In this document: positions 1 to 64,000 of the stretch, in pieces
Layout of the letters: each line of letters starts with the position of its first letter
Numbering within the stretch: position 1 is the first letter of the stretch
Origin: an uncultured virus (IMG/VR IMGVR_UViG_3300029305_011999)
Taxonomy: Duplodnaviria; Heunggongvirae; Uroviricota; Caudoviricetes
IMG/VR virus record: IMGVR_UViG_3300029305_011999
DNA length: 64,000 nt
Reading direction: 5' to 3' (one strand)
Made by a program: the position numbers and the translations under genes
The notes under the pieces: generated by a model
Database searches by the model: none
The model's input: only the letters and a program-made list of their open reading frames with translations
What the model was told of the DNA's origin: nothing

Positions 1-76
1 TTACAAGGGTTCTCGGCACTTTTTCTTTTTGCCGGAACGTCTTTTATGGTCTATAACCGCACTCAAAAATACACAC

Positions 77-188
77 CCGTGGGTTAATATCGACTCAAAA
101 ATCTTGAATTTGCATTCCGTGGGTTTCACTTTTACTCCGTGGGTTTCAAATTCTGTTCCGTGGGTTTCATTTTGATTTGAGGGTTTCA
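77..188. repeat. Phased direct repeats (CC)GTGGGTTTCA, ~20-bp period, just downstream of the recombinase genes
   Basis: CCGTGGGTT at 77; CCGTGGGTTTCA at 117, 137 and 158; GAGGGTTTCA at 179. Confidence 0.85.
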
Positions 189-201
189 TTTTCACTATCA
201 T

Positions 202-234
202 AAAAAATAGCCACCCGTATTCAAACGAGTGGCT
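202..234 (-). terminator. Intrinsic terminator after the recombinase operon
   Basis: AGCCAC.CGT/ACG.GTGGCT stem followed by a T-run on the minus strand, ~15 bp after the stop codon. Confidence 0.7.
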
Positions 235-248
235 GTGCTGCGAGACGC

Positions 249-1832
249 TTATATTTTGATTTCTGCCCCGTTCCTGAAAATGAAGCGGATATCTTCTTTG
301 CTGTAAACTTCGATGCGTTCTACCAGGGTGTACCAAAGTCTCTCGTCAAACGCTGTAACCACCCCGTCCATTTTCTTTACTTCTTTAATGAAGTGGTCAG
401 ATTGCAAACGGCGGGCTTCTTTGTCTCCCTTAAGCCTACTGACTTCTGCTATTCTGCTCTTTGCTTTTTCAAACCTTGCTACATAGGCTTCATATTTTTT
501 TCGGTACTCTTCTTGGTTTTGTGCCGTTCTGGAATTCTCATCTACAATCTTCTGTGTAAGTTCTGAAACAACGGTCAGTTCCTCATTCAGTGCTTCAAGC
601 TCTTTTTCCAAAGGAGTTGTGTCAAAAATCAAATCCCTCATTTCCTCATAATTGCGAATAATTTCAGCCTTGTTTTCAATAAGGCGATTTACCGCTGTTA
701 CGAACATTGCTTTGATTTGCTCTTCGTTAAAGGTTGGGGTTGTACATTTCTTTTCTCCACGGAATTTGTGATTACATTGATATACAACTTTTCTGTACTT
801 ATCGGTTGAGTGCCAAACCTTGGCACCGAAGGCAGCACCACAGTCTCCGCAAAAAATTCTACTTGCAAACAATCCAATGCCACTATGCCTTGAAGGTGAT
901 GCTTTTCTCTTTTTAATTTCCGCTTGCACCATTTCAAAAACATCTGCTGAGATAATTGCCGGGTGGCTATTCTCAACGTAATACTGCGGAACTTCGCCTT
1001 CGTTGACCTTTGTCTTCTTTGTAAGAAAGTCTACAGTGAAACATTTTTGCAGGAGTGCATCACCTTTGTATTTTTCGTTGGTGAGGATGCTTTGCACTGT
1101 GCCGGACTGCCACTTTTGCTTTCCTCCCGGCGAAAGAATGCCGTGGTCTTCCAAGTAGTGTGCTATTGCCGTGAAGGTTTTTCCTTCAAGGAAAAGTCTA
1201 TATATTAAGCGAACCGTCTCCGCTTGTTCTTCATTAATAACGGGCGGATCACCTTTTTTGGGGGCTTTCTCGTAGCCGAGGAACTGTTTGTATGGCATAC
1301 TTACTCGACCATCTGCAAAGCGTTTTCTCTGTCCCCATGTTACGTTTTCGGAAATGCTACGGCTTTCTTCCTGGGCGAGCGAAGACATTATAGTTATCAA
1401 AAGTTCACCCTTGCTGTCCAAGGTGTGGATGTTTTCTTTTTCAAAGTAAACTTCTATGCCTTGCTCCTTTAGCTGCCTGACAATCGTGAGGGTGTCCACG
1501 GTATTTCTTGCAAATCTGCTGACGCTCTTTGTAACAATAAGGTCAATTTTACCCTCAAGAGCATCCTTTATCATTCGATTGAAGCCGTCACGGTTCTTGG
1601 TGGATGTTGCTGAAATTCCTTCGTCGGCATACACCTCAACGAACTCCCAATCAGGGTTGCTCTGTATATAATTGGTGTAATAATCAAGCTGGGCCTCGTA
1701 ACTCGATTGCTGTTCTTCCATTTCCGTTGAAACACGTGCATAACCCGCAACTCGTTTTTTCTTTGTTGAGGCAAATGGTGTAGATGTAAATTTGTGGACG
1801 CTTGCCGGGATAATCTTAATTGATTTAGCCAT
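249..1832 (-). CDS. Large serine recombinase (resolvase + recombinase + Zn-ribbon/coiled coil)
   Basis: YARVST catalytic motif, TKSVSRFARN, SLAQEESRSISEN, CGDCG...YQC zinc ribbon. Confidence 0.95.
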   Translation of the reverse strand: MAKSIKIIPASVHKFTSTPFASTKKKRVAGYARVSTEMEEQQSSYEAQLDYYTNYIQSNPDWEFVEVYADEGISATSTKNRDGFNRMIKDALEGKIDLIVTKSVSRFARNTVDTLTIVRQLKEQGIEVYFEKENIHTLDSKGELLITIMSSLAQEESRSISENVTWGQRKRFADGRVSMPYKQFLGYEKAPKKGDPPVINEEQAETVRLIYRLFLEGKTFTAIAHYLEDHGILSPGGKQKWQSGTVQSILTNEKYKGDALLQKCFTVDFLTKKTKVNEGEVPQYYVENSHPAIISADVFEMVQAEIKKRKASPSRHSGIGLFASRIFCGDCGAAFGAKVWHSTDKYRKVVYQCNHKFRGEKKCTTPTFNEEQIKAMFVTAVNRLIENKAEIIRNYEEMRDLIFDTTPLEKELEALNEELTVVSELTQKIVDENSRTAQNQEEYRKKYEAYVARFEKAKSRIAEVSRLKGDKEARRLQSDHFIKEVKKMDGVVTAFDERLWYTLVERIEVYSKEDIRFIFRNGAEIKI

Positions 1833-3105
1833 TGTTCTTCCTCCTCTCTAAAGTTTTCTGCCGAGCCTGTTCCTTCATTTCCTCTGTCCAAGAGGCTGAT
1901 CTTGAACGATCTTGCCAAATGTGCGTAACCACTGTGCCATTCTTAAAATGAAAATGTAGTGCGTTATTGTCATCAGCTATGATTTTTTCTAAAGAACAAA
2001 TTTCAATCGAGTTTTCCTGGATTATGGCATCCAGGGTTGCTTCGGGGATTTGTTTTGAAGCACAGTGGCTTTTTCCATACGTATTAAAAGTGGCACAAAT
2101 CCAAACCGCCTGCGTTCTTGTGGTCTTCCTTCTATAATGCTTTCCGCACTTGGCGCAAGTGATAAGTCCCGTGTAAGGGTATATTATTTGAGGATGCGAT
2201 TTGCATCTGTTTTCCTCGGCTCTCCGTGCCATCTCCCTTTGAACAGCCTCGAAGGTTTCCAAAGGAATGATGGCATCGTGGGATTCCTCAACCAGGTATT
2301 GCGGTAACTGTCCTTCATTTACACGGGTTTTCTTTGTGATATGATTCTCACGAAAGGTCTTCTGCAAAAGCAAGTTCCCGGTGTAATTATAATTATGAAG
2401 GATTTTGTTGAGGGTGTTAGGATGCCAACGTGAGCCTGTCCGTGTTGGTATGCCATCCTCTTCAAGATTCTTTGCGATTGTAAGGCAACCGCTACCCTCA
2501 AGGTATTCTCTGTAAATTCGCCGCACAATTTCGGCTTCATCAGGCACGATTTCAAATTTACCGTCCACCAAACGATATCCGAGCATCTGTGGGCTCCAAG
2601 GTTTTCCTTCCTCAAAGTTTTTCTTGATTCGCCATTTTTGGTTTTCGCTACTCGACAGGCTTTCTTCTTGTGCAAAAGAAGCGAGGATAGTAAGCATCAA
2701 CTCACCATCCCCGCTCATAGAATGAATGTTTTCTCTCTCGAAATACACATCCACGTTGTAATTTTTGAGTTCTCGAACCACCTCAAGAAGTGTAACCGTG
2801 TTACGCGCCAGTCTCGATATGGACTTGGTCAGCACCAAATCTACTTCTCCGTTACGGCAGGCAGCAAGCAACTTTTGAAAGTTCTCTCTGTTTTCTTTGG
2901 TGCCGGTCATTGCTTCATCAGCGAAAACTCCAACAAACTCCCAATCGGGATTTTTTTGTATCAAATCGTTGTAGTAGCTGACTTGAGCAGATAATGACAT
3001 CAGCATTGCATCCTTGCCGGATGAAACTCTCGCATAAGCTGCAACTCGTGTTTTCTTCTTTACAAGCGGTTTGCTTGGTGAGATTACATTGATTGATTTT
3101 TTCAT
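1825..3105 (-). CDS. Second large serine recombinase
   Basis: YARVSS, TKSISRLARN, SFAQEES, CAKCG...WIC; 8-bp overlap with the downstream recombinase. Confidence 0.95.
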   Translation of the reverse strand: MKKSINVISPSKPLVKKKTRVAAYARVSSGKDAMLMSLSAQVSYYNDLIQKNPDWEFVGVFADEAMTGTKENRENFQKLLAACRNGEVDLVLTKSISRLARNTVTLLEVVRELKNYNVDVYFERENIHSMSGDGELMLTILASFAQEESLSSSENQKWRIKKNFEEGKPWSPQMLGYRLVDGKFEIVPDEAEIVRRIYREYLEGSGCLTIAKNLEEDGIPTRTGSRWHPNTLNKILHNYNYTGNLLLQKTFRENHITKKTRVNEGQLPQYLVEESHDAIIPLETFEAVQREMARRAEENRCKSHPQIIYPYTGLITCAKCGKHYRRKTTRTQAVWICATFNTYGKSHCASKQIPEATLDAIIQENSIEICSLEKIIADDNNALHFHFKNGTVVTHIWQDRSRSASWTEEMKEQARQKTLERRKNNG

Positions 3106-3347
3106 AAAGCACCTCCTATATTACTCGAAGATACATCTTCGGTGTGGTACATATTACCGTCATTTGTATCATTTATCAAGGGTTTTTGCGGATATAAAGT
3201 ACCCAATATTGGAGAAAACTTTGAGCGTTGTTTTGTCTCTATTATGGCGAATTCTTCTGCGGTAATGATACCCTTATCGTAGAGGTTTTTGAATATTGAC
3301 ATTATCACTTCAAAGGTCAGTTCATCCTTGAATTGTTTTTCTGTCAT
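3102..3347 (-). CDS. Small SHOCT-like protein of the recombinase module
   Basis: LYDKGIITAEEF motif; 4-bp overlaps with both neighbours. Confidence 0.7.
   Translation of the reverse strand: MTEKQFKDELTFEVIMSIFKNLYDKGIITAEEFAIIETKQRSKFSPILGTLYPQKPLINDTNDGNMYHTEDVSSSNIGGAL
3151..3179 (-). promoter_or_regulatory. Sigma-A type promoter for the recombinases
   Basis: TTGATA-17 bp-TAATAT on the minus strand, with TGACGG directly before the -10. Confidence 0.6.
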
Positions 3348-3766
3348 TGCTCATCACCGACCTTGCCGTAACGATGCTTTATATAGCATTGATGAGAACA
3401 ATATTTTCTTTCAACCTTGCCATAGGTTATAAAAAGGTTATTGCAATGCTTACAGATATTTTCTTTTCGACTCTTGCTGTTTACCGGGACTCGATTTTGG
3501 TGAAACCATTCTCGACAGCATTTATCAGAACAAAATTTCCTTGGCTTTGTTGATGATTTAGAAACAATGGGCAGTCCGCAGTTCTTACACTTATTTGCAT
3601 TTGGTAAAACAAGAGAACGCTTTTCTTGTTTTTGACCTGCTAACCCATTACGATTGCAGAAGGTTTTTATTGTATTTTTTGGTATGGATAGCACCTGGGC
3701 AATAGCGGCATACCCATAACCTTCTTCGCGCATAGCGATGATTTGAGCTTTTTGTTCTTTGGTCAT
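3344..3766 (-). CDS. HTH + Cys-rich zinc-binding protein (putative regulator or recombination accessory factor)
   Basis: GYGYAAIAQVLSIPKNTIKTF HTH; CKNC, FCSDKC, CKHC, YCSHQC; GGAGG RBS before the ATG at 3766. Confidence 0.75.
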   Translation of the reverse strand: MTKEQKAQIIAMREEGYGYAAIAQVLSIPKNTIKTFCNRNGLAGQKQEKRSLVLPNANKCKNCGLPIVSKSSTKPRKFCSDKCCREWFHQNRVPVNSKSRKENICKHCNNLFITYGKVERKYCSHQCYIKHRYGKVGDEQ

Positions 3767-3782
3767 AATTAGCCCTCCTTCA

Positions 3783-3827
3783 CTATACGCAGAAAAAAGC
3801 ACCGTTTTGGCGAGTGTTTTTCAAAAA
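3783..3827 (-). promoter_or_regulatory. Phage-specific promoter-like element, copy 1 (copy 2 at 38197-38242)
   Basis: CTATACGCAGAAAAA-N5-CGTTTTGGCGAGTGTTTTT is identical at both loci. Confidence 0.7.
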
Positions 3828-3845
3828 TTATCTTAAAAACAAGCA

Positions 3846-3887
3846 AAAAAATAATGCCCACCGAACCTTGAAAGGAACGATGGGCAT
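3846..3887 (-). terminator. Terminator after the endolysin
   Basis: ATGCCCA.CG...CG.TGGGCAT stem with a T-run on the minus strand. Confidence 0.65.
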
Positions 3888-3891
3888 AAGT

Positions 3892-4875
3892 TTAGTTAGG
3901 GATTTTCAGTTTCATACCGCTGTAAATGACGTTGGAGGTAAGGTTGTTGAGTTTCTTGATTTCCGGGTAGCGGTTACCCTTGCCGAGATATTTTGCGGAA
4001 ATATCCCAAAGGGTGTCGCCCTTCACAACAGTATGGATGCGGTAAGTTTCCTTGGGAGCAGAACCGACAAGAGCAAGGTCTTTGATGTTCACCGGGGACA
4101 TAATGGCATTTTTGCCGTCCTCGCTTTCGTTGATAACAACACGGTCGCCCTTCAAAGAATGGACATACCAATTCTTGTTTTTAACCCAACCGGGGATGGT
4201 CTTGCCCGTGTAGTACTTGGTGCCCGTAATCTTCACGAGGTCACCCTTGTCAATGGAAGTGTCGGCGGGTTTCTCCGCAGGTTTTTCGGTCGGCTTTTCG
4301 GCGGGCTTGGCTGCGGTGAGCAGAGCCTTTACATCGGCACGGAAGGAATCCATCGACTTTCCATGCTTGGGAAACCAGTTCTTCGGGTCACCGTGGTTTG
4401 ATGCCACACCTCTCTTGTAGCCCTCGTAGTGACCAATGACAACACCATCCTTCATGGGGTCGAGGTTGTATTCCTTGCAGAGATAAGCAACAAACTCAAC
4501 TGCCTCCTTGTAAACGGCATTAAAATACGAGGCATCGGTCAAGCCGTCCTCGCAAATTTCAAAGCCAATATGGGTGTTATTCGCAGAGCCTCCTGCGTGC
4601 CAGCCACGATGATTCCAAGGCAAACATTGGTACGTGGCAATAGAGCCGTCCTTCAGCTTGCCGATGAAGGCGTGGACACAGACCTCTCTGTCCATCGGCT
4701 GATTCCAATGGTTGTTGTATTGGTTCTTGCCGAGCTTACCATCATCGGGGCCGACATAGCGTTTCAGCCACGGGTTATTTGCACCCGTGGAGTGAACCAT
4801 AACGCCTTTTACAGTAATTTTGCGACCTGCCTTGTAACAGGCGTTCTCGGTCATAATAAGTTTCTGCAGATTCAT
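3892..4875 (-). CDS. Endolysin: N-acetylmuramoyl-L-alanine amidase (Amidase_2) with C-terminal LysM
   Basis: VMVHSTG, WHAGG, IGFEICE, HGDP; PAEK linker; HTVVKGDTLWDIS LysM; GGAGG RBS before the ATG at 4875. Confidence 0.92.
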   Translation of the reverse strand: MNLQKLIMTENACYKAGRKITVKGVMVHSTGANNPWLKRYVGPDDGKLGKNQYNNHWNQPMDREVCVHAFIGKLKDGSIATYQCLPWNHRGWHAGGSANNTHIGFEICEDGLTDASYFNAVYKEAVEFVAYLCKEYNLDPMKDGVVIGHYEGYKRGVASNHGDPKNWFPKHGKSMDSFRADVKALLTAAKPAEKPTEKPAEKPADTSIDKGDLVKITGTKYYTGKTIPGWVKNKNWYVHSLKGDRVVINESEDGKNAIMSPVNIKDLALVGSAPKETYRIHTVVKGDTLWDISAKYLGKGNRYPEIKKLNNLTSNVIYSGMKLKIPN

Positions 4876-4876
4876 A

Positions 4877-5170
4877 TCACTTGTCCTCCTTTGTAGTTTT
4901 GGTGAGCTGTTTTGCCACCTGGTTGGTGCCGGTCGCAGACAGACCACTTGCTGCACCTACAATAATGGCAACGAGCAGATTTTCCGTACCCATAGTGCCG
5001 GGAACGAAGTAGAAAGCCACCACACCGCAGATGCCGCCCAGAACACAGGCAATCAGCGGAATGAAACGCTTGAACTTCTCATCACCGCCCATAGCGGTTT
5101 TGGCAATGTCGATAATGGTGTACACGATAGCCACCAAAGCAGGAATAACAGTAAAATCAGTCATAATCAT
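4877..5170 (-). CDS. Holin-like membrane protein
   Basis: Three hydrophobic segments, GAASGLSATGTNQ; directly upstream of the endolysin. Confidence 0.8.
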   Translation of the reverse strand: MIMTDFTVIPALVAIVYTIIDIAKTAMGGDEKFKRFIPLIACVLGGICGVVAFYFVPGTMGTENLLVAIIVGAASGLSATGTNQVAKQLTKTTKEDK

Positions 5171-5182
5171 TTCCTCCGTTTC

Positions 5183-5437
5183 TTATTTGTGAGCTTGTTT
5201 GTTGATATGCTTTTCGAGTTGGTTAATGGCATCTGTAACGGGACCGTTGCAGCCTTGTTCCTTCAAACCCATCAAGCAGGCAAGAATGCCGTGGACAAGC
5301 ACGGTCTGCTCTTCCTTGATGGCTTTGATATCACGGTCTTGCTTTTCCTGTTTCAAAAACCACTTGTGGGCGGCAAATACCGCACCGAGAATGACGCCGA
5401 GAGCCGTTATTACTCCGGCAATTGCAGTGATGTCCAT
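5183..5437 (-). CDS. Small membrane protein of the lysis cassette (holin/antiholin-like)
   Basis: N-terminal TM segment, charged C-terminus, AAGGAG RBS. Confidence 0.65.
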   Translation of the reverse strand: MDITAIAGVITALGVILGAVFAAHKWFLKQEKQDRDIKAIKEEQTVLVHGILACLMGLKEQGCNGPVTDAINQLEKHINKQAHK

Positions 5438-5456
5438 AGCCGTTTTCTCCTTTCTT

Positions 5457-5825
5457 TTATTCAAGCCATGTCGGTTTTTCCGGCACGACAAGTGTATCGG
5501 TAACATTCAGCCAAGCCTTGTACCACTTTCGCAGTTCCAAGAGCTGTGCGATGCTGACACCCTCATACCAAAGTTGCCCTCGGTTGATAACTGAAAAGCA
5601 CTCCACCTCTCTGCGGTTTCGGAGATTTTCCTTTTCCGCTTCGGTTTGGAGTGCTTTTTCTTGTTTTTCATCAAAAACGGCATCGCCATCTTTTACTTGG
5701 TATGCCGTAAAATGCTCTTGAAAGTGACCTATATCTTTTGGATCGGGTAGTTCAATACTGTCTACCAAGTCACCAATTAAGGCATAGCTGATAATATAGC
5801 CGTTTTCATTCAGTAAAACTTTCAT
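5457..5825 (-). CDS. Tail-fibre-associated small protein (assembly chaperone-like)
   Basis: Follows the fibre gene; ELRKWYKAWLNVT...PEKPTWL terminus is typical of fibre chaperones. Confidence 0.6.
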   Translation of the reverse strand: MKVLLNENGYIISYALIGDLVDSIELPDPKDIGHFQEHFTAYQVKDGDAVFDEKQEKALQTEAEKENLRNRREVECFSVINRGQLWYEGVSIAQLLELRKWYKAWLNVTDTLVVPEKPTWLE

Positions 5826-5836
5826 CCGTTTCCTCC

Positions 5837-8353
5837 TTAATTGACGCCGTAGACATTTTGAATGATACCCGAACCACTACCGATTGTAAGGGTAACGGTA
5901 GTGCCGGAATATTTGAGCTTGAAGGTTCGGTAGTTGACTTCATCGGCTATCTGCCAGTTCACATCGGAAGTCGTTATCAGTGCCTTGGGAACAATGATAG
6001 ACATCTTGGATGCACCCGAACTTGGCACTCCGGCAATGATATATGCCTTATAGTTGCCGTAATTAAAGGTGGTGCTACCGCTACTTAAAGAACCACTGTA
6101 TAGCGAAGTACAAGTGATACCGAGATTGGTTCGTGCGGCTGCTGCCGTAGTTCCACCTGTACCACCTTTGGAGAGCGGAATCGTTGCACCGCCGGAATGG
6201 TAGACAGTATAGCGAGTGCCGGGGTGCGTGTTTGTTTCCACATTGGGCGCATAATACAAGGTGCCTGCATAGGAGTAAAGCCTGTCCCAAGTGGTAGAGC
6301 TTCGGTAAAAATTAATTCCTTCACCTTGGGAATCAACTGCATCAAGCAGATACAAGCCGTTAATACCAATGATGTCGGAGTTTTGCATATTGATGCCGTA
6401 AACACCATCAATCCAGTATTGGCTTCCTGTGACATTGATGACCTTCGGAGCAATTGTCTGTCCGCTTATAAGGTTCGTACAAGCCGCCGCAGCCGTGGTA
6501 GCACCCGTGCCACCCTTTGCAATAGTAACCGCAGAGGATAATTTCGAGGGCGCGAGTGAGCCGTTGAGGGTTGTTGCCGTAACAGTACCAGCCGTAACTG
6601 TGCCGGATACCTTCGCATTACCAACCACGTGGAGTTCTGCTTCCGGGGCAGGCGTGTTGATACCTACTTTCTTCTTTCGCAGAGCAACAAGCGGTGTGCC
6701 TTGCGGAACTGTGAAATAAAGGTTTACTGCGGACAGCGTGTTTAGCTGGTCACGTATATAAACGTGGAAGTCATAGGACGAGTTAGCGTCAAGGCTACAC
6801 AGTTCCAAATTAGAAAACGAGAACGATGTTCCGCTTGTTGATACCGAAGATAGGATGCTCGTATAAGAGCCATAGCTTGATGCACTTGTCAGCTTGTAAC
6901 GATACTGCACATATTTAAGGCTGTTTTTCTGCGTTCCACTTACAGTAATGGGTGAAATTGTGCCGTTAAAAATGAGCTGCATTTCTGCCTCAATATCGTT
7001 GGTTCGGCGCAGAGTTATGGAGGATACCTTCGGCTTGTCATAGGCAATAACCGTGATATTCTTCTTTTTACTTACTGTATAGCCACGGGAGTCGGTAGCC
7101 GTAACCACAACCTCCAAATTGCCGGACTTTGAAACTGCTGAAAGGTTAATCACCGCACCCGTTGTATTGGAGAGCGTGACACCATTGCAAGTTGCAGAAT
7201 AAGAAGCAATGGTAGCATTGTTTTTTGCCGTTGCAGTTCCGGGGGTAACATATAAATGCGAGTATCCTTGGATGAATACTTGGTCGTTGCCCGTTACCGT
7301 TGCAGTTGTAGAACGCCCATCATAGTAGGTGAAGTCCGTCATTGTCGGCCCCGAATTTGCCTCGGTAGTTTGAACAGTTGCAGTTTTTGTAGCCGTTGTA
7401 CCAATCTGCGTTGAACCGCTGTATGTCAGCAAGGCAAAAGTACCCGTGAAGGATTTTACCGATGCCATAGCCGTGAGGAGCGTTGTCCTCTGTGCAGCGG
7501 TCAGCGTAATGGTTCGTGCAGCCGTACCCTTTGCCCAGGACAGACCCGTTATTTCAAGGTAAACTGTCGAGCCGTTTTTGATTTGCAGTTTATGGGTGTA
7601 GGATGCATCGTACACGGTGGTGTTAATGCTGATGCTTACTGTGGCGGCATCCGCTGTTAAGGCAGAAACGCTGCCAATAGTCGAGCCACCGAGAGTTTTT
7701 GCCGATACGGCACTCGATGCACCATATACCTGGTTGGATTTCTTCCTTGCACGAACCTTAATTGAATAAGTGGTGTTGGGAGATAACCCCGTCAAGGTCT
7801 TACTTGCCGATGTTCCCGCCGTAGTTGAAAACTGCGTATAGTTCGTTCCACCATCGGTGCTGTACTGCCAAATATCCGACGTGGCCGATGAGGTTGCGGA
7901 GATTTTTAATCCGCTTGCGGTAATATCGGAAACCGAGCAAGAAACAGTCGGTGCGGTTCGGTCAATGCTATCAAGGTCAACTGTGGTTGATGCGGTAATT
8001 GTACCGATAGAAGTTCCGCTGTAAGTACCACTAAAACGCCAAGATGCCGACAACGCCACACCCGTTTTTGTACCATTACTGTTGTGATTGACACGGACAG
8101 TATAGGTTTTTAGCAAGGTGGTATCGTAGCCCGCCACGCTATCGCTGATAGCGGATGCCGTATAGGTTTCCGAAACACCATTGATGGAAACAGTAGAGTC
8201 GGAACGAGAACCAACCGAAATGGTGTAATACTTCAAATACACCTTAAGGGTTACATCGGAGTAGTTTCCCGTCACGCTTTGGGTTGCAGACCAGGTGCAG
8301 TACAGACCGAAGTTGTCTACGGGATATTTATAAAAAGAACCGCTTAATGCCAT
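5837..8353 (-). CDS. Tail fibre / receptor-binding minor structural protein
   Basis: Ser/Thr-rich, Fn3-like segment (LTGLSPNTTYSIKVRA), two KGGTG.TTAAAA.TNL repeats. Confidence 0.8.
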   Translation of the reverse strand: MALSGSFYKYPVDNFGLYCTWSATQSVTGNYSDVTLKVYLKYYTISVGSRSDSTVSINGVSETYTASAISDSVAGYDTTLLKTYTVRVNHNSNGTKTGVALSASWRFSGTYSGTSIGTITASTTVDLDSIDRTAPTVSCSVSDITASGLKISATSSATSDIWQYSTDGGTNYTQFSTTAGTSASKTLTGLSPNTTYSIKVRARKKSNQVYGASSAVSAKTLGGSTIGSVSALTADAATVSISINTTVYDASYTHKLQIKNGSTVYLEITGLSWAKGTAARTITLTAAQRTTLLTAMASVKSFTGTFALLTYSGSTQIGTTATKTATVQTTEANSGPTMTDFTYYDGRSTTATVTGNDQVFIQGYSHLYVTPGTATAKNNATIASYSATCNGVTLSNTTGAVINLSAVSKSGNLEVVVTATDSRGYTVSKKKNITVIAYDKPKVSSITLRRTNDIEAEMQLIFNGTISPITVSGTQKNSLKYVQYRYKLTSASSYGSYTSILSSVSTSGTSFSFSNLELCSLDANSSYDFHVYIRDQLNTLSAVNLYFTVPQGTPLVALRKKKVGINTPAPEAELHVVGNAKVSGTVTAGTVTATTLNGSLAPSKLSSAVTIAKGGTGATTAAAACTNLISGQTIAPKVINVTGSQYWIDGVYGINMQNSDIIGINGLYLLDAVDSQGEGINFYRSSTTWDRLYSYAGTLYYAPNVETNTHPGTRYTVYHSGGATIPLSKGGTGGTTAAAARTNLGITCTSLYSGSLSSGSTTFNYGNYKAYIIAGVPSSGASKMSIIVPKALITTSDVNWQIADEVNYRTFKLKYSGTTVTLTIGSGSGIIQNVYGVN

Positions 8354-8367
8354 AAAGCTGTACCTCC

Positions 8368-9456
8368 TTAGTCAAGAATTACGATGTTCAATCCTTCCGA
8401 AGCGGTCGGCATAGGAACGAACTTGGTTTTGCCAACGGTTAATTCACCATCAACCGTGGTCTTTTTTGTTATGGTTTCATCCTTATTCAGGGTAAAAATC
8501 TTCTCCTCGTTGTAATAGCCGGAGAACTCTGTGTTGTTAATAACCGTCCTTTGTGCAGAGTCTGCGTTGGAAACCTCGATACCACGGCGGTCAATTTTAA
8601 CCTCGGTGGTATAAATCTCATTGGGGGCTGGAGTCCACTTGTGAACTGTCGTACCCTCCGCAAGAATGATGTCGGCAAGATACAAACTCGCAAGGCGGTT
8701 GTATGCGTAAATGGTAATGGTGCCGTCTTGAACGTCATCGATAACAGCCGAATATTCCGTCCAATCGAAGGTGGAGGTTGTGCTGAAAAGGTACTTTATT
8801 TTCGAGCCGTTGTATTTGATATAAAAATACGAGCTGTACCCCGATGCCGTTTTCTTGGCACGAAGTGAAATGGTGTAGGAAGTTCCCGTTACCGCACCCG
8901 TTACCACTTGCTTGAGGGTTGAAGAATCACTCAAAACAAAGCAAGAGTTAGCGGTGGTATTATTTTGAGCATCGGTGCTGCTGTCGGTTGAAACTGTGCC
9001 GGAGGTAGTCCAATCATCGGTTATGCCGTTAAGACCCGAGGAGTTATGGATATAGTTGATACCTCCTGCGAATTGCTCCTGCATCGTAAGGGACAGCCCG
9101 TCAACCGAATGCTCAAGCTCGGAAACCTTGCTTTGCATTTCAAGCACCTTGGATTGTTCGTTCCCAAGGTCATCCTCCAAGGTTTCAACGGTCTCGGTAA
9201 GAGTACCCACATAGGAGTTAAGACCATCCACGCTGTTTTGAAACTCACCGAATTTGGTGGTGTGGGTGGACACGGTTTCTCGCAGGTCGTCCAAATTGTT
9301 CTGCACGACCCAACCTTGTCCGTCCCACACCATCGTTTCGGGAGGGGTTGTAGCGGTATTAACCCACAACTGACCTTCGTAAGGGTTCTCCGGCGGCATA
9401 TCGGACGCAACGACATCGTTGATATGAATGATGGTATACTGTGCGACAGCCGTCAT
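8368..9456 (-). CDS. Minor tail protein (coiled coil + carbohydrate-binding-like domain)
   Basis: PENPYEGQLWVNT, heptad region, KWTPAPNE; position in the tail module. Confidence 0.7.
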   Translation of the reverse strand: MTAVAQYTIIHINDVVASDMPPENPYEGQLWVNTATTPPETMVWDGQGWVVQNNLDDLRETVSTHTTKFGEFQNSVDGLNSYVGTLTETVETLEDDLGNEQSKVLEMQSKVSELEHSVDGLSLTMQEQFAGGINYIHNSSGLNGITDDWTTSGTVSTDSSTDAQNNTTANSCFVLSDSSTLKQVVTGAVTGTSYTISLRAKKTASGYSSYFYIKYNGSKIKYLFSTTSTFDWTEYSAVIDDVQDGTITIYAYNRLASLYLADIILAEGTTVHKWTPAPNEIYTTEVKIDRRGIEVSNADSAQRTVINNTEFSGYYNEEKIFTLNKDETITKKTTVDGELTVGKTKFVPMPTASEGLNIVILD

Positions 9457-9468
9457 AGAAATCCCTCC

Positions 9469-10548
9469 TTATAGCGTTACAACCACCATAAAGGTTGCTT
9501 TTGTGGAAACATCGGAAGTGGACACCGATAGGGTTTTGCCGGTCTTTGAGCCGGAAGTTCCCCAAGAGGTGTCGATAGCACCGTCCTTGTTATACTTCGT
9601 CCAGGTGTAGGTGCCTTTACCCTCGGCATCGATTTCCGCACCCGCCTGGTAAACAACAGCAGTAAGTACCGTAGAGCCTTGACCGTTCTTAAAGACATCC
9701 CCGCCCGTGGAGGTAACGATAACCTGGATGGGGTCAGAGTTATCGATGAAGGTCGCAACATCGGTAAAGGTGCTGTTGTAGGTATTGGATGTGGAATCGG
9801 AGTCGGTTGCCACGCAGCGGAATACTGCATAGCTGTCAACGGCAGCCGCATACACAGTAAGAGTTGCTGTGGTGGTGCCGGTATATTTGCCCGTGGTGTC
9901 GGTGAGTTTTCTCCAACCCGTGCCAAAGGAGGCATCATAGCCGGAAGAAGTGGTAGCGGTTACGGTGCTGTCCATAATTGCCCATTTGTAGGTAACGTTT
10001 GTGGTATCCACAGTAGAACCGCGCCACAGCTCTGCCTTTGCAGTAAGGGTTGCGACTTCGGTATTCTTAAAGACGTTACCGCTGGGGGTTGTTACGAGCA
10101 GGTCAACGATACCACCACCGTTAACAACTCTGCTAAAGGAAATTGTCAGCGGATGAGTAATGGAAAGACCCGTGGATGCATCCTTGTAGGTGATTACGCA
10201 GCGGTAATCAATACCGGTTAAACCTGCCATCACGTTAGCTTTTACGGTCAAAATATGGCTCTTTGCACCGCTCAAAGCATAGTTGCCGGAACTTGTAATG
10301 GCGGTAGTGGAACTACCCACATACCACTTAACAGAGGTAACCGCAGCGGATGTGATTTGGTCGGTAGTTGTACCGATAACATAAAGGCTGGGAGTCAAGA
10401 CCAGGTTGGTCTTTGACCAGTCGGGAGTGTAAGTCGCATTGTCGGGGTTATACATCTGCGACTTCACGTGGTTTGAGCCAATATAACCCGTTAAGGTTAA
10501 GGCGTCATTATAGTCAATAATCGTAAACTGACCTTGTGCTTTACTCAT
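9469..10548 (-). CDS. Minor tail/baseplate protein with Ig-like repeats
   Basis: Repeated G(N/D)VFKN motif also present in the upstream gene; start at MSKAQG after AAGGAGG. Confidence 0.7.
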   Translation of the reverse strand: MSKAQGQFTIIDYNDALTLTGYIGSNHVKSQMYNPDNATYTPDWSKTNLVLTPSLYVIGTTTDQITSAAVTSVKWYVGSSTTAITSSGNYALSGAKSHILTVKANVMAGLTGIDYRCVITYKDASTGLSITHPLTISFSRVVNGGGIVDLLVTTPSGNVFKNTEVATLTAKAELWRGSTVDTTNVTYKWAIMDSTVTATTSSGYDASFGTGWRKLTDTTGKYTGTTTATLTVYAAAVDSYAVFRCVATDSDSTSNTYNSTFTDVATFIDNSDPIQVIVTSTGGDVFKNGQGSTVLTAVVYQAGAEIDAEGKGTYTWTKYNKDGAIDTSWGTSGSKTGKTLSVSTSDVSTKATFMVVVTL

Positions 10549-10567
10549 AGGAAAATCCTCCTTATAT

Positions 10568-12397
10568 TCAGCCGAGCAGGCTGTTTCTTGTTGTCGTGTC
10601 GATGAGGTCGCAGAAGAAGGTTGCTCGTACCTTGACATCATCGGAGGTGATTTCGATGGATTTTGTGCCACCGAAGTGAGCATCGTTCCACAGTTTATCT
10701 GCCTCGGCATCTTCGGAAACCCGCGTCCAAATGAACTGATTTTCATCAAGGGTGTTCGTTACATTTTCATCCCAGGAGAAAACTGTGGCATAAAGGGTTG
10801 TGTTAATAATGCCGTTTTTGAAAATGTTTCCGTTTGAAGAGGAAATCACCAAGCGGTACATCTTCTGGTTTTCGATTTCGGTTACTCGGTCACCAACCTT
10901 GTCCACCGAGTCCGTTGTCGCATAGGCACGAAGGACAACTTCGCCCGTTTCCAAATCCCAATAGGACGAGCCATCTTGGGACTGAAGAACTCCGGCTTTT
11001 ATGATGTTTGCCACCAAAGTGCCGGAAGTAATGAAATCTGCCACAATCTGCCCGTCAGCGGTGATAGCCGTTTCGTAGGGACCATTGTAGCCGTTACTTG
11101 AGAAGCCAAGACCACCAACATTCCATCTCCAGACATTGACCGCCTCCTCAACAGAGGGAGCGTCCAATATAAGCAGCTCATAGGGGTGGCCGTTTTCACT
11201 TGCGGTGTTAATGACCACATAGCCACCGGATTGTCCTGTGATAAGTCCCGTAGCATTCTTGATTGCAGAATTCATAAGCACGGGAAATCTGTCGATTTTT
11301 GTCGATGCCTCCTCCGCAGCGGATTCAGCCGCAGAAACATTATCCAGTAGGTTTGCTTTGGCAGATCCAAGAGTTATGGAGATATACTTCTCTGCGAGGG
11401 TGTCGTATTCGGTTGTGATTACCTTTGCCTTTGCGGTAATACCAAGAACGCTGTGGCGAATTGTAACGGTGTCACACAAAGATACACGCTCCAATGTGGC
11501 AGCATAATCGGGTTGTTTCCACAAAGGTTCAAAGGCTATGGTCAGCGTTGGAACGGAAGTACCGAGCGGATTGTTTTTGAGATAGTTGTTTGCGTATGCT
11601 CGTAAGCCTTCCTCAGTTACCGGGTTCTCATCGTCAAAATACTCGGTGAAATCACGAATGAGTGTCTTTCGTTGAACCAATGTTGTATCCGTAATAGGAA
11701 GAAGCACTTCCGGCAAAGTTACTGCCGTTTCGGTACCGTCTTCGGCAGTAATAACTGCATACGGCAAAAGGTCGGTAAAAACATCGGTATTTTCACTGTC
11801 GTGTTCAAGGTCTGTGAGGTTCTTGCCATATTCAATGACCACACCCGTTTTCGTGCCTCGACCTTGATGGTGTATTACTTTGAAGTTATCCCACTCAAAT
11901 TCACCACCCCATAAATCAAGAAACGAACCCACTACACCACCAAGACAAGCTCGAACACTCTGGGGTTTGGATACCGAGAACGGCTTTGCCGAGGAGTAGT
12001 CGGTTTGGAAGGTGAAGTTGTGCGCCGTTGCCGTATTCGAGAACACTCGATCCATCGCAAGGCTCGGTGAAATAGACTCTGCCGACCACTGCAATGCCGC
12101 CACATTGGAAAGGTCGTAAGAAATATGCTGTGCATAAACTGTGACCTCGCCGTTGATAGGCGTAGAAATGCGGTAAATGCGGAACACCTGGTCATCGGCC
12201 GTGTCGTTAGGTTTGGCTTTAACCAGGCGTTCCGTTGCAAGTTCCTTATACATTGCGCCCGTGATGGGATATTTAAGAACACATTCATAGGCACCGTTGC
12301 GTTCTTCGGTTACCTCACAAGAGGTGCAATCCTTCAGAACACCGATACCGAATGTGGTAAAGTTGGTAGCATTCGCTTTGTAAAGAACAGGAATCAT
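10568..12397 (-). CDS. Tail endopeptidase-like / Tal spike protein
   Basis: VTEERNGAYE, QVFRIY, YGKNLTD, AITADGQIVADFI; follows the distal tail gene. Confidence 0.85.
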   Translation of the reverse strand: MIPVLYKANATNFTTFGIGVLKDCTSCEVTEERNGAYECVLKYPITGAMYKELATERLVKAKPNDTADDQVFRIYRISTPINGEVTVYAQHISYDLSNVAALQWSAESISPSLAMDRVFSNTATAHNFTFQTDYSSAKPFSVSKPQSVRACLGGVVGSFLDLWGGEFEWDNFKVIHHQGRGTKTGVVIEYGKNLTDLEHDSENTDVFTDLLPYAVITAEDGTETAVTLPEVLLPITDTTLVQRKTLIRDFTEYFDDENPVTEEGLRAYANNYLKNNPLGTSVPTLTIAFEPLWKQPDYAATLERVSLCDTVTIRHSVLGITAKAKVITTEYDTLAEKYISITLGSAKANLLDNVSAAESAAEEASTKIDRFPVLMNSAIKNATGLITGQSGGYVVINTASENGHPYELLILDAPSVEEAVNVWRWNVGGLGFSSNGYNGPYETAITADGQIVADFITSGTLVANIIKAGVLQSQDGSSYWDLETGEVVLRAYATTDSVDKVGDRVTEIENQKMYRLVISSSNGNIFKNGIINTTLYATVFSWDENVTNTLDENQFIWTRVSEDAEADKLWNDAHFGGTKSIEITSDDVKVRATFFCDLIDTTTRNSLLG

Positions 12398-13119
12398 ACG
12401 GAACACCACCTCGGAAGAACGGCAACCGCTGTGATTCCCCCTGTGAAGGTGATGATGTTTTCACCCGGATGCAACAGCGGGAAACCATCTCCCGAAACGG
12501 TGTCGTTCATAGATTCTGCTCCGCGATAGCAATTCATCTGCTCGGAATCAATAGCCACTCCGTTTGTATCATCAAATATCCAGGTGGCATTTTTATCGAG
12601 AGATTGAATTGTAAGCGTTCCTTTGCCTTTCCCTGCAAGCGTAATAAGAGGCTTGCTAACGAAAGGATACGGATTATCAACCTTTCCGCCATTCAAAAGC
12701 ATAACGCCTTTCTGCCCCTCAAGGGCGTAACGGAACGGATGGCAGGAGAAGCTGATCGTGAAGATGCCGATGCGGTTCATCTCATCCTCGATATCGAGCT
12801 TTCCTGCGTAGACTGCTTTTCGGGAGAATTCGGTGTCATAGGTATCGGTGAGTTCGTGATAGGTATTGAGTCCCGAATACAACCAACCCTTCACAGCCGT
12901 TATTTTTGCGGACAGTTCGGAGATGGTCTTTGCAGGAATAAATACCGAATAGGTTATCTGCACATTAGGAAGTCTGCCGCCACTCGAAATGAGGTCGCCA
13001 TCTCTGCCGGGAATGGAGAGAAAATCCACCTCGTATTCCGGTGCGGAAAAGACATCCTTGCTTTCAATGCGGATACCCATATCACAGGAGCGGATGCCCT
13101 TATAAACGAAATAATTCAC
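12394..13119 (-). CDS. Distal tail protein (Dit-like)
   Basis: SIPGRDGDL, FSCHPFRY, FPLLHPGEN, PRW; directly after the tape measure. Confidence 0.8.
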   Translation of the reverse strand: MNYFVYKGIRSCDMGIRIESKDVFSAPEYEVDFLSIPGRDGDLISSGGRLPNVQITYSVFIPAKTISELSAKITAVKGWLYSGLNTYHELTDTYDTEFSRKAVYAGKLDIEDEMNRIGIFTISFSCHPFRYALEGQKGVMLLNGGKVDNPYPFVSKPLITLAGKGKGTLTIQSLDKNATWIFDDTNGVAIDSEQMNCYRGAESMNDTVSGDGFPLLHPGENIITFTGGITAVAVLPRWCSV

Positions 13120-15731
13120 GCAAATACCACTCCTTTCCGTTTTGCGAATTGTCCGGCAGTAACGAGTACTTCGTTTGTGAGCTGCTGGATATCTTCGTTT
13201 GAATAATTGTTAAAGTTTGCGATGTTAAGGACAATTGAGAAGCCGTTTTGTGCTGCAGATTTGCCCGTTGCGGAAGACATAGCACCATCAACGCTACCTC
13301 TGACATTAAAGTCGGTAGGCAGTGCGGTTTCCATATCTTCGGCAAGTCCGTGCATTACATCGGTAATGGCGGAACTCATACCTTCGGCGGCTTTTACAGC
13401 CTCTTTGCCGTGGGTGCCGATAGAACCGGCAAGGCCATCAACGAGCATTTCACCGATCCATCCCATCTCTTTAGAAGGAGATGCGATGCCGAAGAAGTCG
13501 CAGATGCCGTCCCAAATGCCGGAAATCCATCCACTGACCTTATCCCAAAGCCAGGATGCAAGACCCTGGATGCCTTCCCACAGACCCTTGACGAGGTTCT
13601 TACCAACATCAGCCATCTGCGATACACCTTTACCCAAGGCACTAACAATGCCCGTGATAATCTGCGGAATTGCTTTTACAATTTCAATGATTATGGTCGG
13701 CAGGTTCGTGATCAGCGAAGTAAGCAAATCAATACCCGCTTGGATAATCAAAGGAATGTTGTTCAGCACAGCGTTGATAATGCCGGTGATGATGTCCGGG
13801 ATAGCATTCACGATGGTGGTTATAATCTGCGGTAGGGCTTTAATCAACGAAACAAGCAAGTCGATACCTGCCTGTATAATCATTGGAATGGCACCAAGCA
13901 CCGCTGTGATGATGCCCTCAATAATCTGTGGAATTGCCTCCACGATTGCCGTTATGATTTCCGGCAACGCAGCCACAAGGCTTGTGATTAAGGTAATACC
14001 CGTTTGAATGATTTGAGGTATGGCATCAAGCAAGAAGTTGATGATACCCAGAATGATTTCGGGCAGAGCCGCAATCAGCACAGGAAGAGCATCCAGGATA
14101 CCCTGGGCAAGTCCCATAATGAGCTGAAGGGCGGCATCCAAAATCATCGGTAGGTTTTCAATCAAAGTCGTAACAATCTGTATGATGACCTGGATGATTG
14201 TCGGGATAAGCGTAGGCAAAGCCGCCGCAATACCCGTAGCCAGGGTTACGACCGCTTGGAGAGCCGTGTCGATGAGCATCGGTAGGTTCTCCAGGATGCC
14301 GTTTACAAGTGCCATTACAAGCTGTAACGCACCCTCCGCGATTTGAGGCAACGCCTCGATTAAGCCTTGAAGCAATGAAAAGATTATCTGCGATGCGGTG
14401 TCGATAATTGTCGGTAGGTTTTCGACGAGTGCTTCTGCAAGAGAGCCAACAATCTCTCCGGCAATTTCCAAAAGTTCAGGTATGAATTCCATAATCATAT
14501 CGAGAACCTTCGGCAGAATTTCACCGATAACGTCACTCATCTTGCCGATGTCGCCATTGGCATCGAGAATGCCGTTTGTAAACTCACCAAGGAGAGCGTT
14601 GCCCTCCGTAGCAAGGTCGGTTAATACCGGAAGTAAGACTGTACCGAGTGCGTTCTTGGCGGCTGTTGCACCAACATTGAGGTATTGGAGTTGGTCATCC
14701 AAAGCACCGTAGGCATTGAGCATATCGTCACTCATAACGTAGCCCGCCGCCTGTGCTTGTTCGCCAAGCTCATTCATTCGCTCTGCACCTTGCTCGATGA
14801 GGGGGTTCAGTTCCTGGGCGGATTTACCCAGGATTTGCATTGCGAGTGCATCACGCTCGGTTTCGTTTTCAATTTTGCCAAGGGCATCGATAACTTCCCA
14901 ATAGACGGTATCCGAATCACGGAGAGAACCATCAGTATTGGTAACTTGGACACCCAACTTCTCGTATGCCTCGACAGAAAGCTTGGTGCCGTCTTGCACC
15001 GCTTTCATCGACTTAATTTGCTTTGCCATCGATTTTGTCAACGTCTCGGTAGAAACGTCAACAAGCTCGGCAGCATACATATATTCTTGCAGTTTGTCGG
15101 TTGCGATGCCCGTCTGCGAAGAAGTTGTTATAACCCCATCCGCATAAGCAGCACCGGCAGTAGACATATCCACAAGAGCCTTTGCTCCGGCAATGGCTGC
15201 GGCAGACACAGCAGCGAAGGCGGCTGCCATAGTAGCGGCGGCAGCCTTACAAGCTGTACCTAAACCGCTGAATTTGCCACTTGCTTCATCGCTTTGTTCG
15301 CCTGCGTTTTCAACTTCGTCGCCGAACTTATCCGCATCCTTTTCGGCATCCTCGAATCCGTTTTCTGCTTCATCGAGCGCCTTATTGTTTGCTTCAAGTT
15401 CACGCTCCATATTGTTAAGAGCAGCGGTTGCGTTGTTTAATTGAATCTGCCAGGCTTGGGTTCGTTTATCATTCTCTCCAAAAGAGGATGAGGCGTTTTC
15501 AAGGGCGGAACGTAGAGTTTCGATTTTTGACCTTTGAGCCTCGATCTCCTTGTTGAGAACCTGGTTGCGGGCAGTGAGAGCTTCGACGGAGTTATCGTTC
15601 TTGCCAAACTGCGACTCAACTACCTTCATCTCCGAACCGAGAACTTTAAAGGACTGGTTAATATCGGCCAATGCTTTTTTGAATTCTTTTTCGCCTTCAA
15701 GACCGATTTTCATGCCGAAGTTATCCGCCAT
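13116..15731 (-). CDS. Tape measure protein
   Basis: 871 aa; N-terminal coiled coil, many 11-residue LPxII amphipathic repeats, FFGIASPSK. Confidence 0.92.
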   Translation of the reverse strand: MADNFGMKIGLEGEKEFKKALADINQSFKVLGSEMKVVESQFGKNDNSVEALTARNQVLNKEIEAQRSKIETLRSALENASSSFGENDKRTQAWQIQLNNATAALNNMERELEANNKALDEAENGFEDAEKDADKFGDEVENAGEQSDEASGKFSGLGTACKAAAATMAAAFAAVSAAAIAGAKALVDMSTAGAAYADGVITTSSQTGIATDKLQEYMYAAELVDVSTETLTKSMAKQIKSMKAVQDGTKLSVEAYEKLGVQVTNTDGSLRDSDTVYWEVIDALGKIENETERDALAMQILGKSAQELNPLIEQGAERMNELGEQAQAAGYVMSDDMLNAYGALDDQLQYLNVGATAAKNALGTVLLPVLTDLATEGNALLGEFTNGILDANGDIGKMSDVIGEILPKVLDMIMEFIPELLEIAGEIVGSLAEALVENLPTIIDTASQIIFSLLQGLIEALPQIAEGALQLVMALVNGILENLPMLIDTALQAVVTLATGIAAALPTLIPTIIQVIIQIVTTLIENLPMILDAALQLIMGLAQGILDALPVLIAALPEIILGIINFLLDAIPQIIQTGITLITSLVAALPEIITAIVEAIPQIIEGIITAVLGAIPMIIQAGIDLLVSLIKALPQIITTIVNAIPDIITGIINAVLNNIPLIIQAGIDLLTSLITNLPTIIIEIVKAIPQIITGIVSALGKGVSQMADVGKNLVKGLWEGIQGLASWLWDKVSGWISGIWDGICDFFGIASPSKEMGWIGEMLVDGLAGSIGTHGKEAVKAAEGMSSAITDVMHGLAEDMETALPTDFNVRGSVDGAMSSATGKSAAQNGFSIVLNIANFNNYSNEDIQQLTNEVLVTAGQFAKRKGVVFA

Positions 15732-15743
15732 ATCACCACCTCC

Positions 15744-15946
15744 TTAAATTCCGTCGGGGATAATATCGTCAACAAAACGCTCCCTCTTGGGTTTGGCGAT
15801 ACCGCTGTATTGCTTGTGGCATTCCCACAAGTCAAGGAGTAAGCCAAACGGCATCAGCCACACTTCTTCCTGTAAAAGGTGGAGGTGCGCCAAGCCGTAA
15901 TATAAAAGTCGAGTAAATAACTCTTCGTCACTTACTCGACCGCCGC
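15744..15946 (-). CDS. Tail assembly chaperone -1 frame extension (gpT-like)
   Basis: Open -1 frame RGGRVSDEELFTRLLYYG...WLMPFGLLLDLWECH...IIPDGI*, entered via the slippery A AAA AAC at 15953-15947. Confidence 0.8.
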
Positions 15947-16315
15947 GTTTTTTGAGTTGTCCTCGCTCTCGATATTTCGCTTGGTGCCCTTGAACATAGC
16001 CTCGGTGATTGCGGATTTGTAGGTTGCCAAATCTGCAGGTGCGGTGAGCAGTTCCACCACATCTTCGGTGAGCAGTTCCTTCGGGTCATCCTTATGCTTG
16101 AGGTTGTGAACCAGGATAGTTTGGTTTGCCATCAAGGTGATAAGCCAGACAATCTCGCCGATTGCCATCTCGAAGTTTTCACTCTTCATCAGCTTATCGC
16201 CAAGGTTCTCAAGCCCGCCGTAACGAGCAGCGATTTCCTTGGTAGCCTTGGTGGTCAACAGTAATTCGTATTCCTCACCACCGATGAGGATAGTTGCAGA
16301 GCGTTCAGTATTCAT
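15932..16315 (-). CDS. Tail assembly chaperone (gpG-like)
   Basis: Lies between the major tail and tape measure genes; ends in a slippery site. Confidence 0.85.
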   Translation of the reverse strand: MNTERSATILIGGEEYELLLTTKATKEIAARYGGLENLGDKLMKSENFEMAIGEIVWLITLMANQTILVHNLKHKDDPKELLTEDVVELLTAPADLATYKSAITEAMFKGTKRNIESEDNSKNAAVE

Positions 16316-16329
16316 ACGTTAATCCTCCT

Positions 16330-16935
16330 TTAGTCCTTTTCGGGGGTTGCGGAAGCCGTGTAGTTGGGTTCGTACACTTCCTTGTACCAGTTGGTGATGG
16401 TGCTTGCAGACACGTTGCTATCGCCCTCGGTAACCTCTGCCTTCCAGGGATGCTTGTTTGCACTGTCGATTTTATTGCGGCGCATAATAGTTCCCTCGAT
16501 GGTAGGAGTGCTGAAGGTAATGCTGTCACCCTTGGTAGCAAGTGCCGTAGCAGGAATACCGAACTTGACACGGTAAAGCCAGAAGTAACGGTACTTGCCG
16601 TTGGCCTTCTTTGCACGGAAACCGACAGCCACAGGAGTGCCACCATCTTCGGCAGCGGAAATTACGACACCGTTTTCATCAATGGTAGATCCGGTAAGGT
16701 CGGATGCAACGCTGCCACCCAAATCATCAACACCCAAAGAAAGAGTGCCGGACTTGAATTCCTTGACGATTTCGGCTGCACCGTCATCGGCATAAAGAGT
16801 AGCCTCTGCCAACTCCACAGAAAGGTCTGCGGTCATAGCTTTGGCAAGCTGTACCGGGGTTGCATAGGTTTCGTTGCCGTCGGCATCCTCGGTGATTTTT
16901 GAGTAGAACAATTTATCAAGACCAATCGTAGCCAT
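16330..16935 (-). CDS. Major tail protein (phi13-like)
   Basis: IGLDKLFY, LYADDG, YRYFWLYRVKF. Confidence 0.9.
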   Translation of the reverse strand: MATIGLDKLFYSKITEDADGNETYATPVQLAKAMTADLSVELAEATLYADDGAAEIVKEFKSGTLSLGVDDLGGSVASDLTGSTIDENGVVISAAEDGGTPVAVGFRAKKANGKYRYFWLYRVKFGIPATALATKGDSITFSTPTIEGTIMRRNKIDSANKHPWKAEVTEGDSNVSASTITNWYKEVYEPNYTASATPEKD

Positions 16936-16937
16936 GA

Positions 16938-17279
16938 TTATTCCTCCATTTCATAGAATTTGGCTACATCCACTGCGTAGTGGTAGTAGCCCGTTTCGGT
17001 TTCATAACCGATGTATCTTCGGTCGGTTATGGTAAAGTCATCTGCCAACAGCAACTTCACAAGAGCGTTTTTATCCTTGATATAGTTGCCTTGACAATAA
17101 AGAGACAGCCTTGCTTCTTCCACATCAACACCGGGAGCGTTGTCTGCGTGAAGCTCGAAGCTGTCGGCAATAGGAGTTACAACGATATATTTTTCGGGTG
17201 CCTCATCCTTAAACACGCCAGTTTCAATAGGAATACCCAAGGGATATACCACTCGTTGTATATCGGCAAGAAGGCTCAT
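16938..17279 (-). CDS. Tail completion/terminator protein
   Basis: GYETETGYYH motif; synteny. Confidence 0.75.
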   Translation of the reverse strand: MSLLADIQRVVYPLGIPIETGVFKDEAPEKYIVVTPIADSFELHADNAPGVDVEEARLSLYCQGNYIKDKNALVKLLLADDFTITDRRYIGYETETGYYHYAVDVAKFYEMEE

Positions 17280-17707
17280 AATTTGCTGACCTCCTCTTCA
17301 AATTTTCTCTGCATCGCAGTCATACAAGCGTCCTTTGCAGAACGCTTGGCGGGTTTCAAAAAAGGTTTAGCCGGTTGTCCGTGCTTGCCGTACTCGATAA
17401 TGTTGGCGATTTTCGCATTGCTTCCACCATTGGCACGGGGTTCAGAAAAACCGATTTTTATATTGTGGTTACCGTCCTTATCCATCCTTACGGAGGTAAG
17501 ACCGAGAGAGCGTTCCAATTCACCCGTGGAGCGGGAGTCGTATTTAGTACCGCTACCCACAGAGGATGCGAGGTTGCTTTTAACCTTTGCAAGGACAACT
17601 TCGCCTCCGGCTTCGAGGACGCTTTCGGCAACGCTGTCAAATCTGCTACCCAGTCTTGAAATCTGCGTAAGGAATTCTTCAGGCATTTTGAAATCAACCT
17701 TTGCCAA
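17276..17707 (-). CDS. HK97 gp10-like neck protein
   Basis: STGELERSL, IEYGKHGQPAKPFLKPA. Confidence 0.85.
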   Translation of the reverse strand: MAKVDFKMPEEFLTQISRLGSRFDSVAESVLEAGGEVVLAKVKSNLASSVGSGTKYDSRSTGELERSLGLTSVRMDKDGNHNIKIGFSEPRANGGSNAKIANIIEYGKHGQPAKPFLKPAKRSAKDACMTAMQRKFEEEVSKL

Positions 17708-18035
17708 CGGTCGCCACCACCTTTTTTGCTAAAACCTCTATATACATTCCACGGCCTTTCACATCCTCAACGGAGGTGATTTCGTATCTGCCACCATCGC
17801 ACACAATAATGCAATCGGTGGTAATCTCAACGCCGGGAATGGTGCGAAAACGAAAGAGGTCGGTGGCTTCGCTAAAGGCAGATAAGTTAGCCCAACGCTG
17901 TGAGCCGTGCCGACCCTCTCTGTATACACGGATGGAAGCGAGGATTTCATCCACCGTAGCGGTGAAACCCTCGCTGTCCTTTATCCTTTTTGTAACAATG
18001 ATATCCGCAAAGCCGTTCATCTTTCCAAAACTCAT
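17694..18035 (-). CDS. Head-tail adaptor / head closure protein
   Basis: RYEITSVEDVKGRGMYIEV; synteny. Confidence 0.8.
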   Translation of the reverse strand: MSFGKMNGFADIIVTKRIKDSEGFTATVDEILASIRVYREGRHGSQRWANLSAFSEATDLFRFRTIPGVEITTDCIIVCDGGRYEITSVEDVKGRGMYIEVLAKKVVATVGKG

Positions 18036-18037
18036 AC

Positions 18038-18358
18038 TCACACCTTCCAATCTCGGTCAAGCCGTAAAAGCATATTAACGGTGTTCCAAACTTGCTGGCT
18101 TGCTTGAACGTTGTCGGCAAAGAAGCCGCCTGTACTACCATCCCTGGATTCGTAAAAGTGTGAGGCAAGCATTATGACCGCTTGTTCCGTTGTGGGCGGC
18201 ATATCATTTTCACTGTAGTATCCTTCTGTAATGTGCTGATAGCTTTCCGCATAGGAAACAGCAGCGGTGATAAATCCCTTCAGCAAGGAATCGTCAGCCT
18301 CGTGTTCCAATATTAAGTTTTGCTTGACCTTGTCAAGAAGTTCATCCATCACCGCCAC
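18038..18358 (-). CDS. Head-tail connector (gp6-like)
   Basis: VKQNLIL...DDSLL, QAVIMLASHFYESR. Confidence 0.85.
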   Translation of the reverse strand: MAVMDELLDKVKQNLILEHEADDSLLKGFITAAVSYAESYQHITEGYYSENDMPPTTEQAVIMLASHFYESRDGSTGGFFADNVQASQQVWNTVNMLLRLDRDWKV

Positions 18359-18366
18359 CTCCTAAC

Positions 18367-19578
18367 TTAAGCAGTAGTAGTACCCTTCATCTGAAGAACC
18401 TTGATGGCTTCAGGAAGGATGAGCTTACCATCAAGACGCTTGGTAGCAAGGAAACCGACCTGACCGGAATCAGCATAACGCTCATTGAGGCGGCGGAAGG
18501 TAATGCCCTGGCGGTCTCCAATCCAATAGAAGTAGAAGTCACCAAACAGAGCCACCTTATTACCGGCGGCAATGGTAGGAACGAAAGGAGAAGTGTAAAT
18601 CGGTCTGCCGAGGAGGGTTTCGTGTTCGCCCTCGTGGAGAGCCTTCTGCCAGAGGAACTGTCCGTCATTGCCCTTGAGCTTACGGATAGCAGCCATAGTG
18701 TCATCGTTGAAAATCCAAATTGCCTTTCTGCGATAAGGAGCCTTCAAACTGTAGTAGAGATTGATAATCTCTTCGGCGGTGATCGCAGTGCCGGAAGCAG
18801 CGGTAACACCTACTTCAGCACCACCGTTGTCAGCAAGCACACCAAGGGGCTTGTTTTCACCATTGCCGTTGAAGAATGCGTCCTCTTCCTTGTCACCAAT
18901 GCGACGGGCAAATTCGGTTACAAAGTAGTTCTCAAGGTCAAAGGCAGAGTCGTTGAGCAACTCTTCGGACACCTTGATGATAGTGCCAACCTTGTGAGCG
19001 CCGATGTTCTGCTGACCAAAGACATCATCACCTTCGGGAATAGCACCTTCCTCGTCAATCCAGGAAGCGGTGCCTTTGGTAGTTACCACAGGGATTTTGT
19101 GGCTGCCGGAATTAGTCTGGAAAATGTGTGCGTGTCCACGGACAATGTGTTCCTGGTGAAGAGCCTTAACAAGAGTGTTTTCAAACTCATCAGGACAGAG
19201 ATAGCCACCTTCGCTGTCAACGCCTTCCTGGAGCGCATTGCGTACTTCGTAGGACACACCATTCTTGGCACGGGTTACATTCCAGAATGCGTCCTTGTAA
19301 GCGTCGGTTGCACGGCCGACCTTTGTTTCAACCTTAACAGCATCAGGCTTTGCGGTGAGGGGCTTGCTGGTGGGAGCGCTCATCTCTCTGTCAAGAGCCT
19401 CCTGGCGTTCAAGACGAGCAATCTCCTTGCCGAGTTCTGCAACATCATTCTCCATACGAGTGTAGGTTGCATCATCTTCGGCAGAAAGAACGCCGTTTTC
19501 GTTACGGCGGGACTCAAGGAATGCCTTTGCAGCATCCCAGGCTTTGGAGCGCTTAGTGCGCAGTTCGTGAATAGTCAT
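18367..19578 (-). CDS. Major capsid protein, HK97 fold
   Basis: N-terminal delta coiled coil, EGGYLCPDEF, VSEELLNDS, TLLGRPI, FGDF. Confidence 0.95.
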   Translation of the reverse strand: MTIHELRTKRSKAWDAAKAFLESRRNENGVLSAEDDATYTRMENDVAELGKEIARLERQEALDREMSAPTSKPLTAKPDAVKVETKVGRATDAYKDAFWNVTRAKNGVSYEVRNALQEGVDSEGGYLCPDEFENTLVKALHQEHIVRGHAHIFQTNSGSHKIPVVTTKGTASWIDEEGAIPEGDDVFGQQNIGAHKVGTIIKVSEELLNDSAFDLENYFVTEFARRIGDKEEDAFFNGNGENKPLGVLADNGGAEVGVTAASGTAITAEEIINLYYSLKAPYRRKAIWIFNDDTMAAIRKLKGNDGQFLWQKALHEGEHETLLGRPIYTSPFVPTIAAGNKVALFGDFYFYWIGDRQGITFRRLNERYADSGQVGFLATKRLDGKLILPEAIKVLQMKGTTTA

Positions 19579-19594
19579 AATGTTAACCTCCAAG

Positions 19595-20353
19595 TTAATA
19601 TTTCATAAGATTGAGTCGTTCCATAAGGTCATCTACAGAACGGCCGGGTTTGACCTCCGGCTTTACCGGGGGTTCGGGTGCTTTGGCTTTTGCCACAGAC
19701 TTTGTTTTCGCGGTGATTTTATTGATGAGTGCCTTTTCCACCGCTTTGTCGGAGAACTCATAGGCAGGAACATCGGCTTCTCTCTTTTCATCGGTGAGGA
19801 TGTCATCGGCAAAGCCAAGTTCGATAGCCTTTTTAGCGTTCATCCAGGTTTCGCTGTCCATAAGGTGAGACAGCTTTGCACGGGAAAGATTGGTGCGAAT
19901 TTCATAAGCGTTGATGATGCTTTCCTTGACCTCATTGAGCATCTCGATTGCTTTCTGCATATCCTCGTGGTCACCGAATGCGCCGGTCATAGGATTGTGA
20001 ATCATCATAAGAGCCGTAGGAGCCATAAGCACCTTGGTGCCTGCCATTGCGATGACAGATGCCGCAGACGCTGCGATGCCATCAATCTTGACCGTAACAT
20101 TGCCTTTGTAGTCCATTAGCATGGAGTAAATCTGGCTTGCCGCTACACAGTCACCACCGGGCGAGTTGATCCAAACCGTTACATCACCATCGCCGGAGAG
20201 CAGTTCTTCTTTGAACATCCTGGGGGTGATGTCATCGTCAAACCAGCTTTCTTCTGCTATCGTGCCGTACAGCTCAAGGACTCGCTCTGCGGACTGTTCT
20301 TCGCTTGTTTCCAGGTTCGTCCACTTCCAGAACTTCTTCGCTTGGGTCTTCAT
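19595..20353 (-). CDS. ClpP-like prohead protease
   Basis: INSPGGD, GIAASAAS, MIHNP, ETWMNAKKAIELGFAD. Confidence 0.93.
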   Translation of the reverse strand: MKTQAKKFWKWTNLETSEEQSAERVLELYGTIAEESWFDDDITPRMFKEELLSGDGDVTVWINSPGGDCVAASQIYSMLMDYKGNVTVKIDGIAASAASVIAMAGTKVLMAPTALMMIHNPMTGAFGDHEDMQKAIEMLNEVKESIINAYEIRTNLSRAKLSHLMDSETWMNAKKAIELGFADDILTDEKREADVPAYEFSDKAVEKALINKITAKTKSVAKAKAPEPPVKPEVKPGRSVDDLMERLNLMKY

Positions 20354-21614
20354 TGGTTTCTGTTTCCTCCTTTTCTGTAGGTGTTATATTTGCAAAAGCC
20401 CCTGCGTTACCGAGCGGGAGCATATTGCCGTTGATAAGGTAAAGATCGCCACCTTGTTCGGCAGGAATTCTATCGAGGTTTTCCAGCTCACGAATGTCGT
20501 TTGCACTCATCCAGCCGTTCTGCCTTGCGATGGAATATCCGTTCATTCGGCTTTGATAATCACCACGGAGCAGACCCTCCAAATTAAACTTGATGAAATA
20601 TTCCTTCTTCTCATCAAGGGAAAGCAAAATACGCATCATCGATTGCTCCCAACGGATAATCCAGGGGTCGAGGGTGTATTTCACAAATTCAAGGGATTGC
20701 TGCTCAATATTAGAAAAGCTCGACTTTTCAAGGTCGCCCACCATATGAGGAGGCACCCTGAAAATTCGAGCAATTTCATTGATTTGGAATTTGCGTGTTT
20801 CAAGGAACTGTGCTTGTTCAGGAGAAATGGAAATCGGTGTGTACTTCATTCCTTCTTCCAAAACGGCCACCTTGCCGGTGTTTGCAGAACCACCAAACTG
20901 ACTCTGCCACGCATCACGCACACGGGCGGGGTCTTTGATTGTGCCGGGGTGTTCCAACACACCCGAAGGTGCTGCACCATTAGCGAAGAACTTGGCACCG
21001 AATTCCTCGCAGGCAATTGCCATACCGATAGCGTTTTTCGCCATCGCAATGGGACTGTAGCCCACAAGACCGTCAAAGCCAAGTCCGGGAATATGAAGAA
21101 CGTCGGAAGGCTTCAGCACAACGCTTGAACCTTCCATTGTGTGAGCCTCTTCATTTGCCCTTTGATAGGTGTAATACAGTTCGCCGTTTTCATCTCGGTC
21201 AACTGTCATTTTGTTCGGCATCAGCGGATACAACGCCACGACTTCACCTTTACCGTTGCGGATGATCTGTGCGTAAGCGTTACCCCAAAGGAGAAGGTGT
21301 GTCATCAAGGTTTCCCTAAATACAAACGAACTCATTTCGGGGTTGGGTTCATCGTGTAGTAAAAGGTAAAGCGGATGGTCGACTGCTTTTTCCTTGCCGC
21401 CGGAGTCGGTGTATCTGTATAGATGCAACGGAAGACCTGCAACCGCTTCTGCGAGAATTCTCACGCAGGAATATACGGCGGTCATTTGCATTGCTGACCT
21501 TTCATTTACGGGCTTGCCGGATGTTGAGCCACCCATATAAAAGGTGTAGGTGCTACCGACTGTTCTGTTTTGAGGCTTATCTCTTGAACGAAACAAGCCA
21601 CTGAAAATACCCAT
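20274..21614 (-). CDS. Portal protein, HK97 family
   Basis: AVYSCVRILAE, LLWGNAY, IARIFRVPP, NDIRELENL. Confidence 0.95.
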   Translation of the reverse strand: MGIFSGLFRSRDKPQNRTVGSTYTFYMGGSTSGKPVNERSAMQMTAVYSCVRILAEAVAGLPLHLYRYTDSGGKEKAVDHPLYLLLHDEPNPEMSSFVFRETLMTHLLLWGNAYAQIIRNGKGEVVALYPLMPNKMTVDRDENGELYYTYQRANEEAHTMEGSSVVLKPSDVLHIPGLGFDGLVGYSPIAMAKNAIGMAIACEEFGAKFFANGAAPSGVLEHPGTIKDPARVRDAWQSQFGGSANTGKVAVLEEGMKYTPISISPEQAQFLETRKFQINEIARIFRVPPHMVGDLEKSSFSNIEQQSLEFVKYTLDPWIIRWEQSMMRILLSLDEKKEYFIKFNLEGLLRGDYQSRMNGYSIARQNGWMSANDIRELENLDRIPAEQGGDLYLINGNMLPLGNAGAFANITPTEKEETETNEDPSEEVLEVDEPGNKRRTVRRASP

Positions 21615-21628
21615 TCAACTCACTCCTC

Positions 21629-23230
21629 TCATACAAACAAAATGCCTCGGTCGTCATATACCGAAGCAGTAGTATCATTGCCACAGCGAATCGCACGGTC
21701 GAGCGCCATAATGGTTGCAACAGCACCGTCAATTTTTTCTGTGGACTTTTCTTTGTCCGGCTTGATGTTTCCCGCCGGGTCGGTGCGAATGAAGATGTTA
21801 TCCATCATCCATCGAAGAACTGGATGTCCTCCGTGGGCGATCTTTTCTTCAAGCACCAGTTTCATTAGTTCCTTTGTAGGCGGAGACATATCTTTGAAGC
21901 CTTGACCGAAAGGAACAACAGTGAATCCCATACCCTCAAGGTTCTGCACCATCTGCACAGCACCCCAACGGTCAAATGCGATTTCACGGATGTTGTACTT
22001 CTCGCCGAGCCGTTCTATGAACTTCTCAATGTATCCGTAGTGAACAACGTTGCCTTCGGTGGTTTGCAAGAAGCCTTGTCGTTCCCATATATCGTATGGA
22101 ACATGGTCTCTGCGAACACGAAGGTCAATGTTGTCTTCGGGTATCCAAAAGTACGGAAGGATGATATATTTGTCGTCATCATTGCCGGGTGGAAAGACAA
22201 GCACCAATGCTGTGATGTCCGATGTGGATGAAAGGTCAAGACCTCCGTAGCAAACACGGCCTTCAAGTTCATCCTCATCGGTTGCGAAAGCACATTTATC
22301 CCATTTTTCCATAGGCATCCAACGCACCGCTTGTTTTACCCATTGGTTCAAACGGAGTTGCCTAAACGAGTTCTCCTCGCCGGGATTTTGCTTTGCGGAT
22401 TCGCAAGCATCACGCACCTTATCTATGGCAACCGTAATACCAAGAGAGGGGTTTGCTTTCTTCCAGGTCTTGGGGTCAGTCCAATCGTCCGCCTCATCCG
22501 CACCGTAGATAACGGGATAAAATGTGTGGTCGATTTTTCTGCCTTCGATGATGTCCTTTGCTTTTTGGTGGATCTCATAACAGATTGACTTGGTGTCGTT
22601 TCCCGCCGTAGTAATAAGAAAGTACAGCGGTTGCATTCGAGCATCACCGGAGCCCTTGGTCATAACATCAAACAGCTTTCGGTTCGGCTGCGTGTGCAAC
22701 TCATCAAAAACAACGCCGTGAGTATTGAAACCGTGCTTGTTGCCAACGTCAGCGGAAAGCACTTGATAGATACTTCCCGTAGGCTGATAGATGATTCGCT
22801 TTTGGGAGTCCAGAATTTTTACTCTCTTGGAGAGTGCCGGACACATACGAACCATATCAGCAGCCACATTGAAAACGATGGATGCTTGCTGTCGGTCGGC
22901 AGCACAGCCGTAAACCTCGGCGCGTTCTTCTCCGTCACCACAAGTCAAAAGCAGAGCCACGGCTGCCGCCAATTCCGACTTGCCTTGCTTCTTGGGTATT
23001 TCAATGTAGGCTGTATTGAACTGTCGGTATCCGTTTGGCTTGAGCGTTCCGAACACATCACGGATGATTTGCTCTTGCCAATCGATAAGTTCAAAGGGTT
23101 TTCTTGCCCAGGTACCTTTGGTGTGACAGAGGCTTTCGATAAAGGCGACCGCATAATCAGCAGAAGCTTTATCGTAGTAGGAGCCTTTGGTCATAAACCG
23201 AGTCGGCTTATACTTTTTCAGTTTTCTGAT
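21629..23230 (-). CDS. terL: Terminase large subunit (first ATG at 23194; probable true start is ATC at 23230)
   Basis: IPKKQGKS Walker A, VVFDELH Walker B, GGLDLS and KIDGAVA nuclease motifs. Confidence 0.95.
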   Translation of the reverse strand: MRKLKKYKPTRFMTKGSYYDKASADYAVAFIESLCHTKGTWARKPFELIDWQEQIIRDVFGTLKPNGYRQFNTAYIEIPKKQGKSELAAAVALLLTCGDGEERAEVYGCAADRQQASIVFNVAADMVRMCPALSKRVKILDSQKRIIYQPTGSIYQVLSADVGNKHGFNTHGVVFDELHTQPNRKLFDVMTKGSGDARMQPLYFLITTAGNDTKSICYEIHQKAKDIIEGRKIDHTFYPVIYGADEADDWTDPKTWKKANPSLGITVAIDKVRDACESAKQNPGEENSFRQLRLNQWVKQAVRWMPMEKWDKCAFATDEDELEGRVCYGGLDLSSTSDITALVLVFPPGNDDDKYIILPYFWIPEDNIDLRVRRDHVPYDIWERQGFLQTTEGNVVHYGYIEKFIERLGEKYNIREIAFDRWGAVQMVQNLEGMGFTVVPFGQGFKDMSPPTKELMKLVLEEKIAHGGHPVLRWMMDNIFIRTDPAGNIKPDKEKSTEKIDGAVATIMALDRAIRCGNDTTASVYDDRGILFV

Positions 23231-23338
23231 ATGCGTTCACCTCCTTAAAATGGTATAAAAAATAGCCGCCACCAAATGTTGCGACTTGCCTTATACGAGG
23301 AACAGAGCCTCACGGCTCTATCCCAGGGTTATTGGGTT

Positions 23339-23566
23339 TTAGTAGTTGTTGCCGTGGAGCAGGATTTCCAATGCAAACTGGGTGTCGGGGTCAGTGGGCT
23401 TGATGTCCCAACCTCTGTCGTAGTTGCAGACGACCTTACCGTCTCGCTTAAGCATCAGCTTGCTGACCTTGCCACCTTCGATACCGAACTTGGAAGGCTC
23501 GTCAAAAACCTTCAGCCAGTAATGAAATATGCTGTTATAAACCTTAAGACTACCTTCTTGCCACAT
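23339..23566 (-). CDS. Hypothetical phage protein
   Basis: SKFGIEGGKVSKL...NYDRGWD; RBS-like sequence upstream. Confidence 0.7.
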   Translation of the reverse strand: MWQEGSLKVYNSIFHYWLKVFDEPSKFGIEGGKVSKLMLKRDGKVVCNYDRGWDIKPTDPDTQFALEILLHGNNY

Positions 23567-23577
23567 TTTCTGCCCCC

Positions 23578-23940
23578 TTAAATGCTCATCATACGAATGG
23601 CAGGAATGCGGGGGCGTTCGTTTGTCTGCCAATCGGTGTAGTTTGCGTTGACTTCGGTCAACCCTGCGATTTTGAAACCGTGTTTCTCGAAGGCTGCCAG
23701 AGTGGGAATGAGGCTTGAGAAGGTGCTGCTGATAGTAAACTCGGTGACTCCATTATCTTTGAAGGTTTTAGCGATTGCCTCAATGTCCTCATTCCAAATG
23801 ACCTCGGAAAAATCAATAAGGTCATTTTCGGCATCGTTGCTCCTGCGGTATGCCCAAAAGGCTGCGGCGCAAATGCCATAATCGGTAAGGCTTGCTGCCT
23901 TTTCCGTGATGGCTCTTTCAAAAAGTTCAATTTTCTTCAT
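23578..23940 (-). CDS. Hypothetical phage protein
   Basis: GGAGG RBS; own promoter upstream. Confidence 0.7.
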   Translation of the reverse strand: MKKIELFERAITEKAASLTDYGICAAAFWAYRRSNDAENDLIDFSEVIWNEDIEAIAKTFKDNGVTEFTISSTFSSLIPTLAAFEKHGFKIAGLTEVNANYTDWQTNERPRIPAIRMMSI

Positions 23941-23973
23941 GGTGTGTACCTCCGTTTGTTTTGTTGTGAGTGT

Positions 23974-24002
23974 ATATTACCGTCATAATCGAAATATATC
24001 CA
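23974..24002 (-). promoter_or_regulatory. Moron-type promoter, copy A
   Basis: TGGATA-17 bp-TAATAT with TGACGG before the -10; near-identical to 25295-25323. Confidence 0.6.
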
Positions 24003-24063
24003 GTCATTTTGCGATAATAAACTACACAATCTTTGAGGGTAAATACTGTGTATATTACAGCAT

Positions 24064-24240
24064 TTATCTGTCCCCATAAAGGATGAAGTTCACATACTCC
24101 TTGCGATTATCCTCAAGGTAAATAACCAGCTCGTAAAAGTTCATATCGTGTGCGATTCGCTGAACCGCATTGATATCAAACATATTGGTAATCCCCGTAT
24201 CACGGACGGCAAGAATCTGTTCGCGGACCTTATCACTCAT
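24064..24240 (-). CDS. Small conserved phage protein (DUF5049-like)
   Basis: EQILAVRDTGITNMFD. Confidence 0.7.
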   Translation of the reverse strand: MSDKVREQILAVRDTGITNMFDINAVQRIAHDMNFYELVIYLEDNRKEYVNFILYGDR

Positions 24241-24472
24241 CATCCTTGACCACCTTTCTACAAGAGTCTTCACCATAGGCTACGCCAAGGGAGCTTCCGC
24301 AATCCCAGGTTACGTGAATGGTGCCTGCATCATCAACACATCTTACTGTACCACGGCAGCCGGGGACCAATTTGGTGTTATAGGGGTCGTTCATATGGAT
24401 GAGTTCTACACGAGTTCCAGCGGGAAATCTCTCCTTAAGGCTTTTTAACGTAGCTTCGCTGATTCCAAACAT
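24233..24472 (-). CDS. DUF4314-like protein
   Basis: FPAGTRVELIHMNDPY...VDDAGTIHVTWDCGSSL. Confidence 0.75.
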   Translation of the reverse strand: MFGISEATLKSLKERFPAGTRVELIHMNDPYNTKLVPGCRGTVRCVDDAGTIHVTWDCGSSLGVAYGEDSCRKVVKDDE

Positions 24473-25263
24473 TACTGTTCCTCCTTATATTCTGATACTT
24501 CGCAAAATTCGCTTCCGTGGTCTTTTGCGATTGCCCACGCCATTTTTTGTGCTTTTTGGTCGTTTTCGGCTTTGAATATTTTGAAATTATCATTGTCGAG
24601 TTCCACCTTGTACTTCTTCATTTTGAAGGCCGAGCTTCCTTCCAGGTTGCGGAGCAGAATCTTTCGCTCGGTCTTATATTCATCACCGATGAAGCCAAGG
24701 CGAAGGAGAAAGCAGCGGAAAGCGTACTTTTCGTTATCAACCGGTTTCTCGGTTGTGTTGATTCGCTTCTGAGTCTTTGCCATTTCGCAAAGTGCGGAAA
24801 CAAAATGCATATAGGCTTTGATTTCCTCTGGGGAGCTATCCGTAGCGAACCAAGGGAAATCCAAACGCTCACCAATAAGGTTTATTGGCAAGTCATCTAC
24901 GCCAAGTGCCTTCTTAATCAAAGCGCCCTTTGTTTCAACCAGGTCGAAAAGGTTTTGAAGCGAGGCTTCGGTAAACTCTGCCATCGGAATTTGAATGGCA
25001 ATGCCCTTAACTTCATCTTCATCGATATGGCTTTGGTCGATATCGAAGTTCTCATCGTAAAGGTGTTCGAGAAGCCTTTCGATAACCTCGCTGTCGGCAC
25101 TGTCATCGAAGTGAAGGCTGCCGTTCTTGTCGATGGTGAAGTAATCCACCTCGTAATTGAATGTGGGCGCTCCGCAGTATTTGACCGGCATATCGAGCCA
25201 TTTGGAAATGGTCAATACCAGGCGTTTGCGTTCAGCGCCTTGTGCGTTGATGCGTACTGTCAT
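24472..25263 (-). CDS. Conserved phage protein (often annotated 'virulence-related')
   Basis: NEKYAFRCFLLRLGFIGDEYK...LLRNLEGSSAF. Confidence 0.7.
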   Translation of the reverse strand: MTVRINAQGAERKRLVLTISKWLDMPVKYCGAPTFNYEVDYFTIDKNGSLHFDDSADSEVIERLLEHLYDENFDIDQSHIDEDEVKGIAIQIPMAEFTEASLQNLFDLVETKGALIKKALGVDDLPINLIGERLDFPWFATDSSPEEIKAYMHFVSALCEMAKTQKRINTTEKPVDNEKYAFRCFLLRLGFIGDEYKTERKILLRNLEGSSAFKMKKYKVELDNDNFKIFKAENDQKAQKMAWAIAKDHGSEFCEVSEYKEEQ

Positions 25264-25294
25264 AAACTGTGACCTCCTTTAATTTGGTAGTCAC

Positions 25295-25323
25295 ATATTA
25301 CCGTCATGTTCTGTATATATCCA
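25295..25323 (-). promoter_or_regulatory. Moron-type promoter, copy B
   Basis: TGGATA-17 bp-TAATAT with TGACGG. Confidence 0.6.
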
Positions 25324-25350
25324 GTCATTTCTGCACATTTGGGGTGTAGA

Positions 25351-27666
25351 TTATACAGCCTCATTTTCGGCCGTATTTTGTGTACACCACACAATGCCGG
25401 AAAGAACGAAATAAACGCACGGCAATGCAACTCCGTTACCCCACATCTTATATTCGGCAGCGTCGGAATACGGGTTTTTGAGCCACTTGGCTATTTGCTT
25501 GAGGGTTTTCGGCTTTGTAGATCCACCGACAATCTTGCGATGGGTTTCAAAGACATCGTACCAATAACGAATATCATCCATAGTGGGTTCGGCTGTTCCA
25601 AGGTTGGAACACCACCAATCGGGAAAGCCTTGTAATCTCGCACACTCAACAGGAGTAAGTCTGCGGACGGTATATCCCGCCTCCATCACTCCGTTGTGAT
25701 GACCGGGGCAAGTTCCGTTTACAAGAGTGTTGCCACAGTTCTCAAGGAAGTACTGCCCAACATCACGGCTGGCAGAGGGATCGAAACCATAAGGCTCTGC
25801 GATAGCTCCGGGTCCTTTCGCAACAAGCGTAGGCTGCAGTTCTTCAGCAAAGCTCGGTGCAAACTTGGCGTTTTTACCTTGGTTAAAAGTGTCTCTGCCA
25901 ATGCCATAGCATACAGCATTAGGGTCTTTGAAATCACGAGCCATCAAGGTTGGCGACTGGTCTTTAGTCACCTGGGTAAAACTTCCCGTTGTCATAGCAT
26001 AGACAGCGTGGCGGTCAACTGTGTTCAGCGTATACATCACATCGGTTTCCTTGAAACCATCGCCTTGGTGAGAAGGTCTTGCTCCGTTGCCCTCGATAGC
26101 ATAGGTTTTACCTTGAACACATACAGCGGGTTCACCACCGTGGGTGCAAGTAAGGGTTGGAGACATCTCCTCGGTAACGTTACACGCAGATTTGCCACCG
26201 CCTTGGTCTACACAAACAACAGCAATGCCGCCTTGATTACAACCGGGGTTTCCACCGTTGCCATCGAGAGTTCGTGCAGTGTCAGCTTCGTAAATGCCAC
26301 TGCGAGGATTGGAAGATTTCATTGCGTTGCTGTCCTTGGAACTGATACCGAAGGCTTGAAGAACGCAGTTGAAATGATTTTTGTCGGGCATTCGCTGATT
26401 GCCACCTGCGTTGTGTGCAGTGAGAGTGGATGCAGTTTGTTCTCCATTCCAATTGCAAGGTTCAAAAAGCGTCTGGTCGTTGTTGCAGGAGAGGGTTGCC
26501 GATTTGTTCTCTTGAACTAATGCACCCTTGCCGCCACCTTCACAGCCGCAGCGGATTTTCATAACGAGAGGAACATTGCCTCCACCGGTTCCCATACGAG
26601 AAGTAAGGGTTTGCACCTTATCATCATCGGAGAGAGTTACACGGCTGTCTGCCGGATGATTCTCCAAAGCAACTGTCGCAGGGACAACGCCAGCACGAAG
26701 CGTAGGAGAACGGCCTTCCTCATAGCCGATGGTTCTGCTCTTGGCGGAATGCTCGGTGCAGAACCCGGCAGCATCCATTACGCACGGAGGATGATGCGCC
26801 TCGGCACGGAGGGTGCAAGTAACGTCATCGGTAACATCCATACGATTACCTCCCTGGTCGTTGAGAACGATTCCGTTTCTGCCGGTACTCATTCCACAGT
26901 TTACACCAAGGGTGGCGGATACACTGTCGGTTAAATCTCCGTTGTAGCCATCGAAGCCTGACGCTCCAATGCAACTCGTAACACTTCCGGCAGCTCTTTG
27001 CCACGCACGGAAGCTCTCCGCAGAATACCCTGACAGGCCTTCTGACTTAAATAATACTTCTCCGGCACTCCTGCCTGCAAAATCTGCGACAAGGTAGATA
27101 CGGCGTCTTCTTTGGGGGACTCCCCAATATTGAGCATCGAGAGTTCTGTAAGCAACGCTCCATCCGTCTCCCAGGTAGCAGTCGGCATAAGGCCATCTTG
27201 CTTTTTCAGGCATAGGCACCTGGGCGGTCGGCTCGACGACCCCGATGACCGCTTCGAGGACGGCTTTGAAATCTTCTCCGCCGTTTGAGGAGAATGCGCC
27301 GGGGACATTCTCCCACACGATGTATCTTGGGTATTTGCCATTGGTGGCACACCTCATTTCTTTAATGATTCGGATGGCTTCATAAAAAAGAGACGACCTT
27401 GAACCATCAAGGCCATCTCGTTTGCCCGCCACCGACATATCCTGGCAGGGCGAGCCAAAGGTTATAATATCTACGGGTTCGACCTTTCCGCCATCCATTT
27501 TGGAAATATCACCGTAGTGTTTCATAAAGGGCAGCCGTTTGGAAGTTACCCTTATAGGAAACGGCTCGATCTCCGAACTCCAAATAGGAGTGATACCGGA
27601 CATCAAGCCGCCTAAAGGGAAACCGCCGGAGCCATCAAACAAGCTACCGAGAGTAAGATTATTCAT
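25351..27666 (-). CDS. DNA cytosine-5 methyltransferase with very long variable region
   Basis: SLFDGSGG (motif I), GSPCQD (IV), WENVPG (VI), QRRRRIY (VIII), RRLTPVECARLQGFP (IX), YKMWGNGV (X). Confidence 0.93.
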   Translation of the reverse strand: MNNLTLGSLFDGSGGFPLGGLMSGITPIWSSEIEPFPIRVTSKRLPFMKHYGDISKMDGGKVEPVDIITFGSPCQDMSVAGKRDGLDGSRSSLFYEAIRIIKEMRCATNGKYPRYIVWENVPGAFSSNGGEDFKAVLEAVIGVVEPTAQVPMPEKARWPYADCYLGDGWSVAYRTLDAQYWGVPQRRRRIYLVADFAGRSAGEVLFKSEGLSGYSAESFRAWQRAAGSVTSCIGASGFDGYNGDLTDSVSATLGVNCGMSTGRNGIVLNDQGGNRMDVTDDVTCTLRAEAHHPPCVMDAAGFCTEHSAKSRTIGYEEGRSPTLRAGVVPATVALENHPADSRVTLSDDDKVQTLTSRMGTGGGNVPLVMKIRCGCEGGGKGALVQENKSATLSCNNDQTLFEPCNWNGEQTASTLTAHNAGGNQRMPDKNHFNCVLQAFGISSKDSNAMKSSNPRSGIYEADTARTLDGNGGNPGCNQGGIAVVCVDQGGGKSACNVTEEMSPTLTCTHGGEPAVCVQGKTYAIEGNGARPSHQGDGFKETDVMYTLNTVDRHAVYAMTTGSFTQVTKDQSPTLMARDFKDPNAVCYGIGRDTFNQGKNAKFAPSFAEELQPTLVAKGPGAIAEPYGFDPSASRDVGQYFLENCGNTLVNGTCPGHHNGVMEAGYTVRRLTPVECARLQGFPDWWCSNLGTAEPTMDDIRYWYDVFETHRKIVGGSTKPKTLKQIAKWLKNPYSDAAEYKMWGNGVALPCVYFVLSGIVWCTQNTAENEAV
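26931..27341 (-). CDS. Nested out-of-frame ORF resembling the beta polypeptide of split C5 methyltransferases
   Basis: Own SD GAGGTG 8 nt before the ATG at 27341; TLSQILQ..VPEKYYLSQKACQGILRRA..RGKELP. Confidence 0.7.
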   Translation of the reverse strand: MANTQDTSCGRMSPAHSPQTAEKISKPSSKRSSGSSSRPPRCLCLKKQDGLMPTATWETDGALLTELSMLNIGESPKEDAVSTLSQILQAGVPEKYYLSQKACQGILRRASVRGKELPEVLRVALERQASMATTEI

Positions 27667-28888
27667 TTGCGACCTCCTCATACTTGTAGGTCAATCCATC
27701 GCGCTGAACGGTTACGCCTTCCGTGCTACCGACCTGCTCGATGTATCTCTTTACGATTACATCGCAGAACTTTTCATCAAGTTCAATGGTGTAGCAAATG
27801 CGTTCGGTCTGTTCACAAGCAATCAAGGTACTGCCGGACCCACCAAAGGGGTCAAGCACAACCGAGTTACTCATCGTGGAATTCATAATGGGATAAGCAA
27901 GCAGAGGGATAGGTTTCATTGTGGGATGGTCGCCATTCTTTTTAGGCTTGTCAAACTCCCAAATGGTAGTTTCCTTTCTGCCAGAATACCACTGGTGTTT
28001 GCCTTTCTTCTTCCAACCGAAAAGGCAAGGTTCGTGCTGCCACTGATAAGGAGAACGACCTAACACAAGAGACGGTTTCTTCCAAATGCAACAGCCGGAT
28101 AGATTGAATCCGGCATCGTCAAATGCCTTGCGGAAAGTAAGACCTTCCGTGTCAGCGTGGAATACGTAAATAGAACCATCATCCACCAACGCAGAGTGCA
28201 TCTGCTTATAGGCGGCCAAGATAAATTCATAGAACGCTTCCTTGGACATATTGTCGTTTTTGATTTTGCCTGCCGAACCTTCGTAGTTCACGTTGTAAGG
28301 CGGGTCGGTCAAAATCAAGTTTGCCTTGGTATTGCCCATCAGCATTTCATAAGTTTCAGGCTTGGTGCTATCACCGCATATTAAATGGTGTCTGCCGAGT
28401 GTCCAAATATCACCGGACTTTGAAAAGGTAGGCTTTTCAAGCTCGGCACTGACATCGAAGGCATCTTCTTTAACATCATCTTTGAGGGTGTCTTTGAAGA
28501 GAGCATCAATTTCAGTGGCTTCAAATCCCGTGAGGGTTACGTCAAAGTCGGCACCCTGCAAATCAGCAATAAGCAATGCCAACTTATCCTTGTCCCAATC
28601 ACCGGAGATTTTGTTCAGTGCCACATTGAGCGCCTTTTCCTGTTCTTCGGACATCTCAACAACAACGCATTCAACCTCGGTCATTCCCATATCAATGAGA
28701 ACTTTTAGGCGCTGGTGTCCACCTACGACTCTGCCGGTGGTTTTGTTCCAAATGACAGGCTCGACATAACCGAACTGTTCAATGGAACGTTTCAGCTTTT
28801 CATATTCTGCATCACCGGGTTTAAGGTCTTTTCGGGGGTTATAATCCGCAGGCAAAAGGTCGGCAGTATTTTTCTTTTCAATAATCAT
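27659..28888 (-). CDS. ParB-like N-terminus + N6A/N4C DNA methyltransferase
   Basis: YNPRK...GGHQRL ParB-like; TDPPYN, HPTMKP, LDPFGGSGS. Confidence 0.92.
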   Translation of the reverse strand: MIIEKKNTADLLPADYNPRKDLKPGDAEYEKLKRSIEQFGYVEPVIWNKTTGRVVGGHQRLKVLIDMGMTEVECVVVEMSEEQEKALNVALNKISGDWDKDKLALLIADLQGADFDVTLTGFEATEIDALFKDTLKDDVKEDAFDVSAELEKPTFSKSGDIWTLGRHHLICGDSTKPETYEMLMGNTKANLILTDPPYNVNYEGSAGKIKNDNMSKEAFYEFILAAYKQMHSALVDDGSIYVFHADTEGLTFRKAFDDAGFNLSGCCIWKKPSLVLGRSPYQWQHEPCLFGWKKKGKHQWYSGRKETTIWEFDKPKKNGDHPTMKPIPLLAYPIMNSTMSNSVVLDPFGGSGSTLIACEQTERICYTIELDEKFCDVIVKRYIEQVGSTEGVTVQRDGLTYKYEEVANE

Positions 28889-29667
28889 ACAAGCCCCCAT
28901 TCCGCGAACTTCTCAAAGCCGCCCAAGGACTGAATATAATTACGAGCCGTTTCAACGATATCCGCATAAGGAACACCGCCCACAGTTTCATCACCGATAG
29001 CACAGCAAAGAGTAACTGGAGCGTTGTAATGCTGTGCCAGTAACCAGGCGTAAATATTCACGCTGACATCTGCCTTGGACAGATCCTTGCCGTGAAGACC
29101 ACCGCCGGTTACCGAGTCAGCCATATCACTGCCGAGCTTGCGGTTGGTAGCACCCGTATCAACGTCGGTGCCCCCGGTCCAATCTCCAAGAGGATTGATT
29201 TCGGCATTTGGGTATTCTTTCTGCAGTTCCTCTGTCGCAGCGTTGCTTTGGCAAAGGATGAGCCTTGAACCATCCAGGATAAACTTGCCGTCAAAAGGAT
29301 ACTTCTTGTAGAGGTCTCTTGCCATAACGGACAATTCGTTCTGTTCTCTTGTGATGGGCATACCTTTGAAGATGCCGTTATCACCACAACGAATAGCATC
29401 TGCCTGGTTACGGGCAAGATGTGTATCCTGGGGAGTGATTACGATATTACACATAAGGTTGCCTGCGATTCGGTTGATAGCTTGTGCTACTTCAACCTTA
29501 TCGATGGGAGCGGATGTTTCGATGATAGCATGGCAAGTGCCGTGTCCGATGAGAACCTCGACAGCCACCTTCGGATTTTCCTGCGCTGTATATGCCAGGT
29601 CAACGATTGCACCGGCGATGCGGTCAGCAATCTTATCGGGATGAGAGGGATTTACTTTTTCAAACAT
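28885..29667 (-). CDS. metK: Compact S-adenosylmethionine synthetase homologue
   Basis: HPDKIADRI, GDNG, DTGATNRKL, GGGLHGKDLSKADVS; only 260 aa. Confidence 0.85.
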   Translation of the reverse strand: MFEKVNPSHPDKIADRIAGAIVDLAYTAQENPKVAVEVLIGHGTCHAIIETSAPIDKVEVAQAINRIAGNLMCNIVITPQDTHLARNQADAIRCGDNGIFKGMPITREQNELSVMARDLYKKYPFDGKFILDGSRLILCQSNAATEELQKEYPNAEINPLGDWTGGTDVDTGATNRKLGSDMADSVTGGGLHGKDLSKADVSVNIYAWLLAQHYNAPVTLCCAIGDETVGGVPYADIVETARNYIQSLGGFEKFAEWGLV

Positions 29668-29673
29668 AATTCA

Positions 29674-30213
29674 TTATCCTTTCCTTGCTCGAAGTAGTCT
29701 TTCCATAACATCGTCCTGGGGACTTACTCCACCATATTCGGTAGTACAGTTCTCACGGACGATTTGGAAAATTTCTGACCACAGGCGATTCGCCTGCGAC
29801 ATATAGGTATTTGCGATAGCCACATAAGGTGACTGGATGGCAGCACCCGTTGTAGGATGCTTTGCCAAGAAACCCAACTCACTGGTGATGGATTCGCATT
29901 GAATCCATCTCGCACTTGCCATTGCAAAGCGTTCTATAAGCTGTGGCGATACCAACGAGGAACAGCCTCTTTCGGATAGCCAATTCCACACATTTTCGTA
30001 CAGCTCAACTGCACATAAGGTAGAGCCGTCTTTTTGCTTCGCAGACAAGTATTCGGACGGTTTCGGCATTGATTGACCTTCAAGATCTACCGCGCTGTCT
30101 TTGAAATCAATTACAGTCAGCGGTCTTTTTCCGGGATTTCCGTCAGCAATTTTGTCAGCAATTGGCTTTTTTGGTCTGCCACCACTGCCGGGTTTTGGTC
30201 CTCTTTGACCCAT
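29674..30213 (-). CDS. terS: Terminase small subunit (P27 family)
   Basis: GGRPKKP...GNPGKRPL, AIQSPYVAI; follows the HNH gene. Confidence 0.85.
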   Translation of the reverse strand: MGQRGPKPGSGGRPKKPIADKIADGNPGKRPLTVIDFKDSAVDLEGQSMPKPSEYLSAKQKDGSTLCAVELYENVWNWLSERGCSSLVSPQLIERFAMASARWIQCESITSELGFLAKHPTTGAAIQSPYVAIANTYMSQANRLWSEIFQIVRENCTTEYGGVSPQDDVMERLLRARKG

Positions 30214-30335
30214 TTTTTACACACCTCCTTTGTGCCGGGGGCTATTCCCCCTAAAACTTTTGCGATTTTGCACACGTGACCCCAGGCCGTTGTCCAAATA
30301 AAAAGGTCCCGGAGATTTTACCCGCCCCTGGGGGG

Positions 30336-30683
30336 TTACCGGTCACCAATTTCGTGGTGGATTTTAGTGTGGCATGAACGGCATAGAGATTTAAGGTTTT
30401 CTCTTGCGTGTGTGCCGCCTTTTGAAATAGGAATTATATGATGTACTTCTTCAGCAGGTACAAGCCGACCTTCCTCTTGGCAACGCTCACAAAGCGGGTG
30501 CTGTGTGATGTGTCTGTCACGGATGCGTTTCCAGGCACGTCCATACTTCTTGTTCACATCAGCAGAACGCTCGTACTTGTCGTACTGCTTTCGTGCAACA
30601 GCCGAATGCTCTTCACAGTATTGTCCGTCTGCAAGGCGTGGACAGCCTGGGTAGGAACACGGTCGTTTCGGTTTCTTTGGCAT
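30336..30683 (-). CDS. Packaging-associated HNH endonuclease
   Basis: PLCERC, EVHHIIP, NLKSLCRSCH. Confidence 0.9.
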   Translation of the reverse strand: MPKKPKRPCSYPGCPRLADGQYCEEHSAVARKQYDKYERSADVNKKYGRAWKRIRDRHITQHPLCERCQEEGRLVPAEEVHHIIPISKGGTHARENLKSLCRSCHTKIHHEIGDR

Positions 30684-30687
30684 TGGT

Positions 30688-30771
30688 TCACCTCCTGCGG
30701 AACAGTTCACCCAGCTTGTATTTAAGGATGTACCACAGTTGTTCCATATAGCCGACCTTTCGGTAGCCCAT
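30688..30771 (-). CDS. 27-aa small ORF, first gene of the late operon
   Basis: MGYRKVGYMEQLWYILKYKLGELFRRR* with AAAGGAG RBS; its stop overlaps the SD of the HNH gene. Confidence 0.5.
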   Translation of the reverse strand: MGYRKVGYMEQLWYILKYKLGELFRRR

Positions 30772-30851
30772 ACAACCACTCCTTTCCGGGCATAAGAAAA
30801 GCCCCCACAGGATTGCTCCCGTGAAGGCTTCTTGAGTATTCTTCGCTAATT

Positions 30852-30908
30852 ATATCTTACCATAAATGCAAGGCGGACATCTACGGACAAAAGCGGACAT
30901 TTCGGGCG
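30852..30908 (-). promoter_or_regulatory. Putative late promoter with 10-bp phased CGGACA repeats
   Basis: CGGACA at 30874, 30884 and 30894; TGgTAAGAT extended -10 downstream on the minus strand. Confidence 0.6.
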
Positions 30909-30912
30909 ACTT

Positions 30913-31338
30913 TTATTGCTGCGTATATTTTTCCGGCACAACAACCTTTTTTAGCGCTTCATCGTGCCACCTTCGTATGGTTCGGCTGTCGGCACTCATT
31001 TCCACACCGATTTGTTCCCAGGTGCAATTGTGGATATATCTGTAGCGTAAGATAAGACGGTAATTCGTGTTTGAAACCGCTTCAATAACTGTGCGGATTT
31101 CCTTCTTCAAATCAACCAATGCATCTATTTCGGCATCTATGATTTGCTCCAGCTCGATGATTTTTTCGATGCATCTAACGAAAGGAGCATCCGTAGATTT
31201 CGAGGTTTGAACACGCTCGCCCCAACCGGGAGAGGAGATGCTTTGCGACATCGTGCGAAGCTGGGACACCTCCTCAATATGTGAGTTTATTTTTTGATCA
31301 AGCCTATATGCTTGGCTTAAGTATTCTTTTGCGGTCAT
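30913..31338 (-). CDS. Late transcription activator-like protein (ArpU/RinA/DUF1492-like)
   Basis: MTAKEYLSQAY...LRYRYI..TWEQIG..M..DSRTIRRWH HTH; last early gene. Confidence 0.8.
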   Translation of the reverse strand: MTAKEYLSQAYRLDQKINSHIEEVSQLRTMSQSISSPGWGERVQTSKSTDAPFVRCIEKIIELEQIIDAEIDALVDLKKEIRTVIEAVSNTNYRLILRYRYIHNCTWEQIGVEMSADSRTIRRWHDEALKKVVVPEKYTQQ

Positions 31339-31553
31339 TAGGCAACTTCCTCCTTTAATTTTGCAAGTAGAACCTCACCGTCAATTGAGGTCAAAGTTTG
31401 AAACCATTGTGAGCGAAAAAACCTCTCGCATTCTTTACAGGTAGCTTTTGAATCGGCATCTCGCTGATTCTTTTTTAAGCGTCGTTGTGCTTTTCGGTAA
31501 TCCTTAACCGCTTGGAGGACAATAGCATTCGCCAAATTTTCAATTGGGTTCAT
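31338..31553 (-). CDS. Hypothetical phage protein
   Basis: LANAIVLQAVKDYR...ERFFRSQWF. Confidence 0.7.
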   Translation of the reverse strand: MNPIENLANAIVLQAVKDYRKAQRRLKKNQRDADSKATCKECERFFRSQWFQTLTSIDGEVLLAKLKEEVA

Positions 31554-31764
31554 TTTTTGCCTCCTTTAAGTTCGAATCTTCGCATTTTACAAAACTATCA
31601 ACATTGGCGTTCATTTCCTGTTTGCGGATTTGACGGTTTTGCTTACGCTGTGCTTTTCTTCGGTCACTTCGTGCCTTTCGTTTTGAAGCCCTCATAATAT
31701 TGCTTATAGCTTCGCCCGCTGTAGGGTCGGAATAGCCTTCGGAATTTTTGTAATATCGACTCAT
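31540..31764 (-). CDS. Basic hypothetical phage protein
   Basis: KNSEGYSDPTAGEA; overlaps both neighbours. Confidence 0.65.
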   Translation of the reverse strand: MSRYYKNSEGYSDPTAGEAISNIMRASKRKARSDRRKAQRKQNRQIRKQEMNANVDSFVKCEDSNLKEAKNEPN

Positions 31765-32165
31765 TAGCTCACCTCCAAATCGGTGATTTCGATATATATT
31801 CCGCACGGCTCGTCCGACCATCGTTTTTCAACGGTTTCACTGACAACCTGGGCATCATCTTTCCAAAATCCGCATTTTGTCATGCAGTCTTTTAGAAGTT
31901 TTTGCAAATTGTCGGTATCCGGCTTTGTTGTTCGCCATTCTCCGTGCTTGTGATTTTTGCCTCTCGGGAAAAGCCAAATTACTCGAAGGGATAATGCTCC
32001 CATCAGCGGCTCTTTCGGTTTGTGTAGGCAAAGATGTCCGCACAAAAGATTTCTTGCATCCTTGACTTGCTGCGGATCGTAAAATATTGGTTTATTTCGC
32101 ACAACTTTTACTTTGCGTTCTTGCGCCGTAACAGTTGGCGGATTCATTGCTAAAAAGAAATTCAT
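31764..32165 (-). CDS. rusA: RusA-like Holliday junction resolvase
   Basis: KPDTDNLQKLLKD...WKDDAQV. Confidence 0.88.
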   Translation of the reverse strand: MNFFLAMNPPTVTAQERKVKVVRNKPIFYDPQQVKDARNLLCGHLCLHKPKEPLMGALSLRVIWLFPRGKNHKHGEWRTTKPDTDNLQKLLKDCMTKCGFWKDDAQVVSETVEKRWSDEPCGIYIEITDLEVS

Positions 32166-32346
32166 ATTTTGTCCTTTCTGACTTGAGGACAAAGGCAGGG
32201 GTCATCGTCAGTGTTGAGGGATACAAAGGCAAGCTTGCAGCCTTTGTTCCTCACACGTGACAACGCGGGATGGACACATCCTTATATATAGCCTTTGCTT
32301 GCCATACGGGCATAGGAGAATTTTTCCTATGTCTGTAATAGCTTTG

Positions 32347-34371
32347 TTAAGGTGATTTTTTCTTGCTGCCGTTTGTTTCTTCAAGTGCTTTTTTGCGTGT
32401 TACGATGCCACGGTCATTACCGTAAATATCGCCAAATTCTCCTAAATAGCGTCTAACAGTTTTTTCATCGAGCCCAGTGTAATCAGATAAATCCGAAACA
32501 CGGGTAAAACCATTTTCTGCACAAATATCAAATGCTGTGTCTATGACACTTCGACGTTCATCTTTTGTTGTACGCTTACCGCTTTTTGCAAGATTTGAAA
32601 GTCGAGAGCCTTCTGCGGTTGCTTTTTCAAGGTTTGAGTTGTCTATTCTGTGTATCGGGTATTCAAACCAAAAGTTCACAGGCTTGAAATTCTCAAATTC
32701 ACGAAGGCTTGATTCCATTCTCCAAGCGGTTGCGTTACCGTCCCTGACATTGTTCGACAAATCATCACTTAATTCGAGCTGAATCATATCGAGCTGTGCA
32801 TCAGGGTCTCGCGCAAACACTCCGCTGCCGGAAGCTCTGTCGATTGCTTTTTTGCCACCTTGTGCGCCTTTGCTATGATGATGACAGTAAATTGTTGCAC
32901 AGCCGGTTTCGACGCAAATCTTGTCAAACTGATTACAGAATGCCGCCATATCAGAAGCGTTGTTCTCATCTCCTGTGATAACCTTGTAAATGGGGTCAAT
33001 AATAACGGCACTGTATCCGCTGTCCTTTACACGGCGAATAAGTTTCGGAACCAACCTGTCAAGCGGTACTGCAAAGCCACGAAGATTCCAAATAACAATG
33101 TTGTCCATATGCTTCATAGGGATTTTTAGTGCCTCGTATATTTTCATAAAGCGATTGATACAAGAAGCTGGGTCAATCTCCAAGTTCACATACAGCACAC
33201 GGCCTTGTTTGCAAGAAAAGCCAAGCCAGGGTTTGCCTTCCGCAAGTGAAATGCAGAGTTCCATTAGTAAGAATGATTTGCCCGCTTTGCTGCTTCCTGA
33301 AATCAGCATTTTGTGTCCGCAACGCAGAACCCCTTTTATAAGTTCATCGGGCAGAGGAGGCGGATTATTTTTGAATTCGTCCAGGGTGACTAAACCGGGC
33401 AACTCGTCCGAGGCACCCTCAACATAATCCATCCACTCAACCCAGGTTTTTCTGCCGAGGTTTTCCGCAACAATGTATTGATTGCATCCATTACGGACTG
33501 CGCCGGGCAAACGTGACAGACGTGAAGGGTTGCGATTCTGCTTGTCCACGACAACGCCGTTTTTCTCAAGGAAGTCATATAAAAACTCCACTCGCTTACG
33601 GTACTCGTCGTAGTCTTCTGCGTCTACTCGAACAATAGCGTGAAGGCTTTTTCCACCACTGTGAACCAAACAAACAATTGGCAGCTCCAACTTTCGGTAC
33701 ATAGCGTCTTGATCGGCAATCGACATACTATCCGATTCCACGAGGGCATACCTATATTTCGTGATATGTTCGTTTTTAACGCCCTCTCCGTTAACCGGAT
33801 TAAAGCGAATCCAAGCACCTGCTTCTTTGTGCCAATCACCGATGGTTGCTCCCAAGTCATCCGCATACTTATCCAGAGATGCAATAAGCTGTCCGGCGGT
33901 ACGGTCATAGTAGCCCTTACTTGAGGGCTTCCATTTGCCGTCCGCATCTTCCCAGGATTCGGTAACATAGCTGACAAGGTCATCTTTGTCGAACAATAGC
34001 AAAAGATACCGTTTTAACTCTGCTACAGGATTGAAATCATCTTGAATGGTCGTGTAATTGGTGAAATCATCACCGTCATAGGATATGGTGTCTGTCCAAT
34101 CCATTACACCGTTACCATCGAAGGCAGTCCAACCTCGTTCTTTCGCCATCTGTACAATTGTTGCTCCTGTGATTGGAGTGCCGGAGCCCTTAAATGTGCG
34201 CCATTTACGCTCACATTCTCCGGGCTTATATCTTTTATCATTACGACTCCAGGCATCCCAAATGTCCCAAGAATATCCTTCTGCTTGAAGTGCCATACCA
34301 ATATTTATCCATTCTTGATAGTTCAAGGTTGCAACATCTATCTTTTCGAGTGCCGATAAAATGTTATTCAT
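32347..34371 (-). CDS. Replication protein: PriCT-2/primase-like domain + AAA_25 (RepA-like) helicase
   Basis: YQEWINIGMAL, HSGGKSLH, SRLSRLPG, GSSKAGKS, IIDPIY, HHHSKG. Confidence 0.88.
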   Translation of the reverse strand: MNNILSALEKIDVATLNYQEWINIGMALQAEGYSWDIWDAWSRNDKRYKPGECERKWRTFKGSGTPITGATIVQMAKERGWTAFDGNGVMDWTDTISYDGDDFTNYTTIQDDFNPVAELKRYLLLLFDKDDLVSYVTESWEDADGKWKPSSKGYYDRTAGQLIASLDKYADDLGATIGDWHKEAGAWIRFNPVNGEGVKNEHITKYRYALVESDSMSIADQDAMYRKLELPIVCLVHSGGKSLHAIVRVDAEDYDEYRKRVEFLYDFLEKNGVVVDKQNRNPSRLSRLPGAVRNGCNQYIVAENLGRKTWVEWMDYVEGASDELPGLVTLDEFKNNPPPLPDELIKGVLRCGHKMLISGSSKAGKSFLLMELCISLAEGKPWLGFSCKQGRVLYVNLEIDPASCINRFMKIYEALKIPMKHMDNIVIWNLRGFAVPLDRLVPKLIRRVKDSGYSAVIIDPIYKVITGDENNASDMAAFCNQFDKICVETGCATIYCHHHSKGAQGGKKAIDRASGSGVFARDPDAQLDMIQLELSDDLSNNVRDGNATAWRMESSLREFENFKPVNFWFEYPIHRIDNSNLEKATAEGSRLSNLAKSGKRTTKDERRSVIDTAFDICAENGFTRVSDLSDYTGLDEKTVRRYLGEFGDIYGNDRGIVTRKKALEETNGSKKKSP

Positions 34372-34380
34372 AAAAACTCC

Positions 34381-35961
34381 TTATGGTCTGTATTTTGACG
34401 GCACCATTCCGTAGGGCACCATCCAGTTATTCATTGCAAGGCGAGATATCATCTTGCTTGCATCTTCAAAACTCCAGGTGCCGACACGAAGAAAACCGTA
34501 ACGCTCCAAACAGCGTATTTGCTTTGGAGTTGAAAGCCCTTCGTCCTGTCTGCGTTTGAGTCGGTCAATAATCATACTTGCCATACCCGTGTTAGCTACT
34601 GTATCCGCAAAGATGCCGCGGTTTTCCAAAAACGCAAGTTGCTTCTCCGAGGGAGGAGCCATTTCCCAAGCAAAAGTAGGAACATAATTTGCCAAATCTT
34701 CCGCAGCGATTGACATCGCATATTGCAAAGGGTCAACGAGTTTACGCTTGCGGCGGCGCATTTCAGCAAGCTCACGAGCAAGAGCTTCTTCACGTTCAAG
34801 CAGAACGTCACGCTCGGCTTCTTCCTCCGCCTCGATTAGGTCGTATTCTCCATCATCCTTTAGTAGGCGTTCGTCCATTCGTTTTGCAATGCTTTCGTCC
34901 TTTGAAATAAGAGCAGATGGCCGACATAGGTCGTGCCGATCAGTCATCCATAGAAAATCCAAAAGCAAAAGATGGTCTTTGCCTTCACAGAGCCGCATTC
35001 CACGACCTACCATCTGCTGATACAAGCTCCTAACTTTGGTAGGGCGCAATACAACAACGCAATCTACAGAGGGACAATCCCATCCTTCTGTTAAAAGCAT
35101 ACTGTTGCACAGAACATCAAACTCGCCGTTTTCAAAACGAGTAAGGATGCCAGATCTGTCATCACTATTGCCATTCACCTCGGCGGCACGAAGTCCATAT
35201 TTGTTCAGCAACTCGCAGAATTTCTTTGAAGTAGCAACAAGCGGTAAAAAGACTACGGTTTTGCGCCCTTTGCAGTAATGCTTCATCTCATATGCAATTT
35301 GGTCAAGATAAGGGTCAAGAGCTGAGCCAATTTCACCGACGGCATAGTCGCCGTTTGAAATACCCACAGCCCCAATGTCCAACTCCAATGGAATAAGCTG
35401 TGCTTTTACGGGACAAAGGTAACCGTCTTTAATTGCTTGACTCATTCCGTATTCGTAGGCTTTGCTATCAAAGTATTTGCCAAGGTTGCGTTGATCGCCA
35501 CGGTCGGGTGTTGCTGTAACGCCGAGTATGTTTGCGTTTGGAAAATGCTCAAGAACACGTTGGTAACTATCTGAAAGGCAATGATGGGCTTCATCCACAA
35601 CGATGTCAGTAAAATGTTCCGAGGAAAATTGTTCTAATCGTTTTGGCTGTGCTAATGACTGTACCGAACCAATGGTTACGGGAATATCACTACCAACAGA
35701 GGTGCTTTCTGCTTTTTCAAGCACCGACTCCAAGCCACATACACTTTTCAGCTTATCTCCAGCCTGTTCTAACAGTTCGCCTCGGTGTGCCATAATGAGG
35801 ACTCGACCACCATTGTCCACACGATTTTTTGCGACCGAGGAGAAGACCACCGTTTTGCCGGTGCCTGTGGGAAGAACAAGAAGAGTCTTCCTGTTTCCCA
35901 CAGACCACTCGTGCAAAATAGCATCTCTCGCCTCAGCCTGGTAAGGTCTGAGAGATATCAC
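34381..35961 (-). CDS. SF2 DEAD/DEAH helicase
   Basis: LRPYQ, PTGTGKT, DEAHH, TATP, QMVGRGMR. Confidence 0.93.
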   Translation of the reverse strand: MISLRPYQAEARDAILHEWSVGNRKTLLVLPTGTGKTVVFSSVAKNRVDNGGRVLIMAHRGELLEQAGDKLKSVCGLESVLEKAESTSVGSDIPVTIGSVQSLAQPKRLEQFSSEHFTDIVVDEAHHCLSDSYQRVLEHFPNANILGVTATPDRGDQRNLGKYFDSKAYEYGMSQAIKDGYLCPVKAQLIPLELDIGAVGISNGDYAVGEIGSALDPYLDQIAYEMKHYCKGRKTVVFLPLVATSKKFCELLNKYGLRAAEVNGNSDDRSGILTRFENGEFDVLCNSMLLTEGWDCPSVDCVVVLRPTKVRSLYQQMVGRGMRLCEGKDHLLLLDFLWMTDRHDLCRPSALISKDESIAKRMDERLLKDDGEYDLIEAEEEAERDVLLEREEALARELAEMRRRKRKLVDPLQYAMSIAAEDLANYVPTFAWEMAPPSEKQLAFLENRGIFADTVANTGMASMIIDRLKRRQDEGLSTPKQIRCLERYGFLRVGTWSFEDASKMISRLAMNNWMVPYGMVPSKYRP

Positions 35962-35972
35962 GGCTTACCTCC

Positions 35973-36482
35973 TTAAATGAACGGAAGATCGTCATCGTCT
36001 GTGATTTCTACAAAGCCGTCTGTATCTCCGCCGAAGAAGTCAGGATTGTAATCGATGAAACGCTCGATATCATTCGCAACCTTTTCTTCACCTGCGTTGT
36101 TCGTGTACTTGCGAGGCTTAAAGTGTGCGCGTCCCTTAGAGCCAACCACTCGATTCCAATCCATAACAAGGCGTTCGCCGTGTTTCTTCTGTCCAATGCA
36201 ACGGAAGAAGGAGGAAATACGCCACTCAAGGCTACGATAAAGGATAAGGTCGAACTTGACCGAAGCAATGCCTTCGGGAGTTCTTACAATTGCCGTGATG
36301 GTTGCCTTGTTACAAGCGGGGATTTTTTGACTTCCGGGGAAACGTCCACGCTCAAAATTAGTGATTTCAAAGTTATAGTCGCCCTCTTCCAGGGTGATGA
36401 ACTCTTGACCATCGGCTTCGATGGCAGCGTCCCAATCCATGCACATATCCTGTGCAGCGGTGTTGTTATTGTTATAAGTCAT
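35973..36482 (-). CDS. Putative ssDNA-binding protein (DUF669-like)
   Basis: LEEGDYNF; acidic DDDDLPFI tail; next to the Sak4-like gene. Confidence 0.75.
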   Translation of the reverse strand: MTYNNNNTAAQDMCMDWDAAIEADGQEFITLEEGDYNFEITNFERGRFPGSQKIPACNKATITAIVRTPEGIASVKFDLILYRSLEWRISSFFRCIGQKKHGERLVMDWNRVVGSKGRAHFKPRKYTNNAGEEKVANDIERFIDYNPDFFGGDTDGFVEITDDDDLPFI

Positions 36483-36499
36483 GGTTAAATTCCTCCAAT

Positions 36500-37435
36500 T
36501 TAATTACTGTTGTTGTGATGAATGGTGATTGCGATTTTCTCCCAATTCGGCAAGAGCCATCTGTTTACGAATTCCTCCGAATACTGGGCAATGGGGGTCG
36601 CTTCGGGATAATGACCCTTTGCTGCTACGAGCTTCTGTAAATCCGCTTCATCGATTTCCGCATCATTCAGAAGTCGGTTGATTTTGTTGATGAGTTCTTC
36701 CGGCAAGGTCTGCGGCTTGTTGCTTTCGCCGAAAATATGGCGAATGTTATCAAAAGATAACTCCATCTCATCGGGGAGACCGTGTCTGTTCTTTGCATCC
36801 CAGCAAGGGTGATGGGTTGCATACATAACACGTTTGCCGCCCTGTGCCTTTTTGGCATTGGTTTCAGTTGTTACGACATAGGTCTTGAAGTTGATGAACA
36901 GCAATGCATCGCACCATTCCTTGAGAAGAGGTGCAACCTGCTTGGAGAGCTTCATCTCCCAACGGTCGTATGCACCCATTTCGTCCGGCTGTTCAAATTT
37001 ACGCATCTTTGCGTGGGCAGTAACGATAACATTGACCCCCGATGCGATAACCGCATCCAAGGCGGCGAGCAAACGACCGTATTCCTCGGAAAGGTAGGTG
37101 TAGCCCTTACCATAGCCGAATTCCTCGATACCCGATTTTTTGAACTTATTAAGGATGTAGTCGGTACACATAATTTCGGCCTTGTCCGCTGTATCCAAAA
37201 TTACGGTTTTGCAAATGTTGGGAGTACGAGCAACCTCTCCGAGCATTGTAAGCAATCCTTCCCAGGTGTCCGCCTTGGGAAAACGTGATACATCCATTTG
37301 GTCGGTGCCGTTTTCCAAATCGAAGAAAACGCAGCCGTCTGCTTTTGATGCAAAAGTGGATTTGCCGACGCCTTCTGCGCCGTAAATAACGAGTCGTACA
37401 GGTCTTGTTCTTTGACCTCTTGTAATTTCAAGCAT
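36500..37435 (-). CDS. AAA_24 / Sak4-like recombination ATPase
   Basis: YGAEGVGKS, VILDTAD, GYGKGY, AKNR. Confidence 0.85.
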   Translation of the reverse strand: MLEITRGQRTRPVRLVIYGAEGVGKSTFASKADGCVFFDLENGTDQMDVSRFPKADTWEGLLTMLGEVARTPNICKTVILDTADKAEIMCTDYILNKFKKSGIEEFGYGKGYTYLSEEYGRLLAALDAVIASGVNVIVTAHAKMRKFEQPDEMGAYDRWEMKLSKQVAPLLKEWCDALLFINFKTYVVTTETNAKKAQGGKRVMYATHHPCWDAKNRHGLPDEMELSFDNIRHIFGESNKPQTLPEELINKINRLLNDAEIDEADLQKLVAAKGHYPEATPIAQYSEEFVNRWLLPNWEKIAITIHHNNSN

Positions 37436-37448
37436 TTATATACCTCCG

Positions 37449-37973
37449 TTAGCTTAATGAGCAGGATTGCTCTTTGATTAGTGTCGAACCTGGAATTTCT
37501 ACGCCGGACTTGATGAGTTTCTTAACATCAGCCTTGCTAACCTCCGGGTCCTTTCTGCGAATGAATGCATCATAGCCGTTGCTGCCAAGCCAGGTGATGG
37601 TAGCGGTAGCATCCGTAACTTCAACTCTTTCGGTAGCACGGAATCTTACTGTAGCAACACCACAATCCGTGTTCTCACCGTCACATTCACGTTTGAGAAC
37701 CTCCATGATTCGTTCTGCTTTGCGTTCGGCTTTTTGGCGTTTCTCCTTAAGTCGGTCTTCTTCGGCTTTAATTGCAGTTGCTTCGGAACGGCAATTCAGC
37801 ACAAGTTTTGCAAGATACTCAAGGATACGAGAACGCTCCATCTGCAAGGCATTGATTTCCGTTAAGACAGAATCGATGTCTCCTGTGATTTCACCCGTCT
37901 CGGGGTCAGGCTCCAATGAGAGGAAGAGGTTTTCAAGTGCCTCGTTCACTTCATACAGTTTCAACTGCTTCAC
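37449..37973 (-). CDS. Siphovirus Gp157-like protein
   Basis: LYEV...DPETGEI, coiled coil, KKLIKSGVEIPG. Confidence 0.8.
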   Translation of the reverse strand: MKQLKLYEVNEALENLFLSLEPDPETGEITGDIDSVLTEINALQMERSRILEYLAKLVLNCRSEATAIKAEEDRLKEKRQKAERKAERIMEVLKRECDGENTDCGVATVRFRATERVEVTDATATITWLGSNGYDAFIRRKDPEVSKADVKKLIKSGVEIPGSTLIKEQSCSLS

Positions 37974-38154
37974 CTCCCATCACTTCTTTGATTGCAACCT
38001 CGTCCACGCTGTCTCCGGGAACGAGGATTGTAACCTTTTGAAGATCACCAAGAAAAAGTCGCATTAGCTTTTCACGAATGGTGACCGTTCTGCAGGCTAC
38101 AATGCCTCCAGGTTTGGGTTTCTTTGAAACACTGATTGTAAGATTATGTTTCAT
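37951..38154 (-). CDS. Hypothetical phage protein
   Basis: GAAGGAGG RBS; VTILVPGDSV. Confidence 0.7.
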   Translation of the reverse strand: MKHNLTISVSKKPKPGGIVACRTVTIREKLMRLFLGDLQKVTILVPGDSVDEVAIKEVMGGEAVETV

Positions 38155-38196
38155 TTCTGTCCTCCTTCTGGAAGGGCAGAATTTTTGTCCCTTCCG

Positions 38197-38242
38197 CTAT
38201 ACGCAGAAAAAGGGGGCGTTTTGGCGAGTGTTTTTTCAAAAA
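38197..38242 (-). promoter_or_regulatory. Phage-specific promoter-like element, copy 2
   Basis: Matches 3783-3827; overlaps the stop codon of the sigma-like gene and precedes the replication operon. Confidence 0.7.
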
Positions 38243-38616
38243 AACTTCAAAAATTTTTTTCTTGCCTGCTGTATGCTGTCCTCAATCGCTCTATGGTGTA
38301 CGTTTTCTAAATCAGCGATTTCTCTAACAGACAAACCCTTTGATAACAGAAGAATTCTTTTCTTTTGAATGTCTGTAAGTTTTGAATATGCATTGCGTAC
38401 CCTTTCTCGCAGTTCTTCTGGGAAATCTTCTGCAGAATCCTTTGCTGCATATTCAAGCCCTTCAAAATCAATAGCGTCGAGAGAGTAACAGTGATAACGT
38501 TGCTTCTCGTCCTGTGCGTGTTCTGCCTTGCGGCTGTCGATGATGACCGCACCGACTTCTTCGGTAACCTCGACCTCTGTTTTTGTTCCGTCTGCGAATT
38601 CGTACTTAATTTTCAT
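38236..38616 (-). CDS. Sigma-70 region 4-like regulator
   Basis: LTDIQKKRILL..KGLSVREIADLENV HTH; GGAAAGGA RBS before the ATG at 38616. Confidence 0.8.
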   Translation of the reverse strand: MKIKYEFADGTKTEVEVTEEVGAVIIDSRKAEHAQDEKQRYHCYSLDAIDFEGLEYAAKDSAEDFPEELRERVRNAYSKLTDIQKKRILLLSKGLSVREIADLENVHHRAIEDSIQQARKKFLKFF

Positions 38617-38620
38617 TTGA

Positions 38621-38909
38621 TTGTCCTTTCCGCCTGAAGGACGCACCTGGGGCAAAAGGACAAAATAAAGGTCGGCGCAAACAGTACACCGACCCATGAC
38701 ACCTGAAAAAGGGCGCAAAAAGGTAAGGGTACTGAATTTGGCTAAAAATTCTCCTTGTAGAGAACGTTGCCTTTATTCGTATCCTTTGCCCTTAATGCAT
38801 ATCAGGCATTTAGATATTTATTTTTATGGGGAACCTTCCCCTTGGGAACTAAATAAAAAAGGCCACCGACAAGATAGAGTTATCGTGTAACTCTTCCTTG
38901 CCGGTGGCC
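38621..38909 (-). promoter_or_regulatory. Structured leader/attenuator upstream of the sigma-like gene
   Basis: SD-sequestering stem (38621-38663), terminator stem + U-run (38662-38694), long stem GGCCACCG...CGGTGGCC + U-run (38851-38909). Confidence 0.6.
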
Positions 38910-39020
38910 TCTCATGTAATATATCTGGCTTAACCATCCGGTTAACTAAGCATATGACCTGGAGATGGGATTACGCAGCCTATTTCATCTCAACCATTCC
39001 GTCGTTATACCGTATTCAAT

Positions 39021-39257
39021 TTAGAATCTCACTCGTTCTGACATTCCGTGAGCATACAGCCAACTTTTGGCTTTTAGCACCAAATCTGCAGGTGCCGTTG
39101 TGGTATTACATATTCCTTTATAGATACCCGCCCAAAAGACGGTATCGTTCTTCGGTACTTTAATACCACGCTTCCGAAGGTACTTCTCAATTCGTTTACG
39201 ATCCAAACTGAAAAGGACCTCATCACGCTCTTTTACAAACTGCTGAATTCTATCCAT
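39021..39257 (-). CDS. Hypothetical protein
   Basis: GGAGG RBS, 78 aa. Confidence 0.65.
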   Translation of the reverse strand: MDRIQQFVKERDEVLFSLDRKRIEKYLRKRGIKVPKNDTVFWAGIYKGICNTTTAPADLVLKAKSWLYAHGMSERVRF

Positions 39258-39258
39258 A

Positions 39259-39474
39259 TCAGTAAATCCTCCCTTGTAAATCGTGTTCTTTATCACTTGG
39301 TGCATAGAGGTCAATCGTGTCATGGCGACGCCCCTTAATTGTTCTAACCATTACAACATGGCATTTTTTACATTCAGCCTTTATGTCGCCGTTTGCATTC
39401 TTAAACCCGGAAACAATGCCTCCACAGTTTGAACAATGCCATGATAATGGAACCCATTCGTCATGTTTTGCCAT
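39259..39474 (-). CDS. Small zinc-ribbon protein
   Basis: CSNC...CKKC; GAAGGAG upstream. Confidence 0.6.
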   Translation of the reverse strand: MAKHDEWVPLSWHCSNCGGIVSGFKNANGDIKAECKKCHVVMVRTIKGRRHDTIDLYAPSDKEHDLQGRIY

Positions 39475-39544
39475 TATCAAAACTATCTCCTTCGCTTGAA
39501 TACTTTGTACAGTCCATCCTCTCTGTACATAGAGCACCTTCTAT

Positions 39545-40165
39545 TTATAAGGCTTTAATAACGTGCTTCGCTACACCTTGTACAACAAGCTCTCTCACAC
39601 GAATCACTTTATTACGATACCTCCGTTTGTTTTCAAACTGCAACAGAGCGTAACCGGATTCCTCGTCAATTCCAGCAAAAGTCTTGAGCGTGTTTTCGTT
39701 CTTTTCATCCAGTGCAACTACAATATCTCCAACAGATGCGACTTGTTGTTTTTTGATGACAATAAGGTCTCCTTCGTCTATCCCTGCATCAACCATTGAA
39801 TCACCAACAGCCTTGAGAATATAAAATTCACCGCTGCCGAAGATTGATTCGGGGAGATTGACATATTCCTCGACATATTCCTCTTCTGCTTCAGGATCAC
39901 CGCAATGGATGCTTCCTACTATAGGGGCAGAAAAGTAGCCCGATGTACACTTATCGATTCGGGGCGTTTCGATTGTGTGTCCATCGTAGGAAATCATGCC
40001 TCGCTCATTCATTTCGACCAGGTAGCGATAGGCCGTTGTTTTCGCAACACCGACTCCGTTGGCAACCTCGCTAACTGAAGGAGAATACAGTTTAGCGCGG
40101 TAGAAGTCGCTGACAAAGGCACAGATTTCTTTCATCAATTCAGGACTTTTGGATCTCATAGTCAT
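39545..40165 (-). CDS. LexA-like S24 autoproteolytic repressor
   Basis: SPSVSEVA wHTH, Cys-Gly cleavage site (IHCG), GDSM catalytic Ser, TLK catalytic Lys. Confidence 0.9.
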   Translation of the reverse strand: MTMRSKSPELMKEICAFVSDFYRAKLYSPSVSEVANGVGVAKTTAYRYLVEMNERGMISYDGHTIETPRIDKCTSGYFSAPIVGSIHCGDPEAEEEYVEEYVNLPESIFGSGEFYILKAVGDSMVDAGIDEGDLIVIKKQQVASVGDIVVALDEKNENTLKTFAGIDEESGYALLQFENKRRYRNKVIRVRELVVQGVAKHVIKAL

Positions 40166-40182
40166 CTCTCACTTTCTAACAG

Positions 40183-40234
40183 GAACGCATCGTTCTTGAT
40201 AACTTAATTATACACGGATTTGCGAGAATTGCAA
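40183..40234 (-). promoter_or_regulatory. Promoter of the LexA-like gene with downstream palindrome
   Basis: TTGCAA-16 bp-TATAAT (40234-40207); GAACG-cat-CGTTC at 40183-40195. Confidence 0.6.
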
Positions 40235-40258
40235 TAGGGTTCATACAAATGACAAAAT

Positions 40259-40378
40259 AGGTGATAGTTGTAACCATCACCTGGGATGTTTTTGGGTAAT
40301 TTGGGAGGTGATTGAATGCCTCTTGATGATATAATGAAACTATCCCGTCCCAAGAGGTGATGGCTTAACACATCACCT
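40259..40378. promoter_or_regulatory. Two 24-bp palindromes AGGTGAT-N10-ATCACCT flanking an extended -10
   Basis: Copies at 40259-40282 and 40355-40378, half-site at 40306, TGaTATAAT at 40327-40335. Confidence 0.75.
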
Positions 40379-40412
40379 ATATTCAAAATTCGCGACGTTT
40401 TTTTGAAAACCA

Positions 40413-40441
40413 TTGAAATCCGACAGAAAATGTGATATACT
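40413..40441 (+). promoter_or_regulatory. Sigma-A promoter for xre-WYL
   Basis: TTGAAA-17 bp-TATACT with TG extension. Confidence 0.7.
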
Positions 40442-40503
40442 GTATTTTGTATTCGTATATCCGCACTGACGGGGTGCAATATACATCGCATAGGAGGATT
40501 AAA

Positions 40504-40707
40504 ATGACTGTCAAGTATGATAAGCTGTGGACTTTAATGAAGCAGAACAAGATGAAAAAAAGCGAATTAGCCAAGGCTGCAGAGATATCTCAATACGCAA
40601 TGACAAAGTTAAATAAAAACCAACCCGTGCCTATGGATATCATGTTAAGACTTTGTAAGATATTCCACTGTGACATTGGAGACTTGATGGAAGTCATCGA
40701 AGACTAA
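40504..40707 (+). CDS. Xre/Cro-like HTH regulator (HTH_26)
   Basis: VKYDKLW...KSELAKAAEIS...CDIGDLME; AGGAGG RBS. Confidence 0.9.
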   Translation: MTVKYDKLWTLMKQNKMKKSELAKAAEISQYAMTKLNKNQPVPMDIMLRLCKIFHCDIGDLMEVIED

Positions 40708-40742
40708 ACCATTTAAAATTAAACCGTAATTGAGGTGACCTT

Positions 40743-41723
40743 ATGGATAACGAAGCAAAGTTAAGGCCATTATACCTTGCTAAAATACTTTATGAGCAAA
40801 CCGATGAGGACCATTATTTAACGACCGCTCAACTGATGCAAATTCTTGAAGAGCGTTACGGAATTAAGTCCCATCGTCAAACCATAAAGGCTGAAATAGA
40901 ATTATTGCGTCAGTTTGGCCTTGAGATTGAAGAGGTCAAATCAACGCAGAACAGATATAACGTTTTCGGCCGCAAGTTTGATTTGCCGGAGTTGAAGCTT
41001 TTGATTGACGCTGTTGAATCGTCAAAGTTCATCACGCAATCGAAAAGCAAAGAACTGGTTAGCAAACTGATCACACTCACGAGTGAACCTTTGGCTGTTT
41101 CAATCAAAAGAAATGTTACCTGCGAAGGACGCATCAAGCCGGACAACGAGAAAATCTACTTCATAGTTGATGCCATCAACCAGGCAATCAATGAAAACAA
41201 GAAGATATCGTTCCACTACTTCCATTACAACGTGCGAAAAGAAAAAAAACTCAAGCACAATGGAGAGCCGTATACAATCACCCCTCTCCATTTGATATGG
41301 AACGGTGACTACTACTATCTTGTAGGTGTTTACGATTACAAGCAACGCCTCGGTAGTTTTAGAGTTGATAGAATTGCGAAATGTCCGACCATTTTGAAAG
41401 AGGAAGGAACTCCTCCACCAAACGGGTTTGACATCAACGACTATGTCAATACGACATTCCGTATGTATAACAGCAAACACGAGGAAGTTGAGCTTATCTG
41501 CGATAACGATGTTATGGATGCAATCATCGACCGCTTTGGAGAAGATGTTACTACATACGCAAACGATATGAAATCCTTCCGTGTTGTAGCCGATGTAGCT
41601 GTGAGTCATATATTCTATAGCTGGGTATTTGGCTTCGGCGGGAAGGTAAAGATTAAAGGTCCAGAAAACATAAAAGAAAAGTACACCGAGATGTTGCGGT
41701 CAGCAATCAGTGCAATCGAGTAA
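40743..41723 (+). CDS. WYL-domain transcriptional regulator (wHTH-WYL-WCX)
   Basis: N-terminal wHTH; ITPLHLIWNGDYYYLVG, SFRVDRI; C-terminal FYSWVFGFGGKVKIKGP. Confidence 0.92.
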   Translation: MDNEAKLRPLYLAKILYEQTDEDHYLTTAQLMQILEERYGIKSHRQTIKAEIELLRQFGLEIEEVKSTQNRYNVFGRKFDLPELKLLIDAVESSKFITQSKSKELVSKLITLTSEPLAVSIKRNVTCEGRIKPDNEKIYFIVDAINQAINENKKISFHYFHYNVRKEKKLKHNGEPYTITPLHLIWNGDYYYLVGVYDYKQRLGSFRVDRIAKCPTILKEEGTPPPNGFDINDYVNTTFRMYNSKHEEVELICDNDVMDAIIDRFGEDVTTYANDMKSFRVVADVAVSHIFYSWVFGFGGKVKIKGPENIKEKYTEMLRSAISAIE

Positions 41724-41818
41724 TCATTAATCTTTTGAAAGAACTACGTCGAATTTTGACATAACACTAAATTATATGAAACACGTATGCAAATCGGCAA
41801 TATAACGGAGGAATAACT

Positions 41819-43339
41819 ATGGCTGAAGAAACTGTGCAGGTCGGTAAATATACACTTGAATCCCTAACTACGGGTATGTACTCCGACCCTAAAATTGTTT
41901 ATAGAGAGTATATCCAGAACAGCGTGGACTCCCTGGAAAACGCTGTTTCTGTTGGTTTGATAGAACCGCAAAGTATGCGGATTGATATTATTGTCAACGC
42001 CGAGGAATCTTTTATCTCTATCAAGGACAACGGAACCGGTATTCCTGCTGCCGATGCAGCAAAGACACTTATGAACGTTGGCAGCTCAAAGAAGCGGAAC
42101 TCTAATAATAGAGGTTTCCGCGGAATCGGTCGTCTTGGTGGTATGAGCTATTGTGACACCCTTGTTTTTACAACGTCTGCCGAGCACGAAAAAGTAAAAA
42201 CCGTTGTTACATTTGATTGCAAGAGGTTGAGACATCTTCTCGTTCCTGGCAAATATGAGGATATGAGCTTATCTGCTGTCCTTGAAGAAATAACCACTAT
42301 AGATACACTTCCAGAAAAAGAAGAAAAGCACTATCTTTGTGTTGAAATGAAAGACGTTAATGGCTTTTCTGACTTGCTGGATATTGATGCTGCTAAGAGC
42401 TACATATCGCAGGTTGCACCGCTTCCGTATCACTCAAGACATTTTATTTATACTTCCCAGCTCAAAGAGTATCTTACAAGCAACGGCTATTCTGTTGAGG
42501 AGTTCCCGATATTTGTTGGTGAAGATGATGCAGACTTAGAGCCTGTGTACAAACCGAACAAGAGCAGATTTAGGTCTGACAGAGCAAAAAGAACCGCCGA
42601 TGAAATCACAAGTATGTCGTACTTTGATATTACAATCGACGGAGAGTTGTATGCACTTGGTTGGTACGGAAACTGTGGATGGTACGGCTTCTTGTCAGAT
42701 AAAGAGCTGTCTGGCTTCCGTGTAAGGAAAGGTAATATCCTTATCGGTGATAGCAAGACAATGAATGTCATTTTCAAAGAAGCTCGTTTCAACGGGTGGA
42801 CACAAGGTGAAATTTTCATTGTAACAGACAAGCTCATACCTAACGCTCGTAGAGATGATTTTGAACAGAACGATGCTTACTACAAGCTGATTCAAGCATT
42901 GAGTGATGGCGTTGGCTTGGAAATTGCTCGTACTATCAGAGAGGCATCCCTAACGAGAAATAATCCGAACTCCAAGGCGTTGCGTGAGGTGGAAAAGAAG
43001 CTCGCAGAGGCTTCCATGGCGGTTTCTGAAGGCTTCAATTCAACGGTGGATAAGGAAAAACTCATTACTACTTTAACGGATACCGCCGCTTCGCTTGCGG
43101 GGTTAAAGGTTGGCGATGACCTTTCTGCGAAAAAGCAGGAACTTCAAGAAAAGGTTGAAACAGCTATTGAAGAAGTTACCGAAAGCAAAAACTTTAAGAT
43201 AAATCAAATCAACTCCGGTATTGATAAAAAGAGTAAGCAAGTCCTAAAGGTTGTAAGCGACATCCTTTCAAGAAAGCTCGCCAAGGTGCTTGTGGATGAA
43301 ATCATTGAGGACATTGTATCGGAGCTAAATAGAAAGTAG
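41819..43339 (+). CDS. GHKL (Hsp90/MORC-like) ATPase, copy 1
   Basis: REYIQNSVD, DNGTGI, GFRGIGRL; transducer region RVRKGNILIG, LIPNARRDDFE; helical C-terminus. Confidence 0.88.
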   Translation: MAEETVQVGKYTLESLTTGMYSDPKIVYREYIQNSVDSLENAVSVGLIEPQSMRIDIIVNAEESFISIKDNGTGIPAADAAKTLMNVGSSKKRNSNNRGFRGIGRLGGMSYCDTLVFTTSAEHEKVKTVVTFDCKRLRHLLVPGKYEDMSLSAVLEEITTIDTLPEKEEKHYLCVEMKDVNGFSDLLDIDAAKSYISQVAPLPYHSRHFIYTSQLKEYLTSNGYSVEEFPIFVGEDDADLEPVYKPNKSRFRSDRAKRTADEITSMSYFDITIDGELYALGWYGNCGWYGFLSDKELSGFRVRKGNILIGDSKTMNVIFKEARFNGWTQGEIFIVTDKLIPNARRDDFEQNDAYYKLIQALSDGVGLEIARTIREASLTRNNPNSKALREVEKKLAEASMAVSEGFNSTVDKEKLITTLTDTAASLAGLKVGDDLSAKKQELQEKVETAIEEVTESKNFKINQINSGIDKKSKQVLKVVSDILSRKLAKVLVDEIIEDIVSELNRK

Positions 43340-43346
43340 GTCTATT

Positions 43347-45314
43347 ATGGAAATTCTCCCTTCTGAATATCAAAGCATAGAACTTTCGAGATACGAGAAA
43401 ATGTTTGTGCGCCACGCTATTTCCAATGATAGTTATGGCTTTCTTTTGCTGAAAGTAAATCCGACGATGATTGAAAACGAAAGTATGAATGTTGCGATTA
43501 CTTCCAGAGGGGTAGTATTTTTCAAGTTCTTTGAGGATTTTTCAGATTCTTCTCTCTTTGGGACAACGATGCAGGCGTATGCCCAATTCGTGTATCCTAC
43601 CGCACAGAAAATCATCGCTGAAAAGCTGCTTGGAAACAAATCCATTTCCGAAAATGGCACGACTCTTAAATTCCCCATCAACATTGTCCACGTATTCCCC
43701 AGTCTCAAAAGGGCTGATATTGAAAAGTTGAATTTGGCTGCTATTACAGATTTCGTAAAGAAGCAATGTCTTTTTGCAGAAGAATTTTCTGAACTGAGAC
43801 AGGGCTTTGGAAGCGTAATGGACAGATTGCTGGATAATTCTCTTTTGCCTGTGTCCGCAACACCGATGCAGATTTCAGATATGAATGTAAACTCCGTTAT
43901 GCAGAGAATCGCACCGGAGTATGTTACCGTCCGTGTCGCTTGTGTTGCTAACGCAGAAACGACTCCCGGAGTTGATAGCGAACTTCTTGTGGTCGATGAA
44001 AATGACGTTGTTGTAAGAGCCTTCCGATTGGATAAGGAACAAATCAATATTGTCAATCGTATCAGTAAGGATGACCCTAACCAGTTGATTTTGGCTTGTG
44101 CCGGTTCGGGTAAGAGTGTTCTCCTCATATCCAAGTGTTTTAAGGCTGCACAGATGAACCCCAATAAGAAGTTCTTAATAACCTGCCGAAACGAGAACTT
44201 ACATTCCTTGTACACTTGGTTCATCGACCGTGCCGGTCTCCGTGAGAAAAATGTGGAGTGTATGACATTCCATACCCTTTGCAAGAAACTCCTTGAAAAG
44301 AACGGCTTTATCGCCAGATATGGAGACTTCGATGGGTGGGTTGCTTCTGCGATTGATAAATTGAACCAAGGCAAAATCCAGGAGCGTTACTACGGTATTT
44401 TCATTGATGAAGTTCAAGCCTTTGAGCCAGAGTGGTATAAATTCTGCTTTAATATGCTTGAAAACAAGGACACAAAAGACCACATCTTTGTTATCTGCGG
44501 CGATAAGACCCAGCGTTTGGATAAGTTGAAAAAGCGTGGTCAAGCTCCTTGGCAGGTTGGCGAAGGCTATCCGAGTTATAGAGGCGGTAATAAGAACATT
44601 CGCATTGAAAAGAATTACCGCAACTGTATCGAAATCAACGAATACATAAACAGATATGTCTCCAATGCCAAGCAATATCTATATGATATTCAAGAGGATT
44701 ACGAGATTGACCCCGATATGTTCCTACGAGGACAAGCTGTTTTCCACGGCGAAGGAGTGAAATATATTCAGTTGCCTATTAAAAAGGCAAGTTGCGAAAT
44801 TGATACCATTATTCAAGCCATCAACAAGATACACGACGAGAACGAAATCCCGTATGATGAAATCGCCGTAATTATGTATCAAGGGAAGTACAGGAAAAAA
44901 ATCACAGGGTGGCTTGATAAGCAATATTATCTGCAACAGTCATTAGAAACGCGATTGCTTGCAGAGGACATCCCAAGCTGTCGCCTGTTTTCAACTGAGG
45001 CAGGTTGGCAAGACCACTTTGGAGAAACTGGTGGTGTACGACTCATAAAATTCCAATCAACACTTGGATTGGATTTCCGTGCCGCTATAATTTGTGGTTT
45101 GGTTCCTTTAGGGGAATATGACCAAATAAAGAATCCAAACTGGGACTCATTAAGGCAGGATGAAGATAAATATAATAACGCCATTGCCGCAACACAAAGT
45201 GCTGTTCAAAATCTCTATGTCGCTTGCACCAGAGCAAAGGAGATGTTATATATCATTGCTCCAGAAACGGAAAACGAATCAGTATTTATGAAAATGTTAA
45301 AAAATTCAATCTAA
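43347..45314 (+). CDS. SF1 (UvrD-like) helicase with long N-terminal domain
   Basis: ACAGSGKS, IFIDEVQ, GDKTQ, NYRN, GLDF, LYVACTRA. Confidence 0.88.
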   Translation: MEILPSEYQSIELSRYEKMFVRHAISNDSYGFLLLKVNPTMIENESMNVAITSRGVVFFKFFEDFSDSSLFGTTMQAYAQFVYPTAQKIIAEKLLGNKSISENGTTLKFPINIVHVFPSLKRADIEKLNLAAITDFVKKQCLFAEEFSELRQGFGSVMDRLLDNSLLPVSATPMQISDMNVNSVMQRIAPEYVTVRVACVANAETTPGVDSELLVVDENDVVVRAFRLDKEQINIVNRISKDDPNQLILACAGSGKSVLLISKCFKAAQMNPNKKFLITCRNENLHSLYTWFIDRAGLREKNVECMTFHTLCKKLLEKNGFIARYGDFDGWVASAIDKLNQGKIQERYYGIFIDEVQAFEPEWYKFCFNMLENKDTKDHIFVICGDKTQRLDKLKKRGQAPWQVGEGYPSYRGGNKNIRIEKNYRNCIEINEYINRYVSNAKQYLYDIQEDYEIDPDMFLRGQAVFHGEGVKYIQLPIKKASCEIDTIIQAINKIHDENEIPYDEIAVIMYQGKYRKKITGWLDKQYYLQQSLETRLLAEDIPSCRLFSTEAGWQDHFGETGGVRLIKFQSTLGLDFRAAIICGLVPLGEYDQIKNPNWDSLRQDEDKYNNAIAATQSAVQNLYVACTRAKEMLYIIAPETENESVFMKMLKNSI

Positions 45315-45332
45315 CAAGAAAGGTAGGCAGTT

Positions 45333-46958
45333 ATGGAACTCAAAGAAAATATAACAAAATTCACACATATGAGTATGCCTTCCTGGGGAGTAGGAACCTA
45401 TATAGGTTCTGAAGGGGATTACATTACAATTGATTTTGAAAATGTTGGTGTTAAGAAGTTTGGAAAAAATAGCATTAATACTATGTTAAAAGTTTTGGAT
45501 GACCCAAATACTCAGAAGCAAGCAACTACGCAACCCTCTACTGTTTATGTTCCGGTCAGCACACAAACCGGGTCCCTTATTCAGTATGACGGAGAAGAGG
45601 GCGGTATTGCGGGAAAAAATATAATAGAAGCGTTTGAAGGCAATGACTCTGTCATCTTTAACGAAACGTATATCATCATCGGTGAGCATACAGAAGCGTT
45701 GAAAATCCACGCTATGTACGACCTCACGATTATGGGGGATGTTACGGTTCAAGAATGTGTCATCAACGGTTCATTGACCATAATAGGCACCGCGCGTATT
45801 GCTAATTTAACTTGTTATAATGGGTTTATTTGCAAAGGAGATTTGTATTCTGACAAAATATATGTTGGTGGTGACATTATAGTTGACTCTATCGTATGTA
45901 ATGAATTGATTTGCGATAGCAATGTCACCATTCAGACAACCGCAAACATTAATCATACCGCAAAAATTGGAAAGAATATGGTAGCTTGCGAGGGCATTAT
46001 GGGTGCGGGTAAATTTTCCGCAACAAACGCTATTGCCAACGAATATTTTGAGTTTGACGGAGATTATGAGGGTAAAATACTTGAATTAGAGACGGATAAT
46101 ATCATCAGCGATTCTGCCCCTGTAAAAGTCGTGGCCGTGGAGACTATTGAAGAAATTATCAACCTGGCGAACCAAAAGCTCGTAGAAGAATATGGCAAAT
46201 GTCCTTCCTTAGACGAAGAAGCAATTATTGAGCATCTGCGTAATCTTGGCGCTATCGAAAGTGAGGAACTTCGAAACCTTCCGATAATTGAACCGTTGTT
46301 TTCAAGGCTTACCGACCTCTCCTATCAAGATAAAATAGAAACCATCGAAGAGTACCTAACCGTTCTTGTGGCACAGAGAGTTTTGCCGAGCGAAGTGTTC
46401 TCGTATGAGTCCATTGACCACATCGGTAAATTGTTTCTTCCGAAAGTGCAGAACGAAATGGAAGAATTATCTTTTGAGCCGACGTCCATTGGACAGTTTG
46501 CTAATGTTCTTTCTATGGCTGTACGGTTTGAAGAGGATCTCTCTCCAGATTGGGAATTGCTGATGGATAAAATATTTGAATCTGTCGGTCTCAAATATTC
46601 TACGGTTAGCTCTATGATTGGCAGAAACAAGCACAAAAAATCTGCAGAACCAGTAGTTGATGATGGATCTGAAGTGAAAATTGTAAGCGCTGATGAGCAA
46701 CAAGAACTTGCACCAGTCGTTTCTCGCATAAAAAAAGCTGATTTCCTTGCGAAGAAACTCAGCCATACTGGGAAGAAGTTTGGTTTAACGGATGTTGAGC
46801 TTGAACGCTTGGCAACTATTAAAATTCGTACATTTGACGACTTGGCGAAAGCCTCTGATGCTACCTTGACAAAGGTGTTTGGCAAAAAGTCTTTCTTGGC
46901 AAGTCATTTGATACAAACAAGAGATAAGATTATCGAAAGATTGGCGGATATGGAATAA
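45333..46958 (+). CDS. Unknown multidomain protein (Tudor-like N-terminus, beta-helix repeats, HhH/alphaCTD-like C-terminus)
   Basis: 541-aa ORF tightly inside the operon; domain guesses made by eye. Confidence 0.6.
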   Translation: MELKENITKFTHMSMPSWGVGTYIGSEGDYITIDFENVGVKKFGKNSINTMLKVLDDPNTQKQATTQPSTVYVPVSTQTGSLIQYDGEEGGIAGKNIIEAFEGNDSVIFNETYIIIGEHTEALKIHAMYDLTIMGDVTVQECVINGSLTIIGTARIANLTCYNGFICKGDLYSDKIYVGGDIIVDSIVCNELICDSNVTIQTTANINHTAKIGKNMVACEGIMGAGKFSATNAIANEYFEFDGDYEGKILELETDNIISDSAPVKVVAVETIEEIINLANQKLVEEYGKCPSLDEEAIIEHLRNLGAIESEELRNLPIIEPLFSRLTDLSYQDKIETIEEYLTVLVAQRVLPSEVFSYESIDHIGKLFLPKVQNEMEELSFEPTSIGQFANVLSMAVRFEEDLSPDWELLMDKIFESVGLKYSTVSSMIGRNKHKKSAEPVVDDGSEVKIVSADEQQELAPVVSRIKKADFLAKKLSHTGKKFGLTDVELERLATIKIRTFDDLAKASDATLTKVFGKKSFLASHLIQTRDKIIERLADME

Positions 46959-46982
46959 CTAACCGCAAGTGAGGTGAATAAA

Positions 46983-49900
46983 ATGGCAAATGTTAAAAGC
47001 ACAGCCCGTGAATTGCTGGCCAAAGAAATACTGCGGGGTTTCCAGGGCAAAATAACTGGCGATAACGCTGACTTCATTGTGAGCGAAAATCCAGAAAATC
47101 GTTATTTTGTCGGTAAACTTTTGCCTGTGAACGATTCCCAAACATCGTCTTGGGGGTCTGATGTTTTCATCGAATCCATTGGCTCGGATTTCTATATCGC
47201 AAAAGATGAAATCGAGACAGCTCAGCTTGCTGTCCATCCAAAGGGTGACTTTTATTACAGAGCATACCCCACCCTGGAACAGCAAAGAGCAGCTATGCTC
47301 AAAAAGGCAAACGAACTGTTTGAAACGAGCTTTACAAACTTCGATGAGATCATCGAAAGATATACGGAAGACCCTTCCGCTTTCACAAAAGTAAAAGAAA
47401 AACTCGTTCCAGTATATAAGAAAGTTCAGTTGCATCGCAGCGACTTTACTCTCATCTTTACACTGAGCGAGTTGCTTCGTGGCAATCCGCAGTACGGTTA
47501 TGCCGATGCAAGCCACGAACAAAACAGGCAGCTTGAGCAATTTCTTAACGACCTCCAGAGCTTGATTTGGGAGGACGAGAATTGCTATACCCTTGAACTC
47601 TATGAAAAGACGACAATCAAGGATTTGCTGACGGAAGATGACTATAAGAAATTCATAAAGAAAAATCAGAAACAAGGCACTCCGATTCGTCAAAATTGGA
47701 ATGTCTATATTGACATTACCATCAAACTTATTAAGGATAGATATTTGGTTTCCGTCGCCCTGGTCAATGGTTCGCAGGTTCAATCAAATGGTGTAACCCA
47801 CAAATCCAACAAGAAATCGGATGATAAGCCCACGATTGAAACGCTCTTTAATTCTGGCATGGAAATAGAACTTGTGGGAGCCTCTTTTTCACCGATAGAG
47901 CTGGATTTCTTTGCTGATGATTACAAGTACAACAGTTGCCAAAAGGCTGTTGGTAATAACTGCTCTGTTGAGTACCACGAAGAAACGAACACCATTACAA
48001 CAAATCATCTTCCTACTTTCGTCCAGAAGCGATTGCTCACTAATGATGAACTGGCGGTTTCATTTCAATCTTTGATTGATGCTCCGGTTGCGACACTAAA
48101 GGACATCCACCGGAAGATGCTCGCAGAGCACCGTAAATGGGAACGCAAATTCGAAGAAAAGAAACCTACTCTTTCTCCTGTCGGCATCAAAAATATGCAG
48201 GAAGAAATTGACGAGTTTGCACGAGAAATTCGTCGTTTTGAGTTTGGTATAGAGGTCATCAACGACTATCCGATTATTATGAAAAGTTTCGTGAATATGA
48301 ATCGGACTTTCTTGAAAACTTCCAAAAAGTACAGCACTTGGAGATTGTTCCAGATTGTATTTATCGTTTCTCTCGTACCGGATATTGCTGCGTGTGATGA
48401 AGATGTACTGCTTGACTCGCAAAAGGCTCAGACCACACTCAACGAAGTATCGCTTCTGTATTTCCCTACGGGCGGTGGTAAAACTGAAGCCTTTCTTGGT
48501 GTGCTAATTTTTAATCTATTCTTTGATAGATACCGTGGCAAGGAATGTGGTGTAACCGCTATCCTCAGATACCCGTTAAGACTTCTCTCGGTACAGCAGG
48601 TTCAGCGTTTGGCTAATGTTTTGGCACAAGCTGAGCTGATAAGACGTGCTGATATAGCTATTTCACGAACAGAAGAATTTTCTCTCGGCTATTTCGTTGG
48701 TGATGCAAACACCCCCAACAAAATCGAGAAGAAAGATGTAATCAAATATCGTACCCGTTCGCAAGAAGCGATGGACGAGGAACGTATTATTGATATTTGT
48801 CCGTTCTGCGGCAGGCAAACGGTTCACTTGAAGTTTGATGAGGACTCCTATCGCTTGGTTCACTATTGTGACAATGCGGAATGTCCGTCGAATGGCGTTC
48901 TTCCTATTTATATGGTTGACTACGAAATCTATCGTTATCTGCCATCTGCAATTATTAGCACAGTTGATAAGCTCGCCATTTTAGGAAACAATCCGAGCTT
49001 TAGAAATATCCTTTCCGGTGCAACGCATAGATGCCCGAAACACGGTTTTACCAGTACGACAAAGTGTATGGTAGATAGAGAGTTCTGCAACGTGGATGTC
49101 TCTGATTTTGAAGAAATCGAGATGTATGACCCTGCTCCTACTCTGTTTATTCAAGACGAGTTGCATTTGATTCGTGAAAGCTTGGGTACATACGCTTCGC
49201 ATTATGAGTCCTTCATCGACTATTTTGTAAAGAACGTCTCTCCGTCTCGCAGACCCATTAAAACAATCGGTGCAACGGCAACAATTTCCTCCTATGCAAC
49301 GCAGATTTCTCAGTTGTATAGTAAAGACCCGATTCGCTTTCCTTGCGCCTCTCCCGACTTGAAACGCAACTTCTATTCTTACATTGAAGAAGATGATACA
49401 CAGCGTTTGATTATGGGTTATGCTCCGTATGGAAAAGCAATTATTAACTCCGTTGTTTACTCGTTGAAGTATATGCGTGAGGTAGTATTTGATTATGTAC
49501 AGAACCCCGAAAAGGTTTTGGCTATCCCCGGTATTGGCATTGATACCGTTGAGGATGCGCTTGAAATACTGAAGGACTACTGGATTTTTCTTGAATACAA
49601 CAATGTAAAAAGAGACGGCAACAACGTTGAAGGCGCTCTTGAAACTCCTATCAACGTACAGCTACGTCAAGCAGGGATAACTCCGTTCAACACGAGAAAA
49701 ATGACCGGTGACGAGACCTTCCAAGATGTTCGTGAAGTGCTTTCCAAAGTCGAGACGAATGACGATGTTTTCAATGGTGTTAACCTTATTGTAGCAACAT
49801 CAATGATTTCTCACGGTGTTGACGCAGACCGCTTTAATATTATGTTCTTCTATGGAATGCCCGGTAATACCGCTGAATATATCCAGGCATACAGTAGAAC

Positions 49901-50420
49901 CGGCAGACGTCACTCCAGTATCGTTATTGATATTATGCGTCCCTCCAGAGAGACCGACCAGAGCTATCTGAAGAACTTCGTTAATTTCCACGAGTTTAAG
50001 GACATTATGGTTGAGTCTGTCCCTATCAACCGTTGGGCTACCAAAGCCATTGATTGCACTTTGCCGGGTATCTTTACAGGGTTGCTCTTAACCAAGTATG
50101 ACCCCGAACTTCAATACTCCTGCGGTTCTCAGTTCTTTATGAACAACATAAAGAAAGCGATTTCCGGAGGCTATTTGGATGTTGCTACTGTGACCAACGA
50201 ATTGAAAATGGCTTACGGGTGTACCATAGCCGGACAAGTAAACGAGATAGGCAATCAGTATAAAGCAAAAATTGAAGCCTTCGTTGAAGATGTCTTTGAA
50301 AGAATCGTCGATAAGAACTGGGAGCGAGAAAATATCTTCGCCGGATTTGAACTTATGGGCTATCATATTATGAATAGCTTACGAGATACCGACACTCAGT
50401 TGATTATCGAACTTGAATAA
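46983..50420 (+). CDS. DrmA-like SF2 helicase
   Basis: WRLFQ, FPTGGGKTEA, RYPLRLLS.QQ, CPFC, STVDK, QDELHL, ATAT, ATSMISHGVD, EYIQAYSRTGR; GAGGTG SD before the ATG at 46983. Confidence 0.88.
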   Translation: MANVKSTARELLAKEILRGFQGKITGDNADFIVSENPENRYFVGKLLPVNDSQTSSWGSDVFIESIGSDFYIAKDEIETAQLAVHPKGDFYYRAYPTLEQQRAAMLKKANELFETSFTNFDEIIERYTEDPSAFTKVKEKLVPVYKKVQLHRSDFTLIFTLSELLRGNPQYGYADASHEQNRQLEQFLNDLQSLIWEDENCYTLELYEKTTIKDLLTEDDYKKFIKKNQKQGTPIRQNWNVYIDITIKLIKDRYLVSVALVNGSQVQSNGVTHKSNKKSDDKPTIETLFNSGMEIELVGASFSPIELDFFADDYKYNSCQKAVGNNCSVEYHEETNTITTNHLPTFVQKRLLTNDELAVSFQSLIDAPVATLKDIHRKMLAEHRKWERKFEEKKPTLSPVGIKNMQEEIDEFAREIRRFEFGIEVINDYPIIMKSFVNMNRTFLKTSKKYSTWRLFQIVFIVSLVPDIAACDEDVLLDSQKAQTTLNEVSLLYFPTGGGKTEAFLGVLIFNLFFDRYRGKECGVTAILRYPLRLLSVQQVQRLANVLAQAELIRRADIAISRTEEFSLGYFVGDANTPNKIEKKDVIKYRTRSQEAMDEERIIDICPFCGRQTVHLKFDEDSYRLVHYCDNAECPSNGVLPIYMVDYEIYRYLPSAIISTVDKLAILGNNPSFRNILSGATHRCPKHGFTSTTKCMVDREFCNVDVSDFEEIEMYDPAPTLFIQDELHLIRESLGTYASHYESFIDYFVKNVSPSRRPIKTIGATATISSYATQISQLYSKDPIRFPCASPDLKRNFYSYIEEDDTQRLIMGYAPYGKAIINSVVYSLKYMREVVFDYVQNPEKVLAIPGIGIDTVEDALEILKDYWIFLEYNNVKRDGNNVEGALETPINVQLRQAGITPFNTRKMTGDETFQDVREVLSKVETNDDVFNGVNLIVATSMISHGVDADRFNIMFFYGMPGNTAEYIQAYSRTGRRHSSIVIDIMRPSRETDQSYLKNFVNFHEFKDIMVESVPINRWATKAIDCTLPGIFTGLLLTKYDPELQYSCGSQFFMNNIKKAISGGYLDVATVTNELKMAYGCTIAGQVNEIGNQYKAKIEAFVEDVFERIVDKNWERENIFAGFELMGYHIMNSLRDTDTQLIIELE

Positions 50421-50433
50421 GGAGGTGAACAGA

Positions 50434-52314
50434 ATGAGTTCTAAACAGCAGATGAAACGAGGAAAAAACCAATCCTTGTATAAGTACCTTCCCGAAACCT
50501 GGATAGATTTCTCTGTTCGTGGCAAAGAGCGTAAACAGTACATCGCAAAGGTTTTGAGATGGAATAGCGAGAAGCTCGATGGCATCAACGCCAAGCGCCT
50601 TATCAGAACTGTAAATGCTTCTGTTCGCTCTTTTGAAAACCAATGTCCTACTCCGGGTCCAATAAAGCCTACAGTTGGATTTAGCGCAGAATTAAATAAG
50701 GATAACTGTGACGTTTTGACTCCAAAGGCTTCCGAAGAAGAAAGAGGTATTGTCGCTCAGATTAGTCCTCTGACTTTCTACTGCAAGCTCTGTAACAAGG
50801 TGTATCAGTTCAGCAGCGAGGAAGAATATCAAAAACGTCGCTATTGCACAAATCCCGAATGTCACCACGCAGAGCTGGCTCAATTCCGTCAGATTTATTT
50901 CTGCAAATGCGGTTATGCGACAGACAGGCATAATCCTCGATGTCCGGAGCACGGCTATCAGTATGTAAAGTGGTATGGCAACTTTGATTTTGTCTGCACG
51001 AAATGTAAAAGACCTATCCCGATGCAGGTAAAATGTCCTGTGTGTGGTGATATGCTTAGACCTAAAGTTGCTCTTGACCCTGCACAGTTTTTCGTATTCA
51101 GTTTGAGTCTTATCGACTTGATTGACGAAAAGTTGGAGAACTTTATCTCTGAAACAGAATACGGACCCTATATTACCTTCGCATATTGGCTCGGATTGAT
51201 AAGCAAAGAGGAACTTAATGAAATCATCAAGAACGGAATTGTATCTGACCCCGATGCGTACCAAAAGGTATATGACCAGATGTATACGGTAATGTTTGCG
51301 GCGTTCAAAAACGAGACCGCCGCAGCTACAGCCGCTAAAACAGCAGCCGACCAACAATGCGGTAATCGCTTCAACGATATTGTCAACGAGTTGAAAACCA
51401 AGATTTTCACTACCGAAGGCGATTTGTCCAGTATTGCGGAGCGCATCCTTGAGTACGATTTGGTTACACGACTTGATGATGTTTCGGATTTGGCTTCTGC
51501 GGTTGACGTTGCCCGTTTACTTAATACTAACGCCAATCCAGAACAGTATGCTCAAATCGCAGAGCGTTTCGGAATTAAGAGTGCCAGAGTATGTGATAGA
51601 ATCCCCTTTGTTTCCTGCTCCTATGGATACACGAGAGTGGAATCCGAATGGAAAGAGGGCGTACAGCTCCACGCACTCAAAGAAGAAAAGCCTGGGCGTA
51701 AAAACATTTACGCTACCAAGCTGAATACCGAAGGCGTACTGTTTGAGTTCGATAGAAAAAAGATAATTGAATGGCTGCTTGCCAATCAATTTATCACAAC
51801 AGAAGAAGCTCCGAACCTGGAGTCCGAGGAAGAAATCAAAATTTGGTTCTTGAATAACATCAAGCCAAGTCTTATTCATCCTTTCTCCACTATTGATGAG
51901 ACCGCAAGCAAGGAAACTTACTATGTGTATCGGCTCATTCATTCGCTTTCACACCTGCTTATCCGTGCTGCCGCTGATATTGGTGGTTTGGGTAAGGATT
52001 CATTGTCGGAATACATTTTCCCCGGCGTTCCTGCAGTTCTGATTTATTGTCAAAACTCGCAAGGTTTCAACTTGGGTTCTTTGTTTAACACCTTTGAAGC
52101 ATACTTCGATAAGTGGATGAACAAAGCATACACAAGCGCACAGAAGTGTATTTTTGACCCAATTTGTATAGAACGGCAAAAAGCCTGTACGGGATGTTTG
52201 TTTGTGAACGAGGTCTCGTGCCAACATTTCAATAAGGATTTGGACAGAGCCTTGGTTGTAGGTCACGTTGACCGTGAAACACAACGAAAGACAACGGGCT
52301 TTTGGGAGGATTAA
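50434..52314 (+). CDS. DrmB-like DUF1998 (MrfA-type Zn-binding) protein
   Basis: Multiple CxxC; HSLSHLLIR, SLSEYIF, CIFDPIC...ACTGC...EVSC..FN..LDR; directly after the DrmA-like gene with AAGGAGGTG SD. Confidence 0.85.
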   Translation: MSSKQQMKRGKNQSLYKYLPETWIDFSVRGKERKQYIAKVLRWNSEKLDGINAKRLIRTVNASVRSFENQCPTPGPIKPTVGFSAELNKDNCDVLTPKASEEERGIVAQISPLTFYCKLCNKVYQFSSEEEYQKRRYCTNPECHHAELAQFRQIYFCKCGYATDRHNPRCPEHGYQYVKWYGNFDFVCTKCKRPIPMQVKCPVCGDMLRPKVALDPAQFFVFSLSLIDLIDEKLENFISETEYGPYITFAYWLGLISKEELNEIIKNGIVSDPDAYQKVYDQMYTVMFAAFKNETAAATAAKTAADQQCGNRFNDIVNELKTKIFTTEGDLSSIAERILEYDLVTRLDDVSDLASAVDVARLLNTNANPEQYAQIAERFGIKSARVCDRIPFVSCSYGYTRVESEWKEGVQLHALKEEKPGRKNIYATKLNTEGVLFEFDRKKIIEWLLANQFITTEEAPNLESEEEIKIWFLNNIKPSLIHPFSTIDETASKETYYVYRLIHSLSHLLIRAAADIGGLGKDSLSEYIFPGVPAVLIYCQNSQGFNLGSLFNTFEAYFDKWMNKAYTSAQKCIFDPICIERQKACTGCLFVNEVSCQHFNKDLDRALVVGHVDRETQRKTTGFWED

Positions 52315-52317
52315 GTT

Positions 52318-53982
52318 ATGGCAGTAATGCACCCGGTTGATATTGAAAATTATGATTATACGCCGACAGAAAAAGAGATGTACTATGCTTTGAAGGAGCA
52401 GCTTCCCGATAAGTACCAAGTATTCTATTCTGTCCGCTGGTTTGAGACGGTTGATAATAAGAGAATTGACAGCGAGAGCGATTTTCTGATTTTTGACCCG
52501 TCATTTGGCTTCATCACCATTGAAGTAAAGGGCGGAACCGGGATTACTGTCGATGACGGAAAGTGGACACTTATTGAGGATTACAGCCCCACAAACTCCA
52601 GTAGCAGAGAGTTAAAATGCAGCCCATACGAGCAGGCAGAAAAAAGTATGCGGCATTTTAGAAACTACTTTGTGTCTGAGTTCAATCAGAACTATAATGG
52701 CGTTTATGGCTTTGCTGTAGCTTTCCCTCGCTATGCTATAAGCTCACAGTTGGCGCAGGATGCTCCACCCGAAACAACAATCGACTTAAACGATATGCTG
52801 TCTCTGCGTGAGAAAATCAATCAAATCTTCCACTACTGGAAGAACAAACGGAATATAACCATTCCTTTTTCCGCTGAACAGCGCAACCGCTTCTTGACCG
52901 CAATCAATAAGCAGATTTCTATGTCTGCTGCCGCAGGTGCTTTGATTCCTATTAAGGAAAAGGAGTTTTCAAAGATAGATTTCGTTCAAGACTCGATTCT
53001 CGATTGCTTGCACAATTACCGGCAGGCACAGATTGTCGGAGGAGCTGGAACGGGCAAGACATTCATCGGCATTAAGAAGGCTGTTCGTGACACTTTGGAT
53101 AATAAGCGAGTATTGTTTACCTGCTGCAATGAGGAGCTTGCCGCCTTCGTAAAATCTAAGTTGGCGCAGTATCCTAAGATTGACGTGCTTACATATGCTG
53201 AGCTGATGAAAAAACTTTTAGGTGATGTGTACGACAATCTCCCGGCAAACCCGAACGGTAACAAAAGTTGCTTTGAATATATGGACCAAGTTCCTGTTGA
53301 ACAGAAATACGACTCCATCATTGTTGATGAGGCGCAGGATTTTGATATTGATATGGGCTTGGCTGTGAGAAGTCTTTTGGTCGATGATAGTACATCGTCG
53401 CTTTATGTGTTCTACGATAAGAACCAAAATGTTTTTGAAATGGATTTTGAAAATGCGTTCGCCATTGATGCCCCGCCGTATGTGTTGCGGTATAACATCC
53501 GAAACACGGGCAGCATCTATCAATGCGCCGTTGAACGGACGAACCTGGGACACGATACTGTAGCAAACAACATTGTCGGCGTTCATCCAGAAATCCATAA
53601 TTATTCTAAACCGTCGCAAGCGGTGAAGGCACTTAGCTTGATTGTTAATCGCCTGGTGCAAAAAGAATTTGTGCCAGCCGAATCCATAGTCATAGTTTCC
53701 GACACATCCTATGAAAACTCCATTCTTGCAGGGGAGGAACGTATAGGAGCTTATAACCTTGTGTTTAAGCACTATAAGGATGTCGCTGAAGATGAAATAT
53801 GCTTCAAAACTGCAGAAGAATTTAAGGGACTGGAATCCAACGTTGTAATTTATTTGACACACGAATTTACTAATCTTCCGTCCTCGACAACAGATAATAG
53901 AAAGGAATATGTTGCTATCACTCGTGCAAGGTACTATCTCTATGTGCTGAACACGAAGTGCAAGGCAGCGATTGGTGATTGA
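52318..53982 (+). CDS. NERD nuclease + SF1 helicase fusion
   Basis: ESDFLIF...IEVKGG, SPYEQA; GGAGTGKT, IIVDEAQD, FKGLE, YVAITRAR. Confidence 0.9.
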   Translation: MAVMHPVDIENYDYTPTEKEMYYALKEQLPDKYQVFYSVRWFETVDNKRIDSESDFLIFDPSFGFITIEVKGGTGITVDDGKWTLIEDYSPTNSSSRELKCSPYEQAEKSMRHFRNYFVSEFNQNYNGVYGFAVAFPRYAISSQLAQDAPPETTIDLNDMLSLREKINQIFHYWKNKRNITIPFSAEQRNRFLTAINKQISMSAAAGALIPIKEKEFSKIDFVQDSILDCLHNYRQAQIVGGAGTGKTFIGIKKAVRDTLDNKRVLFTCCNEELAAFVKSKLAQYPKIDVLTYAELMKKLLGDVYDNLPANPNGNKSCFEYMDQVPVEQKYDSIIVDEAQDFDIDMGLAVRSLLVDDSTSSLYVFYDKNQNVFEMDFENAFAIDAPPYVLRYNIRNTGSIYQCAVERTNLGHDTVANNIVGVHPEIHNYSKPSQAVKALSLIVNRLVQKEFVPAESIVIVSDTSYENSILAGEERIGAYNLVFKHYKDVAEDEICFKTAEEFKGLESNVVIYLTHEFTNLPSSTTDNRKEYVAITRARYYLYVLNTKCKAAIGD

Positions 53983-53983
53983 T

Positions 53984-56035
53984 ATGGCAAATATTTTACT
54001 TATCGAACCGGATTATAAATGTAAGCAGCCCCCGCTTGGGTTGATGAAAATATCGTTCTTCCACAAGAACATTCTGCACGATTATGTACGATTTACTAAG
54101 GGCAAACTCCCTGCAGCTCTTTCGGGGACAAAGTGGGACCGTGTATATGTAACATCTCTCTTTACCTTTGAATGGAAAGCAACGATTGAAGCTATTGAGT
54201 ACGCAAAGACCTTGGTTGACTCCATTGACAAAATCGTGGTTGGCGGTATTGCTGCTACAATGTTGCCCGACCAAATGTATGAGGAAACTGGTATCCGTCC
54301 GGTGTGCGGTCTTTTGAACGAGCCTGGAAAACTTGGTCTGCCCGGAGACGAGTGTATAGACCAGATAACGCCCGACTACTCTATGCTTGATGATGTCGAT
54401 TATGTTTATCCTTTCAACGATGCTTACTTTTTAAGCGCAACCAAAGGATGTGGCAACAAGTGTGGTTTTTGTGCTGTTCAAACCTTGGAGCCTAAGTTCA
54501 TCCCTTACATTGACATTAAGGACAGAATCAAAGCCATTGACGAGCAGTTCGGTCCCAAAAAGGACCTTATCCTTATGGATAACAATGTGCTTCGTTCGCC
54601 TCGCTTCAATGATATTATCGACGATATTATTGCCGCAGGTTTTGGCAAAGGTGCGACATATAAGAACCCCCGCACCGGCAAGACCGTGCAAAGGTACGTT
54701 GACTTTAACCAGGGACTTGATGCGCTGTTCTTGACCGAAGAAAAGGCAAAACGCCTTGGTGAAATTGCGCTTCGACCTGCACGAGTTGCTTTCGACCATA
54801 TTGAGGACAGGGACATTTACGAAAGAGCACTCCGTTTGTGTGCGAAGAACGGTGTTACTGAACTCTCCAACTATGTCCTCTATAATAGCGAAGATTTCGG
54901 CGGTAAGGGCAAAAAGTATCACGCTGATACTCCTGCAGATTTGTATGACCGAATGAAAATCACGCTGGACTTGCTTGATGAACTTAATGAAGAATATGGA
55001 CAGGAGCAGCGTATTGCAGCATTTTCGTTCCCAATGAGATATATTCCTTTGTCTGCTCACGAGCGTGGTTATGTAGGCTCTCAATGGAACGCCAAGTTCT
55101 TACGAGCAGTTCAGAGAATGCTCGTTCCCACACAAGGAAAGGGCGTTTGTAGCCGTAGCTTTTTTGAAGCGGACTTTGGCAAGAGTGCGGATGATTTCGT
55201 TCGTTATTTGAGTATGCCGGAGAAGCTGATTGCTGCCAGAGGTAAAATCAGCCCCACTTCCAGAGGTAAGTCCGGTGAAACCGAGGAACAGTTTATTCTC
55301 AGAAAGGCAAGCTGGGAGCGTGAACAAAAGAAAATCAAAATGTGGAACTCCCTGTATGCTCAGCTCGGCACCGAGAAAGATGATTTCATCAATCTGATTG
55401 GAGATAACGAATACCTCCCCGAAAAGGTTTTAGGTATTTCCTCCACCATACAGAGAAAGCTCTACATTCTCTATTTGACTACGCCCAGATTGGTTTCCTT
55501 CTTGGGTATGGTTGATAAAAACTCCCCGACCTACTCTATGGTCAAGGAGTTTATTGAGGTTGAGTGTCCCGAACTTTATATGGACGTTCTTGACCTTGTA
55601 TCTGAAAGCGAAGTTCAGCAAAATTATGTGTTTAAGAATTTTGTCGATTTCTTTGGACGCAAAGGTGTTCTTGATTTGCTGACCCGCTTGGAAAAAATAG
55701 ATTTTGCAGCCGATAAGCAGTTGACTAAATGGGATGTGCTCGCTAAGAAGGAAGGCATAGGTTACATCGACTTTGAGTTGATTCGTGTATATCGTCGCTT
55801 TGTGGATTTGGACGTTTTGACCGCTAAAGAGCACAAGGATGCAAAGAGACACATTATGGCTATGTCGATGACAGAACTTGCTTCTATCCTTGCGGAAAAC
55901 ATCGAAAAATTTGAGTCATTACTTCTTTCTGCTATAGACAATGAAAAAGGGCAAGCCGTACTGAAGAAGGTTACAAAGACAATCACAAACAACATTCAGT
56001 TCAAACTTGCGAACTTTTTAGGAGAAGAAGAATAA
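53984..56035 (+). CDS. Radical SAM enzyme with B12-binding-like N-terminus and C-terminal extension
   Basis: ILLIEP...PPLGLMKIS, VGGIAAT, KGCGNKCGFC (CxxxCxxC), LMDNN, VDFNQGLD, FPMRY. Confidence 0.88.
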   Translation: MANILLIEPDYKCKQPPLGLMKISFFHKNILHDYVRFTKGKLPAALSGTKWDRVYVTSLFTFEWKATIEAIEYAKTLVDSIDKIVVGGIAATMLPDQMYEETGIRPVCGLLNEPGKLGLPGDECIDQITPDYSMLDDVDYVYPFNDAYFLSATKGCGNKCGFCAVQTLEPKFIPYIDIKDRIKAIDEQFGPKKDLILMDNNVLRSPRFNDIIDDIIAAGFGKGATYKNPRTGKTVQRYVDFNQGLDALFLTEEKAKRLGEIALRPARVAFDHIEDRDIYERALRLCAKNGVTELSNYVLYNSEDFGGKGKKYHADTPADLYDRMKITLDLLDELNEEYGQEQRIAAFSFPMRYIPLSAHERGYVGSQWNAKFLRAVQRMLVPTQGKGVCSRSFFEADFGKSADDFVRYLSMPEKLIAARGKISPTSRGKSGETEEQFILRKASWEREQKKIKMWNSLYAQLGTEKDDFINLIGDNEYLPEKVLGISSTIQRKLYILYLTTPRLVSFLGMVDKNSPTYSMVKEFIEVECPELYMDVLDLVSESEVQQNYVFKNFVDFFGRKGVLDLLTRLEKIDFAADKQLTKWDVLAKKEGIGYIDFELIRVYRRFVDLDVLTAKEHKDAKRHIMAMSMTELASILAENIEKFESLLLSAIDNEKGQAVLKKVTKTITNNIQFKLANFLGEEE

Positions 56036-57540
56036 TGAGCAGCATAATAATTGGCAAACACACATTGGAGTCGCTTACATCCGGTATGTATTCTGATTCC
56101 TATGTGGTGTTTAGGGAATATATTCAGAACAGCGTGGACTCAATCGACGAAGCTATTCGTGCCGGGGTATTGCTCCCTGGTGCAGAGCAGATTTCAGTTC
56201 GATTGGCACCAACAGAAAATCAAATTGTAATTTATGATAATGGTCTTGGCATCCCTACAGCCGATGCCGAGAAAACACTTATCAGTATTGGTAACTCTAA
56301 AAAGTCCTCGGAAAGCTCTCGTGGTTTCCGTGGAATTGGTCGCTTGTCAGCTCTTAGCTATTGCCAACAACTAACATTTACTACTTCATTCAAAGGCGAG
56401 GGTGTTGCTACAAAAATAGTTATTGATGCATCCAAACTGTCGGAAGTGCTGGCAGACGATACGAAAGCTGATGTTACCGTCATAGATGTGCTTGAAAGCG
56501 TGTACACCGTATCCACTTTTTCTGAACGTGAGGATTCACATTATTTCTCTGTTCAGTTGGACGGCGTTGATGTGAACTCTAAACTTCTTTCGTGTGCAGA
56601 TGTTGAGGATTATTTGACTCAGAACGCCCCTGCTCCTTACAGTCCGGAATTTGTTTGGGGCAAGGAAATAACAAAGCGCCTCCAGAAAGAGGGCTTGGAA
56701 ATAAGTGTGTATAACATCTCATTGGAGTATGGTACGAAAGTAAAACCCATCTACAAACCGTATAAAGATGAGTTTATCGTGGACAAGGGCAGAAACATAA
56801 CTGATGTCGTACAGGACATTCAAATAATCAAGATTCCGAACGAGAGTGCAAACCTTACTGCTATCGGATGGCTCGCAAAGACGAACTATATGGGTAGCAT
56901 TTACGAAAAAGCAGTAAAAGGAATACGTCTGCGCAAAGGCAACATTTTGATTGGCGACCATCAGACATTGAACGTTGTCTTCAAGGATGCTCGTTTCAAC
57001 GGTTGGTCTATCGGTGAAATTTTCGCATTCGATAAGCAGCTTATTCCAAATGCCAGAAGGGATAACTTTGAAAAGAACCCCGCATACTTCTCCCTTTTTG
57101 AGCAACTTATGACGATTGCTGCAGGGATTACCAAAGAAATCCGAACTGCTTCCTTAAAGAGAAATACGACCCTTTCAAATGCGCTTGAGCAGCTCAATGC
57201 TACAGCCCAGCAAGCGGCTATCGCATTGGATGAAGGTGTTACCGGCGCACAAAAGGGGCTTATCACAAAGAAGCTCAAAGAAGCACAAACTGCCGTTTCT
57301 AATTCCACGGCAAATAGTGACTCGGAGCAATACTGCCAAGATATTGCCTTTGCAGAGTTGGATATGTTGATTGGAAAATTCAAGGGCACAACGAAGTACA
57401 AAGCTCTTAACACTATCGACAATCTGACAAACACAGAAAAGAAAATCCTTGAAAGAGTAATTCAAATTGTTGATTCGTTGGAAATTGAAAGTGCAGACGC
57501 CGTAATTGAGGCAATCTTAAACGAATTTTCTAACAAATAA
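56035..57540 (+). CDS. GHKL (Hsp90/MORC-like) ATPase, copy 2
   Basis: REYIQNSVD, DNGLGI, GFRGIGRL, RLRKGNILIG, LIPNARRDNFE; TAATG overlap with the radical SAM gene. Confidence 0.88.
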   Translation: MSSIIIGKHTLESLTSGMYSDSYVVFREYIQNSVDSIDEAIRAGVLLPGAEQISVRLAPTENQIVIYDNGLGIPTADAEKTLISIGNSKKSSESSRGFRGIGRLSALSYCQQLTFTTSFKGEGVATKIVIDASKLSEVLADDTKADVTVIDVLESVYTVSTFSEREDSHYFSVQLDGVDVNSKLLSCADVEDYLTQNAPAPYSPEFVWGKEITKRLQKEGLEISVYNISLEYGTKVKPIYKPYKDEFIVDKGRNITDVVQDIQIIKIPNESANLTAIGWLAKTNYMGSIYEKAVKGIRLRKGNILIGDHQTLNVVFKDARFNGWSIGEIFAFDKQLIPNARRDNFEKNPAYFSLFEQLMTIAAGITKEIRTASLKRNTTLSNALEQLNATAQQAAIALDEGVTGAQKGLITKKLKEAQTAVSNSTANSDSEQYCQDIAFAELDMLIGKFKGTTKYKALNTIDNLTNTEKKILERVIQIVDSLEIESADAVIEAILNEFSNK

Positions 57541-57572
57541 AAAGCATAGTTATAAAGTGAGGAGGTGATCCC

Positions 57573-59393
57573 ATGGGATTTTTCGATGATATTTTCGGTC
57601 AGCCCTTCGGCGGAATGTTTGATTTCAACGGAGATGGTAAAACCGATTTTGGCGAAGAATGGGTCGGTTATATGATTATAAACGACTGTATGAAGGAAGA
57701 AGAAAAACGCAATTCTTCTTCGTCTGGCAGTTATTATGGCGGAAGCACAGCACTCTTCGATTCCGAGGATGACGATTCATTTGATGATGACTTCATAGAT
57801 CCCGTGGATTCACCTATCGTACATAGTGATGATAGTTGGAAGATATACTGTGAAGACGGTTCGGATTACGGTCTTGACCCCGACGACTTTGACACCGAGG
57901 AAGATTACCTCGAAGCACTTGCCGAGGCCAAATTAATTCATGGTGATGTTCCGTACTATGGTGGAGATGAAGTAGCCGGCGAAGTTTCGGCTACGCTTCC
58001 ATTGAAGCTCACGTTTGAGATTACATACCCCGGCAAGGAGCAGTTAGAAGCCATCAATGAATCGGATTACCCCAACAAGCGTACCTACAGAGCCGCCTAC
58101 GGTCTTTGTGAGTTGGAACACGGAAATCCGTATATCCCTTCCGACTCTACCAAAGAGAAAGAGGCTGAAAGGTTCAGCTTTATACTGTCCGGCAACTGTA
58201 TTGCTGCCAAGTATTTAACCCCATATGATGGTTTTCTATATGCACAGGCAATTAAGGAAAACTTCACCCTGCCAATTTCTTTTGATGATGAGGATGAAGA
58301 GTCGACCGTTTGGTTCCCGGATGTCTTTATGGAATTAGCCGAAGAGGACCCCGCGTTGGCTGTTGAAGTATGGGCTTGGGTCGTTAAGGAGTTTGGTCCC
58401 TATCAGCAGTACATGAAAACAAAGCCGACCATTTACTCTTATATCAGCTCATCAACAGATGAATATCCTCCTGAATTTTTAAATATTGCTATTGATAGGC
58501 TTGGTAGCGATGTTGCTTTCAGCGAGGCGTTGTTGAGTCGAAGCCCCGAGTTAATGTATGGTATAGCATCATTTATCATAAGGGCACTTGAAACTAACAA
58601 AACAAAAGAAGCACAGATTATTTTTACGTCATTTATGCTCAACCCCAAAGTAAAGGGCAAGGATGCTGAAAACTTCATCAATTCTATCATTTCTCAATGC
58701 TCCAATTGGGATGAACTCGAAACGATGGAGGCATTCAAGTTCTATATTCTTCCCATCGTGAAAAAGGTTACTGACAAGCGAATTCAGCGCCTTCTTCCGA
58801 AAATTATTGAAGAGGTTGACCATTATATAACTTCGGTTGAATCTTCCGAAGAAAAATATCAATACACTCGTTCCTTCGCTTGGAGAAACAATTATATCAA
58901 CGATGAAAGCGGTCTCGATCCATTAGACTATAAAACCGAAGAGGAATACAAAAAAGCAGTAGAAGAAGCAAAATACCGCTGGCGTCGTTGGCACAGCGAA
59001 GCAAAAAGATATAACCTTGATGTAAACGACTATGAAACAGAGGAAGAATACAACAAGGTTCTCCAACTGAAACGTGCTGAAGAACAAGAAGCTCGCCGTA
59101 AAGAGCAGGAAGAGCGTCGCAGAGAGCGAATGACCCCAGCACCAGACCCATTGGCGGCAACCGACAAAACCATTTATAGTTTCTGCTCCGTTATTTTCCA
59201 ATCTACCACACAACCATACAGCTACTTAACCGGAGATATCGATGTAAAAATCGGCGATAAGGTTCTTGTCCCCGTTGGCAACGAAGGAAAAGAAGTTGTT
59301 GCAACGGTTGTATCCATATCACAGCATATGCGATTAACAGCTCCTTATTCTGTGGATAAAGCAAGGACAATCATAAAGAAAATCGAAGATTAA
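57573..59393 (+). CDS. Acidic hypothetical protein with internal repeats and a shared C-terminal domain
   Basis: GGAGGTG RBS; three LDxxD(Y/F)xTEExY repeats. Confidence 0.75.
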   Translation: MGFFDDIFGQPFGGMFDFNGDGKTDFGEEWVGYMIINDCMKEEEKRNSSSSGSYYGGSTALFDSEDDDSFDDDFIDPVDSPIVHSDDSWKIYCEDGSDYGLDPDDFDTEEDYLEALAEAKLIHGDVPYYGGDEVAGEVSATLPLKLTFEITYPGKEQLEAINESDYPNKRTYRAAYGLCELEHGNPYIPSDSTKEKEAERFSFILSGNCIAAKYLTPYDGFLYAQAIKENFTLPISFDDEDEESTVWFPDVFMELAEEDPALAVEVWAWVVKEFGPYQQYMKTKPTIYSYISSSTDEYPPEFLNIAIDRLGSDVAFSEALLSRSPELMYGIASFIIRALETNKTKEAQIIFTSFMLNPKVKGKDAENFINSIISQCSNWDELETMEAFKFYILPIVKKVTDKRIQRLLPKIIEEVDHYITSVESSEEKYQYTRSFAWRNNYINDESGLDPLDYKTEEEYKKAVEEAKYRWRRWHSEAKRYNLDVNDYETEEEYNKVLQLKRAEEQEARRKEQEERRRERMTPAPDPLAATDKTIYSFCSVIFQSTTQPYSYLTGDIDVKIGDKVLVPVGNEGKEVVATVVSISQHMRLTAPYSVDKARTIIKKIED

Positions 59394-59407
59394 AGGATGG
59401 TGATAAC

Positions 59408-59956
59408 ATGAAAAGAACAACAAAAATCGTTTTGCTTTGCATTTTTATTCCTTGTGAAGCGTTCTTCTGCCTTGCAACACTTGTTGCTCTCTTCATGTTC
59501 CCTCCGGTTGGTTTTGTGGGGTTGGCAGCAAGCACACTGTATATGCTTGTTATAATTTCCATATTCCAATCCCTCAAAGGCAAGAAGCCTATCCTGAATT
59601 TATTTAGAGAAGGCACAAAGACTTGCAAGAAATGCGGTACCACATACGAAAAGGCGAAGTACTACGGATGCCCAAAATGTGCCGAAGAAAAACGAAAAAA
59701 TCAGCCTCCTATGCCTACGTTTCAAGAAATGCAGGCGGCCAGACGAGCAAGAAAAGCTCGTAAAAATGCGTTTTGGGAAGCTGTCGGCACGATTGCCATA
59801 TTTGATGAATTAACCCGTCCAAAAGAGAAAAAACAGGATATGTGGGCAAGAATGGACAACGATGGTTATATCGACCACGACCCTGGTAATCACGACGTGG
59901 ATGAATCGGGCTACTGCATTGATTGTGATAACAATGTCGAGGATATGATGCAATGA
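59408..59956 (+). CDS. Membrane protein with CxxC zinc-ribbon
   Basis: Two N-terminal TM segments; CKKC..CPKC. Confidence 0.7.
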   Translation: MKRTTKIVLLCIFIPCEAFFCLATLVALFMFPPVGFVGLAASTLYMLVIISIFQSLKGKKPILNLFREGTKTCKKCGTTYEKAKYYGCPKCAEEKRKNQPPMPTFQEMQAARRARKARKNAFWEAVGTIAIFDELTRPKEKKQDMWARMDNDGYIDHDPGNHDVDESGYCIDCDNNVEDMMQ

Positions 59957-60204
59957 GTAATAGTGCGGCCGGATATAAATTCAAAGAGATTAGATGCCCT
60001 TCGTGCAGACACATCTTTACCTGGTTAAAAGAACCACCTGGCAGTAGTTACTGTGTGTACAGAAGAAAAGGTGTAGATGAAGAGCTTTTTAGTACCGTTT
60101 GCCCCCAATGCGGCATTGAGATGGTTGTGCCGGAAGATTCGCACGATGGCATATCTATTGAGGATAACAGTATTGAGTTGCGTGGTACACTACGTGGAAT
60201 ATAA
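59953..60204 (+). CDS. Small zinc-ribbon protein
   Basis: CPSC...CPQC; ATGA overlap. Confidence 0.65.
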   Translation: MSNSAAGYKFKEIRCPSCRHIFTWLKEPPGSSYCVYRRKGVDEELFSTVCPQCGIEMVVPEDSHDGISIEDNSIELRGTLRGI

Positions 60205-60238
60205 CTGCTAACGACCCACAGAGTGAGGTGAAACGAGA

Positions 60239-60757
60239 ATGGAATTAACGACAGAACGTCTTGTAATCCGCGAGACGACCTATGAAGAAACAAAGCATAT
60301 TAGTGCCGAAAACGGCGAAGACTCTGTGGACAAATTTCTCGCCTCGCTCACCGATGATGACGTGGCGATTATCTTCCAGGACAAAGAAGCTGTATCCAAT
60401 CTCCTTACTCGTTTCAGTAACAGCATAGGAGACGGCAGTAGCGAAATCTATGGTGCGTGGGATAATGAAGATCTCATAGGATTCATTGCCGTTGTTAATG
60501 GTGAATCCGGCACTCCCGAACTGCAAATAGAAATTGCTCCGAAGCATCAAAACAAGGGCTATGGTTTTGAGTTCTTAAACGCCTTGATACCATATCTCTT
60601 TTGCCACAGAAATTTTAAATACATTCAGTACACCGTTTTACCAAACAACGCTGCAAGTATCTCGTTAATCACAAAAATCGGTGCAACATTGCAAGAACCA
60701 AAGAGCGAAGCCGAAAGGCGACTTATTCGCACATACCATATAAACAAACCCCTGTGA
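60239..60757 (+). CDS. GNAT (RimJ/RimL-like) acetyltransferase
   Basis: LTTERLVIR, HQNKGYGFE, NNAASISLITKIG. Confidence 0.85.
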   Translation: MELTTERLVIRETTYEETKHISAENGEDSVDKFLASLTDDDVAIIFQDKEAVSNLLTRFSNSIGDGSSEIYGAWDNEDLIGFIAVVNGESGTPELQIEIAPKHQNKGYGFEFLNALIPYLFCHRNFKYIQYTVLPNNAASISLITKIGATLQEPKSEAERRLIRTYHINKPL

Positions 60758-60789
60758 AATGTTAACATTGAGAAAGCGAGGTGTATTAG

Positions 60790-61665
60790 GTGATTATAGA
60801 ATTCCCAGAGAATTTTGTTGGCGAGATTGAGAAGATTACAATTATTTCAAGCCCGTGTATGGATTTATGCCCCGTCGGCGGCGGATATGAGTACGAACAG
60901 AAGCTCACAATAAACTCTTCCGGCAAGGTCACCTTTACATCAAAAGAGTGGTCTAATCCTTTTCCTGTTAGGATTAGTGAGGGCCGTTGGCGCAAAGCAT
61001 CTCTCCCCAAGGAACAAGCTAAAGAATTACTTGAAACAATCATTAAGCCCTTTAAGGACTATAAATTTCAAGGCTATGCAATGGACGTCGGCTCTTGGGA
61101 GCTTACCGCTTACAACACGGATGGCGATACTTTTAGATACATTGGCTCATTGCTCCCTGACGAATTTGAGGAAGCCGAAGAAATCTCCTATTTTGTTAGA
61201 AACGAATTAATGATGCCGGACCTGTATGTGTTTGATGGACAGCGTGGCTATGACCGCACTCAATATATTTATTTGAGCGTGAGGTTTGGAGATTGCGGTA
61301 AAACATACTATTACCGAACTGAAGATGTTTCTATCCAGGTTGGCGACCAGGTTGTCGTCCCCGTTGGTAATGACGGAACGGAACGAATTGTTGATGTCGT
61401 AAAGGTACAGCAATTTTCGGAAGACACCGTTCCAATGCCGCTTGAAAAAGTGAAAACCATAATTGAAAAGTTTGTACATCCCATCGCAGACGAAAGTGGT
61501 CGTAAGATGATTTACTGCCCAATTTGCGAAAAGGAAATTGATACAGAGGATTGCTACGATATCCTCTATGACCCCCTTGTAAGAAATGTTCCTGGATTAA
61601 TATCCGAAGAAGAAATAAATGCCAAAAGTGATGTTTGCAACCGCTGCCGATATCACGATGAATAA
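60790..61665 (+). CDS. Hypothetical protein with the shared ~70-aa domain and C-terminal Cys cluster
   Basis: GAGGTG RBS; KTYYYRT..IQVGDQVVVPVG; CPIC..C..CNRC. Confidence 0.75.
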   Translation: MIIEFPENFVGEIEKITIISSPCMDLCPVGGGYEYEQKLTINSSGKVTFTSKEWSNPFPVRISEGRWRKASLPKEQAKELLETIIKPFKDYKFQGYAMDVGSWELTAYNTDGDTFRYIGSLLPDEFEEAEEISYFVRNELMMPDLYVFDGQRGYDRTQYIYLSVRFGDCGKTYYYRTEDVSIQVGDQVVVPVGNDGTERIVDVVKVQQFSEDTVPMPLEKVKTIIEKFVHPIADESGRKMIYCPICEKEIDTEDCYDILYDPLVRNVPGLISEEEINAKSDVCNRCRYHDE

Positions 61666-61684
61666 ATAAATGAGGAGAATTGCT

Positions 61685-61843
61685 ATGTCTGATAATTTCA
61701 CAATCAAAAAAACCGAAAAGGAAACCAAAAACGGAAAAACCATTACTATTGATATCAAACGCACTGATAGCGAAAGCACCACTATTAGCGGGGATATTGA
61801 AAGCGTGGTCGAGCAACTGAAGCAGATGAAAAACGAGGAATAG
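61685..61843 (+). CDS. 52-aa hypothetical protein
   Basis: GAGGAG RBS; MSDNFTIKK...MKNEE*. Confidence 0.5.
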   Translation: MSDNFTIKKTEKETKNGKTITIDIKRTDSESTTISGDIESVVEQLKQMKNEE

Positions 61844-61875
61844 TTCACTTCTGCGAAGAAAAGGAGCTAAAACAA

Positions 61876-62163
61876 ATGGATAATTACGAAGCAATAATGA
61901 AAATGGATCGAGAGCATTTGGCCGCTTTCCTTGATGATGTGTATGTCACAGGACTAAATAATGGATTATATGCAGCTATGCAGGATGAAGAAAAACAGGA
62001 TAAGGTTCTCGATGAATTCCCCTATGGAGAAGAGTGGTTAGCTGCAGAGGCCGAAAATGCCACCCTCTACAAACGTGCCGATGACGGAGATGTTTATCTT
62101 CTTGATGCAAGTGTTGCTGCGACAATACGATTGGCAGGGATAGAAAATGAAGAAGAAAACTAA
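61876..62163 (+). CDS. Acidic hypothetical protein
   Basis: AAGGAG RBS. Confidence 0.65.
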   Translation: MDNYEAIMKMDREHLAAFLDDVYVTGLNNGLYAAMQDEEKQDKVLDEFPYGEEWLAAEAENATLYKRADDGDVYLLDASVAATIRLAGIENEEEN

Positions 62164-62710
62164 ACTTTTTGTTGCACTCCTTTGCTGCATCCTACTCCCG
62201 CTTGTCGTTGCAGGTTGCACATCAGCAAGCAACAAAGATACATCTACGGATTCTTCAAATGAGAGTATTTCCAATGTTGGAGGGGCTGACGGTCCCACCA
62301 ACATAACAATAGAGGAAAAAATGCTTATTTCTTCTGATGAGTATTATGCCTTCTTATCAAATGCTGCCGATGTAGGAATCGAGAACACAATTTTTAACAA
62401 GTATTCCGTTGACGTTGGAGAATATCCTTACTACGAAATGGTTTTTGTTGTTTCGGAAGATGTGGAAGATAATGAATTTTATTCCTCTGCTGAAGCAATC
62501 GCAAAAAACATTTACAACGAGCTGATTTCAAAAGAGTACGAAGCACCGGCATTCTATATATACTCATTTGATATCGTCTCAATCGAGTTTTATACAGAGG
62601 CATATCGCAATACAGGTGCAAACTGCACATACCAATTTGATGTAGATGAAATGGACCCCGCTAAGACCTTTGAGGAGAACGCTTTTGCGATATTAAAACC
62701 TCAAGGATAA
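62147..62710 (+). CDS. Putative lipoprotein
   Basis: MKKKTK + hydrophobic core + VAGC lipobox. Confidence 0.75.
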   Translation: MKKKTKLFVALLCCILLPLVVAGCTSASNKDTSTDSSNESISNVGGADGPTNITIEEKMLISSDEYYAFLSNAADVGIENTIFNKYSVDVGEYPYYEMVFVVSEDVEDNEFYSSAEAIAKNIYNELISKEYEAPAFYIYSFDIVSIEFYTEAYRNTGANCTYQFDVDEMDPAKTFEENAFAILKPQG

Positions 62711-62745
62711 TTGTTCGTGCTAAAACGAAAAAAGGATAGATTTAT

Positions 62746-63180
62746 ATGAGAAGATACTATGGCGAGGAATATGGCCAAACAAAACGCCTCAAACCCGGCA
62801 ATCCCCAATTAGAGACGCTTGACGATCTCTTTAACATTTTGTTAGAATGCTGGGCACAAGAAACTGCGTATCCTTCCTGCCAGGCAGAATGGGTGCCAAA
62901 TGACCCCACATACGGGCAATGTGCGATTACGGCAATGCTCGTGTACGATATGTTCGGTGGATCTATTCATCGCATTCGTGTAGATGGCGGTGGAACGCAC
63001 TACTTTAACAAGCTCAACGGGCATTATATCGACCTTACCATTAATCAGTTTGACCTATATAATATTCCTGTCGAGTATGAGCCAAACGAAGAAATGGACA
63101 GAAAATATTGTGGTAAAAACAAAGATACGCAAAACAGATTTGAACTCCTTATAAGAAAAATCGCAGAAAAGATAAAATAG
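62746..63180 (+). CDS. YunG-like protein (Cys/His motif)
   Basis: W..ETAYP, PTYGQCAITA, THYFN, IDLT..QF. Confidence 0.7.
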   Translation: MRRYYGEEYGQTKRLKPGNPQLETLDDLFNILLECWAQETAYPSCQAEWVPNDPTYGQCAITAMLVYDMFGGSIHRIRVDGGGTHYFNKLNGHYIDLTINQFDLYNIPVEYEPNEEMDRKYCGKNKDTQNRFELLIRKIAEKIK

Positions 63181-63210
63181 AACATCGACAATTAAGGGAG
63201 AATAATAAAT

Positions 63211-63441
63211 ATGCCTGACGGTGGAGATTACCATGCATTTAATAGCACCAGCGGCGGCTCGGGTGGCAGCGGTGGTGGCAGTGGTGGCGGTGGCTTTGGC
63301 TGTGCCACATGGGTAGTAATAGGGATTGTCGTTTTTTTCTTAATATCATTCATTGCTGACGGCGCAAGCTGGGATGCAATTGATACATTATTGGGTTTTG
63401 GACTCATCATTTTTCTTTTTGTAAGATGGCTTGGTGGGTAA
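63211..63441 (+). CDS. Small Gly-rich membrane protein
   Basis: AAGGGAG RBS; Gly linker and two TM segments. Confidence 0.6.
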   Translation: MPDGGDYHAFNSTSGGSGGSGGGSGGGGFGCATWVVIGIVVFFLISFIADGASWDAIDTLLGFGLIIFLFVRWLGG

Positions 63442-63468
63442 AATTATCATCTATGGGAGGCGTTTTGC

Positions 63469-64000
63469 ATGGGATGGTTTGGACGTTCTAAAAGGAAGAA
63501 CGATGATCGATATATATGCAGCGATGAGGATTTTGTTTATGGCAAGGAAGCAGACAAATATCCTGATACACTGAAATTGATGTATGCACAAGAGCGTGGA
63601 CGTGTTCTTTTTGAAAGCATAGATCTTATATCAAAAACCGTGTATCCAAAAACATTTTTTTCAAGATATAAAACCGCAATCCGAGAAGCGAAAACAATAA
63701 TTAGATTAAGCAAAGGTTATGACTCGGAAAAGGAAATGAAAAAAATACTTGACGAGCTATATGACAGTAAATCTGAAATATTTAATGATTTCTTTAATAG
63801 ATGCGATGATGCTGGTAAATTGCCTTTTGTAAAAGATGAAATCATCGCACATAGAGCAGAAATACCTGAAGATAGCTATGAATTTTTCGAAGGATTATTA
63901 GATTGTCTCACCGATGAATATGACGAAGAAGAATATATTTTCTGTAGTGTTATTTTCGCTGAAGGTGGTCGCACCTATTATTATCTAACAAATGAAGATG
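63469..64000 (+). CDS. Hypothetical protein, truncated by the window edge, entering the shared ~70-aa domain
   Basis: GGGAGG RBS, ATG at 63469, frame open to the end: ...YIFCSVIFAEGGRTYYYLTNED. Confidence 0.7.
   Translation, partial: MGWFGRSKRKNDDRYICSDEDFVYGKEADKYPDTLKLMYAQERGRVLFESIDLISKTVYPKTFFSRYKTAIREAKTIIRLSKGYDSEKEMKKILDELYDSKSEIFNDFFNRCDDAGKLPFVKDEIIAHRAEIPEDSYEFFEGLLDCLTDEYDEEEYIFCSVIFAEGGRTYYYLTNED

Follow-up and report, generated by a model that had tools for sequence, protein, structure and literature searches.

To our knowledge, self is marked on the DNA in each of the defence systems DISARM, BREX, Dnd/Ssp, Dpd and MADS, by a methylase or by an enzyme for sulfur or deazaguanine transfer. 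DISARM of classes 1 and 2, in the description of Ofir et al. 2018, reportedly combines DrmA, DrmB and DrmC with DrmMI or DrmMII and with DrmD or DrmE, and prokaryotic GHKL ATPases of the MORC and paraMORC type are said by Iyer, Abhiman and Aravind 2008 to belong to restriction-modification operons. The DISARM complex of DrmA and DrmB has been solved (PDB 7s9v and 7s9w). As far as the accessible text of a preprint goes, a 'Type III-C' Tiamat-like neighbourhood brings together a GHL ATPase, GajB, DrmA, DrmB and a cytosine methylase, and some Tiamat neighbourhoods carry WYL (BrxR-like) regulators (10.64898/2026.09.30.754977). Pbe/CxC-ABC systems carry phosphorothioation or cytosine methylase modules as partners, and a radical SAM enzyme of the type described below goes unmentioned in the accessible part of that account (PMC10853773).

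Here we describe a gene cassette that carries homologues of both subunits of the solved DISARM complex (g4 and g5) together with a putative radical SAM enzyme. The cassette lies in a window of 64,000 nucleotides from an uncultured virus (IMGVR_UViG_3300029305_011999), which is the whole stretch of DNA that was analysed, and it adjoins a prophage there. ORF calling across the window places eight nearly contiguous plus-strand genes at 41819-57540 (Table 1), in the order GHKL ATPase, UvrD-like SF1 helicase, g3, DrmA, DrmB, NERD-SF1 fusion, radical SAM enzyme and GHKL ATPase, with intergenic gaps of 3-18 nt and otherwise overlaps of 1-11 nt whose size varies with the chosen start codon. The initial annotation had proposed eight co-oriented, tightly packed genes in this order, and both coordinates and strand were reproduced. 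Upstream, the WYL-WCX gene ends 95 nt 5' of g1, beside the putative defence operon, and both of its domain scores exceed the Pfam cutoffs. The small HTH protein encoded before it may act as a switch regulator of the prophage or of the cassette, and its membership in the system is uncertain. A scan for promoters and terminators returned 40 promoter-like sites against 39.7 expected. Two methylase genes at 25351-28900 are prophage genes on the strand opposite to the cassette. G001, the nearest among the virus records, is a fragment of 18.7 kb that lacks DrmA.

Table 1. Features of the cassette and of the region directly upstream, with the matches on which each assignment is based.
Feature	Position	Strand	Evidence
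Cro/C1-type HTH protein, 91 aa	40432..40707	+	Pfam HTH_26 63.6 bits; directly 5' of WYL gene
WYL-WCX transcription regulator	40743..41723	+	Pfam WYL 41.1 bits, WCX 30.8 bits; PADLOC WYL 97.6 bits
g1, GHKL (HATPase_c_3) ATPase	41819..43339	+	Pfam 46.0 bits (cutoff 25)
g2, UvrD-like SF1 helicase	43347..45314	+	Pfam UvrD-helicase, UvrD_C; PADLOC NERD+UvrD 76.8 bits, residues 218-651
g3, putative beta-solenoid core with C-terminal helix-hairpin-helix-like tail	45333..46958	+	Family not recognised
g4, DrmA-family SF2 helicase	46974..50420	+	PADLOC DrmA PDLC02576 578 bits, residues 73-1146
g5, DrmB-family (DUF1998-type) protein	50413..52314	+	PADLOC DrmB 196 bits
g6, NERD nuclease domain fused to SF1 helicase	52318..53982	+	Pfam NERD PF08378 40.1 bits (cutoff 22.1)
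g7, putative radical SAM enzyme	53972..56035	+	CX3CX2C motif, AF2 model, Foldseek; phrog_9298 115 bits
g8, GHKL ATPase, paralogue of g1	56035..57540	+	Pfam HATPase_c_3 48.4 bits (cutoff 25)

The DrmA/DrmB-like core that the initial annotation had recognised is borne out by the PADLOC scores and by matches to the solved structure, g4 to DrmA (7s9v_A, E=4e-52) and g5 to DrmB (7s9v_B, E=5.6e-8). The NCBIfam scores are 377 bits for g4 against DrmAS, below the cutoff of 950, and 94.6 bits for g5 against DrmB_fam, below the cutoff of 240. Since the homologues of g5 are 626 aa in length, its true start is probably at 50434. Like DISARM, the locus thus encodes DrmA and adjoining DrmB homologues within a multigene helicase-based cassette of mobile islands, and what it adds to this core is two SF1 helicases (one of them NERD-fused), two GHKL ATPases, a putative radical SAM enzyme and a predicted beta-solenoid protein. 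How much of the remainder of DISARM is present? Neither the 14 ORFs at 40743-61665 nor the scanned flanks of Type A loci contain a match to the PLD nuclease DrmC, a DNA methyltransferase of the DrmMI or DrmMII type was found neither in the cassette nor in the flanks, those of the scanned Type A loci included, and Pfam and PADLOC gave no match to DrmD (SNF2) or DrmE among g1-g8, with neither of them seen in the flanks, which agrees with the earlier claim that all of these are missing. Canonical DISARM is rejected because three defining genes are missing. The NCBIfam equivalog cutoffs for DrmA and DrmB are not reached.

Four further systems were considered and rejected. Gabija fails for want of a GajA match, the GajB matches on g2 and g6 being partial (45 bits or less); DRT is rejected because the cassette has no reverse transcriptase family, despite a match of g6 to RTasNERD-Hel (237 bits in PADLOC); Mza is represented by MzaB at 15 bits only; and the MAD6 component of MADS scores 17 bits where the cutoff asks for 460. 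No named system in PADLOC-DB or NCBIfam fits the cassette, and no Tiamat model is among the PADLOC matches at E<=0.01. In the searchable literature, the scope of which did not extend to subscription journals or bioRxiv supplements, neither a combination of DrmAB with a radical SAM enzyme nor the g7 family in defence loci was found, so the suspicion that this architecture has not been named was upheld within these sources.

The six genes g1-g6 have the makings of a helicase-nuclease arm. In g6, the NERD residues D...E-x-K, the Walker A motif (GGAGTGKT) and the Walker B motif (VDEAQD) are kept in 14 of 14 homologues. The initial annotation had taken NERD for the nuclease effector, and g6 is the candidate effector here. 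The UvrD-like helicase g2 has a Walker A motif (GSGKS) in its translation and an N-terminal stretch of ~220 aa that falls to no family. For g3, family searches that included Pfam and PADLOC gave no significant match. Within the cassette it evolves fastest, at 64-70% identity against 75-95% for its neighbours among the full genome loci, and its conservation is concentrated in residues 91-240 and 481-541, the remainder being variable. The homologue at the g3 position in the metagenome locus L057 matches the FapA beta-solenoid at E=5e-7, below the cutoff, and the sequence of the g3 tail suggests a helix-hairpin-helix-like element. The GHKL ATPases found at the g1 position form a single clade (support 100/98 in a tree with six such rows, L062 included), and the first GHKL is assigned to the helicase arm.

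Is the cassette more than a chance assembly of defence-island genes? The order g1-g8 is repeated in four full genome loci from different genera (L001, L003, L005 and L006), at 64-95% identity, and the carrier of L005 is the cultured Gemmiger sp. An50. The order from the SF1 helicase through the g3-position gene, DrmA, DrmB, NERD and radical SAM enzyme to the GHKL ATPase recurs in every one of the ten co-linear metagenome loci for which the upstream 10 kb is available, as it does in one viral contig (L128). Six of the ten are distant relatives (L057, L058, L064, L066, L073 and L115), with g3 at ~21-31% and the other genes at 36-66% identity, and the four close loci lie above these values. The metagenome comparisons draw on 80 loci that are the best 80 of 570 matches and hence are biased to close relatives. 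Both GHKL genes are present in seven loci, namely the window, the four full genome loci, L062 and G406, the last of which carries the cassette at the end of a phage genome with ~45% identity overall and 43% for the g1-position GHKL. Because the same gene order is kept in many loci down to ~21-51% amino-acid identity, the cassette is more than a chance grouping, and the concern that it might be a mosaic is answered by the co-conservation of the eight genes across distant loci. Its boundaries are sharp, in that genes from g9 onward are not conserved and the flanks vary between loci. The WYL regulator is another matter: it stands in front of the cassette in the window as first described, but it does not hold as a fixed part, with homologues 3' of the cassette in L001 (67% identity) and L058 (58%) and none seen adjoining the cassette in L005 or L006. 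WYL is therefore a facultative accessory of the cassette.

An alternative hypothesis is that two or three independent, non-cooperating systems (GHKL-UvrD, DrmAB-NERD and radical SAM-GHKL) merely share defence islands. This would account for the radical SAM-GHKL pair being without DrmAB in most loci, for the arms being divergently transcribed in L062 and for the mixed neighbourhood of GHL ATPase, GajB, DrmA, DrmB and cytosine methylase that appears in the accessible text of the Tiamat preprint (10.64898/2026.09.30.754977). It sits poorly, however, with an order and tight spacing that persist to ~21-51% identity in the ten co-linear metagenome loci and G406, with the sharp boundaries, and with the distribution of DrmB in 399 Clostridia-class genomes, where this DrmB clade occurs only with the cassette (one close match) and the remaining six DrmB matches are of 27-38% identity and confined to the C-terminus. 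We regard such independence as distinctly unlikely. The cassette is conserved, horizontally mobile and often prophage-borne. Its settings are always mobile, with recombinases, transposases, an ArdC-like gene or prophages nearby, and this could also be read to mean that it has no role in immunity and is a module for maintenance of a mobile element or prophage, or for DNA repair or processing, for example as a replication aid or in competitor exclusion, with phage not the target. That reading seems very improbable to us, since every recognisable component comes from defence-linked families (DrmA/DrmB, NERD-helicase, GajB-like, WYL regulator) and other loci are neighboured by the defence genes Mrr, AbiE, ABC-3C and type I R-M.

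The g7 gene belongs to a large family, and its assignment is based on motif and structure. The Pfam radical SAM score of g7 itself is 20.2 bits (PF04055), below the cutoff of 29.5, which is passed by its homologues L031 (30.8 bits) and L033 (33.2 bits). The CX3CX2C motif, at C160, C164 and C167, is shared without exception by the 42 aligned homologues, and an AlphaFold2 model built from this 42-row alignment reached a pLDDT of 94.1 and a pTM of 0.88, where single-sequence AlphaFold gave a pLDDT of 36. The model predicts an N-terminal Rossmann domain of the B12-binding-like type and a radical SAM barrel, after which ~260 aa form a helical C-terminal extension. The best Foldseek matches are to TsrM, OxsB, AprD4, MgmA and MiaB (E=4e-9 to 7e-7, probability 1.00). 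Comparison of the family profile with PDB sequences gave marginal matches (best E=0.02), and the Pfam B12-binding score of the homologue L031 is 28.4 bits, below the cutoff of 32.1. As modelled, g7 resembles cobalamin-type radical SAM enzymes and is a putative B12 binder.

The partner of g7 is the second GHKL ATPase, g8, which is 42% identical to g1 over 402 aa; D68, G72, G97, G100 and G102 of the Bergerat-fold ATPase domain are invariant in 28 sequences. Of the best 80 of the 570 metagenome matches, 34 have a GHKL gene beside that of the radical SAM enzyme, as do 5 of 8 loci of the Clostridia sample. In the GHKL tree, the radical SAM-adjoining GHKLs of DrmAB-type and SNF2-type loci interleave, with six changes, and therefore the radical SAM-GHKL pair swapped partners repeatedly. 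The pair is an independently mobile module. Since it is mostly found without DrmAB, and since in L062 the genes are divided into two divergently transcribed units, the two arms could work independently.

The partners of the radical SAM family, which occurs with or without GHKL, extend well past DrmAB to the cores of further defence systems linked to DNA modification. Among the best 80 of 570 metagenome loci, 19 pair the family with PbeA (754 bits) and PbeC (584 bits) and 18 with SNF2 and ParB/PD-Lambda-5_A-like genes; further partners are mad8-like and DndB/DpdB-like genes. The presence of the family in PbeA/PbeC systems lends comparative support to the proposal of the initial annotation that the radical SAM enzyme and GHKL may stand in for the methylation module. 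The family also has viral relatives, of which the best 80 of at least 432 were considered. Short solitary homologues of g7 are found in phage genomes, a distant homologue in Bacteroides phage BI-TP1 sits among DNA methylase genes, another in Oscillospiraceae phage NatCom_21982 adjoins a DNA methyltransferase gene, and a DNA methylase lies within two ORFs of the g7 relative in 6 of 33 viral contig loci.

A fundamental question, then, is how such a cassette would distinguish self from non-self DNA. By its gene content, the cassette is an unnamed relative of DISARM with a putative radical SAM enzyme and an ATPase in place of the DNA methylase. We hypothesize, with confidence that is evenly balanced, that it is a restriction-modification-like defence in which radical SAM chemistry supplies the mark of self and which is divided into a helicase-nuclease arm (g1-g6) and a marking arm (g7-g8). 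The radical SAM enzyme g7, aided by the ATPase g8, would put a covalent mark on host DNA that substitutes for the product of the DISARM methyltransferase; DrmA and DrmB would load onto incoming DNA that lacks the mark, in line with the proposal for DISARM; the breakdown of this DNA would fall to the NERD-SF1 and UvrD-like helicases; and the WYL protein, where present, would govern expression. Several of the cobalamin-type enzymes matched by the g7 fold are methylases, but the matches also include enzymes whose substrates are small molecules, peptides or tRNA.

Viperins make toxic or chain-terminating nucleotides. The reference list of the Tiamat preprint (10.64898/2026.09.30.754977) includes viperin, a radical SAM enzyme, as antiviral. 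It is conceivable in the same way that the radical SAM-GHKL pair acts as an effector or produces a signal, on activation yielding a toxic or chain-terminating nucleotide or damaging DNA directly, and that the discrimination of self is left to DrmAB sensing DNA ends or replication intermediates. The fold matches do include the small-molecule enzymes OxsB and AprD4, and a cassette that already has a nuclease may have several outputs. However, the g7 fold is B12-type and not viperin-like, the family occupies the slot of the modification gene in Pbe-type systems, and the solitary short phage homologues near DNA methylases have the usual surroundings of a protective modification gene, as opposed to a suicide effector, all of which argues that a role as effector is unlikely. 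Returning to the marking hypothesis, a wider form of it is that the g7 family is a new class of DNA-modifying radical SAM enzymes that labels self for no fewer than four unrelated restriction cores (DrmAB, PbeA/PbeC, SNF2/ParB-like and mad8-like). The mark, a new covalent one, might for example be a methyl group on an unactivated carbon of base or sugar; the ATPase partner would be a GHKL in the cassette and an ABC ATPase in Pbe-type loci; and phages of the same hosts would carry the short solitary versions to counterfeit the mark. We put this wider form forward tentatively, as a possibility that falls somewhat short of an even chance.

What would follow for the systems in which self is marked on the DNA? 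The cassette, which is conserved and widely distributed, keeps the sensor core of DISARM without a methylase, sulfur-transfer or deazaguanine-transfer enzyme, and a putative radical SAM enzyme stands there instead. If g7 does not mark DNA, the cassette would show how a DrmAB core works without a modification module. If g7 does mark DNA, this would be new chemistry for bacterial epigenetic immunity, and there would be a new natural DNA modification to seek in gut Firmicutes and their phages.

In comparison with described systems, the 'Type III-C' Tiamat-like neighbourhood shares with the cassette a GHL/GHKL-family ATPase, a GajB-like UvrD helicase, DrmA and DrmB, as far as the accessible text describes it; it differs in having a cytosine methyltransferase and a helicase-fused GHL protein, whereas the cassette has a putative radical SAM enzyme, two free-standing GHKL paralogues and the NERD-SF1 fusion. 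The MORC and paraMORC operons, likened here by gene context, also encode GHKL ATPases with helicases and nucleases in restriction-modification-like arrangements, and the cassette is set apart from them by two GHKL paralogues, one of which is tied to the radical SAM enzyme. With the cobalamin-dependent radical SAM enzymes and methylthiotransferases (TsrM, OxsB, MgmA, TokK, CysS, MiaB and RimO), the modelled g7 shares the Rossmann domain, the barrel and CX3CX2C, and over this wider set, TokK, CysS and RimO included, the Foldseek matches run from E=4e-9 to 1e-4 at 10-16% identity; it departs from them in its unique helical C-terminal extension and its defence-type genomic context, and the alignment of 42 sequences has no conserved N-terminal cysteines for a second cluster. 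In PbeABCD-type loci, the radical SAM gene directly follows the genes for PbeA, PbeC and a small protein (19/80, best 80 of 570), but the core differs, being built of an HKD-SF2 PbeA and an ABC ATPase and not of DrmAB, and GHKL is absent (0/19). Nevertheless, the PbeABCD/CxC ABC-ATPase-DndE systems and the cassette are alike in joining a restriction core to what would be an exchangeable modification module, and the same radical SAM family fills the same slot in Pbe-type and other systems.

The cassette consists of eight ORFs, g1 to g8, with spacers of 3–18 nt or overlaps of 1–11 nt that vary with the choice of start codon, and the assignments are presented in the table below. ORFs and family scans confirm the arrangement described in the initial annotation, eight co-oriented and near-contiguous genes behind a WYL regulator, and its list of domains was likewise borne out by the family scans.

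Features of the cassette and its surroundings in the window
Feature	Coordinates	Strand	Evidence or remark
Prophage, siphovirus type	249–40165	minus	complete-looking
Two tandem large serine recombinases	249–3105	minus	prophage
776-aa methylase and ParB-methylase	25351–28900	minus	prophage
S24 repressor-like gene	39545–40165	minus	prophage
Small Cro/C1-type HTH gene			before the WYL+WCX gene
WYL+WCX regulator	40743–41723		ends 95 nt upstream of cassette
Cassette, g1–g8	41819–57540	plus	eight ORFs
g1 and g8, GHKL ATPases		plus	HATPase_c_3, 46 and 48 bits (cutoff 25)
g2, UvrD-like SF1 helicase		plus	family scan
g2 N-terminus, first ~220 residues	43347–44000	plus	no family match
g3, beta-solenoid protein		plus	no significant family in family scans
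g4, DrmA		plus	PADLOC 578 bits; solved DrmA 7s9v_A, E=4e-52
g5, DrmB		plus	PADLOC 196 bits; 7s9v_B, E=5.6e-8
g6, NERD domain fused to SF1 helicase		plus	
g7, radical SAM enzyme		plus	weak Pfam match, 20.2 bits (cutoff 29.5)
g9, 606-aa acidic protein	57573–59393		starts 32 nt after g8

The curated NCBIfam DISARM models match the cassette with scores well under their cutoffs. The two GHKL ATPases are 42% identical across 402 aa, and the NERD D...E-x-K residues, Walker A and Walker B of g6 are all kept in 14 of 14 homologues. The fastest-evolving member is g3 (64–70% identity versus 75–95% for its neighbors), in which the beta-solenoid core and C-terminal tail are conserved while the N-terminus and linkers vary; its counterpart in homologous locus L057 shows a weak match to the FapA beta-solenoid. 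We speculate that g3 could confer specificity or contact the target. The g2 N-terminus may be a degenerate NERD domain without catalytic residues, as hinted at by a non-significant BLAST alignment with the corresponding domain of g6. The C-terminus of g9 gives a weak, below-cutoff match (19 bits) resembling the PriA 3'-DNA-binding domain, and g9 is not conserved beside the cassette in other loci.

Is the cassette one system or a chance mosaic, as the initial annotation had allowed? Seven loci were recovered when species genomes were scanned with g5, three of them on short contigs where the partial order agrees with g1–g8. In all four loci on sufficiently long contigs (a Clostridia MAG, Dysosmobacter, Gemmiger sp. 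An50 and Phascolarctobacterium) the order is identical at 64–95% identity, and beyond g8 genes are not conserved; one locus is flanked by an HTH gene and a serine recombinase, another by WYL, DUF6508 and an ImpB-type polymerase, and a third by Mrr. Because such close copies could be a single recently spread element, more distant relatives were sought with a g7 alignment, and the best 80 of 570 metagenome relatives, a set biased towards close relatives, were examined. The order SF1, g3-position gene, DrmA, DrmB, NERD-SF1, radical SAM, GHKL is kept in 10 of 10 co-linear loci with 10 kb of upstream sequence, a flank length too short to reveal the g1 position; in the distant ones g3 falls to ~21–31% identity and the remaining genes to 36–66%. 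The cassette recurs at 34–51% identity in a viral record (G406), where the SF1 gene is immediately preceded by another GHKL gene that shares 43% identity with g1. Both GHKLs are present in seven loci, and L062 is organized as two divergent units, GHKL-SF1-x-DrmA-DrmB facing radical SAM-GHKL. Among 399 Clostridia-class genomes, the g5 DrmB clade was found only with the cassette (one close match), the other six matches being 27–38% identical over the C-terminus. Gene order thus recurs in distant loci, and the system is real and conserved. In one DrmAB-type locus (L064) each gene is split into several ORFs, which reflects either a decayed copy or poor assembly.

The cassette begins immediately past the regulatory end of the prophage, on the opposite strand, and GC falls from ~0.47 to 0.42 around 38–40 kb. 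This prophage also carries endolysin/lysis, tail, head, terminase, primase, helicase, Sak4 and Gam genes. Its two methylase genes belong to the prophage and lie on the strand opposite to the cassette. In G406, a 38.4-kb IMG/VR record (loci L128 and L206–L210), the cassette lies at one end of the phage genome with both GHKLs; an ABC-3C system (AAA_23, MC2, CTD6) comes next, and beyond it are phage genes for replication, methylase, terminase and portal proteins. Prophages or other mobile elements have thus carried the cassette repeatedly.

g7 can be assigned to the radical SAM enzymes with confidence. Among 1.84 billion cluster representatives searched, 1204 were relatives at E<=1e-3, including 226 at E<=1e-30, and in a 42-sequence alignment C160, C164 and C167 (CX3CX2C) are invariant, with no conserved N-terminal cysteine. 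In the AlphaFold model derived from this alignment (pLDDT 94.1, pTM 0.88), Foldseek groups the first ~430 residues with the cobalamin-type enzymes TsrM, OxsB, AprD4, MgmA, TokK and CysS and with MiaB and RimO (E=4e-9 to 1e-4, identity 10–16%); the helical C-terminal extension of ~260 aa has no clear Foldseek match. The sequence profile scarcely detects the matching solved structures (best E=0.02), and the family is therefore remote from any characterized enzyme.

Relatives of g7 occur in 13 of the 399 Clostridia-class genomes (two further genomes were unscored), and eight distant ones all lack DrmAB, with a GHKL gene adjoining in five. ORF clustering of all loci resolved several architectures, counted in the best 80 of 570 metagenome relatives: PbeA and PbeC (754 and 584 bits) with a small protein (19); an SNF2 helicase with a small gene and two ParB/PD-Lambda-5_A-like genes (18); the DrmAB type (16); DndB/DpdB-like only (9); GHKL only (8); a mad8-like gene, an unknown gene and GHKL (2); and no recognizable partner (8). 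Of these 80 loci, 34 have a GHKL gene adjoining the radical SAM gene, as do 24 of 24 loci whose enzyme is long (at least 620 aa, with the C-terminal extension); Pbe-type loci have none (0/19) and carry an ABC ATPase in its stead. PbeA-PbeC-small protein-radical SAM operons include L075–L077, L080, L084, L088, L091, L092, L107 and L116, among others, and often have an upstream ~1045-aa protein with a sigma-70 region 4 HTH. In the 47-row GHKL tree, g1-position proteins form a single clade (support 100/98) that is sister to the radical SAM-adjacent GHKLs of long-form loci, and g1 derives from an old duplication. Among those long-form GHKLs, DrmAB-type and SNF2-type loci interleave with six changes, which indicates that the radical SAM-GHKL pair repeatedly changed helicase partners. 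In L111 the pair directly follows a type I restriction-modification operon (HsdR, HsdS fused to GIY-YIG, HsdM), Schlafen/AlbA_2 and an HNH nuclease.

The recurrent partners are all cores or regulators of DNA modification-based defence systems, and in loci with these partners no methylase or other obvious modifying enzyme was found besides the radical SAM enzyme. Our best reading of these neighborhoods is that this enzyme would write a DNA mark, and there is a substantial chance that the module represents a new DNA-marking chemistry. Short relatives occur in phages (phrog_9298 matches g7 at 115 bits), and Bacteroides phage BI-TP1 encodes one among methylase and PAPS-reductase genes. Oscillospiraceae phage NatCom_21982 encodes a 374-aa radical SAM protein (3173–4297) beside a DNA methyltransferase gene; it is distant from g7 (25% identity over 190 aa) and shares the family motifs. 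Its gene occupies the place of the 776-aa methylase in the window's prophage. A DNA methylase lies within two ORFs in 6 of 33 viral loci examined, and by comparison such proximity would fit a role in protective modification.

As the initial annotation had proposed, the cassette is not canonical DISARM: no ORF between 40743 and 61665 belongs to a PLD, DNA methylase, SNF2 or DrmE family, and these families are likewise absent from the scanned flanks of DrmAB-type loci, which contain transposases, recombinases, an ArdC-like gene, Tn7-like genes or unrelated genes. A full-text literature search turned up no paper reporting DrmAB together with a radical SAM enzyme, or the g7 family in defence loci. 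Pbe/CxC-ABC systems have been coupled to phosphorothioation or cytosine methylases by Aravind and colleagues (PMC10853773); in the available portion of that account radical SAM appears solely in connection with DndC, and the radical SAM partner of Pbe-type loci seen here is absent. Among published neighborhoods the closest is termed 'Type III-C' Tiamat-like (bioRxiv 10.64898/2026.09.30.754977); it combines a cytosine methylase, GajB, DrmA and DrmB with a GHL protein fused to a helicase. DISARM is the closest named system, and the cassette has its DrmA and DrmB; we rate the cassette as a putative, as yet unnamed variant of DISARM-like, restriction-modification-like defence.

What the first reader, a model, noticed from the sequence alone, without database searches (positions are those of the whole stretch)
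53984..56035. B12-type radical SAM enzyme in the position where a DNA-modifying enzyme would be expected
Seen: intact CxxxCxxC, a cobalamin-binding-like N-terminus and an uncharacterised C-terminal extension of over 250 aa. It starts 1 bp after the NERD-helicase stop and overlaps the second GHKL start (TAATG). Known: B12-dependent radical SAM enzymes methylate unactivated C or P centres, and viperin-type radical SAM enzymes make antiviral nucleotides. Inference: it may install an unusual self-mark on DNA or make a modified nucleotide or signal for the helicase-nuclease module.
Basis: partly seen in the sequence, partly recalled or inferred. Interest (0 to 1): 0.78.

Follow-up and report, generated by a model that had tools for sequence, protein, structure and literature searches.

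The report
Radical SAM enzyme in defence operon
An unnamed radical SAM enzyme sits, always beside DNA-handling defence genes and usually a GHKL ATPase, where related anti-phage systems carry their DNA methylase, so it probably puts a new kind of mark on DNA.

Summary
Window 53984-56035 (+) encodes a 683-aa protein with CxxxCxxC (C156/C160/C163), a Rossmann-like N-domain, a radical SAM core and a 254-aa all-helical C-terminal domain with no fold match. The start lies 1 bp after the NERD-helicase stop, and the stop overlaps the GHKL start (TAATG).

The protein belongs to a large, unnamed family: 1198 clusters at 50% identity and at least 573 genomic loci in bacteria and archaea. It has no NCBIfam or PADLOC model. 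Its fold matches the Rossmann-plus-radical-SAM group (AprD4, MgmA, TsrM, OxsB, MiaB; Z 18-22), not viperin specifically (Z about 10).

Context across 80 genomic loci:
- 73 carry DNA-conflict partners.
- 52 have a GHKL ATPase immediately downstream.
- 33 have ParB/DndB-like proteins.
- The helicase-nuclease cassettes are interchangeable: DrmAB+NERD, ParB/PD-(D/E)xK/SNF2, PbeA/PbeC/DndE-like, and an archaeal DrmA-B-C-E.
- DNA methylase genes were seen near only 3 of the 80 (L006, L040, L054), two of them clearly parts of a neighbouring R-M system.

Phages carry short solo copies, 8 of 25 of them within three genes of DNA methylases.

Best reading (about 0.5): a DNA-modifying self-marking enzyme, with the GHKL as its loader. 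Cobalamin use and the chemistry are untested. I found no paper describing the family.

The parts
40743..41723 (+). WYL/WCX transcriptional regulator at the head of the operon (BrxR/CapW-type defence regulator; that name is recalled, not tested)
   Evidence: Pfam WYL 1.7e-10 and WCX 3.7e-7; PADLOC WYL 2.3e-28. A WYL gene lies downstream of the GHKL instead in L001, L022 and L023.
41819..43339 (+). GHKL ATPase 1 (HATPase_c_3, MORC/MutL-like), first gene of the conserved 8-gene block
   Evidence: Pfam HATPase_c_3 6.7e-12. An orthologue (44-73% identity) heads the block in 5 of 5 other genomes searched.
43347..45314 (+). UvrD/GajB-like SF1 helicase
   Evidence: Pfam UvrD-helicase and UvrD_C; PADLOC C3a187 3.8e-22 and GajB 1.5e-12. 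Present in 13 of 80 loci, always together with DrmAB.
45333..46958 (+). Unknown 541-aa protein conserved within the block
   Evidence: No family above threshold. Homologues in 13 of 80 loci, always between the UvrD-like gene and DrmA. Atlas returned only 'hypothetical protein'.
46974..50420 (+). DrmA-like (YprA-family) DEAD/DEAH helicase
   Evidence: PADLOC DrmA 7.8e-174. NCBIfam DISARM_DrmAS scores 376.7 bits, below its cut-off of 950.
50413..52314 (+). DrmB-like (DUF1998-type) partner of DrmA
   Evidence: PADLOC DrmB 2.4e-58. NCBIfam DrmB_fam scores 94.6 bits, below its cut-off of 240.
52318..53982 (+). NERD nuclease fused to an SF1 helicase; candidate restriction effector
   Evidence: Pfam NERD 5.7e-10 plus helicase domains; PADLOC RTasNERD-Hel 1.2e-70. 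Lies immediately upstream of the radical SAM gene in 16 of 80 loci.
53984..56035 (+). The radical SAM protein, 683 aa: Rossmann-like N-domain (residues 1-~135), radical SAM core with a conserved post-core region (about 136-429), fast-evolving all-helical C-terminal domain (430-683)
   Evidence: phrog_9298 7.4e-33; pLDDT 95.6, pTM 0.90.
54449..54472 (+). Codons for C156-x3-C160-x2-C163, the [4Fe-4S]/SAM cluster motif
   Evidence: Translation; conservation.
55271..56032 (+). C-terminal all-alpha domain (residues 430-683), without a known fold; proposed specificity or adaptor domain
   Evidence: Model pLDDT 91. Best of 48161 chains is Z 7.5. Identity to relatives falls far faster here than in the core, e.g. 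L003 86/88/60% and L007 56/66/23% for N-domain/core/C-domain.
56035..57540 (+). GHKL ATPase 2, translationally coupled partner of the radical SAM gene
   Evidence: Pfam HATPase_c_3 1.3e-12. A GHKL gene is immediately downstream on the same strand in 52 of 80 loci; gaps range from -62 to +33 and the commonest is -4. Bergerat-fold ATP-binding motifs are invariant in 49 sequences.

Best explanation
The protein is the modification component of a multi-gene, DISARM-related defence system. It is a radical SAM enzyme that acts on DNA and installs a covalent self-mark, most likely a C-alkyl (methyl) group or another adduct that ordinary SAM methylases cannot make. It probably works together with the GHKL ATPase encoded right behind it, acting as an ATP-driven DNA clamp or loader. 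The fast-evolving helical C-terminal domain would act as the specificity or docking element. The helicase-nuclease genes upstream (DrmA/DrmB, NERD-helicase, UvrD-like helicase, GHKL-1) would then scan DNA and attack DNA that lacks the mark. The WYL regulator would control expression. Shown here: the gene, its motifs and its fold class; the family's size; its near-exclusive placement in DNA-conflict operons; its coupling to a GHKL gene; the exchange of partner cassettes; and the absence of a methylase from these systems. Inferred: that DNA is the substrate, that the mark protects self, that the GHKL loads the enzyme, and the chemistry. Cobalamin use is open.
For: Fold and motifs:
- CxxxCxxC is conserved.
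- The two-domain fold matches AprD4 (Z 21.8, rmsd 3.6, 350 aligned), MgmA (21.3), MtaB (20.2), MiaB (19.6), TsrM (19.2), OxsB (19.1), CysS (18.5) and RimO (18.4). Most of these put methyl or methylthio groups on unactivated atoms of macromolecules or metabolites; AprD4, a diol dehydratase, and OxsB are exceptions.

Context in 80 genomic loci spanning many phyla and two archaeal lineages:
- 73 of 80 have DNA-conflict partners within 7 genes.
- A GHKL gene lies within 7 genes in 54 of 80 and immediately downstream in 52 of 80.
- ParB/DndB-like proteins occur in 33 of 80.

The gene occupies the slot of the modification gene:
- L031 reads DrmA-DrmB-DrmC(PLD)-DrmE-rSAM, with no methylase in the 10 kb downstream.
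- Eight loci read PbeA-PbeC(CxC ABC ATPase)-DndE-like-rSAM. PMC10853773 (abstract and passages read) describes this DndD/CxC-DndE core as a DNA-scanning apparatus that recruits phosphorothioation or cytosine methylases.

Methylases are missing from these systems:
- The 8-gene block of the window has no DNA methylase, and its conserved flanks in 5 other genomes have none either.
- DNA methylase genes were seen near the gene in only 3 of the 80 loci. L006 and L040 have one on the gene's own strand, and L054 has one on the opposite strand. L040's belongs to a complete neighbouring DpnII R-M system.

The rSAM-GHKL pair moves between partner cassettes:
- Within one strongly supported Bacillota clade (SH-aLRT 100) the contexts are DrmAB 15, ParB/SNF2 4 and F16 1.
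- The ParB/SNF2-linked L004 is sister to the window's subclade.

Phages carry the enzyme without its defence partners:
- At least 450 viral contigs encode relatives.
- Of 79 kept, only 14 have a GHKL nearby; most of the rest are about 300-aa solo forms.
- 8 of 25 solo forms examined have a DNA methylase within 3 genes.
- In Bacteroides phage BI-TP1 the gene lies among three DNA methylases and a PAPS reductase. This is the pattern of orphan protective modification enzymes.

The C-terminal domain diverges much faster than the catalytic core, as target-recognition parts of modification enzymes do.
Against: - No modification, DNA binding or activity has been observed; every functional step rests on gene context and fold.
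- The nearest structural relatives act on small molecules, proteins and tRNA. None acts on DNA.
- The best match, AprD4, is a dehydratase that lacks cobalamin, so neither methylation nor B12 use follows from the fold.
- Many helicase-nuclease defence systems need no self-mark, so the lack of a methylase is also compatible with a modification-independent system.
- The phage neighbourhood count (8 of 25) has no control, and the short phage forms are only 26-34% identical.
- Pfam Radical_SAM is below its cut-off for this protein (20.2 bits against 29.5).
- 7 of 80 loci show none of the partner families.
Confidence: 0.5

Rival explanations
1. The radical SAM enzyme is an effector rather than a self-marker. 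Loaded by the GHKL clamp onto invading DNA, or triggered by the helicases, it damages or derivatises foreign DNA by radical chemistry and so blocks its replication.
For: It has the same DNA-centric context as the main reading. The systems lack a methylase. Several cassettes have no strong nuclease other than small PD-(D/E)xK or ParB-like proteins.
Against: Most viral copies are solo, without GHKL or cassette partners, and lie in phage replication or methylase regions. That is hard to explain for a weapon against phage DNA. Nuclease effectors (NERD, HKD/PLD, PD-(D/E)xK, HEPN, PIN) are already present in most cassettes.
Confidence: 0.15
2. The enzyme modifies a protein or RNA rather than DNA. 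It might mature or switch the neighbouring GHKL ATPase or a helicase, as MgmA and RimO modify proteins. Alternatively it might alter tRNA, as MiaB and MtaB do, to shut down translation.
For: MgmA, MtaB, MiaB and RimO are among the best structural matches (Z 18-21). The gene is tightly coupled to the GHKL gene in 52 of 80 loci. HEPN and PIN RNase-type domains occur in some loci.
Against: 26 of 80 genomic loci, and 65 of the 79 viral loci kept, have no GHKL gene nearby, so the GHKL cannot be the general substrate. The N-domain lacks the three cysteines of methylthiotransferases, and no TRAM domain was found. The recurrent partners (DndB/ParB-like, DndE-like, CxC ABC ATPase, SNF2, DrmAB) are all DNA-binding machines.
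Confidence: 0.13
3. The enzyme makes a modified nucleotide or small signal, either viperin-like or a precursor that other proteins insert into DNA, rather than acting on DNA itself.
For: Radical SAM enzymes in defence that are known so far act on nucleotides: prokaryotic viperins (recalled) and Ophion OpnA, whose action on nucleotides is proposed rather than shown (bioRxiv 10.1101/2025.09.30.679545, passages read). Phage copies lie in replication and nucleotide-metabolism regions. One locus has a phosphoribosyltransferase downstream (L026).
Against: The viperin match covers the generic core only (Z about 10, residues 146-387). No PADLOC model hit the protein. No conserved nucleotide kinase, transglycosylase or insertion enzyme accompanies the gene. 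Pairing with DNA clamps and scanners argues for action on the polymer.
Confidence: 0.12
4. The radical SAM-GHKL pair is a separate two-gene unit that only happens to lie next to other defence systems in islands, with no functional link to DrmAB or the NERD helicase.
For: The pair is modular, occurs with at least five different cassettes, and in a few loci stands without a recognised cassette (for example L029, L030, L072).
Against: The gene order of the 8-gene block is kept at 44-73% identity in 5 of 5 genomes with unrelated flanks. Start and stop codons abut or overlap on both sides of the gene. In the Pbe-type and archaeal DISARM-type loci the enzyme is the last gene of the cassette and has no GHKL.
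Confidence: 0.1

Closest known systems
DISARM (DrmA/DrmB-based defence, classes 1 and 2)
   Same: It has DrmA-like and DrmB-like genes (PADLOC 7.8e-174 and 2.4e-58). It is a large co-directional operon with extra helicases and a nuclease. In the archaeal relative L031 the layout is DrmA-DrmB-DrmC-DrmE plus one further enzyme gene.
   Different: The window has no DrmC (PLD), no DrmD or DrmE, and no DrmMI/MII methylase. Both Drm proteins score below NCBIfam's cut-offs. In their place it carries a NERD-helicase, a UvrD-like helicase, two GHKL ATPases, an unknown 541-aa protein and the radical SAM enzyme. None of the YprA-family system classes in bioRxiv 10.1101/2025.09.15.676423 mentions a radical SAM or GHKL gene (passages read; its supplements are closed).
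DndD/CxC ABC ATPase-DndE anchored systems (Dnd phosphorothioation; PbeABCD)
   Same: Relatives of the enzyme follow PbeA, PbeC and a DndE-like gene in 8 loci, and DndB-family genes precede it in 11 loci. PMC10853773 (abstract and passages) reports that this core recruits alternative modification enzymes: phosphorothioation or cytosine methylases.
   Different: No DndA or DndC and no methylase is present. A radical SAM enzyme as the recruited partner is not mentioned in the main text of that paper, which uses the term only for DndC. The window itself has no DndB, DndD or DndE gene.
Rossmann-plus-radical-SAM enzymes: cobalamin-dependent TsrM, MgmA, OxsB, CysS and TokK; cobalamin-free AprD4; methylthiotransferases MiaB, MtaB and RimO
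   Same: Residues 1-~430 have the same two-domain architecture, with Z 18.4-21.8 and Foldseek E 1e-8 to 1e-4. The cluster loop aligns with MgmA by sequence (E 0.0066).
   Different: Identity is only 10-18%. There was no sequence hit to any solved structure with the single protein. It has no auxiliary-cluster cysteines and no TRAM domain. It carries an extra conserved region (about 300-430) and a helical domain of its own. None of the relatives is known to act on DNA or sits in defence operons (the latter is recalled, not tested).
Prokaryotic viperins and Ophion OpnA (radical SAM enzymes in anti-phage defence)
   Same: It belongs to the radical SAM superfamily and has a defence context.
   Different: Viperin lacks the N-terminal Rossmann domain and matches only the core (Z about 10). 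No PADLOC model hit the protein. OpnA is described as viperin-related and works with PHP and PRTase partners, which are absent here.
MORC/paraMORC GHKL ATPases of restriction-modification loci (Iyer, Abhiman and Aravind 2008; recalled, and seen only as a reference)
   Same: A HATPase_c_3 ATPase with intact ATP-binding motifs sits next to helicase, nuclease and modification-type genes.
   Different: The partner here is a radical SAM enzyme rather than a DNA methylase. A full-text search for 'radical SAM' with MORC and restriction-modification gave 3 papers; the radical SAM passages read in all three do not concern this family.

Membership tests
Radical SAM superfamily | CxxxCxxC motif that binds the [4Fe-4S] cluster | tested here: met
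   C156/C160/C163. C160 and C163 are invariant and C156 is at least 90% conserved in 50 sequences. The motif occurs in 78 of 81 locus ORFs.
Radical SAM superfamily | Partial TIM-barrel core fold | tested here: met
   Residues about 140-390 superpose on dozens of radical SAM cores at Z 10-22. The model has pLDDT 95.6.
Radical SAM superfamily | Pfam PF04055 at its gathering score | tested here: not met
   This protein scores 20.2 bits against a cut-off of 29.5. The homologue in L016 reaches 31.4. The family is very divergent in sequence.
Radical SAM superfamily | Reductive cleavage of SAM | not testable with these tools
   Needs anaerobic biochemistry.
Cobalamin-dependent (class B) radical SAM enzymes | N-terminal Rossmann-like cobalamin-binding domain | tested here: inconclusive
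   The fold is present and aligns with TsrM, MgmA, OxsB and CysS (Z 18-21). It aligns equally well with cobalamin-free AprD4 (Z 21.8) and with methylthiotransferases (for AprD4). PF02310 did not hit this protein. It is found on 21% of members of one related Atlas cluster.
Cobalamin-dependent (class B) radical SAM enzymes | Bound cobalamin; production of both SAH and 5'-deoxyadenosine | not testable with these tools
   No cobalamin ligand is offered by the folding tools. Needs UV-vis, HPLC and turnover assays.
Methylthiotransferases (MiaB/RimO/MtaB) | Three conserved cysteines in the N-domain for an auxiliary cluster | tested here: not met
   The only conserved cysteines in 50 sequences are C156, C160 and C163.
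Methylthiotransferases (MiaB/RimO/MtaB) | C-terminal TRAM domain | tested here: not met
   No TRAM hit in Pfam. The C-terminal domain is all-helical.
Viperin-like radical SAM enzymes | Family-level sequence or fold match beyond the generic core | tested here: inconclusive
   No PADLOC or NCBIfam model hit at E<=0.01. Structural matches have Z about 10 over the core only, no better than unrelated radical SAM enzymes.
DISARM | DrmA and DrmB | tested here: met
   PADLOC DrmA 7.8e-174 and DrmB 2.4e-58, but both are below NCBIfam's curated cut-offs.
DISARM | DrmC (PLD nuclease) and DrmD or DrmE | tested here: not met
   No PLD, SNF2 or DrmE hit among the 13 operon proteins of the window.
DISARM | DNA methyltransferase DrmMI or DrmMII | tested here: not met
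   No methylase domain between 40743 and 60757, nor next to the block in 5 other genomes.
Dnd / PbeABCD (CxC ABC ATPase-DndE) systems | DndD- or CxC-type ABC ATPase with a DndE partner | tested here: not met
   Absent from the window. Present next to relatives of the enzyme in 8 of 80 loci.

The most novel reading that the evidence does not exclude
This family is a radical SAM, possibly cobalamin-dependent, DNA-modifying enzyme class that writes a previously unknown epigenetic mark: an alkyl group on an unactivated carbon of a base or sugar, or on the backbone phosphorus. It would serve as an interchangeable modification module for at least five architectures of defence system across bacteria and archaea. 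Phages would have captured its catalytic core as an orphan protective enzyme.
Probability: 0.4. Interest if true: 0.92.

Novelty: new variant of a known kind. Interest (0 to 1): 0.8.

Why it matters
Every modification-based defence known so far marks self DNA in one of three ways: ordinary SAM methylases, phosphorothioation, or 7-deazaguanine insertion. A radical SAM enzyme in the same slot would mean a fourth chemistry of self-marking, probably at positions that nucleophilic methylases cannot reach. That would give a new natural DNA modification to look for in gut Bacillota and many environmental phyla.

The family is large: 1198 clusters at 50% identity, at least 573 genomic loci and at least 450 viral contigs. 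It is unnamed and absent from PADLOC and NCBIfam, so these systems are currently missed by defence-finding tools. It also offers a testable role for the MORC-like GHKL ATPases of prokaryotic conflict systems, as loaders of a modification enzyme.

Cultured carriers exist for experiments: Clostridium mobile MSJ-11, Chakrabartyella piscis BP5G, Sphingomonas arantia, Marivibrio halodurans, Anaerobacterium chartisolvens and Lachnospiraceae KH1P17 (record titles).

Tried and rejected
- Complex prediction of the enzyme (residues 1-495) with GHKL-2 gave 'no answer' (score 0.00). This is neither for nor against binding.
- A single-sequence search of solved structures gave 0 hits at E<=1. The profile search gave only the cluster loop of MgmA (E 0.0066) and borderline RimO and MiaB.
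- The fold search of the C-terminal domain against 48161 chains gave a best Z of 7.5 over a 76-residue helical piece. That is below the level that means anything for helical bundles. No claim of a new fold is made.
- The search of earlier findings by sequence returned nothing.
- The window's own assembly is not held. The nearest virus record, G001 (18.7 kb), does not encode the enzyme, so it tells nothing about whether the island belongs to the prophage.
- The genes downstream of GHKL-2 (606 aa, 182 aa, zinc ribbon, GNAT) were considered as system parts and rejected: 0 of 80 loci carry homologues.
- I considered that the ~136-aa gene of the ParB/SNF2 cassette might be DndE-like. Its invariant D..PD..E-A-K pattern instead points to a PD-(D/E)xK nuclease. 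The planned profile comparison with the DndE-like family was not run.
- Atlas look-up of the unknown 541-aa protein gave only 'hypothetical protein'.
- Literature searches: 'radical SAM' with DISARM/DrmA, with GHKL and defense, with PbeA/phosphorothioat/DndD, with the ABC-ATPase classification title and DndE, with anti-phage/DNA modification/cobalamin, with DndB, and with MORC and restriction-modification. None turned up a description of this family. Only selected hits of these lists were opened.
- Two papers that might bear on it could not be read because they are not held: PMC7544218 and PMC3194920. bioRxiv supplements are closed, so supplementary tables of the YprA preprint may list such operons.
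Full report
**Observation.** The + strand ORF ending at 56035 is listed from a TTG at 53972. The ATG at 53984 gives a 683-aa protein that begins MANILLIE, as its homologues do. The NERD-helicase gene ends with TGA at 53980-53982, one base before that ATG. The stop TAA at 56033-56035 shares its last A with the ATG of the next gene, giving TAATG. The motif TKGCGNKCGFCAV supplies C156, C160 and C163.

**What the protein is.**
- Pfam sees only a sub-threshold Radical_SAM match (20.2 bits, cut-off 29.5, residues 152-235).
- NCBIfam and PADLOC see nothing.
- PHROGs matches residues 3-302 to phrog_9298, 'radical SAM domain protein' (7.4e-33).
- No solved structure is found by sequence.
- The family is nevertheless large. 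3856 proteins had E<=1e-3 among 7999 scored candidates. There are 1198 clusters at 50% identity with E<=1e-3, and 226 with E<=1e-30.
- The names I saw in sources are only 'hypothetical protein' or 'radical SAM protein'.
- In 50 diverse members, residues 1-~425 are conserved, with C160 and C163 invariant and C156 at least 90% conserved. No other cysteine is conserved.

**Structure.** An AlphaFold2 model from 85 sequences has pLDDT 95.6 and pTM 0.90.
- Residues 1-~430 match the two-domain enzymes in which a Rossmann-like domain precedes the radical SAM barrel: AprD4 Z 21.8 (rmsd 3.6, 350 residues), MgmA 21.3, MtaB 20.2, MiaB 19.6, TsrM 19.2, OxsB 19.1, CysS 18.5 and RimO 18.4. Viperins and other single-domain members reach only Z about 10 over the core.
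- Rows within 1 Z unit are ties, so the fold does not separate cobalamin-dependent relatives from AprD4. A 2026 review says AprD4 does not bind cobalamin (PMC12931638, passages read).
- 'B12-type' is therefore a description of the fold, not a finding.
- Residues 430-683 fold as 14 helices (pLDDT 91) and have no meaningful match among 48161 chains (best Z 7.5).
- This domain evolves much faster than the rest. Identity to the window's protein for N-domain/core/C-domain is 97/96/84% in L001, 86/88/60% in L003, 81/80/50% in L004 and about 56/66/22% in ten further relatives.

**The window.** Positions 249-40165 on the minus strand are a prophage: two serine integrases, lysin, tail, capsid, portal, terminase, methylases, primase, helicase and repressor.

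From 40743 a co-directional operon follows, in this order:
1. WYL regulator
2. GHKL-1
3. UvrD-like helicase
4. unknown 541-aa protein
5. DrmA-like helicase
6. DrmB-like protein
7. NERD-helicase
8. the radical SAM enzyme
9. GHKL-2

These are followed by genes of 606 aa, 182 aa and 83 aa and a GNAT gene. No DNA methylase lies in the operon.

**Comparative context in genomes.** The 80 best cover Bacillota, Planctomycetota, Pseudomonadota, Nitrospirota, Chloroflexota, Acidobacteriota, Thermoplasmata and Thorarchaeota.

I called ORFs, matched them to the window's proteins and clustered the neighbours:
- A GHKL gene lies within 7 genes in 54 of 80 loci and immediately downstream on the same strand in 52. 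The gaps run from -62 to +33 bases and the commonest is -4.
- 33 of 80 loci have a ParB-like or DndB-family gene.
- 73 of 80 have at least one recurrent partner family.
- The 606-aa, 182-aa, zinc-ribbon and GNAT genes have homologues in 0 of 80 loci and are not part of the system.

The partners fall into interchangeable cassettes:
- **(A)** UvrD-like, 541-aa protein, DrmA, DrmB and NERD-helicase. This occurs in 13-16 loci, all in the Bacillota-type long form.
- **(B)** ParB-like, a ~136-aa protein with an invariant PD...EAK pattern (a small PD-(D/E)xK nuclease), an SNF2 helicase and a second ParB-like protein. This occurs in about 22 loci.
- **(C)** A PglW-like/RNAP-alpha-CTD protein, PbeA (4.5e-217), PbeC/CxC ABC ATPase (3.3e-168) and a DndE-like protein (dnd_assoc_4), then the enzyme without a GHKL. 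This occurs in 8 loci.
- **(D)** Two unknown proteins, a GHKL, the enzyme and a second GHKL. This occurs in 4 loci.
- **(E)** A DndB-family protein, in some loci fused to a HEPN domain, then the enzyme and a GHKL. DndB occurs in 11 loci.
- **One archaeal locus (L031)** reads DrmA, DrmB, DrmC (PLD), DrmE and then the enzyme. This is the class-2 DISARM order, with the enzyme where the methylase stands (the order is recalled). A DpnI gene follows, and there is no methylase in the 10 kb downstream.

Further points:
- GHKL-1 heads cassette A in 5 of 5 other genomes searched. In 4 of the 5, GHKL-2 lies about 13.5 kb downstream. So GHKL-1 to GHKL-2 is a conserved 8-gene block.
- The flanks of that block differ between genomes. 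They hold no DNA methylase next to it, only a RumA-type RNA methylase 1.5-4 kb away in 2 of 5.
- Across the 80 loci, DNA methylase genes were seen near the enzyme in L006, L040 and L054. L040's belongs to a complete DpnII R-M system next door, and L054's is on the opposite strand.
- Of the seven loci without clustered partners, L040 and L054 sit beside R-M or DndB genes, L021 has a helicase gene just upstream, and L026, L028, L046 and L048 gave no informative neighbours.
- No locus places the gene in a recognisable biosynthetic cluster.

**Modularity.** A quick maximum-likelihood tree of 79 sequences needs 28 context changes, where 6 is the minimum. The Bacillota long-form clade (SH-aLRT 100) holds DrmAB-linked (15), ParB/SNF2-linked (4) and type-D (1) members. 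The ParB/SNF2-linked L004 is sister to the window's subclade (the careful search did not finish). The C-terminal domain occurs in both A and B contexts. So the enzyme-GHKL pair moves as a unit between helicase-nuclease cassettes.

**Viruses.**
- Eight annotated phage records have relatives.
- In Marinitoga camini virus 1 the gene stands alone.
- In Bacteroides phage BI-TP1 a 305-aa form lies among three DNA methylases and a PAPS reductase.
- In IMG/VR at least 450 contigs encode relatives.
- Of the 79 kept, 14 carry a GHKL or a whole cassette, meaning defence cassettes on viral or proviral contigs. Most of the others are solo forms of about 300 aa that keep only the Rossmann and core domains.
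- Around 25 solo forms, 8 have a DNA methylase within three genes (10 of 146 neighbours) and one has a PAPS reductase. The other neighbours are replication genes.
- I ran no control for this count.

**GHKL partner.** In 49 GHKL partners the Bergerat ATP-binding residues are invariant (E28, N32, D35; D68-x-G70-x-G72; G97, G100, G102), so the ATPase should be active.

**Literature.** I found no description of this family.
- Ophion's radical SAM enzyme is viperin-related and has other partners (passages).
- The YprA-helicase preprint defines DISARM, Dpd, Druantia, ARMADA, BRIGADE and TALON without a radical SAM or GHKL component in its main text (passages).
- Rakesh, Aravind and Krishnan (PMC10853773; abstract, outline and passages) show that the DndD/CxC-DndE core is a DNA-scanning apparatus. 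It recruits phosphorothioation or cytosine methylases. They equate PbeABCD with the CxC system. They mention radical SAM only for DndC.

**Reading.** The constant element is the enzyme, usually with its GHKL. The variable elements are the translocases and nucleases. These systems lack a methylase, the enzyme stands in the methylase's place in two known architectures, and phages carry the bare catalytic part among their own methylases. The simplest account is that it is the modification enzyme and that its substrate is DNA.

The substrate cannot be the GHKL or any cassette protein, because 26 of 80 genomic loci and 65 of the 79 viral loci kept lack a nearby GHKL. The fast-evolving helical domain is a candidate for target choice or docking.

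The chemistry is open. The fold is shared with C-methylases and methylthiotransferases but also with a dehydratase, and the auxiliary-cluster cysteines and the TRAM domain of methylthiotransferases are absent. I put 0.5 on DNA self-marking. The rest is split among an anti-DNA effector, a protein or RNA modifier, a nucleotide or signal maker, and an unrelated neighbour.

**Limits.**
- Nothing here shows activity, DNA binding, cobalamin binding or a complex with the GHKL; the one complex job gave no verdict.
- Neighbour calls rest on my own simple ORF caller.
- The 80 genomic and 79 viral loci are the best-scoring subsets of larger hit lists.
- Some MAG assignments look doubtful (see 'noticed in passing').

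Noticed in passing
window 249-40165 (- strand): A complete-looking siphovirus-type prophage: two adjacent large serine recombinases (249-1832, 1825-3105), endolysin, tail genes, tape measure, capsid, protease, portal, TerL, amidoligase, a 776-aa methylase/primase-like fusion (25351-27681), a ParB-methylase fusion (27659-28900), primase, helicase, Sak4, Gam and a LexA/CI-like repressor (39545-40165) facing the defence operon. GC is about 0.47-0.50 in the phage body against 0.40-0.44 in the defence operon and in the integrase end. Whether the defence operon is prophage cargo was not settled.
   Followed up: partly
window 57573-60204 (+): Three genes after GHKL-2 (606 aa with a weak PriA 3'-DNA-binding-domain hit at 1.2e-3, 182 aa, and an 83-aa double zinc ribbon) have no family assignment and no homologue in any of the 80 related loci. 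They may be a separate, variable accessory or another defence gene.
   Followed up: partly
rSAM residues about 271-312 against 523-559 (window about 54794-54919 and 55550-55660): phmmer with the C-terminal domain alone also reported a short second match to the core region of the same proteins in many relatives. It may be an internal helical repeat or just helical composition. Unexplained.
   Followed up: no
L061 and L062: Two loci with identical radical SAM proteins and identical gene order (M17 peptidase, HolC, ValRS, then the ParB/SNF2 cassette) are filed under a Gammaproteobacteria MAG and a Nitrospira bin. This suggests a binning error or very recent transfer. Likewise L006, labelled Planctomycetales, nests inside the Bacillota clade.
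   Followed up: no
L077:7544-9883, L058:2195-4546: DndB-family proteins fused to a Swt1-like HEPN domain lie directly upstream of the radical SAM-GHKL pair. PIN_8 proteins take a similar place in L068, L072 and L078. RNase-type effectors in an otherwise DNA-centred system.
   Followed up: no
L047:12020-13681: A second, unrelated radical SAM gene (Radical_SAM_N2 plus Radical_SAM) lies two genes downstream of the family member in a Brocadia locus. A metallo-beta-lactamase-fold gene sits between DndB and the family member there.
   Followed up: no
L091:1009-2493 and L092:5124-6701: In 2 of 5 genomes the 8-gene block is inserted 1.5-4 kb downstream of a RumA-type (tRNA/rRNA U5) methyltransferase gene. 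This may be a recurrent insertion neighbourhood. In L093 the flank carries PcfJ/PcfK conjugative-element genes, and in L094 phage-like regulators.
   Followed up: no
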